A stretch of 54,039 nt of DNA from Clostridia bacterium (GCA_045545475.1 JAZQAZ010000038.1:1-54039); one strand, 5' to 3'; counted from the stretch's first letter, positions 1-54,039 are shown. Program-made: numbers and translations. The notes: generated from the sequence alone by a model not told the origin.

Positions 1-91
1 CAAGGAAAAAAGTTGAAGGAATCCTGACGGATTTAGAGACTTTTTGACACAGTTATGTGCCAAAATCGTGGTTTTTGGGCGATTTATCCCT

Positions 92-121
92 AAAGAGTAT
101 CGCCCTTCGGCGGTGCTTTTT
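92..121 (+). terminator. Intrinsic terminator of an upstream gene
   Basis: Stem AGTATCGCC-cttc-GGCGGTGCT (with G-U pairs) followed by a T-run. Confidence 0.6.
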
Positions 122-204
122 CTAACTATTATCTATATTTAAATGGATTTTTTCTATTGATTTATTATTTTAATTTATGCTAATATGGCTAATGAGGTGA
201 GAAT

Positions 205-1437
205 ATGAAAAAAGTCAGAATAGGTGTAATGGGAGCTTTCCGCGGAGAAAGTATGATTAAATATTCTGCGGAAGCAGATAATGCCGAGATAGTTGCAATA
301 TGCGACAAAATGGAAGGAAGGGCAAAAGGGGTATGCGATAAATATACTGATAAGAATATTGCATCATACGAAAGCTTTGACGAATTTATAAAGCACGATA
401 TGGATGCGGTTGTCCTTGCAAACTATGCAAACGAACACGCTCCTTATGCCATAAAGTGTATGAGGGCAGGAAAGCACGTATTTTCCGAGGTGCTTCCCGT
501 TCAGACAATGAAAGAAGCGGTAGAACTTATTGAAGCTGTTGAAGAAACAGGTATGATTTATGCCTACGGCGAAAACTACTGCTATATGCCTGCACCTTAC
601 GAAATGAGAAGACTCTACAGAAACGGAACTCTCGGAGAATTTGAATACGGCGAGGGTGAATATATACACAACTGTGAGCCTATCTGGGACAAGATAACCT
701 ACGGCGAAAGAGACCATTGGAGAAACAATATGTATGCAAACTTCTATTGCACACATTCAATAGGTCCGCTTATACATATAACAGGATTGAGACCTGTAAG
801 AGTTACAGGGTTTGAAAGTCCCTTTATCGAAAGAAAGGTAAGAAACGGTGCGAAAAGCGGTCTTTATGGTATCGAAATGATAGAGCTTGAAAACGGCGGA
901 ATTGTAAAGAGTATACACGGAGACTTGTATAAAGACTCTATCTGGTACACGGTTTACGGTTCGAAGGGAAGGGTAGAAAGTGCAAGAGAAGATGCAGAAA
1001 ACGGCGATGTTTCAACAATTTATGTAAATGTTGATGCTGAATCCGGTGCATACTCTACTAAAAAGCTTGAAAGCTATAAGCCTGAAACAGTAGCACAGTC
1101 AAATGGCTATGGACACGGAGGTTCGGATTTTTATTCAATGTATCATTTTACGGAGAAAATCCTCGGAAATCCCGAAGCTGATATAATTGGTGTTTATGAG
1201 GCACTTGATATGTTCCTTCCCGGTATGTTTGCATACAGAAGCGTGTTAAATGGTGGTATTCCTGTGGAAATTCCGAATTTAAGAGATAAAGCGGAAAGGG
1301 AAAAATGGCGCAATGATACAACCTGCACAGATGAAGCTGTTGCCGGAGATATGCTTATTCCCGTATTTTCAAAGGGAACTCCCGACATCCCTGATGAAGT
1401 ATATGAAAAAGTAAGAAACAAATGGCTCGGGAAGTAA
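205..1437 (+). CDS. Gfo/Idh/MocA NAD(P)-dependent oxidoreductase, GH109-like
   Basis: N-terminal Rossmann fold (IGVMGAFRG), AGKHVFSE, ENYCY, EGEYIH, YCTHSIGP, GHGGSD; RBS GAGGTG. Confidence 0.85.
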   Translation: MKKVRIGVMGAFRGESMIKYSAEADNAEIVAICDKMEGRAKGVCDKYTDKNIASYESFDEFIKHDMDAVVLANYANEHAPYAIKCMRAGKHVFSEVLPVQTMKEAVELIEAVEETGMIYAYGENYCYMPAPYEMRRLYRNGTLGEFEYGEGEYIHNCEPIWDKITYGERDHWRNNMYANFYCTHSIGPLIHITGLRPVRVTGFESPFIERKVRNGAKSGLYGIEMIELENGGIVKSIHGDLYKDSIWYTVYGSKGRVESAREDAENGDVSTIYVNVDAESGAYSTKKLESYKPETVAQSNGYGHGGSDFYSMYHFTEKILGNPEADIIGVYEALDMFLPGMFAYRSVLNGGIPVEIPNLRDKAEREKWRNDTTCTDEAVAGDMLIPVFSKGTPDIPDEVYEKVRNKWLGK

Positions 1438-1447
1438 GGTGATTTTG

Positions 1448-2122
1448 ATGGATAAATTTTTTACAGAAGCTTTTGAAAAAATGGACGATGAGGCAAGGGA
1501 AAGCTTTTATAAAACGGTGTTCTTAAACGATGACTCGGAATATGCGGCAAAAGTAAGGAACGATTATTACAAAACCAAATTAAAGCATATGGGAGAAAAT
1601 GTTCAGATAGGTAAGGGCGTTAAGTTTGTAAATCCGGAGTATATAAGCCTTGGAGACAATGTAAGAATATGCGACGATGTCACACTAATTGCTCGTGGAG
1701 AGGGCGGCATAACTCTCGGTAACGGCGTGTGGTTAAACGAAAGAGTTTATCTTGATACCGAAAGTGCAGACACAGGCTACATAAAGATAGAAGATAAGGT
1801 GTATATCGGAACGGGAACCACTCTCTTTGGTCATAAGGGGCTTGAAATAGGGGACAATGTTCTCCTTGCCCAGAACATCACATTGACGCCTTATTCCCAT
1901 ATTTTTGACGATCCTGAAAGAAATATAATAACCCAGGGCGGACACTCTGAAAAAGTTACAATCGGAAGAGATTCCTACATTGGTATGGGTGTTGATATAA
2001 TGTACTCGGGCAATATAGGCGAGGGTAGTGTGGTAGGTGCAGGAAGCGTTGTGGTAAAAAGCATACCTCCTTATTCAGTTGCCGTGGGAAATCCTGCAAA
2101 GGTAATTAAAAAGCGAGGTTAA
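1448..2122 (+). CDS. Hexapeptide-repeat (LbH) acyltransferase, maltose/galactoside O-acetyltransferase-like
   Basis: Repeated [IL]G[DE]NV hexapeptides; C-terminal IGEGSVVGAGSVV...VAVGNPAKVIK; start placed at ATG 1448 after RBS AAGGTG. Confidence 0.85.
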   Translation: MDKFFTEAFEKMDDEARESFYKTVFLNDDSEYAAKVRNDYYKTKLKHMGENVQIGKGVKFVNPEYISLGDNVRICDDVTLIARGEGGITLGNGVWLNERVYLDTESADTGYIKIEDKVYIGTGTTLFGHKGLEIGDNVLLAQNITLTPYSHIFDDPERNIITQGGHSEKVTIGRDSYIGMGVDIMYSGNIGEGSVVGAGSVVVKSIPPYSVAVGNPAKVIKKRG

Positions 2123-2196
2123 TAGGGTGTATACTTGTAGATAGAAACCGAGAAAGAGGTTTTATCACAGTGATTGGCATATAGAAAAATAAACTT

Positions 2197-2234
2197 AAAA
2201 AAGGCATTACCGTAATTAGCGGTAATGCCTTTTT
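2197..2234. terminator. Bidirectional intrinsic terminator
   Basis: AAAAAGGCATTACCG-taattag-CGGTAATGCCTTTTT between convergent genes. Confidence 0.85.
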
Positions 2235-2313
2235 AATCAGAAGTTGTTCTTTTAAGCTTGTAAACAAAGCAGATTTCTTTTTTATCTTTATTTAAGCGTT
2301 TTCGTCAAGTTCA

Positions 2314-3525
2314 TCACATCATCTTTTTAAGTCGCTCGTTTACTTCAATTAAAAACTCTTCTGTGCCAACCTTTTTCTTGTCAGGGAGATTTGATAAGAG
2401 ATATAAATCTCCTGTCATAACGCCTTCTTCGATGGTGTCTATTATTGCTTTTTCAAGCTTATCGGCAAAGGCCATAAGTTCGGGGAGATTATCAAGCTCA
2501 CCGCGCTTACGAAGTGCTCCTGTCCATGCAAAGAGTGTTGCAACGCTGTTTGTGGATGTTGCTTCACCCTTTAAGTGCTTGTAGTAGTGTCTCTGAACTG
2601 TGCCGTGTGCCGCTTCATATTCGTAAACGCCGTCAGGAGAAACCAAAACGGATGTCATCATAGCAAGGCTTCCGTAAGCTGTTGCAACCATGTCACTCAT
2701 AACGTCTCCGTCATAGTTTTTGCACGCCCAGATGTAGCCACCCTCGGAGCGGATAACACGAGCTACCGCATCATCTATAAGGGTGTAGAAATATTCAATG
2801 CCTGCTTCTTCGAACTTTTTCTTATATTCTGCTTCATAAATTTCAGCGAAAATGTCCTTGAAACGGTGGTCATACTTTTTGGAGATTGTATCCTTTGTGG
2901 CAAACCACAAATCCTTTTTCGTATCAAGGGCAAAGTTGAAGCAGCTTCTTGCAAAGCTCTTAATTGACTTGTCTGTGTTGTGCATGCCCTGGATAATACC
3001 GTCGGTATCCTTGAAGGAATGAATTTTTTCTCTTGTCTCATTTCCGTCTTTGTCAACGGTAACAAGATAAGCCTCACTTCCTTCCTTTACCTGCATTTCG
3101 GTGTTCTTATATACATCGCCGTAAGCGTGACGGGCGATTGTGATAGGCTTTGCCCAGGTGGGAATGTAAGGGGTGATGCCCTTAACGATTATAGGAGTAC
3201 GGAAAACAGTACCATCTAAAATTGCACGGATTGTGCCGTTGGGTGACTTCCACATTTCCTTTAAGTTGTATTCCGGCATTCTTGCAGCATTGGGTGTGAT
3301 TGTGGCACACTTAACGGCAACGCCATATTTCTTTGTAGCCTCGGCTGAGTCGATTGTAACCTGGTCGTTTGTCTCATTTCTGTAGGGAAGACCGAGGTCA
3401 TAATATTCTGACTTTAAGTCAACGTAGGGGTAAATTAAAATATCCTTTATCATCTGCCAGATGACTCTGGTCATTTCGTCTCCGTCCATTTCGACAAGTG
3501 GTGTTGTCATTTTAATTTTTGTCAT
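2314..3525 (-). CDS. icd: NADP-dependent isocitrate dehydrogenase (eukaryote-like type II)
   Basis: [48 protein letters not shown]. Confidence 0.97.
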
Positions 3526-3537
3526 AGTTTTGCCTCC

Positions 3538-5469
3538 TTAAAAGTTTTCTTTTGTATAAGCTAAAAGTCCGCCTGCAAGTATAATTGCCTTTGCACGTTC
3601 GGAAAGTTCCAGTGAAAGGGTATAACTTTCGCCCTTAGTTTTGTTTTCAAGAATTAAGTCCTTGCCTTCCTTAACAGAGGCGATAAGATTTTTAATGGAG
3701 AGGGAATCGCCCTCTGAAATCTTGTCATAGTCTGCTTCGTTTTTGAAGGTGCAGGGAAGAATACCTGCGTTTATGAGGTTTGAGCGGTGGATTCTCGCAA
3801 AGGATTTTGTGATAACCGCCTTAACACCAAGGTGAAGGGGAGCAAGTGCCGCATGTTCACGGCTTGAACCCTGACCGTAGTTTACACCGCCGACGATGAT
3901 GCTTTTACCAAGAGCTTCCGCTCTTTCCGGGAAGGATGGGTCGCAAACGGTAAAGCAGTGCTTGGAAATTGCGGGGATATTTGAACGAAGAGGAAGTATC
4001 TTTGCTCCTGCAGGCATTATGTGGTCTGTTGTGATGTTGTCACCCACCTTGAGGGAGCAAGCACAGTTTATTTCATCCTCCAAAGGACTTGTCTTCGGGA
4101 AGGGCTTTATGTTAGGACCCCTTAAGATTTCAACAGAATCCATATCCTCCACAGATGCGGGAGGCTCAACCATATTGTCGTTAATTAAAAGCTCTTCTGG
4201 AAGATTAAACTTGGGCATATCGCCGAGGGTTCTCGGATCCGTCAAAACGCCTGTGATTGCGGAAAGAGCGGCAACCTCGGGTGATACAAGATAAATCTGA
4301 CCGTCTTTTGTTCCGCTTCTTCCTTCAAAGTTACGGTTGAAGGTACGAAGGGAGATACCGCCGGAGTTGGGGGACTGCCCCATACCGATGCAGGGACCGC
4401 AGGCACTCTCTAAGATTCTTGCACCTGCTGCTATCATATCGGAAAGAGCACCGTTTTCTGCAAGCATTGTTAAAACCTGCTTGGAACCGGGAGCAATTGA
4501 AAGGGAAACATCGGGATGTACGGTCTTACCCTTTAATATGTATGCAACCTTCATCATATCAAGAAGTGATGAGTTTGTGCAGGAACCTATGCAAACCTGG
4601 TCAATTTTCATCTCGCCGATTTCGGAAAGCTTTCTAACGTTATCGGGAGAGTGGGGGCAGGCTGCCGCAGGCTCTATCTCGGAAAGATTGATTTCAACCA
4701 CTTCGTCATAAACTGCATCTACATCGGGAGCAAAGGGAGTCCACACTTCTTCACGCTTCTGTGCCTTTAAGAATTCTCTTGTAACCTCGTCCGAGGGGAA
4801 TATAGATGTTGTAGCACCAAGCTCTGCACCCATGTTGGTGATTGTTGCACGCTCGGGAACAGATAATGTTGCTACGCCACTTCCTGTGTATTCAATAACC
4901 TTTCCTACACCGCCCTTAACGGAGAGAAGGCGAAGTACTTCAAGTATTACGTCCTTTGCCGCACACCAGGGAGAGAGCTTTCCTGTAAGCTTTACGTTTA
5001 CAATTTTGGGATAGGTAATGTAATATGCACCGCCACCCATGGCAACAGCAACGTCGAGTCCGCCTGCACCAATGGCAATCATGCCAAGGCCACCGCCTGT
5101 GGGAGTGTGGGAATCGGAACCAATCAAGGTCTTTCCGGGGATGCCGAAACGCTCTAAATGCACCTGATGGCAAATTCCGTTACCGGGACGTGAGAAATAT
5201 ATGCCGTGCTTCTTGGCTATTGAGCCGATAAAACGATGGTCGTCAGCATTTTCGAAGCCGCTCTGAAGGGTGTTGTGGTCGATATATGCAACGCTTTTTT
5301 CCGTCTTTACTCTGGGAACGCCGATGGCTTCAAACTCAAGATAAGCCATAGTGCCCGTGGCATCCTGAGTAAGAGTCTGATCGATTCTTATTCCGATTTC
5401 GCTGCCTTTTTCAGGTTTGCCTTCAACTATGTGGGCATTTAATATTTTTTCAGTTAATGTAAGTCCCAA
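3538..5469 (-). CDS. acn: Aconitate hydratase (short, about 640 aa type)
   Basis: DQTLTQDATG, GSDSHT, IGSCTN, CGPCIG (Fe-S ligands), TTDHI, YGQGSSREHA; adjacent to icd; TTG start after RBS AAAGGA. Confidence 0.95.
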   Translation of the reverse strand: MGLTLTEKILNAHIVEGKPEKGSEIGIRIDQTLTQDATGTMAYLEFEAIGVPRVKTEKSVAYIDHNTLQSGFENADDHRFIGSIAKKHGIYFSRPGNGICHQVHLERFGIPGKTLIGSDSHTPTGGGLGMIAIGAGGLDVAVAMGGGAYYITYPKIVNVKLTGKLSPWCAAKDVILEVLRLLSVKGGVGKVIEYTGSGVATLSVPERATITNMGAELGATTSIFPSDEVTREFLKAQKREEVWTPFAPDVDAVYDEVVEINLSEIEPAAACPHSPDNVRKLSEIGEMKIDQVCIGSCTNSSLLDMMKVAYILKGKTVHPDVSLSIAPGSKQVLTMLAENGALSDMIAAGARILESACGPCIGMGQSPNSGGISLRTFNRNFEGRSGTKDGQIYLVSPEVAALSAITGVLTDPRTLGDMPKFNLPEELLINDNMVEPPASVEDMDSVEILRGPNIKPFPKTSPLEDEINCACSLKVGDNITTDHIMPAGAKILPLRSNIPAISKHCFTVCDPSFPERAEALGKSIIVGGVNYGQGSSREHAALAPLHLGVKAVITKSFARIHRSNLINAGILPCTFKNEADYDKISEGDSLSIKNLIASVKEGKDLILENKTKGESYTLSLELSERAKAIILAGGLLAYTKENF

Positions 5470-5579
5470 AAAAATCAGTCCTTTCTTTATGTGAAAAACT
5501 TGATGAATATATAAATTTTATCATTTTATTTTATCATAAAAGTCGTTATGTGTCAATCTTTAAGACTTTTTATAAGTAT

Positions 5580-5610
5580 AAAAAAGGATTCTCCATTCGT
5601 GAGAATCCTT
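5580..5610 (-). terminator. Terminator downstream of rnhA
   Basis: AAGGATTCTC-cattcgt-GAGAATCCTT hairpin; the A-run on + gives a U-tail on -. Confidence 0.65.
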
Positions 5611-5625
5611 GGGTATTTTGCACTA

Positions 5626-6093
5626 TTATGAGTTTTCACTATACCCTTCGTCGTTAAAGGTAGGATTTGCAGAGCCCTGACGTGCCAAGTCGTCGCATCG
5701 TTCGTTTTCGGCGTGGCCGTCATGCCCTTTAACCCAATGGAACGTAACCTCGTGTGTATCAAGCAAGGGAAGAAGCCTTTCCCAAAGGTCGATGTTTAAT
5801 ACCTTGGATTTATCCGCCTTTCGCCAGCCTTTGGCCTGCCAGCTTGTAAGCCAGCCTTTTAAAATGGCATCTGTTAAATACTTGGAGTCACTGTAAAGGT
5901 CAACCTTGCAGGGTTCTTTTAAGGCCTCCAGCCCTTTTATTGCCGCAAGTAATTCCATACGGTTGTTGGTGGTAAGGCGATAGCCTTCATAAAGCTCCTT
6001 TACGTGATTTCCATACTTAAGAATAACACCGAAGCCACCGCTTCCGGGGTTGCCGGAACAGGCACCATCTGTATAAAGCTCGATTAATTTCAT
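5626..6093 (-). CDS. rnhA: Ribonuclease HI
   Basis: [37 protein letters not shown]. Confidence 0.97.
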
Positions 6094-6103
6094 AAAATCT
6101 TCC

Positions 6104-6673
6104 TTATCTGAAAACGATTTCGCCGTCTTTGATTTCTTCGATTATGGCGAGGGATTCTAAGCGTATTCCCATATCGCGGATTAATTTTCCGCCTTCCTGA
6201 AAGCCTTTTTCAATGGCGATTCCGATGCCTTCCAAGCTTGCTCCACTCTGCTTTACAATTTCAAGAAGGCCCTTTACAGCCTGTCCGTTTGCAAGGAAGT
6301 CATCCAAGATTAAAACATGATCAGATGCGGATAAATATTCTTTGGATACTCTTATCTGCTTTGATTCCTGCTTTGTATAGGAATAAACGTCTGCAGTATA
6401 GGCATCCTTACATATATTTTTCGGGTTACCTTTTTTAGCAAATACAACGGGAACGCCAAACTGCAAGCCAGCAACAGCGGCAATGGCAATGCCGGATGCC
6501 TCTGCGGTTAAAATCTTTGTTATTTTGTCGGAAGGGAATAATTTCCTGAATTCCTTTCCCATTTCATATAAAAGTGCGGTGTCAAGCTGATGGTTCAAAA
6601 ACATATCAACCTTGACAATTCCTCCGTCAAGAAGTAATGCGGTATCTCTGATTTTTTCCTTTAAAAGCTCCAT
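6104..6673 (-). CDS. xpt: Xanthine phosphoribosyltransferase
   Basis: [23 protein letters not shown]-binding [18 protein letters not shown]. Confidence 0.95.
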
Positions 6674-6739
6674 ATAACCCCATCCTTTTATGTAATTTAA
6701 TTAATTATAGCAAAAAATGTATAAAAATACAAGCCTATT

Positions 6740-7594
6740 TTAAATATAATCCTTTGGTTTTTTGCCGGTTACCTTGAAAAATGCCTTGTAGAAGTTTGAT
6801 GAGCTCTGAAAACCTGCTTCTTCTGCGGCGGAAAGTACCGACGATGCACCGCTTTTAAGTAAAGAAATCGCCTTTTCCACCCGCTTTATGGTGATATATT
6901 CAAAAGGTGTTACACCGTTGAACTTTTTAAATACGGTAGAAAAATAAGAGGGGGCAAGGTTCGATGTTTTTGCAATGTCCGAGAGCGTAAGATCTGTTGA
7001 CAGATTTTTATTAATGTAGTCCGTGGCGGCAGAAAGACTTTTTAATGTGTCACGGTTTACGGAATCGCTGCTCTCCTTTACATAGCCAAAGTCACGAAGC
7101 AAGGTTAAAAGAACGGAAAATAAAAGCATTTTTATTTTAAGTTCAAAGCCTTCCTTTTTTTCTGAAAACTCCTTTTCAATTTCCAAAATCGAAAGCCTTA
7201 TTTCTTCGGTCTTTTCGTTATCACGGGAGATTCTGTTTTCGAAAAGGTCACTTCGGTCTGTAAAAAGCTTAAGCAAGGGGAGATTTTCATACCCGCTTTC
7301 CCATATAAGCTTTGGCTCAAACTGGATACCTATTACGTCAAGAGGGGCAGAGTCCGATATTTCGGTTATGTAATGCACTTCATTTCCTGCAAAAAGAAAA
7401 ACATCACCAACGGAAAAAGGATAGCTTTTTCCGAGAACGGAATAAATTCCTTCTCCTGATACAAAAAGAGCGATTTCACATTCTGTGTGGGAATGCTCAC
7501 GGAATTCTCTTATGCCCGAGGGTGCCTTTGCGTGATAAAAGGATAAGATGTTTCTGCCTTTAAGGTCAGTTAAGCTGTGCTCTGAAAACCTCAT
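6740..7594 (-). CDS. AraC family transcriptional regulator (cupin + HTH)
   Basis: EHSHTECEI cupin; C-terminal APSYFSTVFKK...AGFQSSSNFYKAF; start placed at ATG 7594 after RBS GGAG. Confidence 0.92.
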   Translation of the reverse strand: MRFSEHSLTDLKGRNILSFYHAKAPSGIREFREHSHTECEIALFVSGEGIYSVLGKSYPFSVGDVFLFAGNEVHYITEISDSAPLDVIGIQFEPKLIWESGYENLPLLKLFTDRSDLFENRISRDNEKTEEIRLSILEIEKEFSEKKEGFELKIKMLLFSVLLTLLRDFGYVKESSDSVNRDTLKSLSAATDYINKNLSTDLTLSDIAKTSNLAPSYFSTVFKKFNGVTPFEYITIKRVEKAISLLKSGASSVLSAAEEAGFQSSSNFYKAFFKVTGKKPKDYI

Positions 7595-7706
7595 AACATG
7601 CTCCAATCTTAAAATAGTGGATAAAACAAGTAATATAACGGTTGAATTTACCGCATTTTTATTTTATAATAATAAAAAAATGATATATTGTCAAGGGGGC
7701 ATTGAA

Positions 7707-9071
7707 GTGAACATAAAAGAAATGGTGGAAGAAAACGTAAATACCTGTTCAAATCCTTCGGAGCTTAAAATAACGGACATCCGCGTTGCTAATATTACAG
7801 GTGCACCCAAACACTGTCCTTTAATAAAGATTTACACAAATCAGGGGCTTGTCGGCTACGGCGAAGTGAGAGATGCATCAAGCGCAACCTATGCACTTAT
7901 GCTTAAGAGCCGCCTTATCGGCGAAAATCCGTGCAATGTGGATAAGCTTTTCAGAAGAATAAAGCAGTTTGGCGGTCCTTCACGTCAGGGCGGTGGTGTA
8001 TCGGGAATTGAAATTGCCCTCTGGGACCTGGCGGGTAAAGCCTGGGGCGTTCCGCTGTGGCAGATGCTTGGCGGAAAGTTCCGCGACAAGGTAAGGGTTT
8101 ACGGCGATACTGACGTTGACGGAAAGCACACCGGCCGAGATATGGGTATGGCGATAAAAAAACGTATCGATATGGGCTTTTCCATTGTTAAGATGGACTT
8201 AGGCGTTGAGCTTTTATATGATGAGCCGGGATGCATAAACGCACCTCTCGGAATGATTGAGGACTTCAAGAAATACTCAATGAAGGCAATCCTTCACCAG
8301 AGCGGCTCTATTGATATGGATATGATGCTTGGCAAAAACTATGAGGTGTTCACGATCCCGCACTATGCAACGGGAATAAGAATTACCGAAAAAGGACTTG
8401 ACTACCTTGAAAATTATGTTAAAGAGGTAAGAGAAGTGGCTGGCTACGAAGTTCCTCTTGCAATTGACCACTTCGGTCACGTGGCACTTGAAGACTGCAT
8501 CAAGTTTGCAAAACGCCTTGAAAAGTATAACATCGCGTGGCTTGAGGATATCCAGCCCTGGCATCTTACAAATCACTATAAGAGAATTGCGGATGCCTGT
8601 AATGTGCCGCTTGCAACGGGCGAAGATATATACCTTGCCGAAAACTTCCGTTCGTTAATGGAAGCGGGTGCAGTATCCTTGGTACATCCCGACCTTCTTT
8701 CAATCGGCGGGGCTTTAGAGACCAAAAAGCTTGGTGATATGTGCGAAAAATACGGCGTTGGTATGGCAATTCATATGGCGGAAAGCCCCATTGCTATGAT
8801 GGCGGCAATCCATGTGGCGGCGGCAATTCAGAACGTATGGGCGGTTGAATTCCACTCCGTTGACATTCCCTGGTGGAACGACCTTGCAATCGGTATTGAA
8901 AATCCCTTATTCCATAACGGGTTTGTAAATGTGCCGGACACTCCGGGTCTCGGAATAGAACGCTTAAATGAAGAGCTTATAAAAGAGCATATGCATCCTA
9001 AATACCCCGAAGCCTGGGGAAGTACTGTAGAGTGGGATAAAGAATGGGCAAACGACAGAGAATGGAGCTGA
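7707..9071 (+). CDS. Mandelate racemase/muconate-lactonizing (enolase superfamily) enzyme, probable sugar-acid dehydratase
   Basis: SGIEIALWDLAGKAWGVPLWQMLGG, KMD, metal ligands in AIDH / WLED / TGED, HPD, AIH; probable GTG start at 7707 after RBS AAGGGGG (the ORF-track start at 7548 overlaps araC). Confidence 0.9.
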   Translation: MNIKEMVEENVNTCSNPSELKITDIRVANITGAPKHCPLIKIYTNQGLVGYGEVRDASSATYALMLKSRLIGENPCNVDKLFRRIKQFGGPSRQGGGVSGIEIALWDLAGKAWGVPLWQMLGGKFRDKVRVYGDTDVDGKHTGRDMGMAIKKRIDMGFSIVKMDLGVELLYDEPGCINAPLGMIEDFKKYSMKAILHQSGSIDMDMMLGKNYEVFTIPHYATGIRITEKGLDYLENYVKEVREVAGYEVPLAIDHFGHVALEDCIKFAKRLEKYNIAWLEDIQPWHLTNHYKRIADACNVPLATGEDIYLAENFRSLMEAGAVSLVHPDLLSIGGALETKKLGDMCEKYGVGMAIHMAESPIAMMAAIHVAAAIQNVWAVEFHSVDIPWWNDLAIGIENPLFHNGFVNVPDTPGLGIERLNEELIKEHMHPKYPEAWGSTVEWDKEWANDREWS

Positions 9072-9075
9072 TAGT

Positions 9076-9984
9076 ATGAATTTTAATGACAGAGAAGAAA
9101 TAATCGCTTTGACACCTTTGTGGAAGGGAGAACGCCTTCCCGACGGAAGGCCGAAGGTTGAAGAAAAATATCTTAAAGCACTTAAAAATCTCACCCTTGA
9201 AGAAGTGTGGAAGCCTATTTTTGTAAAGGGCTATGAAAGCCAGTTTGAAGGAAGGCTCAAAACCCTCCACACCGACGGAAGAAAATTAATCGGCCGTGCG
9301 GTTACGGCAATTTACTGTCCCTACCGTCCCGACCTTGATGAGTACACCAAGGAAATCGGAAAAAGAGAGGGAAGAAGCGGTACATACAATCAGTGGGTAA
9401 TCGACAATTTGATGGAACTGGACGTCCCTGTAATAGATATGTACGATAAAATCTATAAGGGCACATTCCTTGGCGGAAATTTAACCACCGCACTTAAGAA
9501 CAAAACGAAAAACGAAAACGGCGGTGCTGTTATCTGGGGCGGAATCCGTGATACGGAGCAGATGGAAAAGGTGGAAAACACTCAGGTTTACTATAGGGGA
9601 ATCGACCCTACGCCCATCCGTGACTTTATTATGACGGGCTATAACACGGTTACAAGAATCGGAAATGCAGTTTGCCTTCCCGGAGACGTGGTATTCGGTG
9701 CAGGCGGCGGTGTGCTTTTTATCCCATCGCACTTAGTCGCCGAGGTTGTTGGCGGTGCGGCAAAAACGCAGGTTAAGGATATGTTCGGCTTTGAAATGAT
9801 AAGTCAGAATAAATTCACCACTGCACAGATTGATAAAAACACCTGGACAAAGGAAATGCTTGACCTATTGATGGAATTTATAAAGACGGACGACCGTGCG
9901 TCAGCCTACCGTGACCTTGACTGGACAGAGGAATATTACCTTGCCGAGCACGGCGATCCGACGGATACCCAGTCGGCACTTTAA
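9076..9984 (+). CDS. RraA-like / HMG-CHA class II pyruvate aldolase family protein
   Basis: KLIGRAVT, LGGNL, VIWGGIRD, VCLPGDVVFG...GVLFIP. Confidence 0.85.
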   Translation: MNFNDREEIIALTPLWKGERLPDGRPKVEEKYLKALKNLTLEEVWKPIFVKGYESQFEGRLKTLHTDGRKLIGRAVTAIYCPYRPDLDEYTKEIGKREGRSGTYNQWVIDNLMELDVPVIDMYDKIYKGTFLGGNLTTALKNKTKNENGGAVIWGGIRDTEQMEKVENTQVYYRGIDPTPIRDFIMTGYNTVTRIGNAVCLPGDVVFGAGGGVLFIPSHLVAEVVGGAAKTQVKDMFGFEMISQNKFTTAQIDKNTWTKEMLDLLMEFIKTDDRASAYRDLDWTEEYYLAEHGDPTDTQSAL

Positions 9985-9995
9985 GGAGGCGTAGT

Positions 9996-10724
9996 ATGTT
10001 TAATCTTGAAGGAAAAAAGGCTCTTGTAACAGGCTCAACTCAAGGGATTGGTCTTGCTATTGCGAAAACCTTATCGGAATACGGGGCTACTGTTTTCATC
10101 CACTGCGGAAGCTCAGAGGAAAAAGCAAAAAATATTTCCTCGGAAATAAAAAACTCCCACCCGGTATGTGTAAACCTGCTTGAAAGAGATGCAGCAGAAA
10201 AGCTTTATGCCGCAACGGGAGACGTTGATATTGTAATCTTAAATGCCTCTGTTCAGATAAAGAAAAAGTGGGACGAAATTACTGAAGAGGATATGTATAA
10301 GCAGTTTGATATTAATGTGAAATCCACTTTCAAGCTTATACAGAAATATGTCCCCAAAATGAAGGAAAACTCATGGGGCAGAATCATTACGGTTGGCAGT
10401 GTTCAGCAGTATAAACCCCATAAGGAAATGGCGTTTTACGCAGCGACAAAATCCGCCAATATGAACATTGTAACAAATCTGGCATCACAGCTTGCTCCTT
10501 TCGGAATAACCGTAAACAACATTGCACCGGGTGTAATTGCAACACCGAGAAATGAAGATGCCTTAAACGATGAAAAATACAGAGATATCGTTTTATCAAA
10601 AATTCCTGCAGGATATGCGGGAGCATCTTATGACATAGCAGGCGGCGCACTCCTTCTTTCAAGCGACGCGGGACGTTACATCACAGGTACCGACATCATA
10701 ATCGACGGCGGTATGCATTTATAA
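9996..10724 (+). CDS. Short-chain dehydrogenase/reductase (gluconate 5-dehydrogenase-like)
   Basis: TGSTQGIG, YAATK, NNIAPG, IDGG. Confidence 0.92.
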   Translation: MFNLEGKKALVTGSTQGIGLAIAKTLSEYGATVFIHCGSSEEKAKNISSEIKNSHPVCVNLLERDAAEKLYAATGDVDIVILNASVQIKKKWDEITEEDMYKQFDINVKSTFKLIQKYVPKMKENSWGRIITVGSVQQYKPHKEMAFYAATKSANMNIVTNLASQLAPFGITVNNIAPGVIATPRNEDALNDEKYRDIVLSKIPAGYAGASYDIAGGALLLSSDAGRYITGTDIIIDGGMHL

Positions 10725-10725
10725 T

Positions 10726-10755
10726 AAAAAGGTTCGGATTTTCCGAACCTTTTTT
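10726..10755 (+). terminator. Intrinsic terminator
   Basis: AAAAAGGTTCGGA-ttt-TCCGAACCTTTTTT. Confidence 0.85.
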
Positions 10756-10809
10756 GCTGTAAAACTTAGTAAATCTAACATTTTTCAATAAAAGTATGGA
10801 AAAATTCTA

Positions 10810-10838
10810 TTGAATAGTGGATGTTGCAATGCTATAAT
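10810..10838 (+). promoter_or_regulatory. sigmaA promoter of the aminotransferase operon
   Basis: TTGAAT-17 bp-TATAAT with extended TG. Confidence 0.7.
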
Positions 10839-10898
10839 TACGATAGGAATAATGAATTAGTGTTTATTGGCGATTTAGCTTAGAAAGGACAGAGAAAT

Positions 10899-12437
10899 AT
10901 GATAAAGAATATATCCCGTTCCCTTAAAGATCTTTTAGGCTCTGACTATATGGAAGCCGTAATTTCGGTAGCCACTAAAATCTGCGGTATGGAAAAGGAA
11001 GAGGCGGAGTTTCTTGCAAATGAAAAGGTTGACTTTTTCCCCGATGATTATATAGCAAAAATGGATGATCTTGCGGAAAAAACAGGGGAAAAGCTTCTTA
11101 AAGGTTTTGAAAACAGCGAAAAAGGTGCACCCACCGATTCCTTCGGAAAGGCGGCACACCAAAATATGGCTCCCATCGGAGGCTTTGGCTGTACAAGAAT
11201 CGGTGAGGACGGAAAAGCGTACTTAATCGCAAAGAGCGAGCATTATCACGCCTCGCTGGGTCACAATTTCCCGGGCTATAAGCTTATCAATAACGCCAGG
11301 AAGCTTGGCATATTAAATGCAACCCATAACAATACAAGAGGATACATAACCCGTCTTGCAGAAAGAAGAATAATTGCGGCCGCAAACGGTGCAAAAAACG
11401 ATGCGGAAATTGATGCAATTCTTACATCCAAAGAGCCTCACGTGTTAAACCGCATAATCAACCTTGAAACGGGAAGTTTAGCTGGAGAGGCGGGTATTAA
11501 AATGATGCTGTCCCGCTTCTATAAGCTTGACGGAAGCTATGGCGATCCTCTTTATGACGGCAAAATCCCGGTATTTTTGGTTATGGAAGACAACAAGGAA
11601 GGCCTTGGTGCAAACTACCACGGAACAACAATTATGGCGCAGACCTTCCGCGGAATGTGGCCTACGTTCTATGAAAAGTGCGAAAAGAACGAGCTATACA
11701 AAGTTGTAAGTGTAAAGAAAAACGATATATCGGATTTTGAAGAAAAGATAAAAAAATACAACAGCGGAAGCTATAAGACAGCAGGGTTTATTCACGAGAT
11801 AATCCTTATGAACTATGCGGGAATCCGCCTCACAAAAGAGTATTTGGAGAAAGCTCACGAGCTTTGCAAAGCAACAGACACTCTTATTATGGTTGACGAA
11901 ATCCAGTCATGTATGTGGTATGATGGGATGTTTCTTTTCAGAAAGTACGGTCTAAAGCCTGATTTTGTAATGATAGGAAAGGGGTTCCCCGGCGGTGAAT
12001 ATTCCGCAAGTAAGCTTTTGACAACTGCACCTGCGGATAATTTGAATCAGTTCGGTGCTCTTGTCACCAACGGTCAGGAGGAACTTGCAAGCCTTTCATA
12101 TCTCATCACTATGGAATTTGCTTCAGCCAACGGAAAAGAAATTGATGAGATGGGCGAAAAAATTGAAAAAGGTATTCTTGAATTAAGTAAAAAATATCCT
12201 GAGCTTCTTCCGCCTCCCGAGGGGCTTGGCCATCTTTCGGCAATACATTTTAACAGTGTGGAAAAAGCGGCGGAATTTACAAAGATAATGAACGGTATGT
12301 GTGTTGATATAAGTGCACAGCTTTATAAACCGGACTGCCCGCCTGCGGTGCTTCTTAAGCCGCCGGTTATCACGGATGATAAAGTGCTTTCCGTACTTCT
12401 TGAAAAAATAAACGAAGGCTTGTTAAAGCTTAATTAA
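10899..12437 (+). CDS. Divergent class-III PLP-dependent aminotransferase
   Basis: SLGH, TGSLAGEAGIK, NYHGTT, VDEIQS, PDFVMIGKG (PLP lysine); N-terminal extension of about 100 aa. Confidence 0.85.
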   Translation: MIKNISRSLKDLLGSDYMEAVISVATKICGMEKEEAEFLANEKVDFFPDDYIAKMDDLAEKTGEKLLKGFENSEKGAPTDSFGKAAHQNMAPIGGFGCTRIGEDGKAYLIAKSEHYHASLGHNFPGYKLINNARKLGILNATHNNTRGYITRLAERRIIAAANGAKNDAEIDAILTSKEPHVLNRIINLETGSLAGEAGIKMMLSRFYKLDGSYGDPLYDGKIPVFLVMEDNKEGLGANYHGTTIMAQTFRGMWPTFYEKCEKNELYKVVSVKKNDISDFEEKIKKYNSGSYKTAGFIHEIILMNYAGIRLTKEYLEKAHELCKATDTLIMVDEIQSCMWYDGMFLFRKYGLKPDFVMIGKGFPGGEYSASKLLTTAPADNLNQFGALVTNGQEELASLSYLITMEFASANGKEIDEMGEKIEKGILELSKKYPELLPPPEGLGHLSAIHFNSVEKAAEFTKIMNGMCVDISAQLYKPDCPPAVLLKPPVITDDKVLSVLLEKINEGLLKLN

Positions 12438-12450
12438 AAGGAGGATTATT

Positions 12451-13818
12451 ATGAAAATAGGTTATTTGCCGCTTTATATAAAACTTTATGATGATATCGG
12501 TGCAAAGCGTGCCGTTATGCAGAAATTTTACGAGGATACGACCGAAATTTTCCGTGAAAAGGGACTTACGGTCGTTACATCGGATTTTTGCCGTATAGAA
12601 TCCGAATTTAAGGAAACTGTTAAAAGATTTGAGGATGAAAAGGTTGATGCCATTGTTACCTGGCATGCGGCATATTCTCCTTCTCTCGAGTCAATTGAGG
12701 TTCTTGCAAATACAAATCTTCCGATTATTGTGTTTGACTCAACGCCAACCAAGGTGTTTGATCAGGATGCAATACTCGAAGGTGCAGTAAGCTGGAACCA
12801 CGGCATTCACGGCGTTATGGATATGTGCAGTATGCTTAAAAGATATGGAAAGCCCTATGCAATTGCAGCAGGTCACTATCTTGACGGTAAGTGCATTGAC
12901 CGTGTTATAGGCTTTGTTAAAAGTGCAGTTGCGGCAAGAAAGCTTAAGGGAATGAAGGTGGGTCTTGTGGGCGGAGCCTTCAAAGGTATGGGCGATTTTG
13001 CGGTTGACCCTGACGAGCTTAAGGAACGCTTCGGAATAACCGTTGAAAATGTGGATAAGACATACCTTGCAGGGTTAGTTTCGGATATAACAGAAGAGGA
13101 AATTGAAGAAGAGCTTGCAAACGACCGTAAGATGTATGACTTTGCCGATAATATTGTTACTGAGGAATATAGGCCCTACACGGCTTCCTGTCTTGCTCTT
13201 CGTAAGGCTGTAAAGGAAAAAGAGTATGATGCATTTTCCGTAAACTTTTTGGATGTTGAAGGACTTGGAACAATGCCCTTTACAGAAGCCTGCAAATCTA
13301 TGGAAAAGGGCATAGGCTATGCAGGTGAGGGCGATGCCCTTACGGCATCATTTACAGGGGCGCTTCTTCAAGGATACCCCGAAACAAGCTTTGTTGAAAT
13401 TTTCTGCCCGGTATGGACGGAGAATAAACTGTTCTTAAGCCATATGGGCGAAATGAACTACCGCATAATTGAAGGAAAGCCTTACCTTGCAAGAACAGGC
13501 TCAGCATATGTCAAGGGCGTTATGCCTTATGCAGGATATTCCTGCATGAAGGCGGGTAAAGGCGTCTATGTAAATATCAGCCGTGACAAGGATGACTATC
13601 AGATGCTTATAACTCCCTGCGAAATGGTTTGTGAGGAAGAAGCTAAAAAGAAAACTGTTATGCGTGGATGGATGAAGCCTGAAAGTGATATAGGAACATT
13701 TCTTGAAAACCTCAGCAAAAACGGTGCCACACACCACAGCTCCTTCGTTTACGGTGCAACCGTGGAAGAGCTTGAATTTTTCGCAAAGCTTCTTTCTATA
13801 AAGACTGTTGTAATATAA
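12451..13818 (+). CDS. L-fucose/L-arabinose isomerase family protein
   Basis: NHGIHG, GYAGEGD, FLSHMGE, GATHHS motifs as in AraA/FucI-like isomerases. Confidence 0.8.
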   Translation: MKIGYLPLYIKLYDDIGAKRAVMQKFYEDTTEIFREKGLTVVTSDFCRIESEFKETVKRFEDEKVDAIVTWHAAYSPSLESIEVLANTNLPIIVFDSTPTKVFDQDAILEGAVSWNHGIHGVMDMCSMLKRYGKPYAIAAGHYLDGKCIDRVIGFVKSAVAARKLKGMKVGLVGGAFKGMGDFAVDPDELKERFGITVENVDKTYLAGLVSDITEEEIEEELANDRKMYDFADNIVTEEYRPYTASCLALRKAVKEKEYDAFSVNFLDVEGLGTMPFTEACKSMEKGIGYAGEGDALTASFTGALLQGYPETSFVEIFCPVWTENKLFLSHMGEMNYRIIEGKPYLARTGSAYVKGVMPYAGYSCMKAGKGVYVNISRDKDDYQMLITPCEMVCEEEAKKKTVMRGWMKPESDIGTFLENLSKNGATHHSSFVYGATVEELEFFAKLLSIKTVVI

Positions 13819-13829
13819 GGGGCATTGTT

Positions 13830-15179
13830 ATGAAATATCTTATTGGTCTTGATATAGGAACATCCGCCGTAAAAGGTGTTCTTATGACAGCGGACGGTGT
13901 TGTTACAAAAACGGCATCTTCTCCTTTTATATATGAAAAACTCGAAAACGGCGGCGTGGAAATAGAGGCAGATAAATATGTCGAAGCTTGTTTTTGGGCA
14001 ATAAAGGAGCTTGCGAACGATGTTGACGGCGAAATATGCGGAATTTCGGCGTCTTCCGCCAGCGGTAATCTTTTGGTTTTAGATAAAGATAATAAGCCTG
14101 TAACTCCCATATACAACTGGCAGGATAAAAGAGTTACAACGGAGTCAGAGGAAATATTGGGCGATATAGATAAAGATGCGCTTTATAAAAAAATCGGCTG
14201 GCCATTTTCCGGAAAAACCTTTCCTTTGGCACTTTTATGCTATGTCAAAAAGCACTTTCCTGAAAAAATAGTATCTTGTGGTAAAGTTTGTATGAGCACA
14301 GAGTATTTATACTACCTTTTAACGGGAAAGTGGGGGATAAGCTCATCTGCCGGCACTCCGTTTTTCCTTATTGACCAGAACACGGGTAAATATATCCCCG
14401 AGCTTCTTGATGCAATCGGTATAACGGAAGATAAATTGCCGCCCATTATGCCTTGCGGAAGCGTGGTAGGATGCGTCAGTGAAATATCATCAAAAAAGTG
14501 CGGACTTCCGGCAGGCACTCCTGTGGTATTGGGAAGCTTTGACCATCCTTCTGCTGCAAGGGGAGCGGGAGTGTTTAACGAAGGAGAAATGCTTCTTTCC
14601 TGCGGTACCTCCTGGGTTGGCTTTTTCCCGATAAATGACCGTGAAAAGGCGGCGTCCGCCAAAATTCTTATCGACCCATTTTTGTCTGAAAAAGGCGGAG
14701 CGTGGGGGACAATGGTTTCGGTTTCATCCCTTTCAAATTATATTGATTTATATATAAAAAGATATATTGACGATTCCGATAACCGCTTCGACATACTGAC
14801 AAATCTTGCGAGAAAAAGTATTCACGGTGCAAACGGACTTTCAATCTGCCTTACGGATGAGCCGGATGATGAAAAGATAAAATCATTTCCAAGGGAAGAC
14901 ATCGCAAGGGCAATTATGGAAGGTGCGGTTAATCTCCTTAAGGCTAAGCTTGACATATTAAAGGGAATAGGAATAAGTCCGAAAACAGCTGTAATGGTTG
15001 GCGGGCCTTCCAAAAACCCACTGTATCTTGAAATTATAGAAGAAATCTGCGGCATAAAGGCATTAGTCCGTCACGGCGTAAATGCCGGAGCGGTGGGTGC
15101 TGCTATGCTTGCAGGAATCGGGGCAGGATTATTTAAAGACGAAAATGATGCAAATAGAATTTTTAATGAAAGAGGGTAA
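13830..15179 (+). CDS. FGGY family carbohydrate kinase (xylulokinase-like)
   Basis: IGLDIGTSAVK, YNWQDKR, GSFDHPSAARG, SCGTS, RAIMEG, VGGPS, GAVGAAMLAG. Confidence 0.9.
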   Translation: MKYLIGLDIGTSAVKGVLMTADGVVTKTASSPFIYEKLENGGVEIEADKYVEACFWAIKELANDVDGEICGISASSASGNLLVLDKDNKPVTPIYNWQDKRVTTESEEILGDIDKDALYKKIGWPFSGKTFPLALLCYVKKHFPEKIVSCGKVCMSTEYLYYLLTGKWGISSSAGTPFFLIDQNTGKYIPELLDAIGITEDKLPPIMPCGSVVGCVSEISSKKCGLPAGTPVVLGSFDHPSAARGAGVFNEGEMLLSCGTSWVGFFPINDREKAASAKILIDPFLSEKGGAWGTMVSVSSLSNYIDLYIKRYIDDSDNRFDILTNLARKSIHGANGLSICLTDEPDDEKIKSFPREDIARAIMEGAVNLLKAKLDILKGIGISPKTAVMVGGPSKNPLYLEIIEEICGIKALVRHGVNAGAVGAAMLAGIGAGLFKDENDANRIFNERG

Positions 15180-15184
15180 TTTAT

Positions 15185-16204
15185 ATGTTTAATATGCAGG
15201 TTACTGATTATGACAGATGGGTGTATGAAAACGAAATAAAGGATTTTCTGCCTAAAGAATTTATAGATTTTCATATTCATTCATATAAAAATACATTCAA
15301 GCCGGCGGGGAGTCGTAACGGAGGCTCTGCCTGGACAAGGCTGGTTGCCGACGAAATGACCACAGAGCAGATGCTGGATTGTTTCCGTCAGTATTTCCCC
15401 GAAAACAAGGTTACGCCCTTGATTTTCGGAAGCTGCTTAAGAGACTTTAAAGAAACAAACGATTATGTGAGGGAAGAAGGCAGGAAATACGGCTTTCCTA
15501 CATTGTACAGAAGCTCCTATGATATGGATTTAAACGAGCTTGAAAAGAATGTTAATGAGGGTGGCTTTTTAGGACTTAAGCCTTATCTTTCTTATTGTCC
15601 GTCATACATTCCGTCAAAGGAAGTAAGAATTTTCGACTTTTTACCAGAAGAACAGCTTAAGCTTGCGGATAAAAACGGCTGGATAATAATGCTTCATATT
15701 GGTCGTGACGGAAGACTTAAAGACCCTGTAAACCTTGGTCAGCTTATGGAAATAGAAGAAAAATATCCCAATCTTAAATTAATTGTGGCACATATCGGAA
15801 GAGCATATTCAAAAGAAGATATAGGAAATGCCTTTGAAATTTTGAAAAATACAAAAAATATGTACTTTGACTTTACTGCAAATATGTGCGACGATGCAAT
15901 CCGTGAGTGTATTAAGGCTGTGGGACCGAAGCGCCTTATGTACGGCTCTGACCTACCCATTGCAATAATGCGAATGTACAGAATTACGGAAAACGGAGTT
16001 TATTACAATGTGGTGCCCCGCGGTCTTTACGGATGTGTTGAGGGTGAGCCTCATATGCGTGAAACCGACGAGGAAAACGTAACCATTATGATGTATGAGC
16101 AGATTCGTGCAATGAAAAGGGTTGCCGAAGAACTTAAGCTTACAAGAGAAGATATAGAAGATATTTTCTGCGGCAATGCAAAGAGACTTCTCGGAATGAA
16201 ATAA
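15185..16204 (+). CDS. Amidohydrolase_2 family metal-dependent hydrolase
   Basis: IDFHIH, MLHIG, VAHIG, MYGSDLP, NAKRLL. Confidence 0.85.
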   Translation: MFNMQVTDYDRWVYENEIKDFLPKEFIDFHIHSYKNTFKPAGSRNGGSAWTRLVADEMTTEQMLDCFRQYFPENKVTPLIFGSCLRDFKETNDYVREEGRKYGFPTLYRSSYDMDLNELEKNVNEGGFLGLKPYLSYCPSYIPSKEVRIFDFLPEEQLKLADKNGWIIMLHIGRDGRLKDPVNLGQLMEIEEKYPNLKLIVAHIGRAYSKEDIGNAFEILKNTKNMYFDFTANMCDDAIRECIKAVGPKRLMYGSDLPIAIMRMYRITENGVYYNVVPRGLYGCVEGEPHMRETDEENVTIMMYEQIRAMKRVAEELKLTREDIEDIFCGNAKRLLGMK

Positions 16205-16235
16205 AAAATAGGGAGAAAATATTTCTCCCTATTTT
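16203..16235 (+). terminator. Intrinsic terminator
   Basis: AAAATAGGGAGAAA-ata-TTTCTCCCTATTTT. Confidence 0.8.
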
Positions 16236-16379
16236 CTTTATTAAATCTTTTCAAAATGTCAAAATAAATCAATCAAAGAGGCATATGAAAATCATAGACT
16301 TTTATAAGATAGTGTGATACACTAATAAAAATTACAGTCTGATTTGTTATAGTGAAAACAAATATTAAGGAGTGTTTCT

Positions 16380-17987
16380 ATGAAATTTAAAAGCATACCT
16401 GTGGCTAAAAATGCCGTTTACGGAAACGAGTGGGAATTTTCCCTTCCGCTTAATATTTCACTTGACAATTACAAAGAAAAGATAAATGTGCTGACAGAAG
16501 CATTATTCGGAAGCTATGCCTTAACAGGCGATGAAGGAACCATAAAAGCGAGCTTTGATGAAAAACTGAAAGTAAAAGGCGAATACGGCCTTAAAATATC
16601 GTCAGGAAAAGCACATATAACCTACGGCGACTATGAGGGCTTAAGAAATGCTTTGGCACATATAAGTAATATCTTAAAAATAAGAGAAGGTAAGGCATAT
16701 CTTCCTGAGTGCGATTTTTCCGATAAGCCAAGGTTTACACACCGCGGAGTTATGATAGACCTTGCAAGGGGAATTCCGGACAAGGAACGCTTTCTGGATG
16801 ATTTGGCACTTATGGCAAAGGCAAAAATCAACATTTTGCATCTTCATCTTTCGGATAATAAGGGCTTTGCAATTAAACTTTCTGTGCTTAAAGAAGAAAT
16901 GTTTATAGAAAACGCCTATAGTATTTCTGAAATAAAAGAGCTGATTTCCCTTTGCGACAGCCTCGGGCTTGAAATAATCCCCGAATTTGACTGTCCAGGT
17001 CACAGCGGAAAGCTTGTTGAATGCTATCCTTATCTTACCTGTGAAACCGACCTTTCAGAGCAAAGTAAATGGACACCCTGCATAGGTGAAGGAAGCGTTT
17101 TTAAGATATATGAGAATATAATCGATGAGCTTTGTGAAATTTTTCATTATGAATATTTCCACATCGGAGGCGACGAGCTTTCATTTGACGATTTGGGACT
17201 TGCGGCAAAATGCCATTGGGCAGAATGCAGAAAGTGCAACGCCTTTATGAAGGATAACGGCATAGCCGATGTGCAGGATTTGTACTATTATGTAATGACA
17301 AAGGCTTATGAAATGGTTAAAAAGAACGGCAAAAAGGTTATTATGTGGAACGATCAGATTGACACCGAAAGAGAGATTAAGCTGCCTTCTGACATTATAC
17401 TTCATTTCTGGAGAGTTGCCGCACCAAAGCGAGGTCCTCATATAAATATATCAATGAACAGCCAGTTAAAGACGGGAAGGAAAATGATAAACTCCCATTA
17501 TCCCGAGGCGTATGTTGATATTGATTATACTCACGAAAGAGCAAATAAGGAAGATACCGTAGGAAACTGGAAAATAGATGAGCGCCCCTATAGCGATGAA
17601 GAATTGAAAGAGAATATCATTGGAAGTGAAATGTGTGCCTGGGAATACGGCAACGAAAAGGATTATCCCCATTACAGCTATACTCTTCCTTCGGAAATTT
17701 TAATTTACGGCGATAAAATGTGGAATAACGAGTGTTTCAGCATTGATGAAGATTATGAAAAGGCACTTACGAAAATTCTTTTAGGCTTTACAAGCCCTGA
17801 TGACTTAAATGTATTTGCCTGCCTCGGAGGTGCTATTCTTTCCCGGAAAGATGAAAAGTGCATTCCTTCAAAAATCACAAAGGATAAGGCTTTTCTTATT
17901 GAAACTAAAAACGCTCTTTCAAAAATTCCGGGACGCCTTTCGAAGATTTACACAGAGTGCATAGTAGAAGCACTTGAGAAAATATGA
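16380..17987 (+). CDS. GH20 beta-N-acetylhexosaminidase, no signal peptide
   Basis: DKPRFTHRGVMIDLAR, LHLHLSD, IIPEFDCPGH, catalytic HIGGDE, IMWND. Confidence 0.9.
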   Translation: MKFKSIPVAKNAVYGNEWEFSLPLNISLDNYKEKINVLTEALFGSYALTGDEGTIKASFDEKLKVKGEYGLKISSGKAHITYGDYEGLRNALAHISNILKIREGKAYLPECDFSDKPRFTHRGVMIDLARGIPDKERFLDDLALMAKAKINILHLHLSDNKGFAIKLSVLKEEMFIENAYSISEIKELISLCDSLGLEIIPEFDCPGHSGKLVECYPYLTCETDLSEQSKWTPCIGEGSVFKIYENIIDELCEIFHYEYFHIGGDELSFDDLGLAAKCHWAECRKCNAFMKDNGIADVQDLYYYVMTKAYEMVKKNGKKVIMWNDQIDTEREIKLPSDIILHFWRVAAPKRGPHINISMNSQLKTGRKMINSHYPEAYVDIDYTHERANKEDTVGNWKIDERPYSDEELKENIIGSEMCAWEYGNEKDYPHYSYTLPSEILIYGDKMWNNECFSIDEDYEKALTKILLGFTSPDDLNVFACLGGAILSRKDEKCIPSKITKDKAFLIETKNALSKIPGRLSKIYTECIVEALEKI

Positions 17988-18028
17988 AAAAACGCTGTCT
18001 TCTGATGAAGGCAGCGCTTGTTTTTTTT
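17988..18028 (+). terminator. Intrinsic terminator
   Basis: CGCTGTCTTC-tgat-GAAGGCAGCG followed by a T-rich tail. Confidence 0.7.
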
Positions 18029-18082
18029 AGATAAATGTGGTATACTATTTACATAGACTAATGGAGAAGAGAGGATTTTACA

Positions 18083-19624
18083 ATGAAGCTTGCAAGTATA
18101 TTTACAGACCATATGGTACTTCAGAGGGATATGCCTATACGCGTTTTCGGAACGGGCGAAGGAAAGGTAAAAGTGACGTTTCTTGGCGAAACGGCGGAAG
18201 GCACATCTGAAAACGGAAAATGGCGTGTAAAACTTTCGCCAAAACCTTTTGGCGGCCCCTATGAAATGAAAATAGACCTTGGCGGAGAAGAACTTGTTTT
18301 AAGAGATATTTTAATCGGGGACGTGTTTTTAGCTTCCGGGCAGTCAAATATGGAGATGCCGCTTTTCGCAACGGAATCGGGGTTTTCGGATGCCGTAAAC
18401 TGCGATAATGCCTCCATCCGCTATTTCACCGTGCCAAGAAGATACAAAAAGGGCGTTGATACATACGGATACCACTTTGCGGATGTCTATAACTGCGATA
18501 CGCCATGGCAGATAAAAACGGAGGAATCAGCGCTTAATTTTACTGCAATAGGCCACTACTTTGCAGAGTATCTCCAAAGGGAAGTAAACGTGCCCATAGG
18601 CATCATTTCCTGCAACTGGGGAGGACGCAGAATTGAAGCCTTTATAGAAAAATCATACTTTTACGGAGTGCCGTCCTTAGAGGGGCAGATGAAAGCGTTT
18701 ACTGAATTTACATCTTCCCTTGATATGGAAGAGTATGAAAAAGACTTTGAAAAATTCACAAAAGATGTGGAAGAATATATAAAAGAAAAACACAAGGGTA
18801 AGCTTGATGATACAAGGCAACTTGGAGTTTACGCTGCGGCACCTAAGGCAAATCTGGATGATTTTCCGCAGAAACTAAAAGGCCCTTACGACTCGGTATC
18901 GCCTTCGGTTTTGTGGGAAAGTATGTTTTCTGAAATAGTTCCCTTTGGCGTCCGGGCAATGCTCTGGTATCAGGGAGAGTCCAACGGATATGACAGGGAC
19001 TACCTTGAAAAATATCTTACCTTCTTAAAATGCATAAGAGAACAGTTTGAATGTGATATGGATGTGTATGCCGTGGAGCTTGCACCCTACATAGGAAAGC
19101 ACGCTGACTTAAAGGATATATCTGACCTTAAGTTTATAACCGGAAACAACTGGGCATTTTTAAGGGAAGATCAGCAAAAGGCAACTTTAATGGGTGATAA
19201 AAACTACCTTGTCACGTCGGCAGAGCAAGGGGATATATTTGAAATTCACCCCAAACGCAAAAAGGAAATTGCCCGCCGTCTTTCCTTAAAGGCTATGAAA
19301 CACACCTACGGAATGGATATTTTAGCAGATCAGCCTATATTCAAATCGGTGGAATTCAAAGACGGAAAGGCTTATATAACACTTTATAATGCAGACGGCT
19401 TATACGGACAGACCGGCGGTGTGGAAATGCTTATCGCAGGGAAAGATAAGGTGCTTAAGAGAGGTTTTGTAAATATAACTGAGGATAACCGTTTAGAAGT
19501 ATATTCTCCCGAAGTGCCGGAACCAGAAATTGTGCGCTACGGCTTTGGAATGTACTATTTCGGAAAGCATATCTATAATGGTGCAGGACTTCCGCTTGCA
19601 CCCTTCAGAACAGATAAGGACTGA
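18083..19624 (+). CDS. Sialate O-acetylesterase family (SGNH) protein
   Basis: FTDHMVLQRD, ASGQSNM, WGG, WYQGESN, EIHP, GLPLAPFRTD; no signal peptide. Confidence 0.9.
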   Translation: MKLASIFTDHMVLQRDMPIRVFGTGEGKVKVTFLGETAEGTSENGKWRVKLSPKPFGGPYEMKIDLGGEELVLRDILIGDVFLASGQSNMEMPLFATESGFSDAVNCDNASIRYFTVPRRYKKGVDTYGYHFADVYNCDTPWQIKTEESALNFTAIGHYFAEYLQREVNVPIGIISCNWGGRRIEAFIEKSYFYGVPSLEGQMKAFTEFTSSLDMEEYEKDFEKFTKDVEEYIKEKHKGKLDDTRQLGVYAAAPKANLDDFPQKLKGPYDSVSPSVLWESMFSEIVPFGVRAMLWYQGESNGYDRDYLEKYLTFLKCIREQFECDMDVYAVELAPYIGKHADLKDISDLKFITGNNWAFLREDQQKATLMGDKNYLVTSAEQGDIFEIHPKRKKEIARRLSLKAMKHTYGMDILADQPIFKSVEFKDGKAYITLYNADGLYGQTGGVEMLIAGKDKVLKRGFVNITEDNRLEVYSPEVPEPEIVRYGFGMYYFGKHIYNGAGLPLAPFRTDKD

Positions 19625-19631
19625 AAGTAAA

Positions 19632-20135
19632 ATGAAATATAAAAGCTTTTATAAAACACCCGAAGGTTTTTCCGATATGGTTATGATAAGTGACGGCGAG
19701 GCTCTTACAAACCTTTATTTTGAAGGAAGCCGTGATGAAAAAAAGGCAGATGAATTTTCAGAAGAAAGAGAACTTGAAATTTTCAGGGAAACCAAAAAGT
19801 GGCTTGATATCTATTTCGGCGGAAACGTTCCTGACTTTACTCCGAAATACAAAATAGAAAACCTAACCCCTTTCAGAAAAGAAGTAAGTGATATGATGAT
19901 AAAAATCCCTTACGGAAAAACCGTTACCTACGGCTTTATCACAAAGGAAATAGCGAAAAAGCAAGGCAAGGAAAAAATGTCCGCTCAGGCGGTGGGCGGT
20001 GCCGTTGGGTGGAATCCCTTATGCATTATAATTCCCTGCCACAGAGTGGTTGGGAAAAAGGGAAAACTCACCGGCTACGGCGGCGGAATAGAAAATAAAA
20101 CAGCCCTTTTAAGACTTGAAAAATCTATTGACTAA
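19632..20135 (+). CDS. ogt: Methylated-DNA--protein-cysteine methyltransferase
   Basis: IPYGKTVTYG, AQAVGGAVGWNP, IIPCHRV active site; start placed at ATG 19632. Confidence 0.95.
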   Translation: MKYKSFYKTPEGFSDMVMISDGEALTNLYFEGSRDEKKADEFSEERELEIFRETKKWLDIYFGGNVPDFTPKYKIENLTPFRKEVSDMMIKIPYGKTVTYGFITKEIAKKQGKEKMSAQAVGGAVGWNPLCIIIPCHRVVGKKGKLTGYGGGIENKTALLRLEKSID

Positions 20136-20156
20136 AGCATATCTATATTGTAAAAT
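20128..20156 (+). promoter_or_regulatory. sigmaA promoter of dat
   Basis: TTGACT-17 bp-TAAAAT. Confidence 0.6.
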
Positions 20157-20192
20157 AGAATACGATTCTTGATAGTAAAAAGGAGAATGAAT

Positions 20193-21080
20193 ATGCCCGG
20201 ACTTCTTAAAAATTTAGGATTTTACGACGGAAAATACGATTTAATTGAAAATATCAACATCCCTATGACCGACAGAGTGTGCTGGTTTGGTGACGGCGTT
20301 TACGATGCAACGGCAACAAGAAACGGCGTTATCTACTGTCTGGATGACCATATCGACCGCTTTTTCAATTCCGCATCAATGGTGGAAATTGAAATTCCGT
20401 ATACAAAGGATGAATTAAAAGAGCTTCTTTTAGACCTTGTTTCAAAGGTTGATACAAGCGAAACTAACGGCGAAACATTTTTATACTGGCAGATAACAAG
20501 AGGGGCAAACATTCCCAGAAATCACATTTTCCCCAAAAACGCAAAGGCAAACCTTTGGGTAACGGTTACACCGAGAAAGCTTGCTGATATTTACAGAAGG
20601 GCGAAAATAATCACCTATGAGGATATCCGTTTTTATATGTGCCATATAAAAACCCTTTGTCTTCTTCCCAGCGTTCTTGCATCTGAAGCGGCTGAAAGAG
20701 CGGGGGCAGAAGAGTGCGTTATGTACCGAAAGGAAGCGGACGGAATAAAGAACAGAGTAACGGAAGGTGCACACACCAACGTCCACTGCTTAAAGGACGG
20801 AAAGCTTTATACAGCACCCCTTGATAATCTTGTGCTTCCGGGAATTGCAAGAAAGAACTTAATCAAGGTTTGCGAAAAGCTTGGTGTTCCCGTTGTGGAA
20901 GAGCCCTATTCACTGGAATTTTTACTTGATGCCGATGAAATTATGCTTTCGTCAAGCTCCAATTTCTGTATAGTTGCAACCCACATTGACGATAAAGAGG
21001 TGGGCGGAAAAGCAGGTGAGCTTTTAAGAAAAATCCAGGATGCACTGGTTGAAGACTATATTACAAGCACAAACATATAA
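20193..21080 (+). CDS. dat: Class-IV aminotransferase, D-amino-acid aminotransferase-like
   Basis: DRVCWFGDGVYD, HIDRF, YWQITRG, RNHIFP, HIKTLCLLPSV, TEGAHTN, LPGIAR; start at ATG 20193 after AGGAG. Confidence 0.85.
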   Translation: MPGLLKNLGFYDGKYDLIENINIPMTDRVCWFGDGVYDATATRNGVIYCLDDHIDRFFNSASMVEIEIPYTKDELKELLLDLVSKVDTSETNGETFLYWQITRGANIPRNHIFPKNAKANLWVTVTPRKLADIYRRAKIITYEDIRFYMCHIKTLCLLPSVLASEAAERAGAEECVMYRKEADGIKNRVTEGAHTNVHCLKDGKLYTAPLDNLVLPGIARKNLIKVCEKLGVPVVEEPYSLEFLLDADEIMLSSSSNFCIVATHIDDKEVGGKAGELLRKIQDALVEDYITSTNI

Positions 21081-21120
21081 ATTAAAAGAGGAACTATCGA
21101 GCGATAGTTCCTCTTTTAAT
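21081..21120. terminator. Bidirectional terminator
   Basis: Perfect 19-bp inverted repeat ATTAAAAGAGGAACTATCG-ag-CGATAGTTCCTCTTTTAAT. Confidence 0.9.
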
Positions 21121-21129
21121 TTACAAAAA

Positions 21130-22788
21130 TCAGTCAACGATTTCAACACCCGTAGGCTTGTTGATTTTAACATCAACTGTGCCGTCAGCACATCTTTTTG
21201 CATCAATGCTGATTACACCGTAGGGTGTGGGGTAGGTACCGTGGATGTAGTTCAGCTTTGTGCCAAGATTAGGCTTTACGCTTACCTTCTTACAGCCGGG
21301 AGCGAGTACCTTAACACCTAAAATGTATTCCTGGATATAAGCCGCAGGACCTGATGCCCAGCCGTGACATAAGCTGTGACGGAAGCCCTTGTAGCAGTAT
21401 GCACCGTGGTCGCCGTGAATGTCGTTTTCATCGGGAGCTACAAATTCATCAATTCTCTTTGCACCCTCGGTCCACTCCAAGTTAAAGTCTTCAAAGAATG
21501 TTGTTGCACCAAGCTCAATCATCTTGCCCCAGAACTTGTTCATAAGGTCGATTGTGCCGTCAACGTCACCTGCTTCGCCTCTTGCCTTAAGAACGTAATA
21601 GCCAAGGAAGGTGGATACGTTATGTAAGGGATCAACTGCCAGGATGTTCTTGTTTACATCTTCATAAGTGCTGATTCCTGCAAGTGCCTGAAGAGCCGCT
21701 GCGGCCTTGCAGTTACCGGGATCGGGAGCGTTTGCCATAATAAGATTCTTATAGCCTTCGCACTTTGAAGCCATTTCTTCATCCTTGTACTCTTTTGCAA
21801 TGTTACTTGCAGCATCAAGTGCCATGGTGAAGATTGCGGCAACGCCTGCCTTCTGTCCCTGTGGGTCTGTTGATGTGGGCCAGTCGATGAAGTTTTTGTC
21901 TATTGCAATTGTACCGTCTTCGTTGATTACAGAGAAGAGGTTGGCAAGAGTTGCATAGAGATAGTCCTTCTGAGCGAAGAGATAATCGTAGTTACCGTTC
22001 TGCATATACCAATCCCAGTGAATCTTGATCCACCAGAGGGTGTAGGAGGGAATGTTGTTCATCCACTTGTCGGGAGCGAAGCATTCCTTTGTTAAATCCA
22101 GGCTCTTGGGAACGCAGTCGTCATAGCCGAATACTCTTTGAATTGTGGAGGTCTCTGGATGCATATCGCCGATCCATACAAGACGGTCACGCTTGATACC
22201 GTCCCAGAGGTAGTTTTGCATATTTAAGTGAACTGTGTAAACAGCGGTTTCGAAAACTTCGTTAAGCATAGCATCGTCGGATGTAAATGTACCCTTGTAT
22301 TCAATATCTTCATAAATGAAAGCGGCACGGATAACGTTTAAGTGAACGAATCCCTTGGGGCAATCAATTCTTACGAAACGATAGCCTGTCTGTCCGATTT
22401 CGATGGAACCCATCATAGAAACGGGAAGCTCCAGATCACGCTGAGCGTGGTTGTTTGTAGCGTTCTTTTCGCCGTAAAGCTCGGTCATACATTCCATAAC
22501 GGATTCACCGAAGCGGATGTGAAGTCTTCCTTCCTTCTGAACTTCACACTCACAGCCGTGAGCAATAACGAGTAATCCGCCGTGGATTTCATAGCCGAAG
22601 TCAAGTAAAATAGAACCGCCTTCCTTGATTGTGCAGACAGGGCCGATGTTTAAGGGAGCCTGAAGAGGCTTATCCATCATAAGGGCCTCAACATTGTCAA
22701 TGTCGCCGTTTGTCCATACAATCTTCTTTGGCATCAAGTATCTTTTTGCTCTGGTATCGCGGATACCTTCTGTGAAAACGTTTCTCAT
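21130..22788 (-). CDS. GH78 alpha-L-rhamnosidase (short cytoplasmic form)
   Basis: LLDFGYEIHG, GYRFVRI, WDGIKRDRLVWIGD, FIDW, GATTFFEDF, SLCHGWASGP, PTPYGVI. Confidence 0.9.
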   Translation of the reverse strand: MRNVFTEGIRDTRAKRYLMPKKIVWTNGDIDNVEALMMDKPLQAPLNIGPVCTIKEGGSILLDFGYEIHGGLLVIAHGCECEVQKEGRLHIRFGESVMECMTELYGEKNATNNHAQRDLELPVSMMGSIEIGQTGYRFVRIDCPKGFVHLNVIRAAFIYEDIEYKGTFTSDDAMLNEVFETAVYTVHLNMQNYLWDGIKRDRLVWIGDMHPETSTIQRVFGYDDCVPKSLDLTKECFAPDKWMNNIPSYTLWWIKIHWDWYMQNGNYDYLFAQKDYLYATLANLFSVINEDGTIAIDKNFIDWPTSTDPQGQKAGVAAIFTMALDAASNIAKEYKDEEMASKCEGYKNLIMANAPDPGNCKAAAALQALAGISTYEDVNKNILAVDPLHNVSTFLGYYVLKARGEAGDVDGTIDLMNKFWGKMIELGATTFFEDFNLEWTEGAKRIDEFVAPDENDIHGDHGAYCYKGFRHSLCHGWASGPAAYIQEYILGVKVLAPGCKKVSVKPNLGTKLNYIHGTYPTPYGVISIDAKRCADGTVDVKINKPTGVEIVD

Positions 22789-22789
22789 A

Positions 22790-23281
22790 TTAATTCTCCT
22801 TATAATTTAATATTTCTGCTGTGTAAACGGTATGATAATCACCGTTTTTGTACCATTTTTCATTGCATTCCGGGCAGGTTTCCTCTTTTGACATTTCGGT
22901 TTTATAAATGACGCGGCATTCATAAACCATACAGCCGGAAATTCCGGGAACGTCAATTTCCTTTGAAGGAACGGTTTCTAAATTACACTCTTTAATCTTG
23001 TCAAAATCTCGTCCCGACTTGCTTCCGCAAAAGGCAAAGGATTCCTTTTGTGAATCGTCAAATGGAATTGAAACCGTAAACATCGGGTTTTTGTCAAGCA
23101 GCTCCTTTGTATAGCGGGACTGACGCACCATAACGACAAAAACGCTTTTTCCCTGTGAAACACCAATCTGCCCCCAGCCTATTGTCATAGGGTTTATTTT
23201 ACCATCAGAACCTGCTGTAAGGTAAGCACCAAAAGTTCCCATATTGGTAAGTGCTTTGCCCGAATTTTCTAAAAAATTCAT
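22790..23281 (-). CDS. Flavin reductase-like (flavoredoxin) FMN-binding protein
   Basis: NPMTIGWG, VRQSRYT, CGSKSGRDFDK, YECRV, YHTVY. Confidence 0.88.
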   Translation of the reverse strand: MNFLENSGKALTNMGTFGAYLTAGSDGKINPMTIGWGQIGVSQGKSVFVVMVRQSRYTKELLDKNPMFTVSIPFDDSQKESFAFCGSKSGRDFDKIKECNLETVPSKEIDVPGISGCMVYECRVIYKTEMSKEETCPECNEKWYKNGDYHTVYTAEILNYKEN

Positions 23282-23376
23282 CAAATTCCCCCTTGCTAAA
23301 ACTTAAATATTATATTATCATATAATTATGAAAATAGCAACGAAAATATTAAAAAATTTCCGAAAGAAGGAATAAA

Positions 23377-24015
23377 ATGAAAAGACAGGAAAAAATTCTG
23401 ATTGTGAGGGAACGCTTATCGGCACTGTATCCCGATTCGGAATGTACCCTTACCTATAAAGACCCGTTTCAGTTACTCATCGCAACACAGCTTGCGGCAC
23501 AGTGTACCGATGCAAGGGTTAATATTGTAACTAAAACCTTATATAAAAAATATCCCACGGTGGAGTCCTTTGCTAATGCGGACCTTTCAGAACTCCAGCA
23601 GGATATAAAAAGCACCGGCTTTTATCATAACAAGGCGAAAAACATAATAGGCTGTGCCAAAAAGCTCCTTTCGGATTTCGGTGGGGAAGTGCCAAGGACA
23701 ATGGAAGAACTTTTATCCCTTCCGGGCACAGGCAGAAAAACCGCAAACCTTGTGTTGGGTGATGCTTTCGGGATTCCCGGCATTGTAATTGATACTCACG
23801 CAAAGAGGCTGTCGGGAAGGATTGGGCTCACAAAGGAGGAAACTCCCGAAAAAATAGAAAAGGACTTAATGAAATTTACACCAAAGGATTATTGGACAAC
23901 TCTGGGACACCACTTTGTTGACCACGGAAGGGCGGTTTGCGATGCAAGAAAACCGAAATGTGAAAACTGTGTGCTTTCAGATATATGCACATACGCTAAA
24001 AAGAATAAAAAATAA
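23377..24015 (+). CDS. nth: Endonuclease III
   Basis: LLIATQLAAQCTD, HhH LPGTGRKTAN, IDTH, C-x6-C-x2-C-x5-C Fe-S motif. Confidence 0.96.
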   Translation: MKRQEKILIVRERLSALYPDSECTLTYKDPFQLLIATQLAAQCTDARVNIVTKTLYKKYPTVESFANADLSELQQDIKSTGFYHNKAKNIIGCAKKLLSDFGGEVPRTMEELLSLPGTGRKTANLVLGDAFGIPGIVIDTHAKRLSGRIGLTKEETPEKIEKDLMKFTPKDYWTTLGHHFVDHGRAVCDARKPKCENCVLSDICTYAKKNKK

Positions 24016-24049
24016 TTTGCCGCATAGCCTTTAAATAGGAGGCGGTTTT

Positions 24050-24280
24050 ATGGCGAAAATTTCTGAATTCAGGCAAAAAGAAGTTCTTGATACCGTTACA
24101 GGAAAGCGACTTGGATATGTATGCGACATGGAAATAGATGATGTTTCGGGGCGGATAATATCAATTACGGTGCCGTCGGGAAAGATACTTTCTTCCATTA
24201 TGAAAAAATCTGACATAATAATTCCGTGGGAAAAGATTGAAAAAATAGGGAAAGACATGATTCTTGTAAAAGGAGAATGA
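24050..24280 (+). CDS. ylmC: YlmC/YmxH family sporulation protein (PRC barrel)
   Basis: SEFRQKEV...GKRLG..D.EID...G.I..I.....IIPWEKIEKIGKDMILV. Confidence 0.9.
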   Translation: MAKISEFRQKEVLDTVTGKRLGYVCDMEIDDVSGRIISITVPSGKILSSIMKKSDIIIPWEKIEKIGKDMILVKGE

Positions 24281-26104
24281 ATGATGGATACTAAAGAAAT
24301 AGTGAAAAAAGCCTTTTTAATGTGCGAAATCAATACGCCCGGAAACATTTCTCTTTATGGATTTGACGGAGTTAAAGTCAGAATGGATGAGTCTGAAATA
24401 GAAATAGGCTATAATACGGTTCCACAGCTTATGCGAGGATGTATGCTTGTTGCAAAGGCAATTAAAGAAGGCAGAAAATGCTATAAAACAGAGGAGCATG
24501 CCCGCTTTAAAACCTGCGGAGCGATGATAGACGTTTCCAGAAACGGCGTTATGCGCGTAGATAAGGTTTTTGAATTTATCGATTATATGGCACTTTACGG
24601 ACTTAATATGCTGATGCTTTATACTGAAGATACTTATGAGGTAGAAGGTTTTGAGATGTTTGGCTACCAAAGGGGAAGATATACCAAGGACGAGCTTAAA
24701 GCAATTGACGAATACGGAAAAGTTATGGGAGTAGAAATAATCCCCTGCGTGCAAACTTTAGCACACCTTGCCCACTACACAAAATGGATTGAAGGTATGC
24801 ACCTTTCAGACAGGCCGGGTATTTTGTGTGCAAACCATCCGCCGGTGTATGAATTTATCGAAAAGTGTATTGCGACCTTAAGAGAGTGCTTTTCATCAGA
24901 AAGAATACATATCGGAATGGACGAAGCTTTTGAAATAGGCCGCGGTAAATATCTTGATCGCTTCGGCATCAGGGACAGAAAAGAAATTATAACCGAGCAT
25001 CTTATAAAGGTTGACGAAATCTGCAAAAAGTATAATTATAAGCCCATGATGTGGTCGGATATGTATTTCCGCTATCCCGGTAAAGTGGGGGATTTTCACA
25101 GAGAAAGTAACATTGCTCCCGAAATTGCAGAGAAAATTCCTGAAAATACCGAGTTTGTTTACTGGGATTATTACAACACGGAAAAAGACTTTTATTCAGA
25201 CATTATGAAAAAGCACGAGGATATAAATAAAAAGCCTTGTTTTGCGGGAGGAATATGGACCTGGAACGGCTTTTTGCCAATCGGAAATTACACGGAAAAC
25301 ACCACGGAAAGTGCACTCAAAGCGGCAATTTCAAATAAGCTTGACACCTGCTTTGCAACATTATGGTCAAACGACGGATGCGAAACAAACCACTTCCTTG
25401 CAATGGGGCTTATGGCATATTATTCGGAATTTTGCTACAGAGGCGAAGCTGTAACAAGGGAAGAAGTCTACGATACGGGCGAATTCGTTTCGGGAATTTC
25501 CAGGGAGTTTTATAACGCCTGCTCCGATTTTCATATTGCAATAGATGTATCAAAAGATAAATTTATGCTTGATACTCATCCTGTGGGTAAAAAGCTTGTC
25601 TGGGCGGATATTCTCCATGGAATCCACGGCTGTGAGCTGGATTCAGGTAGCTATATAGCAAAAATGAAAGAGGCGAAGGCTTTGATGGATGAGTATGCAT
25701 CGAGTCTAGACAGAAATGAAGAAAACTATATCTATGCATCGCTCCTTTTTGAAATTGCGGGCATAAAGTGCGATATATTCTCAAATATCAAAAAACGCTA
25801 CGACGAAGGAGACAGGGCATATTTTGATAAGCTTTCGGGCGAAACTCTTCCTCATCTTTATGAGCTTTATGAACGCCTTTCCGATATCCACGAAACTATG
25901 TGGCTTGCAACTTATAAGCCCCACGGCCTGGAGGTATTGCAGATGCGCTATGCCGCAACATTAAAAAGACTTATATACACTAAAAAGGTGTTTGAAATTT
26001 ATGCCCTCGGAGAAGGCGACAAAATAGAGGAACTTGAAAATAACCCCATCTACGGCAAAGGCTTCGGAAAAGGATTTATGAATGTATATACACCCTGCTG
26101 GTAA
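24281..26104 (+). CDS. GH20 beta-N-acetylhexosaminidase (GcnA/HexD-like), no signal peptide
   Basis: GAMIDVSRNGV, LYTEDTYE, PCVQTLAH, IHIGMDE, MWSDMYF, VYWDYY, TLWSNDG. Confidence 0.92.
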   Translation: MMDTKEIVKKAFLMCEINTPGNISLYGFDGVKVRMDESEIEIGYNTVPQLMRGCMLVAKAIKEGRKCYKTEEHARFKTCGAMIDVSRNGVMRVDKVFEFIDYMALYGLNMLMLYTEDTYEVEGFEMFGYQRGRYTKDELKAIDEYGKVMGVEIIPCVQTLAHLAHYTKWIEGMHLSDRPGILCANHPPVYEFIEKCIATLRECFSSERIHIGMDEAFEIGRGKYLDRFGIRDRKEIITEHLIKVDEICKKYNYKPMMWSDMYFRYPGKVGDFHRESNIAPEIAEKIPENTEFVYWDYYNTEKDFYSDIMKKHEDINKKPCFAGGIWTWNGFLPIGNYTENTTESALKAAISNKLDTCFATLWSNDGCETNHFLAMGLMAYYSEFCYRGEAVTREEVYDTGEFVSGISREFYNACSDFHIAIDVSKDKFMLDTHPVGKKLVWADILHGIHGCELDSGSYIAKMKEAKALMDEYASSLDRNEENYIYASLLFEIAGIKCDIFSNIKKRYDEGDRAYFDKLSGETLPHLYELYERLSDIHETMWLATYKPHGLEVLQMRYAATLKRLIYTKKVFEIYALGEGDKIEELENNPIYGKGFGKGFMNVYTPCW

Positions 26105-26113
26105 AAGTTCAAA

Positions 26114-26366
26114 AGGAGATGTAAAAAAAGTCCAGACCGCAAAAAGGCGAATAAATTAGTGGATTGGGCAAAGTTACAAACTCTATGTTGTAAAATAGTG
26201 TTGAAAAATCGCATTCCTACGATTTTTCTTCATTTTGAGCCTTTTTGCTACGAACAAACTTCACCCTCGACGTATCTATATACGCCTTCGGGTAACTTTC
26301 GAAAAGTCTGTAAACAGACTGTCTCAATTCAGTTTGTCCGTTCTGAAGCATTTTTTTCTATCTCCT
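26114..26366. mobile_element. Putative MITE (253 bp, non-coding, imperfect terminal inverted repeats)
   Basis: Left end AGGAGATgtAAAAAAA; right end (reverse complement) AGGAGATagAAAAAAA; lies between the GH20 stop codon and its terminator; internal hairpins. Confidence 0.6.
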
Positions 26367-26367
26367 G

Positions 26368-26404
26368 AAAAAGGGGCTGTAATTATTTTACAGCCCCTTT
26401 TTTT
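26368..26404. terminator. Intrinsic terminator overlapping the araC 3' end
   Basis: AAAAAGGGGCTGTAA-ttatt-TTACAGCCCCTTTTTTT. Confidence 0.85.
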
Positions 26405-27153
26405 GATAACTCTTTCGGGGACAAGCCTGTATTTTTTTTAATAAATGCACTGAAATAATAAGGCGTGCAAAAGCCGCACATCTCGGAAACCTCCGATACG
26501 GTGTAGTAGCCTGAGCATAAAAGCTCCTTTGCAAATGCGAGCCTTAAATCGTTGATATAAGAAAGGGGAGATTTTCTCGTATAATCGGAAAATACTTTAC
26601 GGAAATAGGTTTCGCTCATATTAAGCTTTTGTGAAAGGAGTGAAACAGACATATTTCTGTCCGTAAAATTGTCGTGGATATAGGATAAAAGAGCTTCAAT
26701 TTTAGCTGATGTATCGCTTATGTTTTTTGAGGCAGAATCCTTTTCCATAAGTGAAAGGATTTTATAAAACAGACTTTTTACCTCATATTCATATCCCGGA
26801 TGTTTTTTTAAGTGCGCATAATACATTTCCGAAAAGAGCTTTTCGTATTGATGGGGAAAAGAAGGGGTAAAAATAAGAAGGTCATCTGAAAGCGGGACAT
26901 CCGAATTAAAATGAACGATATATAAAATCTCTTCCTCGCAGTTAAGCTCATACTGAAGATATGCAGGAGCAAAAACAATATCCTTGCTTTTTGCGTGCAT
27001 ATAAGTATCTTTGCACTTAAATGAAGAATTGCCTTCCAGGCGGAACGAGAGGGCGTGATAAGGTCTCGGAATACCTGAGGAAATACATTTTGGCCTCTCA
27101 ATAAGGAAAACGGAAATAGGCTCACTGTTTATTGCTTTTGTTTTGAAAAACAT
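26383..27153 (-). CDS. AraC family transcriptional regulator
   Basis: C-terminal MSETYFRKVF...SPLSYINDLR...CGFCTPYYFSAFIKKNTGLSP. Confidence 0.92.
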   Translation of the reverse strand: MFFKTKAINSEPISVFLIERPKCISSGIPRPYHALSFRLEGNSSFKCKDTYMHAKSKDIVFAPAYLQYELNCEEEILYIVHFNSDVPLSDDLLIFTPSFPHQYEKLFSEMYYAHLKKHPGYEYEVKSLFYKILSLMEKDSASKNISDTSAKIEALLSYIHDNFTDRNMSVSLLSQKLNMSETYFRKVFSDYTRKSPLSYINDLRLAFAKELLCSGYYTVSEVSEMCGFCTPYYFSAFIKKNTGLSPKELSKKGAVK

Positions 27154-27204
27154 AAAATCGCCTCCGGAAAAAGTATAATATTAAAAGGTTTTGCTGTCAA
27201 TAGA

Positions 27205-27269
27205 GTTTTGAAAAACGTATTTTTTTGTTTCGGAAAGCGTATTGTTATTTTTGTGAAAAAGAGTAAAAT
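27205..27269 (+). promoter_or_regulatory. Probable AraC tandem sites and promoter of the GH89-like gene
   Basis: Direct repeats GTTTTGAAAAACGTATT / GTTTCGGAAAGCGTATT (22-bp period) abutting TTGTTA-16-TAAAAT. Confidence 0.55.
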
Positions 27270-27288
27270 GAAGTAAAGGAGTGATTTT

Positions 27289-29589
27289 ATGTCTTTAATT
27301 ATCATAGAAGCAACCATTGACCCTGCATACAAAAAAGCCACAGAGATTTTTAATGAAATGTATGAAAAGGTGACGGGAAAAAAGCTTTCCGTAAAGACGG
27401 CAGACGACGGAGAAAGTGACCTTATCGTGCTTGGTTCTGACAGTGTAAACGATTTTCTTATGACGGAAGTTTTCGAAGGAAGGATAAAGTCCCTCGGTAT
27501 CCGCTACGGCACTGACTCTTATGCCATGAAAAGCTATGAAAAAGACGGGCGAAAGATTCTGGTTTTAGCTGGCGGAAGATTAAGAAGCACTCTTTATGCG
27601 ATTTACGGATATTTTGAAAAGTTTTTAGACTGCGGATATTTCTGGGACGGAGATGTTATTCCTCATTCGGAGGAAATACCGCTTACGGGAATCTGCGTAA
27701 ACGAGGAGCCACGCTTTTTTTACCGTGGATTAAGATATTTTGCACACCGCGGACTTAAACGGTTTCAGGCGGAGCATTGGGGATATTCCGACTGGAAAAA
27801 AGAGCTTCTCTGGATGACCAAAAAGAGACTTAATTTCTTTATGATGAGAATCGGTATGGATGATGTGTGGCAAAGAGCCTTTCCCGATGATGTTCCTTAT
27901 CCCGACGGCTACAGAAAAATTACGGGGCCCGATGCGAAAGACTACGATGACAGAACAGATTTCTGGACTCTTAAATACAGGGGAGAACTTCGCGAAAAGG
28001 TACTTGAATATGCAAGAAGTCTTGACATTATGTATCCTGCGGACTGCGGGACAATGACACATTGGTATTCACGAACTCCGATAGAATTTTTAGAGTCTAA
28101 AAAGCCGTCATTCGTTATGCAGGAAGTCGCACACTATACGGAATCCGACACGGGAAAAGTATTTGATTTTATGAAAAAGGAAAATATGGACTACTATATG
28201 CATCTGACGGAAACCATGGTGGCGGAACACGAAAAGTCATCGGCACTTTTCCATACAATAGGGCTTGGCGAAAGACAGATGTTCAAGGAAAAAGAGAAAA
28301 ACTTTGCACTTAAGATGATTGCGTACAGAAGAATTGCGGAAAATATAAAAAGGCGTTGGCCTGAAAGTAAGCTTATGCTTGCAAGCTGGGACTTTATCGG
28401 TTGGTGGGAGCATAAAGAGGTCAGAAATCTGATTTCCGAGCTGGATCCCGAAAATACGATAATTCTTGATTATACCTCGGAAGTTGACGATCCCGAGACG
28501 GGATTTTTGAATTGGGGAGTTATAGGGAAGTTTCCGTGGATATTCGGCCTTTTTCACGCCTATGAATCAGAGAGTGAAATAAGAGGGCCGTACGACAGAA
28601 GTGACGAGAGACTTAAGGTGGCAGCAGATGACAGCTTCTGCAAGGGAATGATACTCTGGCCTGAGCTTTCGCACAGCGATCCGATTGTTCTTGAATATCT
28701 TTCGGCAAATTCGTGGGCACCGCTTAAGCTTAAGGCAGAGGCTCTTGCCAGGAGATATTGCGAAAAAAGATACGGAGACTTATCCGATAAAATGAACTTT
28801 TCCTGGCAAAAGCTTTTCCCCTTTATAAAGCTTTCCGACTGGGGAGGATATACAAAAAGGAGCAAGGATGATGAAAATTACGTTAAATACTGTCCTTCAT
28901 GGTTTGTACATCAGAGTATGTGGGTTAAGCTTACGATTTTCTTAAGGCAAAAACCGCAACCTGACAGTGCACTGGTTAAATACTGGAACGGAAAAATTGA
29001 AGAAAACCGTCCGATGATGAAGGATATTAAAGAAGCACTCATAAATTTATCAGAAAATGAAGATGGTTTTTCAAATGAGTTTATATTGAGGGATACGATA
29101 GACCTTACAAGAACGGTTATATCAAGGTTTTTAAACTATACAATCATCAAAGCTGTGGAGGCGACAGGAAATAAAAAAAGGGTAGAGGAGCTTAGGGCTC
29201 ACTATCTTAGTCTTATGGAAATTCTTGGAGAGCTGATCGCTCACAATAAGGACTTTTCTGTTTATGAAACACTTGAAGGCTTAAGTGAGGAAGCTCCCGT
29301 TAATCCTGATTTTGAAACCACGTTAAAGCGTAATATATGGAATACATATTGTTCGCAGGCGGCGTATGAGCTTGTGAAATATATATTTATCGAGGAGGGA
29401 AAAATCGGCTTTTCCCATCTTGCAAAGCCCCTGGGAACAGAGCCTGTCTTTAATGAGCCGATGAAAGAGCTTAAAGAGAAATTCTTTAATACTCCTTTAT
29501 CAAAAATGCAGCCCGTAAAGCTTAGTCCTTTAAGCGAGGTTATCTTAAAGGCAGCAAAGGCAATAGAAAAAACTGAAAAAATACTGTGA
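27289..29589 (+). CDS. Divergent GH89-like (alpha-N-acetylglucosaminidase TIM-barrel) glycoside hydrolase
   Basis: N-terminal GH20/67/89-type domain (LAGGRLRSTLYAIYGYFEKFL); EPRFFYRG...WGYSDWKKELLWM; IILDY; GMILWPE...DPIVLE resembling GH89 motifs. Confidence 0.65.
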   Translation: MSLIIIEATIDPAYKKATEIFNEMYEKVTGKKLSVKTADDGESDLIVLGSDSVNDFLMTEVFEGRIKSLGIRYGTDSYAMKSYEKDGRKILVLAGGRLRSTLYAIYGYFEKFLDCGYFWDGDVIPHSEEIPLTGICVNEEPRFFYRGLRYFAHRGLKRFQAEHWGYSDWKKELLWMTKKRLNFFMMRIGMDDVWQRAFPDDVPYPDGYRKITGPDAKDYDDRTDFWTLKYRGELREKVLEYARSLDIMYPADCGTMTHWYSRTPIEFLESKKPSFVMQEVAHYTESDTGKVFDFMKKENMDYYMHLTETMVAEHEKSSALFHTIGLGERQMFKEKEKNFALKMIAYRRIAENIKRRWPESKLMLASWDFIGWWEHKEVRNLISELDPENTIILDYTSEVDDPETGFLNWGVIGKFPWIFGLFHAYESESEIRGPYDRSDERLKVAADDSFCKGMILWPELSHSDPIVLEYLSANSWAPLKLKAEALARRYCEKRYGDLSDKMNFSWQKLFPFIKLSDWGGYTKRSKDDENYVKYCPSWFVHQSMWVKLTIFLRQKPQPDSALVKYWNGKIEENRPMMKDIKEALINLSENEDGFSNEFILRDTIDLTRTVISRFLNYTIIKAVEATGNKKRVEELRAHYLSLMEILGELIAHNKDFSVYETLEGLSEEAPVNPDFETTLKRNIWNTYCSQAAYELVKYIFIEEGKIGFSHLAKPLGTEPVFNEPMKELKEKFFNTPLSKMQPVKLSPLSEVILKAAKAIEKTEKIL

Positions 29590-29657
29590 GTTTTAGCCGC
29601 AGGAAAAACTTTAACTTGCACTTCCTATAAAAAAGGCGTATAATGTTTCTTAAAGGT

Positions 29658-29672
29658 ATAAAAGAAATTTAT
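29658..29672. promoter_or_regulatory. Probable LysR autoregulatory box
   Basis: ATAA-N7-TTAT (T-N11-A type) between a TTGCAC..TATAAT promoter and the lysR RBS. Confidence 0.5.
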
Positions 29673-29683
29673 GAGGTGATGTT

Positions 29684-30631
29684 ATGCCGGAAGAAATGGA
29701 TTATGTATATGAGGTGTATAAGGAAAAAAGCTTTTCAACTGCGGCTAAAAAACTTTTTGTGACTCAGCCTGCACTTTCTTCAGCTATTAAAAAGACGGAG
29801 GAGAGAATAGGTGCGGTTTTGTTTGACAGAAGCACCGTTCCCGTTCAGCTTACTGATGCGGGAAAGGTTTATATTCAGGCAATAGAGCAGATAAAATCCA
29901 TTAAGGAAGACATGATGGAAAATATAAAAGACGTGTCTGAAATAAAGACCGGACATATAAAGGTAAGCGGTGAAAACTTCGTTTCAGCCTTCATAATGCC
30001 CGAGATATTAAAAGAGTACAATAAAAAGTATCCCGGCATTTCGATTGAACTTATTGAGTCCAATATGCACGACTTGCAGACACAGCTTTTGGAATCGAAA
30101 ATCGACCTTCTTATAGACTATGCGTTTGACCCGGAGCTTTACACGTCCTTTCCTCTTTTGGAGGATAAGCTTCTTTTGGCGGTTCCAAGCTCCCACGAAA
30201 TAAACTCAAAGCTTAAGAAATACCGCATGACAGACCGTGAGGTTGCTGACAGAAGAAACCTTGATATGGATGTGCCCGATGTTGACATAAGTGAATTTTC
30301 ATCCCTTGATTTCATAATGCTTAAAAAAGGAAACGATATGAATCACAGGGTGTCAACTCTTTGCGATGAGGCAGGGATTTCGCCTCGCACCGTACTTTAT
30401 ACAGATCAGCTTATTACGGCATATAACATGGCACGAAGCGGAATGGGTGCGGCGTTTATAACAGATACCCTGGTTCGTTCGGTAATTGAGCCGTCTAAAT
30501 GTGTGTTCTATAAGATTGCCGGCGAAAGTGCTAAACGAACACTTTGCATAGGATATAAGAAGAACCGTTATCAGTCAAAAGCGGTGAGGGCGTTTATTGA
30601 TACGGCAAGAGAAGTTTACGGAAAAAAATAA
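29684..30631 (+). CDS. LysR family transcriptional regulator
   Basis: SFSTAAKKLFVTQPALSSAIKKTE...LFDRST...LTDAG HTH plus substrate-binding domain. Confidence 0.95.
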   Translation: MPEEMDYVYEVYKEKSFSTAAKKLFVTQPALSSAIKKTEERIGAVLFDRSTVPVQLTDAGKVYIQAIEQIKSIKEDMMENIKDVSEIKTGHIKVSGENFVSAFIMPEILKEYNKKYPGISIELIESNMHDLQTQLLESKIDLLIDYAFDPELYTSFPLLEDKLLLAVPSSHEINSKLKKYRMTDREVADRRNLDMDVPDVDISEFSSLDFIMLKKGNDMNHRVSTLCDEAGISPRTVLYTDQLITAYNMARSGMGAAFITDTLVRSVIEPSKCVFYKIAGESAKRTLCIGYKKNRYQSKAVRAFIDTAREVYGKK

Positions 30632-30654
30632 AAGAGTGCCTAAGCACTCTTTTA
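30629..30654. terminator. Bidirectional terminator
   Basis: TAAAAGAGTGC-ctaa-GCACTCTTTTA spanning both stop codons. Confidence 0.75.
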
Positions 30655-31173
30655 GGAATCGATAACAACATCAAAGCTCATGATTTTTCCTGTTATGGCA
30701 TCTATCTTATATGTGTATTCTGAATTTCCCGATCTGAAGATTACGTTGTAGACTTTATTTTCTCTGTCAAGTTCGTTTTTGATAAGAACAGCAGTTCCTT
30801 CGGCCTCTGAATCCTGGAGAGCTATTTGAACAGCGGTCTCAGCAGGGATAAAGTGTTCCTGGGAGTTTTCTTCGTCTTCCGGGTCAAACATGGGAGCGTC
30901 TGAAGGCTCTTCCTTTAAGATTATGGATGTTATGCTTCCCGTGCGGGCGTTTACCGTTCCCTCGTAATTTCCGTGAAAAGTTTTGAAATCTACCACATAT
31001 GAGTTGGTTGACTCAGAGTAGATGCATTCAAGAATAATGGCATCCGAGTGGTGTGCGGTGATTATTTCTTTGGCTTCCTTTCCGGTAATTATTTGCTGAT
31101 TACTTTTGCTGCATGAGGGAAGAAACATTAAGATTATAAATAGTGTCAGAATAACAGAAAATATTTTATGCAT
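30652..31173 (-). CDS. PepSY-domain lipoprotein
   Basis: Signal peptide with lipobox (FLPSC); two PepSY-like units (ITGKEAKEI...VNARTGSI; AETAVQIAL...YKIDAITGKI); start placed at ATG 31173. Confidence 0.8.
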   Translation of the reverse strand: MHKIFSVILTLFIILMFLPSCSKSNQQIITGKEAKEIITAHHSDAIILECIYSESTNSYVVDFKTFHGNYEGTVNARTGSITSIILKEEPSDAPMFDPEDEENSQEHFIPAETAVQIALQDSEAEGTAVLIKNELDRENKVYNVIFRSGNSEYTYKIDAITGKIMSFDVVIDS

Positions 31174-31312
31174 AGTCAAGCTCCGAATATAGTAATATTT
31201 TGTATCATATTTTATTATTATACATGTATTGGGAGATAAATGCAAGATTTTTATTGATTTTTATTTTAAAATGTGGTGTAATAAAAAAAGCTTAAGTAAA
31301 GGAGCGGTAAAT

Positions 31313-31492
31313 ATGAAGAAAACAAGATGCGACGAATGTATGTATTACGAGTTTGATGAAGACAGTGAAACATACAGTTGTATAATAAATCTGGATGAAG
31401 ATGAAGCACAGCGTTTTATGGCTGGAGATTCCGGGGGATGTACTTATTTTCGTTTTTATGATGAATATAAAATGGTTAAAAAGCAGAACTGA
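31313..31492 (+). CDS. Small Cys-rich acidic protein (DUF6472-like)
   Basis: CDECMYYEFDED...C..NLDEDE..RF......C.YF..YDEYKMVKKQN; RBS AAGGAG. Confidence 0.8.
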   Translation: MKKTRCDECMYYEFDEDSETYSCIINLDEDEAQRFMAGDSGGCTYFRFYDEYKMVKKQN

Positions 31493-31501
31493 GGATTTTT
31501 T

Positions 31502-32209
31502 ATGGAAACACGTCTTGAAAGAACAGCTCTCATATTCGGGGAAGAAGCAATAAGCAAACTTAAAAATGCTCATGTGGCAATTTTCGGAATAGGTGGAGTA
31601 GGGGGATATGTTGCCGAGGCTTTGGCCAGAAGCGGTGTAGGAAAACTTACTTTGATTGACAACGATAAAGTGAGTGAAAGTAATATAAACAGGCAGATTA
31701 TCGCACTTTGTTCCACGGTCGGAAAATACAAGGTGGAGGTCATGAAAGAAAGAATTGCCGATATAAATCCCGATGCAAAAGTTTTTTGTCATAAATGCTT
31801 TTATCTTCCGGGAGAGGAAAATGAGTTGGAGTTTTCCGAATTTTCATACATTGTGGATGCGATAGATACCGTGACAGGGAAAATTGGTCTTGTCATGGAG
31901 GGAGAAAAAAATAATATTCCTGTGATTTCTTCCATGGGAACCGGGAATAAAACCGATCCTTCTGCTTTTATGATTTCGGATATATATAAAACTAAGGTTT
32001 GCCCTCTTGCGAAGGTTATGAGGACAGAGCTTAAAAAGCGGGGAGTAAAAAAGCTTAAGGTAGTCTATTCCGAGGAAATTCCGGTAAAGGCGGCTGAAAG
32101 AAGCGAAGGCGAAAGGCGGTCAGTCCCGGGGTCCAATGCTTTTTGTCCGCCGGTGGCAGGACTTATAATTGCATCTGAAGTAGTTAAAGACATTATAAAA
32201 AAGGATTGA
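31502..32209 (+). CDS. tcdA: tRNA threonylcarbamoyladenosine dehydratase (ThiF/E1-like)
   Basis: GIGGVGGYVAEALARSG, SNINRQ, DAID, SSMGTGNK, CPLAKVMR, VVYSEE. Confidence 0.92.
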   Translation: METRLERTALIFGEEAISKLKNAHVAIFGIGGVGGYVAEALARSGVGKLTLIDNDKVSESNINRQIIALCSTVGKYKVEVMKERIADINPDAKVFCHKCFYLPGEENELEFSEFSYIVDAIDTVTGKIGLVMEGEKNNIPVISSMGTGNKTDPSAFMISDIYKTKVCPLAKVMRTELKKRGVKKLKVVYSEEIPVKAAERSEGERRSVPGSNAFCPPVAGLIIASEVVKDIIKKD

Positions 32210-32213
32210 TTTT

Positions 32214-33236
32214 ATGAAAACTTTAATTGCCATGAGCGGCGGTGTTGATTCCGGCGTCGCTGCATTACTGATAAAAGAAAAGGGAATTGATGCAATGGGT
32301 GCTATCATGCATCTTTTGGGAAAGCGTAATAAAGATGCCGATGCGGCAAAGGATGTATGCGATAGAATCGGTATTCCGTTTTATGAGTTTGATTTTTCAA
32401 ATGAATTTTCATCATGTGTGATAAATAGCTTTGTTGAAAGTTATGAGAACGGAGCAACGCCTAACCCCTGTATAGAGTGTAACAGGCATCTGAAATTCGG
32501 GAAGTTTTTTGATGCGGCAAAGGATTTGGGATGCACTCATATAGCTACAGGGCATTATGCAATAATTGAAAAGGTCGGAAGTGAGTTTTTTCTTAAAAAG
32601 GCAAAGGATTCATCAAAGGATCAAAGCTATGTTCTTTATTCAATAAAGAGGGAAATGCTCTCTGAAATTATATTTCCGTTGGGAGAATATACGAAGGACG
32701 AGATAAGAGAAATTGCCGCAAAGAACGGCTTTATAAATGCCCATAAAAAGGACAGTCAGGATATATGCTTTGTTCCTGACGGAGACTATAAAAAGGTTAT
32801 AGCCGAAAGAAGCAGCAAATCCTACCCCGAAGGAAATTTTGTGAACAGGGACGGAGTCTTATTGGGCAGACATAAAGGAATCATAGGCTATACTATAGGG
32901 CAAAGAAAAGGCCTTGGTCTTGCACTTCCCGCTCCAATGTATGTATGCGAGAAGAATGTAGAAAAAAATGAAGTTGTGCTTTGCAGCAATGAAGAACTTT
33001 TTGAAAAGACCATGACAGTAAAAAATATAAATTGGCTGGCTTCGGATAAAATTCCGGATAAAGTAAGGGCAAAAGTTAAAATACGCTATAAACAGGAAGA
33101 ACAGCCTGCTGAAATTAATTTTACTAAAGACGGTGCAAATGTTACCTTCAATGAACCGCAGCGGGCAATATCAAGAGGACAGGCTGCTGTATTTTATGAT
33201 GGCGATATAGTTCTTGGCGGAGGAACAATAGTTTAA
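32214..33236 (+). CDS. mnmA: tRNA-specific 2-thiouridylase
   Basis: AMSGGVDS, TPNPCIECN, ATGHYA, KDQSY, DSQDICF, TIGQRKGL, GQAAVFY. Confidence 0.96.
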   Translation: MKTLIAMSGGVDSGVAALLIKEKGIDAMGAIMHLLGKRNKDADAAKDVCDRIGIPFYEFDFSNEFSSCVINSFVESYENGATPNPCIECNRHLKFGKFFDAAKDLGCTHIATGHYAIIEKVGSEFFLKKAKDSSKDQSYVLYSIKREMLSEIIFPLGEYTKDEIREIAAKNGFINAHKKDSQDICFVPDGDYKKVIAERSSKSYPEGNFVNRDGVLLGRHKGIIGYTIGQRKGLGLALPAPMYVCEKNVEKNEVVLCSNEELFEKTMTVKNINWLASDKIPDKVRAKVKIRYKQEEQPAEINFTKDGANVTFNEPQRAISRGQAAVFYDGDIVLGGGTIV

Positions 33237-33258
33237 GCATTTGCTTAAGGAGGATAAT

Positions 33259-34098
33259 ATGGGACGTGAGCTTACAAAAGAACAGCTTGTAGAGAGAAGT
33301 GTAGTGAAAAAATACAGGAAAACTATATGGAATCCGTTTATTGCGGCTGTAAAACGCTACGAGCTTATAAGTGAGGGAGACCGTGTGGCGGTGTGTATAT
33401 CCGGAGGAAAAGACTCCATGCTGCTTGCGGTTTTAATGCGTCTGCTTCAGCGAATAAGCGATGTACCTTTTTCCGTTACTTATCTTGTTATGGATCCTGG
33501 CTACAACGAAATAAACAGGCGAAAAATTGAGGAAAATGCCGCACTTTTGAATATTCCGGTAAACTTTTTTGAAAGTGATATATTTTCTGTTGCCGACAGT
33601 GTAGAAAAATCTTCTTGCTATCTTTGTGCAAGGATGAGAAGGGGGCACCTTTATGCAAAGGCAAAAGAACTCGGTTGCAATAAAATAGCTCTCGGACATC
33701 ATATGAGCGATGTTATTGAGACAACGCTTATGGGAATGATGTACGGAAGTCAGCTTCAGGGAATGATGCCCAGGATAAAAAGTACGAATTTTCAGGGAAT
33801 GGAACTGATACGGCCCATGTATTGCATATTGGAGGAAGATATTATATCGTGGAAAAACTATAATGAATTATCTTTTATTCAGTGTGCCTGCCGGTTTACC
33901 GAAAAGATGTCTGAGACGGGAGATGGAGTAGGGGAGTCAAAAAGGCAGGAAATAAAAATGCTTATAGCAGAACTGAAAAAAACTAACCCGGATATTGAGC
34001 ATAACCTTTTTAAGAGTATTCACAACGTAAATGTAGATACATTTGTTGAGTATAAATTAAAAGGAGAAGAACACAGCTTCCTTGAAAATTTCAAATAA
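33259..34098 (+). CDS. ttcA: tRNA 2-thiocytidine(32) synthetase TtcA-like
   Basis: PP-loop ISGGKDS, CYLCARMRRG, IALGHH, LIRPM, IQCAC; start at ATG 33259 after AGGAGG. Confidence 0.85.
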   Translation: MGRELTKEQLVERSVVKKYRKTIWNPFIAAVKRYELISEGDRVAVCISGGKDSMLLAVLMRLLQRISDVPFSVTYLVMDPGYNEINRRKIEENAALLNIPVNFFESDIFSVADSVEKSSCYLCARMRRGHLYAKAKELGCNKIALGHHMSDVIETTLMGMMYGSQLQGMMPRIKSTNFQGMELIRPMYCILEEDIISWKNYNELSFIQCACRFTEKMSETGDGVGESKRQEIKMLIAELKKTNPDIEHNLFKSIHNVNVDTFVEYKLKGEEHSFLENFK

Positions 34099-34128
34099 AA
34101 AAAGAGTGGCAACTGCCACTCTTTTTTT
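34097..34128. terminator. Bidirectional terminator
   Basis: AAAAAAAGAGTGGCA-ac-TGCCACTCTTTTTTT. Confidence 0.88.
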
Positions 34129-34129
34129 A

Positions 34130-34567
34130 TTACTTCAAGTTGCTTCTGGACTCTTTAATGGTTTCGATAAGAGACTCAAATTTCTGCTGCATACCGTAAA
34201 GAATTTCGTCGCAATATTCTAAAGTCTGCTTTCTGGTTTCCTGTGCATTATCCTTTGCAGAATCAATCATGCTTGTAGCTCTTTCGTAAGCTTTCTTTGT
34301 GATTTCATGCTCCTGAACCATCTGGATAGTCTTTTCTTCTGCGGATTTTATAATGCTTTCTGCTTCCTGCTGAGCTTCAGAAATAATCTTCTTGCGTTCT
34401 TCCTTCATCCAACGAGCCTGCTTAAGCTCTTCGGGAAGCTGAAGTCTGATATCTTCAATGTCGGCGAGTAATTCTTCTTTATCCATAAGGCTTTTGTTTA
34501 TAATCGGGATATTCATAGCCTTATCGATTTTTTCCTCAAGCTTATCAATGATTTCTAAAATTTCCAT
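34130..34567 (-). CDS. Conserved coiled-coil protein downstream of coaD (often labelled ATPase / DivIVA-like)
   Basis: DIRLQLPEELKQARW...A.EI..A pattern; rsmD-coaD-X gene order typical of Clostridia. Confidence 0.75.
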   Translation of the reverse strand: MEILEIIDKLEEKIDKAMNIPIINKSLMDKEELLADIEDIRLQLPEELKQARWMKEERKKIISEAQQEAESIIKSAEEKTIQMVQEHEITKKAYERATSMIDSAKDNAQETRKQTLEYCDEILYGMQQKFESLIETIKESRSNLK

Positions 34568-34571
34568 ATTG

Positions 34572-35605
<1,034 letters not shown>

Positions 35606-35665
35606 AACAACCACTCCGCATATAAGCATAATATTGTACTATATTATTATAAAACAAACACAATA

Positions 35666-35694
35666 AAAAAGCAAGAGGAATTTTTCCTCTTGCC
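35666..35694 (-). terminator. Terminator downstream of sipL
   Basis: GCAAGAGGAA-ttt-TTCCTCTTGC with A-run on +. Confidence 0.7.
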
Positions 35695-35703
35695 TTAATT
35701 TTT

Positions 35704-37233
35704 TTAAGCGGGAATCAAAAGTCGTGTTCCGACATTTAATAAATCTCCGTTTTCGATGGCATTTGCGGCCATGATTTTTTCTGTGGTTGTGGAGTATTTT
35801 TTTGCTATATCCCAAAGGGTATCTCCGCTTTTTACAAAGTAAATTATAATAGAAGGTCGATTTTTAGTGTCCGTATCATTTACATTGATGCTGTCGATAG
35901 AAGAGAAAGAATCTGTGCTTTCCGATATTTTTACGTTAAGATCGGCAATGCATCTTAAATCAAGCTTTGAAGGACTTAAATAGCTGAAATCTGAGTGAAC
36001 GCTCCCGGGCTTTATAAAAATCTCAGGATTCCCTGTTGGCGATTCCATGCTTTCTGCAAAGCTGAGCTGATGATTGAAAGAATGGATAGCTTTGCTGCCG
36101 GAAGATATGTACATTATTAGTACGTCTATTATTCCGGATATGGTTACTTTATCCTTTTCTATTATAGATTTTACATCTGTAATACGTGCAGTTACGGGAA
36201 GAATTTGCTCGGCATCAGGCATATGCGTAGGAATAACAACACTTTCCTTCAGATTAATTGACAATGGTTCTGAAATTAGAACTTCGCTTTTTCTAAAGGT
36301 TTGATTTTTAACCGATACAGCCATTCCGGGAATATATGCGTCGGTTATTGTACTAAGCTTTTCTGTGGTGAAAACTACTGCTGAAATACCAATATCCGCA
36401 CTGAAGGCAAACCCCTGGCGTGAGGCTTCGTCAGAACTGAAAATGTCTGTGTATGTTCTGATAAAGAAAGATACGTCGCAGTTATCTTCTTCGCTTAAGC
36501 CCGGAATATCTAAGATTTCGGTGAATGGGAGTTCATGGCGAAGATGGGAAATGTTTCCTTCGGGAGTAAGATAAAGTCTGAAAAGAGACAGTGTTCCTTT
36601 AGCTACGGCCTTTCCGGTTACAGTCTTAAAGGAACAGTCTTTAAGCGTTGCTCTTGACAAAAGCAGTGTATCAAATGGTTCGGAGGAAGGGGGAAGTTCA
36701 AGAAAATCGGAGACGGTGAAGCTTTCTTCTATTGAAGATGAAAGCTTTGAAAAAGTAAAAGTTTCTTTCTTTACTTCTGCCTCGGAGCTTCTCACCTTGG
36801 TGACAAGGGGGATGGAAACATCAAGGTATGAAATAAAGTTCACTGAAATTATACTTTTTACCGAAATTTTTCTGCTGTTTACCAAAAGGCATTCTGAGTG
36901 AACGGTTTCATAGCTTAAAATGAATTTATTATCGGGATTTACTCCGACACATTCTTCTATGTGATTGAAGGGGATTTTTGCCGATACCGAGTTTACCGTA
37001 TCCGATTCATCAGAAGTATAAAGTACGGTAAATTCCGCACATCCTGTGAAGATTATTCTGTTTTTCTGAATTTCGGTTTTTTCGATAAAACTTTTTCCTT
37101 CAACCAGAATTATTTCCGCAATATCTTTTTTTACATCCGGAACTATCGATTCACCTTCTGCCAGGATGTTGAGAGTTAAATTTGCCGAAGGATAGCTTGT
37201 TACAATGTTCTCTTTTATGAGTTCGGCTTCCAT
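35704..37233 (-). CDS. sipL: SPOCS (DUF3794) + LysM spore-coat morphogenetic protein, SipL-like
   Basis: VPDVKKDI...SPOCS-like repeats; C-terminal LysM YFVKSGDTLWDIAKKYSTT; start at ATG 37233 after AAAGGA. Confidence 0.85.
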   Translation of the reverse strand: MEAELIKENIVTSYPSANLTLNILAEGESIVPDVKKDIAEIILVEGKSFIEKTEIQKNRIIFTGCAEFTVLYTSDESDTVNSVSAKIPFNHIEECVGVNPDNKFILSYETVHSECLLVNSRKISVKSIISVNFISYLDVSIPLVTKVRSSEAEVKKETFTFSKLSSSIEESFTVSDFLELPPSSEPFDTLLLSRATLKDCSFKTVTGKAVAKGTLSLFRLYLTPEGNISHLRHELPFTEILDIPGLSEEDNCDVSFFIRTYTDIFSSDEASRQGFAFSADIGISAVVFTTEKLSTITDAYIPGMAVSVKNQTFRKSEVLISEPLSINLKESVVIPTHMPDAEQILPVTARITDVKSIIEKDKVTISGIIDVLIMYISSGSKAIHSFNHQLSFAESMESPTGNPEIFIKPGSVHSDFSYLSPSKLDLRCIADLNVKISESTDSFSSIDSINVNDTDTKNRPSIIIYFVKSGDTLWDIAKKYSTTTEKIMAANAIENGDLLNVGTRLLIPA

Positions 37234-37267
37234 TTTATCATTCCTTTCTGGCTTTCGCTTTTGGTAA

Positions 37268-37297
37268 TTTATATGCAAAATAAGAAAAGACTATGAC
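37268..37297 (-). promoter_or_regulatory. sigmaE-type sporulation promoter of sipL
   Basis: Minus strand GTCATAGT-14 bp-CATATAAA matches the sigmaE consensus. Confidence 0.65.
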
Positions 37298-37374
37298 AAA
37301 ATAAATAAACACACTTGAAAAAAATGATATTTGGTGATAAGATATTTGTTATTAAACAAAGAAGGCGGTGCACC

Positions 37375-38541
37375 ATGAAAATTGCAGTTGTGGGTGCGGG
37401 TGCGGCAGGTTTAATTGCCGCATCGGTGCTTAAAAGTAAAAATGCGGAGTTTACCCTTTTTGAGCGAAGTGCAAGGGCCGGAAAAAAACTTCTTGCAACG
37501 GGGAACGGAAGGTGCAATATTACAAATCTTTGCATAGACAAAAGCCGCTATCACGGAGAAAGCGACTTTTCGGAGTATGCTCTTTCCAGGTTTGGCTACT
37601 TTGAGCTTAAAACATTTTTTGAAAGCATCGGTGTGCCGCTTAAGGCAGAGGGGGATAAGGTTTATCCTTACAGCCTTCAGGCATCAAGCGTTCTTGATAT
37701 GCTCCGCTTTGCGGAAGGATTGAGTGAAGTCTGCGATACGGAAATAACGAAAATTATACCGAAGAAAAAAGGATTTACATTAAAAGCCGGCGATAAAGAT
37801 GTATTTTTTGATAAAGTAATTCTCTGCTGCGGCGGCAAGGCTTCTCCAAATCTGTCGGGAGGCGGAGCGTATAATCTTTTAACCGATTTAGGACATAAAT
37901 TAACGCCCTTAAAGCCTGCGATTGTTCAGCTTAAATGTGACGGGACAAAAGCACTTGACGGTGTCAAGATTGATGCCGCCATCAAAATGGAAAAGCGAAT
38001 AGAGGAAGGTGAGGTTTTGTTTACCTCCTACGGTTTATCTGGGCCACCTATACTTCAGCTTTCAAGGGATGCTAAAGGAAAGAAAATATCCCTTGATTTA
38101 ACCCCTGAATTAAGCTATGCTGAAATTGTAAATATGCTGTCGGAAAAAAGGAAACTTACATATCTTACATTGGAAAATCTTTTCACGGGTTTTCTTAATA
38201 AAAAACTGGGACGTGAAATACTTAAAAGATGTGACTGCCTTCCTATGGGAAGGGAAATTAATAGTCTTACAGACAAGGAAATAAAAAGCCTTGCTTCCGT
38301 AATTAAAGGTATGGAATTTTTAATTACCGACACCAACGGATTTGCCAATGCCCAGGTTACGGCCGGAGGCATCTGCTGTAAAGATTTTAACAGAGAAACC
38401 ATGGAATCAAAAATATGCCCCGGTCTTTATGTGGCGGGCGAAATGCTGAATGTGGACGGTGACTGTGGCGGTTTTAATCTTCAGTGGGCGTTTTCCTCTG
38501 CATATCTTGCAGCACTTTCGGCGATTGGAGAAACAGTATGA
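37375..38541 (+). CDS. HI0933/YhiN family flavoprotein
   Basis: VGAGAAG, GKKLLATGNGRCNITN, GEVLFTSYGLSGPPIL, AQVTAGG, DGDCGGFNLQWA; start at ATG 37375. Confidence 0.92.
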   Translation: MKIAVVGAGAAGLIAASVLKSKNAEFTLFERSARAGKKLLATGNGRCNITNLCIDKSRYHGESDFSEYALSRFGYFELKTFFESIGVPLKAEGDKVYPYSLQASSVLDMLRFAEGLSEVCDTEITKIIPKKKGFTLKAGDKDVFFDKVILCCGGKASPNLSGGGAYNLLTDLGHKLTPLKPAIVQLKCDGTKALDGVKIDAAIKMEKRIEEGEVLFTSYGLSGPPILQLSRDAKGKKISLDLTPELSYAEIVNMLSEKRKLTYLTLENLFTGFLNKKLGREILKRCDCLPMGREINSLTDKEIKSLASVIKGMEFLITDTNGFANAQVTAGGICCKDFNRETMESKICPGLYVAGEMLNVDGDCGGFNLQWAFSSAYLAALSAIGETV

Positions 38542-40082
38542 TTAAAATTGACGGTATAAAGCTCGGCCTTTCAGAAAATGAAAAAGACCTTTTTGAAAAA
38601 GTAAAAAAAATAACCAAAGGGAAAGCGGAAAGCTTTTATGTTTTTAAGAAAGCCATAGATGCACGGCGTAAGGATAATGTACATTTTGTATATTCTGTTG
38701 TTGCAAAGGCAAAAGGGGAAGAAACACTGTCAAAAAGCGTTAACGGAATAACAATTTTTGATGAAAAAAACTTTGACTATCCGCATCTTAAAATAAAAAT
38801 GGAAAGCCGCCCTGTTGTAATCGGAAGCGGCCCTGCAGGAAGCTTTGCGGCACTTTGTCTTGCAAAGGCAGGGGCATGTCCCATCGTTATTGAACGTGGA
38901 AAGCCGGTGGATGAAAGAAGCTGCGACACGGAAAAATTTTTTGCAGGAGGAACACTTGATACAGAGTCCAACGTTCAGTTCGGCGAAGGTGGAGCAGGAA
39001 CCTTTTCAGACGGGAAATTAAACACAGGAACACACTCTCCTTTTATAAGGAAAATACTATCTGAATATGTGAGATTCGGGGCAAACGAAAATATATTGGC
39101 AGATGCAAAACCTCATATCGGGACCGACGTACTTAAAAAAATCGCAGTAAATATAAGGCACGAGGTGGAAAGCCTTGGAGGAACCTACCTTTTCTCGAAA
39201 AAGGTTTCGGATATTGAAATCAAAAACGGAAAAATAACGGCCGTTTTCATTCCCGAAAGAATTGATACCGACACCGTAATTCTTGCCATCGGTCACAGTG
39301 CGAGAGACACCTTTTTTATGCTTGATTCCAGGGGTGTGAAAATGGAGCAGAAGGCGTTTTCCGTGGGCTTAAGAATCGAGCATCCCCAGGAGCTTATAAA
39401 TAAGGCGCAGTACGGCTCCTTTTATAACCATCCATCCCTTGGTGCGGCAGACTATAAATTCGGGGACGATTGCTACACCTTCTGTATGTGCCCCGGGGGT
39501 TACGTTGTGGCAGCAGCAAGCGAAGAGGGTGGAATCGTCACCAACGGAATGAGCTATTCGGAAAGAGCCGGAGAAAACGCCAACAGCGCACTCCTTGTAA
39601 ATGTAAATGAAAAGGATTTCGGCACTGAGCTTTTTGCGGGAGTGGAATTTCAGCGGAAGATTGAAAGAGCAGCCTACGAAATAAGCAAAAGCTATATGGC
39701 TCCTTGCCAGAAACTTTCGGACTTTTTAGCTGATACTGAAACAAAATCATTCGGAAGCGTTAACCCCACATATAAACCGGGGGTTGTGCCGTCGGACATA
39801 AGAAAAATCCTTCCAGAAAGAATATGTAACAACTTAAAAAGCGGTATACTCAATATTGATAAAAAGCTTAAAGGCTTTGCAACGGGTGATGCACTTTTAA
39901 CGGCACCTGAGACAAGAAGCTCATCTCCTGTAAGAATTTTAAGGGATGAAACCCTTCAGGCGATAGGCATTGAAGGCTTGTACCCATCGGGCGAAGGGGC
40001 AGGCTATGCCGGAGGCATAATGTCCGCAGCGGCAGACGGCATACGCTGTGCAGTAAAGATAATAGAAAAGCTGAACGGATAA
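38538..40082 (+). CDS. FAD-dependent oxidoreductase (COG2509-like)
   Basis: IDARRK, GSGPAG, QFGEGGAGTFSDGKL, FCMCPGG, ETRSSSP, GEGAGYAGGIMSAA; ATGA overlap with the upstream gene. Confidence 0.9.
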   Translation: MIKIDGIKLGLSENEKDLFEKVKKITKGKAESFYVFKKAIDARRKDNVHFVYSVVAKAKGEETLSKSVNGITIFDEKNFDYPHLKIKMESRPVVIGSGPAGSFAALCLAKAGACPIVIERGKPVDERSCDTEKFFAGGTLDTESNVQFGEGGAGTFSDGKLNTGTHSPFIRKILSEYVRFGANENILADAKPHIGTDVLKKIAVNIRHEVESLGGTYLFSKKVSDIEIKNGKITAVFIPERIDTDTVILAIGHSARDTFFMLDSRGVKMEQKAFSVGLRIEHPQELINKAQYGSFYNHPSLGAADYKFGDDCYTFCMCPGGYVVAAASEEGGIVTNGMSYSERAGENANSALLVNVNEKDFGTELFAGVEFQRKIERAAYEISKSYMAPCQKLSDFLADTETKSFGSVNPTYKPGVVPSDIRKILPERICNNLKSGILNIDKKLKGFATGDALLTAPETRSSSPVRILRDETLQAIGIEGLYPSGEGAGYAGGIMSAAADGIRCAVKIIEKLNG

Positions 40083-40085
40083 AGA

Positions 40086-40118
40086 AAAACAGACTTCAAT
40101 CTGAAGTCTGTTTTTTTC
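40086..40118. terminator. Terminator between convergent genes
   Basis: AAAAACAGACTTCA-atc-TGAAGTCTGTTTTT. Confidence 0.8.
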
Positions 40119-40935
40119 TTGTCTTGGGAGGCTTTATTTCGCTTGGGGAATAGCCGTAGTGCTGCTTGAATGCCTTTGAAAAAGTAACAAAATCGTTGTA
40201 TCCCACTTTTTCCGCAGTTTCGGCAACACTCAGTCCGTTTTTAAGAAGGTAAACGGCAGTGGTAAGCCTTTTTTTTATTAAATATTCCTGAAGAGTAAGA
40301 CCTGTTACTTTCTTGAAGCACCGTGATAAATATCTTATGCTGAGGCGCATAAATTTTGCAACCTCATCGCAGTTTATATTTCTTCCAAAATGATGATTTA
40401 TATACATTATTGCGGCATTTACATGAAGAGTCTGAAGATCGGGTTTTTCATCGGAACTCAGGCGAAAAATTGCACACAGCTTGTGAAGCATGCCTGCAAG
40501 ATAAAAGGCGTGCATATCGTCCTTGTGGCATATTTCGATTAGTTCGTCGAAAATTTCAGATGGGTAGGAAAAAATTCTCGGAAGATGGGAAAAAAGGTGG
40601 GCAAAGTCACCGGTAAAATTAATAAAGGCATAATACCATGGGTCTTTTTTGTCAGGCTCATAGTAAATGTATTCATTGGATTTTACGATAAAACCTTCGC
40701 CTGCATTCACTTCCTGCTTTTCGTCATCTATGGTAATATATCCCTTTCCGCTTTTTACAAAAAATAACATATAGCGGGAAATACAGTTCCTCGGAACAGT
40801 CCAGTTGTCAATGGTACATTTTTCATATCCGTATTCAAGGGGGTGAAAATCATTCAGGCGTGTGAGTTTTTCGACACCGGAAAATACCCCGTGAAAACGG
40901 TCTTTGGTATATGTATCAATCTTAGAATCAGGCAT
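40096..40935 (-). CDS. AraC family transcriptional regulator
   Basis: YGYEKC...FVKSGKG...PWYY sensing domain; HTH LSIRYLSRCFKK...VGYNDFVTFSKAFKQHYGYSP. Confidence 0.92.
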   Translation of the reverse strand: MPDSKIDTYTKDRFHGVFSGVEKLTRLNDFHPLEYGYEKCTIDNWTVPRNCISRYMLFFVKSGKGYITIDDEKQEVNAGEGFIVKSNEYIYYEPDKKDPWYYAFINFTGDFAHLFSHLPRIFSYPSEIFDELIEICHKDDMHAFYLAGMLHKLCAIFRLSSDEKPDLQTLHVNAAIMYINHHFGRNINCDEVAKFMRLSIRYLSRCFKKVTGLTLQEYLIKKRLTTAVYLLKNGLSVAETAEKVGYNDFVTFSKAFKQHYGYSPSEIKPPKTRKKQTSD

Positions 40936-41071
40936 ATATTTCCACCTCTTTTCAATTTGGCTACATTATATCATATTGAGGTTACATTTTGCAATAGAAA
41001 TATTTCCGGATATGTGATAAATTTAAAGTAAATAACTTGCTTTATCCATAATAATGTAAGGAGGAATTTTT

Positions 41072-43789
41072 ATGAAGAAAATTTTATGCCTGCTTCTGGC
41101 ACTCATGCTTATGGCTTCAGGCTTTGCGGTTTATGCCTCGGAAGATGTTACTCTTCTTCCGGAAAACGCCCCCTATGTATCGGGCGTTACCGTAAAGGAC
41201 GGAGTAACGGGCTTTGCGAAAGGAAACTATATCGGTTTTTCCGATGTGGACCTTACGGGAATAAACTCCGTTAAAATTACAGGAAAATTCAATCTTGGTG
41301 TAGGAAACGGAGAAACCATAAGAATAAAGATTGACGATCCCAAAACGGGTGAGGAAATCGGTTTCGTTGTAATTTCAGAAAGCAAGGAAGAATATTTCGG
41401 TTATGTAGGCGGTGCATCAGGCGTTCACGATGTATATTTCGTGGGCACTTACTGGTCAGGCTATGATTCCGACTTTTCAATTAAAAGCTTTACACTTCTG
41501 AAAGCTCCTTATGAAGATAACGCCTTTGACAATCAGGTTGATGACAGCTACGTAAAAGACTTCTACGAAGACACCTGGGTTTCCGTTGACGATTTTGGAC
41601 GTAGGGTAGCAGAATATCCCGAAGCAGGGCCCGTGAAAGAAGGCGAGCGGGAAGTGGGTATGCTTTACTGGAACTGGTTTTCAGGAAACGGAACAACAAA
41701 AGCAACCGTAATTTCGGATATAACAACCAAATACCCCAATGCCATGACACTTGACGGGGCTTCTGCCTGGAACGGTGCAGGTATGACCGTATGGGACGAG
41801 CCTGTTTACGGTTATTACAACTCTTATGACTATTGGGTGATAAGACGCCACGCTGAGCTTTTTGCAGCAGCCGGTGTTGATGTGATTTTCCCCGACTGCT
41901 CAAACGGCGGTACTTCTCATATCGAACCTCTGATGATTATGGCAAGAGCGTTCCGTGATGCGAAAAAAGAGGGAATAAAGGTTCCGAAAATTTCTTCTTT
42001 CACAGCGGACTGGACAGCATCTGACGGATTTTTCAGATTCTTTGCATCGACATATAATACCTGCTTCCAGCTTGAGGACTTCTCGGACATCTGGTATATG
42101 AGAGACGGAAAGCCCTTCCTTTTCGGTATGGATGAAGAAGTTGCAAATGGTATTAAAAATGCCGCAAAGGGTGATCCTGCTTTATCAAATCTTGCAGAAG
42201 AGATGGTAGATTTCTTTTCTTACAGAAGAAATGCAACAGGACACGTATATCCTGAAAGATGGACATGGATTGAAACCTTCCCCCAGATGGCACGGGGCTT
42301 GAAGACAGATGACGGAAGACCTGAATTTGTCGCAGTGGGCGTTTCCAAAAACTCGGGCTATGTTGGAATAGGCGAGTGTGCCAGCGACCCCTATGCAATG
42401 GGAAGAGCATATTCTGCCCCCTTTGGAGAGGATTACAGGGAAGAGGCTATAAGGGAAGCATACTATTACAGAGAAGAAGCATCGCTTGCCTTGGATTATG
42501 ATCCCCACTTCATTATGTTTGACGGATGGAACGAGCTTAAGAGTGACTTATACAGAAACTACGGCGGATACGATATTGCATTCCCCGATACCTTTGACTC
42601 TGATAACAGCCGTGATATGGAGCCTGTAAGAGGACTCTTAAAGGACGACTGCTACAATATGTTAGTTGACGTAATAAGAAAATATAAGGGCGTTCGTCCC
42701 GCACCTGTGGCAACCGGAGAAATCACAATTGATATTAACGGCGATGCATCTGTTTGGGCAAATGTGGGCCCTGAATTTTTAAACTATAGCGGAACTGACA
42801 GAACCGGAACGGATGCTTACATAAGCGACAGAACAGAAGAACTTAAAGTTTATGATACAGTTATTGCAAACAGAGTGGTTTCCTCCAAGGCGGCTCGCGA
42901 CGCTGATAACTTCTACTTTATGGCAAAAGCCGACAAGGCAATAACAATGGGTGACGGTGCGCTTCAGCTTTTAATAAATACCGACAGAAATGCATCAACC
43001 GGCGAAAACGGCTATGATTACATTTTAGGACGTAAGGTAGGATCGGTTGAAGCGATTGTAAAAGGAGAAAATGGCTTTACATATAACGAAGTCGGAAAAT
43101 ATGAATACACTGTAAAAGACGATGTGATTCAGATTAAAATGCCGAGAGCCTTAATCGGTGAAACAGGCAAGGTTGAAATGGAATTAAAGTGGGTATCGGG
43201 AGCATTTTTCGATATACTTGACCTTTATGCAAACCTTTCTTCTGCACCGATAGGACGCTTTAACTACCTCTTTATCGAGGAAGCACAAAAGGCACTTACC
43301 AAAGATGAACGTGCAATGATGAAAAACTCCACCCTCATTCAGGCGGGCAACGCAAAGATGATTGCGAACGGCGGTATAGTTGATGTTTATGAAGCCGATA
43401 CAAGAGTTGCACCCTTTGAAATGTTCGGTACAGTCTATGTTCCCCTTAAAACTCTTGAAGAAATCATCGGCTGGGGCAAGAGTAAAACAGAATACGACTA
43501 TCTTTCGAACATTTTATACATTTACAACTATGAGCTTGATTTAGAGACAAGAGAATACAAGGAAAACAACTGGTATTACACCGTTGTGGGAACGAAAGAA
43601 GCTTACAAAAACGGAAAGGTGGCAGAAATGAGCAATCCCGTAGTTACGGCAAACGGAATGTTATATGTTCCGCTTTCCGTGTTTACAGATCTTATTGGAA
43701 GAAATGTAACAGCTCTTGGTAACGGATGTTACCTTGTAGGCGATGCAGGTGCAAAAGAGGCAAATGCACTTCTTTCTTACATAAATTGA
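41072..43789 (+). CDS. Secreted modular glycoside hydrolase-like protein: CBM6-like + GH99/GH71-like barrel + C-terminal copper-amine-oxidase-N (stalk)-like domain
   Basis: Signal peptide (MKKILCLLLALMLMASGFAVYA); GFSDVD...GVHDVYFV; VGMLYWNW, WDEPVYGYY, HAELFAAAGVD, DGKP, GWNE, SRDMEP; YVPL repeats at the C-terminus. Confidence 0.7.
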   Translation: MKKILCLLLALMLMASGFAVYASEDVTLLPENAPYVSGVTVKDGVTGFAKGNYIGFSDVDLTGINSVKITGKFNLGVGNGETIRIKIDDPKTGEEIGFVVISESKEEYFGYVGGASGVHDVYFVGTYWSGYDSDFSIKSFTLLKAPYEDNAFDNQVDDSYVKDFYEDTWVSVDDFGRRVAEYPEAGPVKEGEREVGMLYWNWFSGNGTTKATVISDITTKYPNAMTLDGASAWNGAGMTVWDEPVYGYYNSYDYWVIRRHAELFAAAGVDVIFPDCSNGGTSHIEPLMIMARAFRDAKKEGIKVPKISSFTADWTASDGFFRFFASTYNTCFQLEDFSDIWYMRDGKPFLFGMDEEVANGIKNAAKGDPALSNLAEEMVDFFSYRRNATGHVYPERWTWIETFPQMARGLKTDDGRPEFVAVGVSKNSGYVGIGECASDPYAMGRAYSAPFGEDYREEAIREAYYYREEASLALDYDPHFIMFDGWNELKSDLYRNYGGYDIAFPDTFDSDNSRDMEPVRGLLKDDCYNMLVDVIRKYKGVRPAPVATGEITIDINGDASVWANVGPEFLNYSGTDRTGTDAYISDRTEELKVYDTVIANRVVSSKAARDADNFYFMAKADKAITMGDGALQLLINTDRNASTGENGYDYILGRKVGSVEAIVKGENGFTYNEVGKYEYTVKDDVIQIKMPRALIGETGKVEMELKWVSGAFFDILDLYANLSSAPIGRFNYLFIEEAQKALTKDERAMMKNSTLIQAGNAKMIANGGIVDVYEADTRVAPFEMFGTVYVPLKTLEEIIGWGKSKTEYDYLSNILYIYNYELDLETREYKENNWYYTVVGTKEAYKNGKVAEMSNPVVTANGMLYVPLSVFTDLIGRNVTALGNGCYLVGDAGAKEANALLSYIN

Positions 43790-43807
43790 TGAAAGGAGAA
43801 TTGAGTT

Positions 43808-46800
43808 ATGAAAAAAATATTATCCTTCATATTGGCACTTATTATGGTTGCGGGTCTTATCGGAGCATTACCGACTTTTGCAACACTTTCCGATGCAGAC
43901 TTGAATGCGGCGGCACAGGGAAAGCCATTTAAGGTAGGAAATAACTATTTTTCCGATATGGGAAGTGCCATAAGCGTGGCAAAAGGCGAAAAAGTATATC
44001 TTGTGGGTGACGGAACCTGGACAGGGCCTCTTAAAGACTTCTATAACACAAAAATAAATATCGACGGAAACGGCTTTACCCTTAAACTGGATGTGGTATT
44101 CGTAATAAATACGGGAAGCACAATGACACTCCGTAACGTCACCGTGGACCTAAACGGAAAGTGCTTCAAAGCACTTGGCTCAAGCGGACACATTATATAT
44201 GATGCTGGCACAACCCTTATAAACGGGGGAGGAGCCTTTGGCGGTGCAACAACGTCGGAAGGTAGCGGAAGCATTGTAACCATGATGCCGGGTAGTAAAA
44301 TCGTCGGTGCAACGGGCACGATCGGATGCGGAATCGCGAGCCTGACAGGCGGAACAATAGAGCTTCTTGGCGGATCAATTGAAGACGGAAATGCGGAAAG
44401 CGGCGGAGCCGTTAAAATCAACCCCGGTGCAAAGGTAGTATTAGGGGGCGACTTTACACTTAAAGATAATGTTTCGGGCGGTAATGAAGCAGGCATTGAA
44501 ATAGGAGATATCGGTGCACTTACGGTAAAGGGTAATTTTACCGGTAGTGCAGGAATAAAGTTTACAGCAGGTGCAAGTGAAGGCGACATAATAGGAAAAG
44601 ATGAAAATGCAACAGGCACGGAAAAAATATACCTTCTCGGAAATACCGAACTTGTGGTAGTAACCGACGGCAAAGGAAATCTTTCGTTCGGTAAAAAAGG
44701 AACATCCGTAACTAAGAAAGATACAGCTGAAGAAGAAAATAAAGCCGCTGTGCCCATAGTTAAAATGGAGCTTACAGAGGCGGATAAGCTAGCAGCTTCC
44801 GACGGAAAGCCCTTTAAGGTAGGAAAGAACTATTTTTCCGATATGGGAAGTGCCATAAGCGTGGCGAAAGGCGAAACAGTATACCTTGTGGGTGACGGAA
44901 CCTGGACAGGTCCTCTTAAGGATTTTTACAACACAAAAATAAATATCGACGGAAACGGCTTTACCCTTAAACTGGATGTGGTATTCGTAATAAATACGGG
45001 AAGCACAATGACGCTTCGTAATGTTACCGTGGACCTAAACGGAAAGTGCTTCAAAGCCCTCGGCTCAAGCGGACATATTATATATGAAAACGGAACAACC
45101 CTTATAAACGGAGGCTCAGCCTTTGGCGGTGCAACAACGTCGGAAGGTAGCGGAAGCATTGTAACCATGATGCCGGGTAGTAAAATCGTCGGTGCAACGG
45201 GCACGATCGGATGCGGAATCGCGAGCCTGACAGGCGGAACAATAGAACTTCTTGGCGGCACAATTGAAGACGGAAATGCGGAAAGCGGCGGAGCCGTTAA
45301 AATCAACCCCGGTGCAAAGGTAGTATTAGGGGGCGACTTTACACTCAAAGATAATGTTTCGGGCGGCAAGGAAGCCGGCATTGAAATAGGAGATATCGGT
45401 GCACTTACGGTAAAGGGTAATTTTACCGGTAGTGCAGGAATAAAGTTTACAGCAGGTGCAAGCGAAGGTACAGTAATAGGAAAAGACGAAAACGCAACCG
45501 GCACAGAAAAAATATACCTTCTCGGAAATACCGAACTTGTGGTAGTAACCGACGGCAAAGGAAATCTTTCATTCGGTAAAAAAGGAACATCAGTGGCTTC
45601 GGAGAAAGATACTACAAAAGAAAAAGAGGAAGCACCCGAAAGCATTTATTATGAAGATAAGTCATCATGGAAGGCAACGGCAAATTCAGAAGCATGGCAG
45701 AGAACTGCTGACAAGGCAATAGATAACGACCCGAAATCCGTATGGCATACAGAATACGGTTGGGAAAACAACAAGGTAACCTGGAAAACACCACTTCCGC
45801 ATAACCTTGATGTTGACTTCGGAAAAGAAATTGATGTTGCAGGCTTTACCTTAATAACAAATCCCGGTGCTCCTGCAGGTCAGCCTACGAAGATGAACTT
45901 CTATGTAAAGATAAACGGCGAATATCAGCTTGTTAAGGAATATAAGTTCAACGTAAGCTCAACAAGCTACAGCCAGACTATAGTAAACGAATTCGGAGCA
46001 TCTGTTAAGGCGGAAGGTGTAAGACTCTTATACATCGATGCATTGGACGGACACGGAACACTTGCCGAGCTTGAAATCATAAAGCCCAAAGAGGGTATGA
46101 AGTCAGAACCGTTTAATGACTTCCTTTATACAATGGGCAAAAATGCCCTTTATCCCATACCCTTAAAGGATGCGTCAGCAAGCTATGACGGAGAAGACTG
46201 GGGACGTGCAGTTACGGATAATGTATTGGATGGTTCCACATCAACCTCTTGGCAGGCAAATACAAATATGAAGGCACCCTATAACTTGACTATTGATCTT
46301 GGGGAGGTTTGCACTTTAAGTGGATTTACCTACACACCAAGACAGGTAGTCTACTTTGACGGATACTGGGAAAGCTATAATATCCATATAAGTGACGACG
46401 GAGTTAACTACCGTCTTTTAGAAGAAAAACTTTCCTTCCTTCCGAGAACTCTTGCAGCGTCGACTCACGTGTTCCCCGAAAAGGTTACGACACGCTATAT
46501 AAGATTTGAAATATTAAAGGGAACAGGAAACTTGGGAAGCTGTGCAGAGCTTGAGTTTTTAGAAGACTTTGAGGCTTATATGGCACGCCGTGAAAAAATG
46601 GAAGAGTATTATGTCCTTAAGATTGGCTCTAATGAAATTATTCACAAAAAGGGAACAGAGACTATTGACGTTGCTCCCTACATTGAAAACGGCACAACCT
46701 TTATTCCTTTAAGAGGATTACTTGAACTTATGGGAGCTTCTGTTACCTGGGACGGAGAAAACAGAGCGGTTACCATAGTCAAAGACTCCACGGAAATTTA

Positions 46801-46987
46801 TCTTCAGATAAGAAACAAAAACGTGTTTGTAACTACAAACAAAAACGGCAAAGAGCGTTACACACTTCTTGCGGCACCCAGAATTGAAAACGGAAGAACC
46901 TTCATTCCCGTAAGATTCGTATCGGAAATGCTTGGCTATAAAGTAACCTGGGATGGAGAAAAACAGGAAATAAAGATAGAAAACTGA
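43808..46987 (+). CDS. Secreted surface protein: two Gly-rich beta-helix-like repeats, two F5/8 type C (CBM32-like) domains, C-terminal copper-amine-oxidase-N domain
   Basis: Signal peptide; duplicated unit of about 262 aa; AIDNDPKSVWHT / VLDGSTSTSW...LTIDLG...TTRYIRF discoidin motifs; APYIENGTTFIPLR, APRIENGRTFIPVRFVSE. Confidence 0.8.
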   Translation: MKKILSFILALIMVAGLIGALPTFATLSDADLNAAAQGKPFKVGNNYFSDMGSAISVAKGEKVYLVGDGTWTGPLKDFYNTKINIDGNGFTLKLDVVFVINTGSTMTLRNVTVDLNGKCFKALGSSGHIIYDAGTTLINGGGAFGGATTSEGSGSIVTMMPGSKIVGATGTIGCGIASLTGGTIELLGGSIEDGNAESGGAVKINPGAKVVLGGDFTLKDNVSGGNEAGIEIGDIGALTVKGNFTGSAGIKFTAGASEGDIIGKDENATGTEKIYLLGNTELVVVTDGKGNLSFGKKGTSVTKKDTAEEENKAAVPIVKMELTEADKLAASDGKPFKVGKNYFSDMGSAISVAKGETVYLVGDGTWTGPLKDFYNTKINIDGNGFTLKLDVVFVINTGSTMTLRNVTVDLNGKCFKALGSSGHIIYENGTTLINGGSAFGGATTSEGSGSIVTMMPGSKIVGATGTIGCGIASLTGGTIELLGGTIEDGNAESGGAVKINPGAKVVLGGDFTLKDNVSGGKEAGIEIGDIGALTVKGNFTGSAGIKFTAGASEGTVIGKDENATGTEKIYLLGNTELVVVTDGKGNLSFGKKGTSVASEKDTTKEKEEAPESIYYEDKSSWKATANSEAWQRTADKAIDNDPKSVWHTEYGWENNKVTWKTPLPHNLDVDFGKEIDVAGFTLITNPGAPAGQPTKMNFYVKINGEYQLVKEYKFNVSSTSYSQTIVNEFGASVKAEGVRLLYIDALDGHGTLAELEIIKPKEGMKSEPFNDFLYTMGKNALYPIPLKDASASYDGEDWGRAVTDNVLDGSTSTSWQANTNMKAPYNLTIDLGEVCTLSGFTYTPRQVVYFDGYWESYNIHISDDGVNYRLLEEKLSFLPRTLAASTHVFPEKVTTRYIRFEILKGTGNLGSCAELEFLEDFEAYMARREKMEEYYVLKIGSNEIIHKKGTETIDVAPYIENGTTFIPLRGLLELMGASVTWDGENRAVTIVKDSTEIYLQIRNKNVFVTTNKNGKERYTLLAAPRIENGRTFIPVRFVSEMLGYKVTWDGEKQEIKIEN
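43919..44706 (+). repeat. Intragenic direct repeat, copy 1 (788 bp)
   Basis: Matches 44804-45591 at offset 885; about 44 mismatches by manual count (about 94% identity), no indels. Confidence 0.95.
44804..45591 (+). repeat. Intragenic direct repeat, copy 2 (788 bp)
   Basis: Matches 43919-44706. Confidence 0.95.
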
Positions 46988-46988
46988 C

Positions 46989-47021
46989 AAAAAAGGAGAA
47001 TGCATTGCATTCTCCTTTTTT
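46989..47021. terminator. Bidirectional terminator
   Basis: AAAAAAGGAGAATGCA-t-TGCATTCTCCTTTTTT. Confidence 0.88.
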
Positions 47022-47025
47022 ATTT

Positions 47026-47835
47026 TTATAAAAACTCTCTTCCGCCGAAGCGACGTTTGTATTCGGTGGGTGTAAGTCCGCTTCGCTTTTTGAAGCACTC
47101 CGAAAAATAGTTGGGGCTTGAAAAACCTAAGGCATCACTGATTTCGTAAATCGGCACACCTTCGTTTATCATGGTCATTGCCTTTGTTATTTTAAGATTG
47201 TTAAAATAATCCATAACTCCCACACCTGAATAGTTTTTGAAAATCTTTTTAAGGTTGGAAAGGGAAAGACCGCAAAGCGAGGCGATTTCTTCGGCACATA
47301 AATTTTTTTCGATGTTTTCGTTCATTACATTTATTATACGGCTGTAATTTAAGGGGCCTTTGGTTTTCTGCTGGCGGACGTCTGGGGTCTGATTTTTTAT
47401 GATGTTAAGCATAAGACGTTCAACATTGAGCGCGGCAATCTGACTTTCCTGGCTGTCCTCATATTCACGGCAAAGCCCGGTATGCCTTACAGCCTCCTTT
47501 AAAAGTGCCTCGTCTTCTTTTGATATATTGAATACGCCCTTATCAAGTACGCCGAAATCCGTTCCTGACAGGGAAAAGGAGAGTATGATGGCACGGGGGC
47601 TTGTTCCGTCAGATGCCCAGAGACGGTGAAATTCCATGGGCATATGGAAGATTATGTCGCCCTTCTGAAGCTTATATATCTTGTCATCCTCGGCGGCTCC
47701 GATAACGCCGTCAACCACATAAACAAGCTCCCAGAAATTGTGACGCTCGCCTTCAAAGCTGAAATTTTTGTCAAAGGAACGTTCAAATGCGGAGAAAAAC
47801 GCTTCAATATTTACTCTTCTTTTAATTCTAAGCAT
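47026..47835 (-). CDS. AraC family transcriptional regulator (cupin + HTH)
   Basis: GERHNFWELVYV...PMEFH cupin; LSLSNLKKIFK...LGFSSPNYFSECFKK. Confidence 0.93.
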   Translation of the reverse strand: MLRIKRRVNIEAFFSAFERSFDKNFSFEGERHNFWELVYVVDGVIGAAEDDKIYKLQKGDIIFHMPMEFHRLWASDGTSPRAIILSFSLSGTDFGVLDKGVFNISKEDEALLKEAVRHTGLCREYEDSQESQIAALNVERLMLNIIKNQTPDVRQQKTKGPLNYSRIINVMNENIEKNLCAEEIASLCGLSLSNLKKIFKNYSGVGVMDYFNNLKITKAMTMINEGVPIYEISDALGFSSPNYFSECFKKRSGLTPTEYKRRFGGREFL

Positions 47836-47850
47836 TAAATCACTTCCTTC

Positions 47851-47967
47851 AAAAGTATCCGATTTTATACGAAAAGTATCTTATATCGTATTGTATTTTG
47901 AAATAAGATACTTTATAATTATATCATAAAGATACTTTATGTCAATAAGGCATTGTAAAAAAGTATC
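47851..47967. promoter_or_regulatory. Divergent overlapping promoters with five AAAGTATC boxes
   Basis: AAAAGTATC at 47851, 47872 and 47959; inverted copies GATACTTT at 47907 and 47931; + promoter TTGTAT-17-TATAAT (47891-47919); - promoter TTGACA-16-TATAAT with extended TG (47945-47918). Confidence 0.75.
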
Positions 47968-47987
47968 ATAAATTGGGAGGTTTTTTT

Positions 47988-48812
47988 ATGAAAAAGGGTA
48001 TCAGCAGATGGTCTTTCAAGGAAGGCTCCTACTCTGAGATTTTTCCTTTTGCGAAAAAGCTCGGCTTTGACGGAGTCGAAGTTACGATGGATGCTTCGGG
48101 AGATCTGACACCGGAGACAAGCGAGGCGGGACTTCTTGAAATAAAGAAGCAGGCTGAAGATTCCGGCATTGAACTTTACAGTATGGCGGCAAGTTTATAT
48201 TGGAGCTATTCTCTTTCATCCACAAACGAGGAAATGAGAAACAAGGCAAAGTATGTTGCGAAAAAGCAGATTGAAGCTGCGGCAATACTGGGCTGCGACT
48301 CTGTTTTAATCGTTCCCGGTGCAGTAAAGGTTGACTTTGCGGGAGCTCTCGGCGTAACAGATTATGAGGATGCGTATAAGTATGCACTTGAATCCGCAAG
48401 AGAACTTGCTCCATTTGCAGAGGAACATAAGATAAATGTCGGCTTTGAAAATGTGTGGAACCGCTTTCTTATTACACCCCGCGAAATGAAAAACTTTATC
48501 GACGAAGTGGGAAATCCCTATATGGGCTCTTACTTCGATGCGGGTAATGTATTCCCCAACGGTCTTCCCGAACAGTGGATAAAGATTTTGGGAAGCAGAA
48601 TTAAAAAGGTACATATCAAGGACTTCCACCTTGGTACAAAGAGCTTCTGCGACCTTCTTACGGGAAGCGTTGACTTTGATACGGTTATGGCTTCGCTTAA
48701 GGAAATCGGCTATGATGACTGGATAACAGCTGAAATGGGATGCTATAAAAATCACAACGACGTAATGCTTTATCACACATCCATGGCAATGGATAAAATA
48801 ATGGGAAGATAA
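47988..48812 (+). CDS. Sugar phosphate isomerase/epimerase (xylose isomerase-like TIM barrel)
   Basis: GFDGVE; metal ligands in FENVWN, YFDAGN, VHIKD, TAEM; start at ATG 47988 after GGGAGG. Confidence 0.9.
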   Translation: MKKGISRWSFKEGSYSEIFPFAKKLGFDGVEVTMDASGDLTPETSEAGLLEIKKQAEDSGIELYSMAASLYWSYSLSSTNEEMRNKAKYVAKKQIEAAAILGCDSVLIVPGAVKVDFAGALGVTDYEDAYKYALESARELAPFAEEHKINVGFENVWNRFLITPREMKNFIDEVGNPYMGSYFDAGNVFPNGLPEQWIKILGSRIKKVHIKDFHLGTKSFCDLLTGSVDFDTVMASLKEIGYDDWITAEMGCYKNHNDVMLYHTSMAMDKIMGR

Positions 48813-48875
48813 ATTTTTCTTGTATTTGCAAGGAAAATGATGTAAAATAAAGTAAAAAAAGAGGAGGAATTAATA

Positions 48876-49700
48876 ATGAATAAAATTGGTATTATATTCG
48901 CCCTGGAGGATATCTTAAACGAAAAGACCGACGAGCTTTTTGCCTTTGGTCTTGACACCGTTCAGCTTCGTTGCTGGCATCCTGAAAACCTCACATTGGA
49001 AAATGCAGAAAAGGTTAAAACTATTCTTGCAAAGGGTAACCTTGTTGCAACATCCGTATGGGGCGGTTGGTCAGGTCCTTCCATCTGGGACTTTGTTTCA
49101 GGTCCTAAAACACTTGGTCTTGTTCCTGAGGATTACCGTTTCCAGAGAATGCAGGAATTAAGACGTGCTGTTGACTTTACCGTTGCAATCGGTGCAAAGG
49201 ATATGGCTACACATATGGGCTTCATTCCCGAACAGCCCTGCTATGAAGGCTACAGAGGCTTGGTTGAAGCTGTAAAATGGGTTGGTACATATGCAAAGAG
49301 CAAGGGCGTATGGTTCAACTTTGAAACAGGTCAGGAAACCCCCACAACACTTATGAGAACAATTGCCGATACAGGTCTTGATAACCTTGGCGTAAACTTA
49401 GACCCCGCAAATCTTATTATGTACGGAAGAGCAAACCCTGTTGATGCAGTAGGTATCTACGGTGACAAGGTAAGAGGCGTTCACTTAAAGGACGGTAACT
49501 ATCCCACAGGCGACTTCTCCAAGCTTGGCCGCGAAACAAAGGTTGGCGAAGGCTCGGTAAACTATCCCGCATTCATCAACAAGCTCGTTAAGGAGCAGGG
49601 ATACACAGGCGACCTTTACATCGAGAGAGAAATCTCCGGTGCTCAGCAGATTGCTGATATTAAGGACACAATAGTTTATATTAAAGAATTACTTAAATAA
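48876..49700 (+). CDS. Sugar phosphate isomerase/epimerase (xylose isomerase-like TIM barrel)
   Basis: THMGFIPE, FETGQE, NLDPANL, VHLKDG, IEREISG. Confidence 0.9.
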   Translation: MNKIGIIFALEDILNEKTDELFAFGLDTVQLRCWHPENLTLENAEKVKTILAKGNLVATSVWGGWSGPSIWDFVSGPKTLGLVPEDYRFQRMQELRRAVDFTVAIGAKDMATHMGFIPEQPCYEGYRGLVEAVKWVGTYAKSKGVWFNFETGQETPTTLMRTIADTGLDNLGVNLDPANLIMYGRANPVDAVGIYGDKVRGVHLKDGNYPTGDFSKLGRETKVGEGSVNYPAFINKLVKEQGYTGDLYIEREISGAQQIADIKDTIVYIKELLK

Positions 49701-49715
49701 CAGGAGGAATTTAAT

Positions 49716-50720
49716 ATGTTAACAGTAGCATTAATCGGTTACGGCGGAATGGGTAAAATGCACGGTAAGTGCTATGCCGCATTAAAGGATGTAGTTAAGC
49801 TTGTTGCAGTTGCTGATGTAACACCTGAGTCCGGTGTAGAAAAGTATGCAGAAGAAATGGGTGCAAAGTACTATACATCGGGAAATGAGCTTCTTGCAGC
49901 AGAAACACCCGATATTATAGACATCTGCCTTCCCACATTCCTTCACACAGAATATTCTGTAAAGGCAATGGAAAAGGGTTGTCACGTGTTCTGCGAAAAG
50001 CCCATCTGCTTAAATGAAGAAGAAGCAAAATTACTTCTTGAAACAGAAAAGAAGACCGGCGTAAAGGTGCAGGTTGGTCAGGTTGTTCGTTTCATGAAAG
50101 AATATAAGTGGCTTAAGAAGGCTGTAGAAGAAGGCACATACGGAAAGGTAATTTCCGCAGTATTCACCCGTCTTTCCTGCAACCCCAGATGGGCATGGAA
50201 CAACTGGTTCAACGATCCTGAAAAGAGCGGTACAATGGCTCTTGACCTTCATGTTCACGATGTTGACTTTATCCGCTACCTTTTAGGCGAGCCCGATACG
50301 GTTGAATCCAAGTGCACAAGAAATGCAGAAGGCGTGCTTCAGCAGATTTTCACAACCTATACCTTCGGCGATACAGTTGTTACTTCCGAAGGTATCTGGG
50401 ACTATCCCGATAAGTTCCCCTTCAGCCCCGGCTTCCGCGTAAAGATGGAAAAGGGTACAGCGGTACTTAACAGAGGTCTTATGTTCTATCCCGTTGACGG
50501 CGAACCCTTCGTTCCCGAAATGGATGCAGAATTTGAAGGCAAGCTTGATGCAGGTCTTAACGTATCAAGCCTTGGCGGATACTATACAGAGCTTCGTTAC
50601 TTCATTGAAGAAATCATCGAAGGTAACGGCAAGCCCATCGCTCCTCTTTCTGAGGCAATCAAGTCCGCTCAGCTTGTATGGAAGGAAATTGAATCTGCAG
50701 GCGGCAAGGTAAAGAAATAA
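49716..50720 (+). CDS. Gfo/Idh/MocA oxidoreductase
   Basis: IGYGGMG, DICLPTFLH, HVFCEKP, GQVVRF, DLHVHDVD. Confidence 0.92.
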   Translation: MLTVALIGYGGMGKMHGKCYAALKDVVKLVAVADVTPESGVEKYAEEMGAKYYTSGNELLAAETPDIIDICLPTFLHTEYSVKAMEKGCHVFCEKPICLNEEEAKLLLETEKKTGVKVQVGQVVRFMKEYKWLKKAVEEGTYGKVISAVFTRLSCNPRWAWNNWFNDPEKSGTMALDLHVHDVDFIRYLLGEPDTVESKCTRNAEGVLQQIFTTYTFGDTVVTSEGIWDYPDKFPFSPGFRVKMEKGTAVLNRGLMFYPVDGEPFVPEMDAEFEGKLDAGLNVSSLGGYYTELRYFIEEIIEGNGKPIAPLSEAIKSAQLVWKEIESAGGKVKK

Positions 50721-50726
50721 GTAACC

Positions 50727-50760
50727 AAAAAGGTTCAGGCTTTCGCCTGAACCTTTTTTT
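50727..50760 (+). terminator. Intrinsic terminator
   Basis: AAAAAGGTTCAGGC-tttc-GCCTGAACCTTTTTTT. Confidence 0.88.
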
Positions 50761-50853
50761 GCAATATTTTTGCATTTTTTATAATAAAAAATAATTTTCT
50801 TATAGAATTGCAAAAAAGATTATGCTACAATGAGAAAAAAAGGAGGCGTTGTT

Positions 50854-51747
50854 ATGGAATATAAATGGGAAAAGCTCACTTCTCCGGAGTTTGACGAGGC
50901 AATTGAAAAATCAAAGGGGCTTTGTATTCTTCCTTTGGGGTGCCTTGAAAAGCACGGCGAGCATCTTTCGGTAGGGTGCGATGCATTTATCGGAGATATA
51001 TTGACAAAGGCGGCGGCAGAGTTGGAATACGCCGTTGTATTTCCCACGGGCTATTGGGTGGGCGACCTCTTTGGTGTACGCTCTGCAGCAAAACCCGAAA
51101 CGGTAAGAGGCGGAATCGCCATAAAACCCGAAACACTTCTTACGGTGCTTACGGAGCTTTGCGAAGAAATAGCAAGAAATGGCTTCAGAAAGATACTTAT
51201 TGTAAACGTTCACGGCGGAAACGTTGGCTTTCTTGACTTTTTCGTTCGTGCTATGTGCTATGAAAAGAGAAATTTTGCAACCATGTGGGTGAGAGCAACC
51301 ACAAGATGCTCCGATCCCAAGGTGCTTTATCCGGATATTTTATCGCGTCCCGAGGCATATCCTATGATGACTGATGAAGATATGGCAGTGCTTAAGAAAT
51401 TTGCAGAAACGGGAACAGGCGGAGGACACGCCGATTTTTGCGAGGTTGCATTATGTATGAGCGAAATGCCCGAAACCGCACGTCCCGATATGTATGAATC
51501 CTGCAGCGGACTTTCCACAGGAAGAGCGGACTATCTTTCGAGAATGGGTGTAAACCACGGAAAAATCTTTGGCGTAAACTTCCCCAACGCATACCACGGT
51601 TATGCATCGACGGGATGTACACAAAATATCGGCAAAGCTATGGTGCAGGCAGAAGCAGAGCGTCTTGCCAAGGTATTTAAAACACTTAAGGAAGATGAGT
51701 TCTGTGTTGATATGGTAACGGGAGCGTACTTAAATGAAGATAAGTGA
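50854..51747 (+). CDS. Creatininase/creatinine amidohydrolase family protein
   Basis: LPLGCLEKHGEHL..G.D, NVHGGN, GGHADFCE; start at ATG 50854 after AGGAGG. Confidence 0.88.
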   Translation: MEYKWEKLTSPEFDEAIEKSKGLCILPLGCLEKHGEHLSVGCDAFIGDILTKAAAELEYAVVFPTGYWVGDLFGVRSAAKPETVRGGIAIKPETLLTVLTELCEEIARNGFRKILIVNVHGGNVGFLDFFVRAMCYEKRNFATMWVRATTRCSDPKVLYPDILSRPEAYPMMTDEDMAVLKKFAETGTGGGHADFCEVALCMSEMPETARPDMYESCSGLSTGRADYLSRMGVNHGKIFGVNFPNAYHGYASTGCTQNIGKAMVQAEAERLAKVFKTLKEDEFCVDMVTGAYLNEDK

Positions 51748-52927
51748 TATAAAAGAACGCCTTAAAGTGCATATTCCGGCAAAGGCGGAAGAAATTTTCA
51801 ATTCGGGGAAAGTTGACTTTAAGGATACATCGCTCCTTGATGAAGGCTTTATGCGAAGCGTCAGCCGTAAGTTTAATGTCTTAAGAGAGTACGAAAACGA
51901 AGCCATTAAAAAAGCCCTTAAAATAAAGGATGATGAAATAATTCTTGCGTTTTTCAATTTGGCTGTGGCGTACTTGAATTATGCAAACGGCGATGTTGAA
52001 AAATCCCTTGCGTTGAATGTGCCTGATTCCGAAGAAGGGGAAGATGCTCTCGATATGCTTCCCATGGCAATCATTTTCACACAGATAGAAAAAAGCTACG
52101 GGCGGTATCGCTTAATGGGAATGAACGAAGAAGATGCTCTTTTTCATATGGATGCCTACGGAAACTGCTTTAAAAAGTCAAGCAACCTTATGCAGCGGAG
52201 CGGTCTTAACAGAATGTATTTTAACTGGCTTTGCATTTATCTTGGCGCAGGGCTTGTTACAGTGTCGGGCTTTAACTTTGAAATGAAGAAGAATCCGGCT
52301 TCTGCCGTGTTTATCAGAAACAAAGCTACGGGAAAGCTTCTGGCACTTTCGTTTAATCAGAAAATACATAAGTCGGGAAATGTCTTTATGAGTGCGGGAT
52401 GCACCGATGAAGAAGGCTCATTTATAGCGGAATACAAAGAATCGGATGAGGAATTTAAGGGCTATCCCATAAACGAAAAAGGGCTTTGCGAAAAGGATGA
52501 AAAATGCTATAAAAAGTCCCGGTGGGAGAAGGTTTTATCCCCGGGTGACGATGTAATTTCCTTCCATATTCCGAAAAATGCAGACCTTACACCTGCTAAT
52601 CTTGATAAGGTGTTTTCGGAAGGAATTAAAAAGGTAAAAGAATACTACAGAGATAAAAGCGTAAGGTGCATAATCTGCGGATCCTGGCTGCTTTCGCCAC
52701 AGCTTTGGGATATAATGAACGAAAAATCAAATATTGTTGCCTTCGGCAAAAGATTTACCCTTGCACCAATGAGAAGTGCGGGGAAGGACGTTTTTTCCTT
52801 CGTTTTCCCTCCGGGTATTAAAAACTATGAAGAGCTTCCGGAAAATACAACCCTCGAGCGCGGACTTAAAAAGCTCTACCTTGAAGGAAAGTATTTATAT
52901 ACCTTCTACGGGGCGTTTGAAATATGA
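51734..52927 (+). CDS. Acyltransferase-domain protein (NAT_N/GNAT_C, DUF5596-like)
   Basis: SFHIP, CGSWLLSPQL, SNIVAF, FVF, LPENTTLER motifs; 14-nt overlap with the upstream gene. Confidence 0.72.
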   Translation: MKISDIKERLKVHIPAKAEEIFNSGKVDFKDTSLLDEGFMRSVSRKFNVLREYENEAIKKALKIKDDEIILAFFNLAVAYLNYANGDVEKSLALNVPDSEEGEDALDMLPMAIIFTQIEKSYGRYRLMGMNEEDALFHMDAYGNCFKKSSNLMQRSGLNRMYFNWLCIYLGAGLVTVSGFNFEMKKNPASAVFIRNKATGKLLALSFNQKIHKSGNVFMSAGCTDEEGSFIAEYKESDEEFKGYPINEKGLCEKDEKCYKKSRWEKVLSPGDDVISFHIPKNADLTPANLDKVFSEGIKKVKEYYRDKSVRCIICGSWLLSPQLWDIMNEKSNIVAFGKRFTLAPMRSAGKDVFSFVFPPGIKNYEELPENTTLERGLKKLYLEGKYLYTFYGAFEI

Positions 52928-52957
52928 AAAGGTTCAGACTTTGTCTGAACCTTTTTT
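52927..52957 (+). terminator. Intrinsic terminator
   Basis: AAAAGGTTCAGAC-ttt-GTCTGAACCTTTTTT. Confidence 0.88.
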
Positions 52958-52965
52958 GTAATAGC

Positions 52966-52994
52966 TTGCAGAATTTGATAAAAGATGCTATAAT
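52966..52994 (+). promoter_or_regulatory. sigmaA promoter
   Basis: TTGCAG-17 bp-TATAAT with extended TG. Confidence 0.6.
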
Positions 52995-53032
52995 GAGTTT
53001 AATGGTTAAAAGATTACACGAGCAATATCAAT

Positions 53033-53090
53033 GCATGGGTCGATGCCCACATCGACCCGAAAACGGACAGATGAGGGAATCTGTCCCTAC
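53033..53090. repeat. Inverted pair of GTAG-family REP-like hairpins
   Basis: GGGTCGATG-ccca-CATCGACCC on +; GTAG-GGACAGAT-tccctc-ATCTGTCC on -. Confidence 0.7.
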
Positions 53091-53114
53091 GAAATCGTCG
53101 AAAGGAAGTGCAAA

Positions 53115-53441
53115 ATGAAAAAACTAATCTTAACAAATGCAATTGTTGTTATTACATTTATTCTTTTTGACCCTTTACTAAATTATTTGGGAGAATTGGC
53201 AGATACATACAGTCTTGGTGCAGAGATGGTTTTGGGAATGTTTACACCTCTGTTATTTGGATTTTTTATACTTTTGGCTTTAGGTTTAATAATTTTTTCG
53301 ATTAATAAAAGTATTTCAGGGAAAGATATAAAGCAACTTATCCCAATTTCAATTTTTGCTATTGGAATTATCGGATATATATTAGTTTCTGATTCGAATA
53401 GTTTTTGGATCAGACTTGTGACTTATTATATTAACTTATGA
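53115..53441 (+). CDS. Hypothetical small membrane protein (about 108 aa, 3 predicted TM segments)
   Basis: RBS AAAGGAAG before ATG 53115; hydrophobic segments; markedly AT-rich. Confidence 0.7.
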   Translation: MKKLILTNAIVVITFILFDPLLNYLGELADTYSLGAEMVLGMFTPLLFGFFILLALGLIIFSINKSISGKDIKQLIPISIFAIGIIGYILVSDSNSFWIRLVTYYINL

Positions 53442-53627
53442 CAGCTTTTTTATTTCTGAGATGATATGAACATATAAAGACTGTACAAAGAAGATGAAAT
53501 CGGATTTTCCCAGTGTTTATGCGGGTTTGAAGCATCTTTATAAAAATTAACCAAAGACATTTTATGTAGATGCCAAGGGTATTCTGACCAAGAGAACCAA
53601 AAAAACTGTGGTTTTAGCCGCTTTTGA

Positions 53628-53712
53628 ACAGTAAAACAATAAAATGAATAAGGAAATCAAGACGATAATTTCGAAAAAGAGATTATCGTCTTTTTTCATA
53701 TAAAAATAAGAG
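53628..53712. mobile_element. Possible IS-end remnant (non-coding hairpin)
   Basis: AAGACGATAATTTC-gaaaaa-GAGATTATCGTCTT hairpin followed by TATAAAAATAAG; resembles from memory the ends of clostridial IS1182-type elements; no transposase present. Confidence 0.3.
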
Positions 53713-53745
53713 AGGAGATGAAAGAAATGTATGTTGAAAAGTTTT

Positions 53746-53816
53746 TGCAACAGGTACATCGTAAATTAAATGAACTCTGGTTTCTTTTTATCATGTGCTA
53801 TAAGTGCAATTTTCAT
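53746..53816 (-). pseudogene. mgsA: Methylglyoxal synthase remnant
   Basis: RBS GAGGTG then MKIALIAHDKKKPEFI* (MgsA N-terminus, ALIAHD motif), stop at 53766; an out-of-frame YDVPVA follows. Confidence 0.75.
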
Positions 53817-53834
53817 TTGTAATCACCTCAAAAC

Positions 53835-54038
53835 TTAAAATGTGAATCTAAATGTGTTTTTGAGTGTTTTTGGTATTTCGTAGTAAGACGGCAAATCGGG
53901 ACCGCATGACTTGGAACCCACTCCACGCATTGCGAGGTCAATGCAGATATTTACGAAATCATTTTCTTCAAGTTCAAATGAGTGAAGTGATTCACGGAGC
54001 TGCTTTGTTGTAAATGGATTTACTGAGCATGAGAACGG
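53835..54038 (-). CDS. lacZ: C-terminal end of a GH2 beta-galactosidase (partial, truncated by the window edge)
   Basis: Translation ...PFTTKQLRESLHSFELEENDFVNICIDLAMRGVGSKSCGPDLPSYYEI...FRFTF* matches the LacZ-type C-terminal domain. Confidence 0.85.
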   Translation of the reverse strand, partial: PFSCSVNPFTTKQLRESLHSFELEENDFVNICIDLAMRGVGSKSCGPDLPSYYEIPKTLKNTFRFTF

Positions 54039-54039
54039 C

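Follow-up and report, generated by a model that had tools for sequence, protein, structure and literature searches.

The operons for L-arabinose (AraA-AraB) and L-fucose (FucI-FucK) combine an isomerase with an FGGY kinase that convert an aldose to a ketose and further to a ketose phosphate. In the known routes of amino-sugar catabolism, phosphorylated or acid sugars lose their nitrogen to deaminases of the NagB type or to ammonia-lyases, and in the NagA/NagB route this happens ahead of glycolysis. An oxidoreductase is paired with an aminotransferase in NtdC/NtdA (kanosamine) and GabT1/GutB1 (1-deoxynojirimycin), where the two enzymes work on a sugar carbonyl or amine, and in pyruvate-dependent amine transaminases, exemplified by taurine:pyruvate aminotransferase with Ald, the class-III-fold enzyme is followed by an alanine dehydrogenase. 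Here we describe a four-gene operon of a gut Clostridia bacterium that bears likeness to each of these systems. With a probability of about 55%, we read it as a self-contained catabolic module for a carbohydrate with a free amino group, in which transamination would be the first step.

The operon is found in a window of 54,039 nucleotides (GCA_045545475.1 JAZQAZ010000038.1:1-54039), which is the whole stretch of DNA that was analyzed. ORF calls place its four genes, all on the + strand and separated by gaps of 13, 11 and 5 nt, at exactly the 10899-16204 proposed in an earlier note on this DNA. The relevant features are:

205..1437, + strand: Gfo/Idh/MocA protein, weakly GH109-like, 410 aa (clusters with oxidoreductases that neighbor AT3)
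about 10726..10755, + strand: terminator-like hairpin with T-run at the end of the upstream SDR gene (found by eye, absent from the scan list)
10810..10838, + strand: sigma-70-like promoter, TTGAAT-17 nt-TATAAT, with TG ahead of the -10 hexamer (consensus match 10/12)
10899..12437, + strand: AT3, divergent class-III-fold PLP enzyme, 512 aa (ORF, PF00202, structure model)
12451..13818, + strand: ISO, AraA/FucI-family aldose-ketose isomerase, 455 aa (AraA N-terminal, central and C-terminal Pfam domains; residue alignment)
13830..15179, + strand: KIN, FGGY-family sugar kinase, 449 aa (FGGY_N and FGGY_C; TIGR01312 nearest, under its cut-off)
15185..16204, + strand: AMH, PF04909 (Amidohydro_2) metal-dependent TIM-barrel enzyme, 339 aa (Pfam, alignment, fold search)
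16205..16235, + strand: intrinsic-terminator-like hairpin at the operon end, 14 pairs followed by T's (hairpin scan)

The putative terminator at 10726-10755 sets the four genes apart from an upstream operon with MR_MLE, RraA and SDR genes. Membership of these upstream genes in the same pathway was considered and rejected, as the terminator lies in between and a linkage to AT3 was seen in only 1 of 80 related loci, that of the nearest relative. The hairpin scan recovered the terminator previously assigned to the end of the operon. The proposed promoter does match the consensus, but with 28 promoter-like sites in the region, against 30.2 expected for shuffled sequence, such sites are not enriched as a class, and this one is consistent with, rather than indicative of, a promoter. 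The operon in the window lacks a transporter and a dedicated regulator, and no Gfo/Idh/MocA gene adjoins it, all of which counts against the catabolic reading. The gene at 205..1437 is located at a distance of 9.5 kb, and hence is only a possible partner.

ISO and KIN reproduce the isomerase-kinase order of the arabinose and fucose operons, but both score far below the respective equivalog cut-offs. ISO reaches 117 bits with NF002795 (L-arabinose isomerase AraA, cut-off 622) and 54.8 with the sulfoquinovose isomerase model (cut-off 700). KIN exceeds the Pfam cut-offs for both FGGY_N (129 bits) and FGGY_C (46.9 bits), and its nearest equivalog is the xylulokinase TIGR01312 with 187 bits against a cut-off of 380, compared to 98.5 against 471 for fuculokinase. 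In an alignment of ISO with E. coli AraA (PDB 4f2d), residues E306, E333, H350 and H450 of the latter, which belong to its metal and catalytic site, are all identical in ISO (positions counted in the alignment). Unlike its counterparts, the operon is devoid of AraD or FucA, and neither the PLP enzyme nor the PF04909 protein has an equivalent in those systems.

The match of AT3 to PF00202 is weak (60.6 bits, E 1.4e-16, cut-off 30.5) and spans residues 169-505 only, beginning at profile position 73. An N-terminal extension of approximately 90 residues is conserved across the AT3 family, and residues 1-60 form confidently predicted helices in the structure model. All scores against NCBIfam equivalogs remain at or below 57 bits with cut-offs of at least 372 (best 25 of 59 matched), the top match being TIGR01885 with 56.7 bits against 378, and in a fold search with the model the identity to solved class-III structures is 17-20%. 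An ordinary ArgD, GabT, RocD or putrescine aminotransferase is ruled out by these equivalog scores. The extension had been pointed out in the earlier note, which would have been refuted by an ordinary ArgD, GabT or RocD, and its description of the active-site motifs was likewise borne out by profile alignment. K361 (IGKG) aligns with the catalytic GKA lysine of acetylornithine and putrescine aminotransferases and D333 (DEIQ) with the aspartate of their DEVQ motif, of which the glutamine is also kept. The substrate-side motifs diverge, with HEIILMNYAG in place of EPIQGEAG and VTNGQE in place of STFGGN. At the position of the PLP lysine, one of 12 aligned family members has an asparagine.

The fold search with the AT3 model did not return a close characterized enzyme. 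Its top structural match was SapH, an aminotransferase of pseudouridimycin biosynthesis (PDB 7qzj, E 1.6e-19), with an identity of 20% and a score no better than those of acetylornithine or putrescine aminotransferases; the match is therefore silent on the specificity of AT3. A representative of the sister branch, P0150 (32% identical), has no close solved relative either, and searches of the ESM Atlas with AT3 and AMH yielded generic cluster names only.

Canonical class-III transaminases use an arginine to bind the carboxylate of their co-substrate, an amino or keto acid. This residue, found in the motifs TIRFLPPL and TIRIEPPL, aligns with the nearly invariant L485 of AT3 in a low-identity and thus uncertain alignment; AT3 is possibly no standard transaminase. 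It might instead be a class-III-fold PLP enzyme without transaminase activity that converts a sugar derivative as an eliminating lyase, an epimerase, a racemase or an aminomutase comparable to glutamate-1-semialdehyde aminomutase, in an operon that still serves sugar catabolism. The rewritten substrate-side motifs would fit such a role, and aminomutases, racemases and a phospho-lyase are among the class-III matches of AT3. We nevertheless consider this unlikely. K487, two residues past L485 and invariant in the family alignment, could stand in for the arginine, and an alanine dehydrogenase is encoded directly 3' of AT3 in two related loci (L145 and L169), as expected for true transamination. 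Furthermore, a second, non-orthologous operon in the same genome (contig C23) has the same architecture, but its aminotransferase slot is filled by a class-III enzyme that is canonical and GabT-like, which argues that the chemistry of this slot is transamination.

The earlier note had proposed a neighborhood check, and the gene set does recur across taxa. We analyzed 80 loci around AT3 homologs (57-99% identity) in species genomes, 35 of them flanked by 6 kb or more on either side, and 80 environmental metagenome loci of a 44%-identical AT3 branch, with 34-71% G+C and mostly on short contigs. A module was defined as AT3, ISO, KIN and AMH all within 10 kb. ISO, KIN and AMH jointly accompany AT3 in 41 of the 80 genome loci, among them 27 of the 35 full-flank loci, and in 12 of 80 metagenome loci; every one of the 35 full-flank loci has at least one of ISO, KIN, AMH or GFOc, a Gfo/Idh/MocA oxidoreductase. 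Individual partners in the genome loci are KIN (56), ISO (47), AMH (47), GFOc (49) and a GH109-like Gfo protein (31); in the metagenome loci they are KIN (31), ISO (26), GFOc (21), DeoR (19) and AMH (16). The gene order is shuffled, with AT3-ISO-KIN-AMH, KIN-AMH-ISO-AT3 and AT3-KIN-AMH-ISO among the examples. The genome studied here (2.74 Mb) holds a single ISO-like gene and three AMH-like matches, such that adjacency by chance is very unlikely. The linkage of AT3, ISO, KIN and AMH is kept across distant lineages. The AT3 family as such occurs at 536 places in a collection that represents 185,579 species by a single genome each, and metagenomes contribute at least 393 further stretches; named records are mostly from uncultured Clostridia of animal and human guts.

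In 8 of the 35 full-flank loci the trio is incomplete and TIM-barrel, GH4 or 3-keto-disaccharide-hydrolase-like genes are found instead, so that the AT3 family is not bound to one fixed pathway. In these variant loci AT3 adjoins GH4, a weakly matching 3-keto-disaccharide-hydrolase-like protein (26.9 bits, cut-off 26.8), xylose-isomerase-like TIM barrels and Gfo/Idh/MocA genes, a setting in which AT3 might turn a keto sugar, generated by Gfo/Idh/MocA, GH4 or GH109-like enzymes, into its amino counterpart and back as part of an oxidative 3-keto-type pathway for sugars or glycosides. This appears quite improbable, since such partners are in the minority (of the 80 genome loci, 4 have GH4, 3 the DUF1080-like protein and 10 TIM barrels) and none of them is present in the operon of the window.

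With respect to the direction of the pathway, the related loci encode regulators of the DeoR (20/80 genome loci) and AraC (13/80) types, importers (a solute-binding protein, an ABC ATPase, an MFS carrier and a sodium:solute symporter) and, in three metagenome loci, a DeoC/LacD aldolase. Together with the alanine dehydrogenase these strengthen the reading as a catabolic, transamination-first module, and this part of the overall scheme in the earlier note is supported. The resemblance to taurine:pyruvate aminotransferase and Ald is a partial one, as only a handful of AT3 loci have the dehydrogenase, AT3 is without the aligned arginine and its neighbors are sugar enzymes. The pairing of AT3 with Gfo/Idh/MocA proteins also resembles the known biosynthesis of amino sugars, and the parallel operon on contig C23 includes a MatE exporter and a PHP phosphatase. 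The cluster could accordingly be suspected of converting a keto sugar into an amino sugar or azasugar, as for kanosamine or 1-deoxynojirimycin. We assign a low probability to this biosynthetic role: the kanosamine and 1-deoxynojirimycin systems involve a phosphatase, but neither a phosphatase nor an exporter was found in the AT3-type loci examined, whose context is one of import, regulation, isomerase and kinase. An isomerase with a kinase constitutes an entry route into metabolism rather than an exit, and NtdA belongs to the DegT family, whereas AT3 is of class III.

GFOc is usually the immediate neighbor of AT3, and members of the oxidoreductase cluster of the window protein at 205..1437 adjoin AT3 in 28 of 83 sequences (82 loci plus the window). 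Gfo/Idh/MocA proteins are AT3's commonest partner and, with none in the operon of the window, had gone unnoticed in the earlier note. This partnership suggests that the product of transamination often is a keto sugar in need of a redox step, not a ready-made aldose. In the scheme of the earlier note, AMH would de-N-acylate an amino-deoxy sugar or 1-amino-1-deoxyalditol, AT3 would generate the aldose directly, and isomerase and kinase would follow with no redox step. In line with this proposal, the operon of the window comprises just the four genes and no Gfo/Idh/MocA gene, as do the loci of two close relatives, L017 and L018, and several from the environment. We know of no 1-amino-1-deoxyalditol that is an abundant natural compound, and with GFOc present in 49 of the 80 genome loci the direct formation of an aldose is not what the neighborhoods indicate.

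The deacylase part of that scheme fares no better. AMH matches PF04909 with 74.7 bits (cut-off 26.4), and an alignment of 28 sequences shows no variation at H30, H32, K132, H171, H203 or D256; H30 and H32 (HxH), H171, H203 and D256 presumably are the metal ligands of the amidohydrolase superfamily. The protein had no match in NCBIfam and, as a single sequence, none among PDB sequences at E <=0.01, while a profile gave weak matches only, the best (7.9e-07) to uncharacterized hydrolases. A fold search with the AMH model found no close characterized enzyme. AMH shares its fold with PF04909 sugar lactonases, the LigJ hydratase and gamma-resorcylate decarboxylase, but these are distant (TM 0.49-0.57, identity 12-18%). 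An N-acyl amino-sugar deacylase is thus unsupported as an assignment for AMH, its nearest structures being hydratase, decarboxylases and lactonases, and we regard the scheme without a redox step as having only a slim chance of being correct.

The analysis establishes the genes with their families, the intact catalytic residues of AT3 and ISO, the conserved putative metal ligands of AMH and the linkage of the four genes; which way the pathway runs, in what sequence its enzymes act, what accepts the amino group and what kind of substrate is used are inferred. In the preferred, transamination-first reading, AT3 would pass the amino group on to a keto acid, with pyruvate as the probable acceptor, and so produce a carbonyl sugar. 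If required, the new carbonyl would then be adjusted by a Gfo/Idh/MocA oxidoreductase to yield an ordinary aldose. ISO would isomerize this aldose to a ketose, KIN would phosphorylate the ketose, and the ketose phosphate would enter central metabolism directly or via an aldolase. AMH may contribute an additional step such as hydrolysis of a lactone or ring, hydration, decarboxylation or deacylation. As in the NagA/NagB route, nitrogen would be removed ahead of glycolysis, but NagB acts on a sugar phosphate and without PLP, unlike AT3. The genome also encodes four NagA proteins above the family cut-off as well as NagB, so that the AT3 operon is no replacement for this route and probably serves another amine. 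Its substrate would be other than GlcN or GlcNAc, both of which are handled by the standard route in this genome.

More tentatively, and with clearly less than even confidence, we propose that AT3 and its homologs make up a new class-III PLP enzyme branch that deaminates free amino sugars, neither phosphorylated nor nucleotide-linked. Joined by ISO, KIN and AMH, and often also by a Gfo/Idh/MocA reductase, this branch would form the first transamination-based amino-sugar catabolism, widespread in gut Clostridia and environmental bacteria. Possible targets are amino or amino-deoxy sugars that occur as rare constituents of bacterial surface glycans. If true, carbohydrate metabolism would gain a new element, a transaminase-led route for free sugars. 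Once the substrate is assigned, many genes now labeled only as generic aminotransferase, isomerase, kinase or amidohydrolase could be annotated, and it would become clear which amine-bearing glycan component sustains these bacteria. AT3 itself may serve as a natural sugar-accepting transaminase; according to PMC12418926, transaminases needed engineering to accept 2-keto sugars. The impression in the earlier note that no pathway had been described for this gene set agrees with a full-text search of the main texts of open-access papers, which found no description of AT3-ISO-KIN-AMH, and with passages of PMC8121099 and PMC11968277, which contain none.

Two further observations were made in sequencing runs. 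In a gut metatranscriptome (X20), eight short matches to the 3' end of AT3 and to ISO, KIN and AMH were 90-99% alike, seven of them contigs with lengths of 93-348 nt and the eighth a stretch of 40 nt within a contig of 2459 nt; as an RNA library may contain DNA and contigs cannot prove a transcript, they say nothing on expression. In a contig of run X14, position 10724 is joined to 16256, with 31 other letters replacing the whole operon and 21 letters on the shorter side, a weak hint at an operon-free allele.

The four-gene feature is real and conserved. Open reading frames were called at exactly the positions proposed in the earlier note, with the reported intergenic gaps of 13, 11 and 5 nt, and they are flanked by candidate signals:

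about 10726-10755, hairpin with a T-run that closes the SDR gene before it (identified by eye)
10810-10838, promoter-like TTGAAT-17-TATAAT with TG upstream (consensus match)
10899-12437, + strand, AT3, divergent class-III PLP enzyme (ORF call)
12451-13818, + strand, ISO, AraA-type isomerase (ORF call)
13830-15179, + strand, KIN, FGGY kinase (ORF call)
15185-16204, + strand, AMH, PF04909 protein (ORF call)
16205-16235, 14-pair hairpin followed by T's (sequence scan)

Note that promoter-like sites are no commoner across the region than in shuffled sequence (28 versus 30.2), so that the site at 10810-10838 is a plausible promoter of the operon rather than a demonstrated one.

None of the four proteins reaches an NCBIfam equivalog cut-off. 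For AT3 the best equivalog score is 56.7 against a cut-off of 378, and the Pfam match to PF00202 is weak (60.6 bits) and begins only at residue 169. Profile alignment to the solved acetylornithine, ornithine and putrescine aminotransferases bore out the motif equivalences drawn in the earlier note, with the PLP lysine and aspartate both kept, and the N-terminal extension described there is conserved across 12 aligned family members (38-80% identical to AT3), whose long invariant motifs include THNNTRG, NYHGTT and GALVTNGQEEL. The family is compact and strongly conserved, its members being about 512 aa long. Among 1.84 billion representative proteins searched, 59 matched at E <= 1e-30, many of them fragments, and the closest other full-length branches are just 27-32% identical. 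SapH, acetylornithine aminotransferases and putrescine aminotransferase are about equally good matches to the AlphaFold model (mean pLDDT 83.6), with identities of 17-20%. In canonical class-III enzymes an arginine holds the carboxylate of the co-substrate; its position corresponds to leucine 485 in AT3, in an alignment at low identity, and a lysine two residues further on is invariant in the family. The missing arginine leaves some room for PLP chemistry other than transamination in AT3. One family member of 534 aa, 38% identical to AT3 (P0128), has an asparagine at the position of the PLP lysine, which would make it an inactive paralogue unless the sequence is in error.

ISO contains all three AraA domains and scores 117 as AraA against a cut-off of 622; it can be aligned from end to end with AraA structures and retains the two glutamates and two histidines of the active site. 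KIN has both FGGY domains and scores 187 as a xylulokinase against a cut-off of 380. AMH belongs to PF04909 according to Pfam and matched no NCBIfam family. Its predicted model is confident (pLDDT 94.2), and the nearest solved folds, with TM-scores of only 0.49-0.57, are the LigJ hydratase, gamma-resorcylate and related decarboxylases, the LigI lactonase and uncharacterised proteins. Residues H30, H32, K132, H171, H203 and D256 are invariant across 28 homologues. Neither these residues nor the nearest folds give any pointer to N-deacylation, the role for which AMH had initially been proposed.

AT3-like genes occur at 536 places in a one-genome-per-species collection, and the neighbourhoods in species genomes were counted at the best 80 of these, 57-99% identical to AT3 and most of them from uncultured gut Clostridia of animals and humans. 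In 35 of the 80 loci at least 6 kb is available on each side (full-flank loci).

Genes near AT3 in species genomes (all loci; full-flank loci)
KIN: 56 of 80; 30 of 35
ISO: 47 of 80; 27 of 35
AMH: 47 of 80; 28 of 35
ISO, KIN and AMH jointly: 41 of 80; 27 of 35
At least one of ISO, KIN, AMH and GFOc (an oxidoreductase, see below): full-flank loci only, 35 of 35

The co-occurrence of AT3 homologues with isomerase, kinase and AMH is evident. The order of the genes is shuffled from lineage to lineage, and this speaks for selection acting on the set and not for shared ancestry of one arrangement. In a branch of AT3 at only 44% identity, from environmental metagenomes of 34-71% G+C, the 80 loci showed KIN in 31, ISO in 26 and AMH in 16 cases, and all three jointly in 12, most contigs being a few kb long. 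As the genome studied here has a single ISO-like gene and three AMH-like matches, adjacency by mere chance is improbable.

A near-identical AT3 is present in 4 of 12 genomes of the genus, including the one studied here, and of 27 genomes from other families in the class just 2 have an orthologue. Two close relatives (L017 and L018) carry the same four genes among different surrounding genes. Given this patchiness within the genus and the different neighbours, the operon behaves as a portable cassette. Near-identical DNA was found in sequencing runs of animal gut metagenomes from 8 studies. A single contig from one metagenome run (X14) is a candidate for an operon-free allele, joining position 10724, where the SDR gene ends, to 16256, past the terminator of the operon, with 31 other letters between; its shorter side comprises only 21 letters, and its support is hence weak.

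The commonest neighbour of AT3 is GFOc, a Gfo/Idh/MocA oxidoreductase of 379 aa found in 49 of 80 genome loci, 25 of 35 full-flank loci and 21 of 80 metagenome loci, as a rule directly adjoining AT3. A second, weakly GH109-like Gfo/Idh/MocA group accompanies 31 of the 80 genome loci and has a member in the window at 205-1437. Recurrent neighbours further include DeoR or AraC regulators, a solute-binding protein, an ABC ATPase, an MFS carrier, a sodium:solute symporter and a DeoC/LacD aldolase, and AT3 is directly followed by an alanine dehydrogenase in two loci (L145 and L169). In variant loci ISO and AMH are swapped for other partners, in some cases xylose-isomerase-like TIM barrels and other PF04909 proteins, in others a FucI-like isomerase, a weak 3-keto-disaccharide-hydrolase-like protein and GH4. 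In two metagenome loci (L165 and L100) a divergent AT3 stands together with a canonical, AT23-like class-III aminotransferase, and L165 has both isomerase types as well; such pairs could serve two amino groups per substrate or two related substrates.

Regulators of the sugar-phosphate-sensing type, importers, the isomerase-kinase entry route, the occasional aldolase and alanine dehydrogenase together argue for catabolism. Transamination-initiated catabolism of an amine-bearing carbohydrate, the core idea of the earlier note, is the best-supported reading, and we consider it slightly better than an even bet (about 0.55). AT3 would be the step that removes nitrogen, and the frequent Gfo/Idh/MocA partner suggests that its product is often a keto sugar in need of reduction or other adjustment before isomerisation. 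Glucosamine or GlcNAc is an unlikely target, since, alongside NagB, four NagA genes of this genome score above the family cut-off. Amino-deoxy sugars of bacterial glycans, terminal (omega) amino sugars and aminoalditols are candidate substrates consistent with the protein families, though the analysis lends no support to the particular substrates named in the earlier note. The ISO-KIN pair works like AraA-AraB or FucI-FucK without being a member of either. AT3 paired with alanine dehydrogenase resembles pyruvate-dependent amine catabolism, and the pairing of oxidoreductase and aminotransferase mirrors amino-sugar biosynthesis in reverse. Searches of the main text of open-access papers turned up no described pathway with these genes, and the operon is a good target for enzymology.

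A biosynthetic reading fits the four-gene operon less well than it fits a second, non-orthologous operon of like architecture on another contig of the same genome, which could be biosynthetic because an exporter and a phosphatase are present:

L099 (G000:C23:21000-40999), genes at 800-12974: divergent DeoR regulator, GabT-like canonical class-III aminotransferase (456 aa), GFOc orthologue (61% identity), FucI-like isomerase (452 aa), FGGY kinase (488 aa), 500-aa protein without Pfam family, MatE, PF04909 protein (262 aa), PHP protein, ROK protein

The genome also has a second AMH copy, with 90% protein and 84% DNA identity, at L180 (G000:C1:11000-21743), 9137-10156, on the - strand.

No AT3, ISO or KIN lies beside this AMH copy, on a contig that ends 588 nt past it. 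The copy, which comes after three large ORFs (692-818 aa), and a GH109-like Gfo/Idh/MocA gene (7558-8847) are in convergent orientation.

Further sugar genes are found in the window:

6740-10724, separate upstream operon
16380-19624, 21130-22788, 24281-26104 and 27289-29589, glycan-degrading genes around the operon
47026-51747, sugar-type cluster under an AraC regulator

In the upstream operon an AraC regulator on the - strand faces three genes. They encode a sugar-acid dehydratase of the enolase superfamily, which resembles galactonate dehydratase but scores below cut-offs, an RraA-like protein, perhaps an aldolase, and a KduD/glucose-dehydrogenase-like SDR. Linkage of this operon to AT3 is confined to the nearest relative (L015). 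The glycan-degrading genes encode GH20, a SASA-type esterase, a rhamnosidase-like six-hairpin protein, a GH20 with a GH20C C-terminal domain and NAGLU (GH89-like), and the cluster at 47026-51747 comprises two xylose-isomerase-like TIM-barrel proteins, a Gfo/Idh/MocA oxidoreductase and a creatininase-family amidohydrolase.
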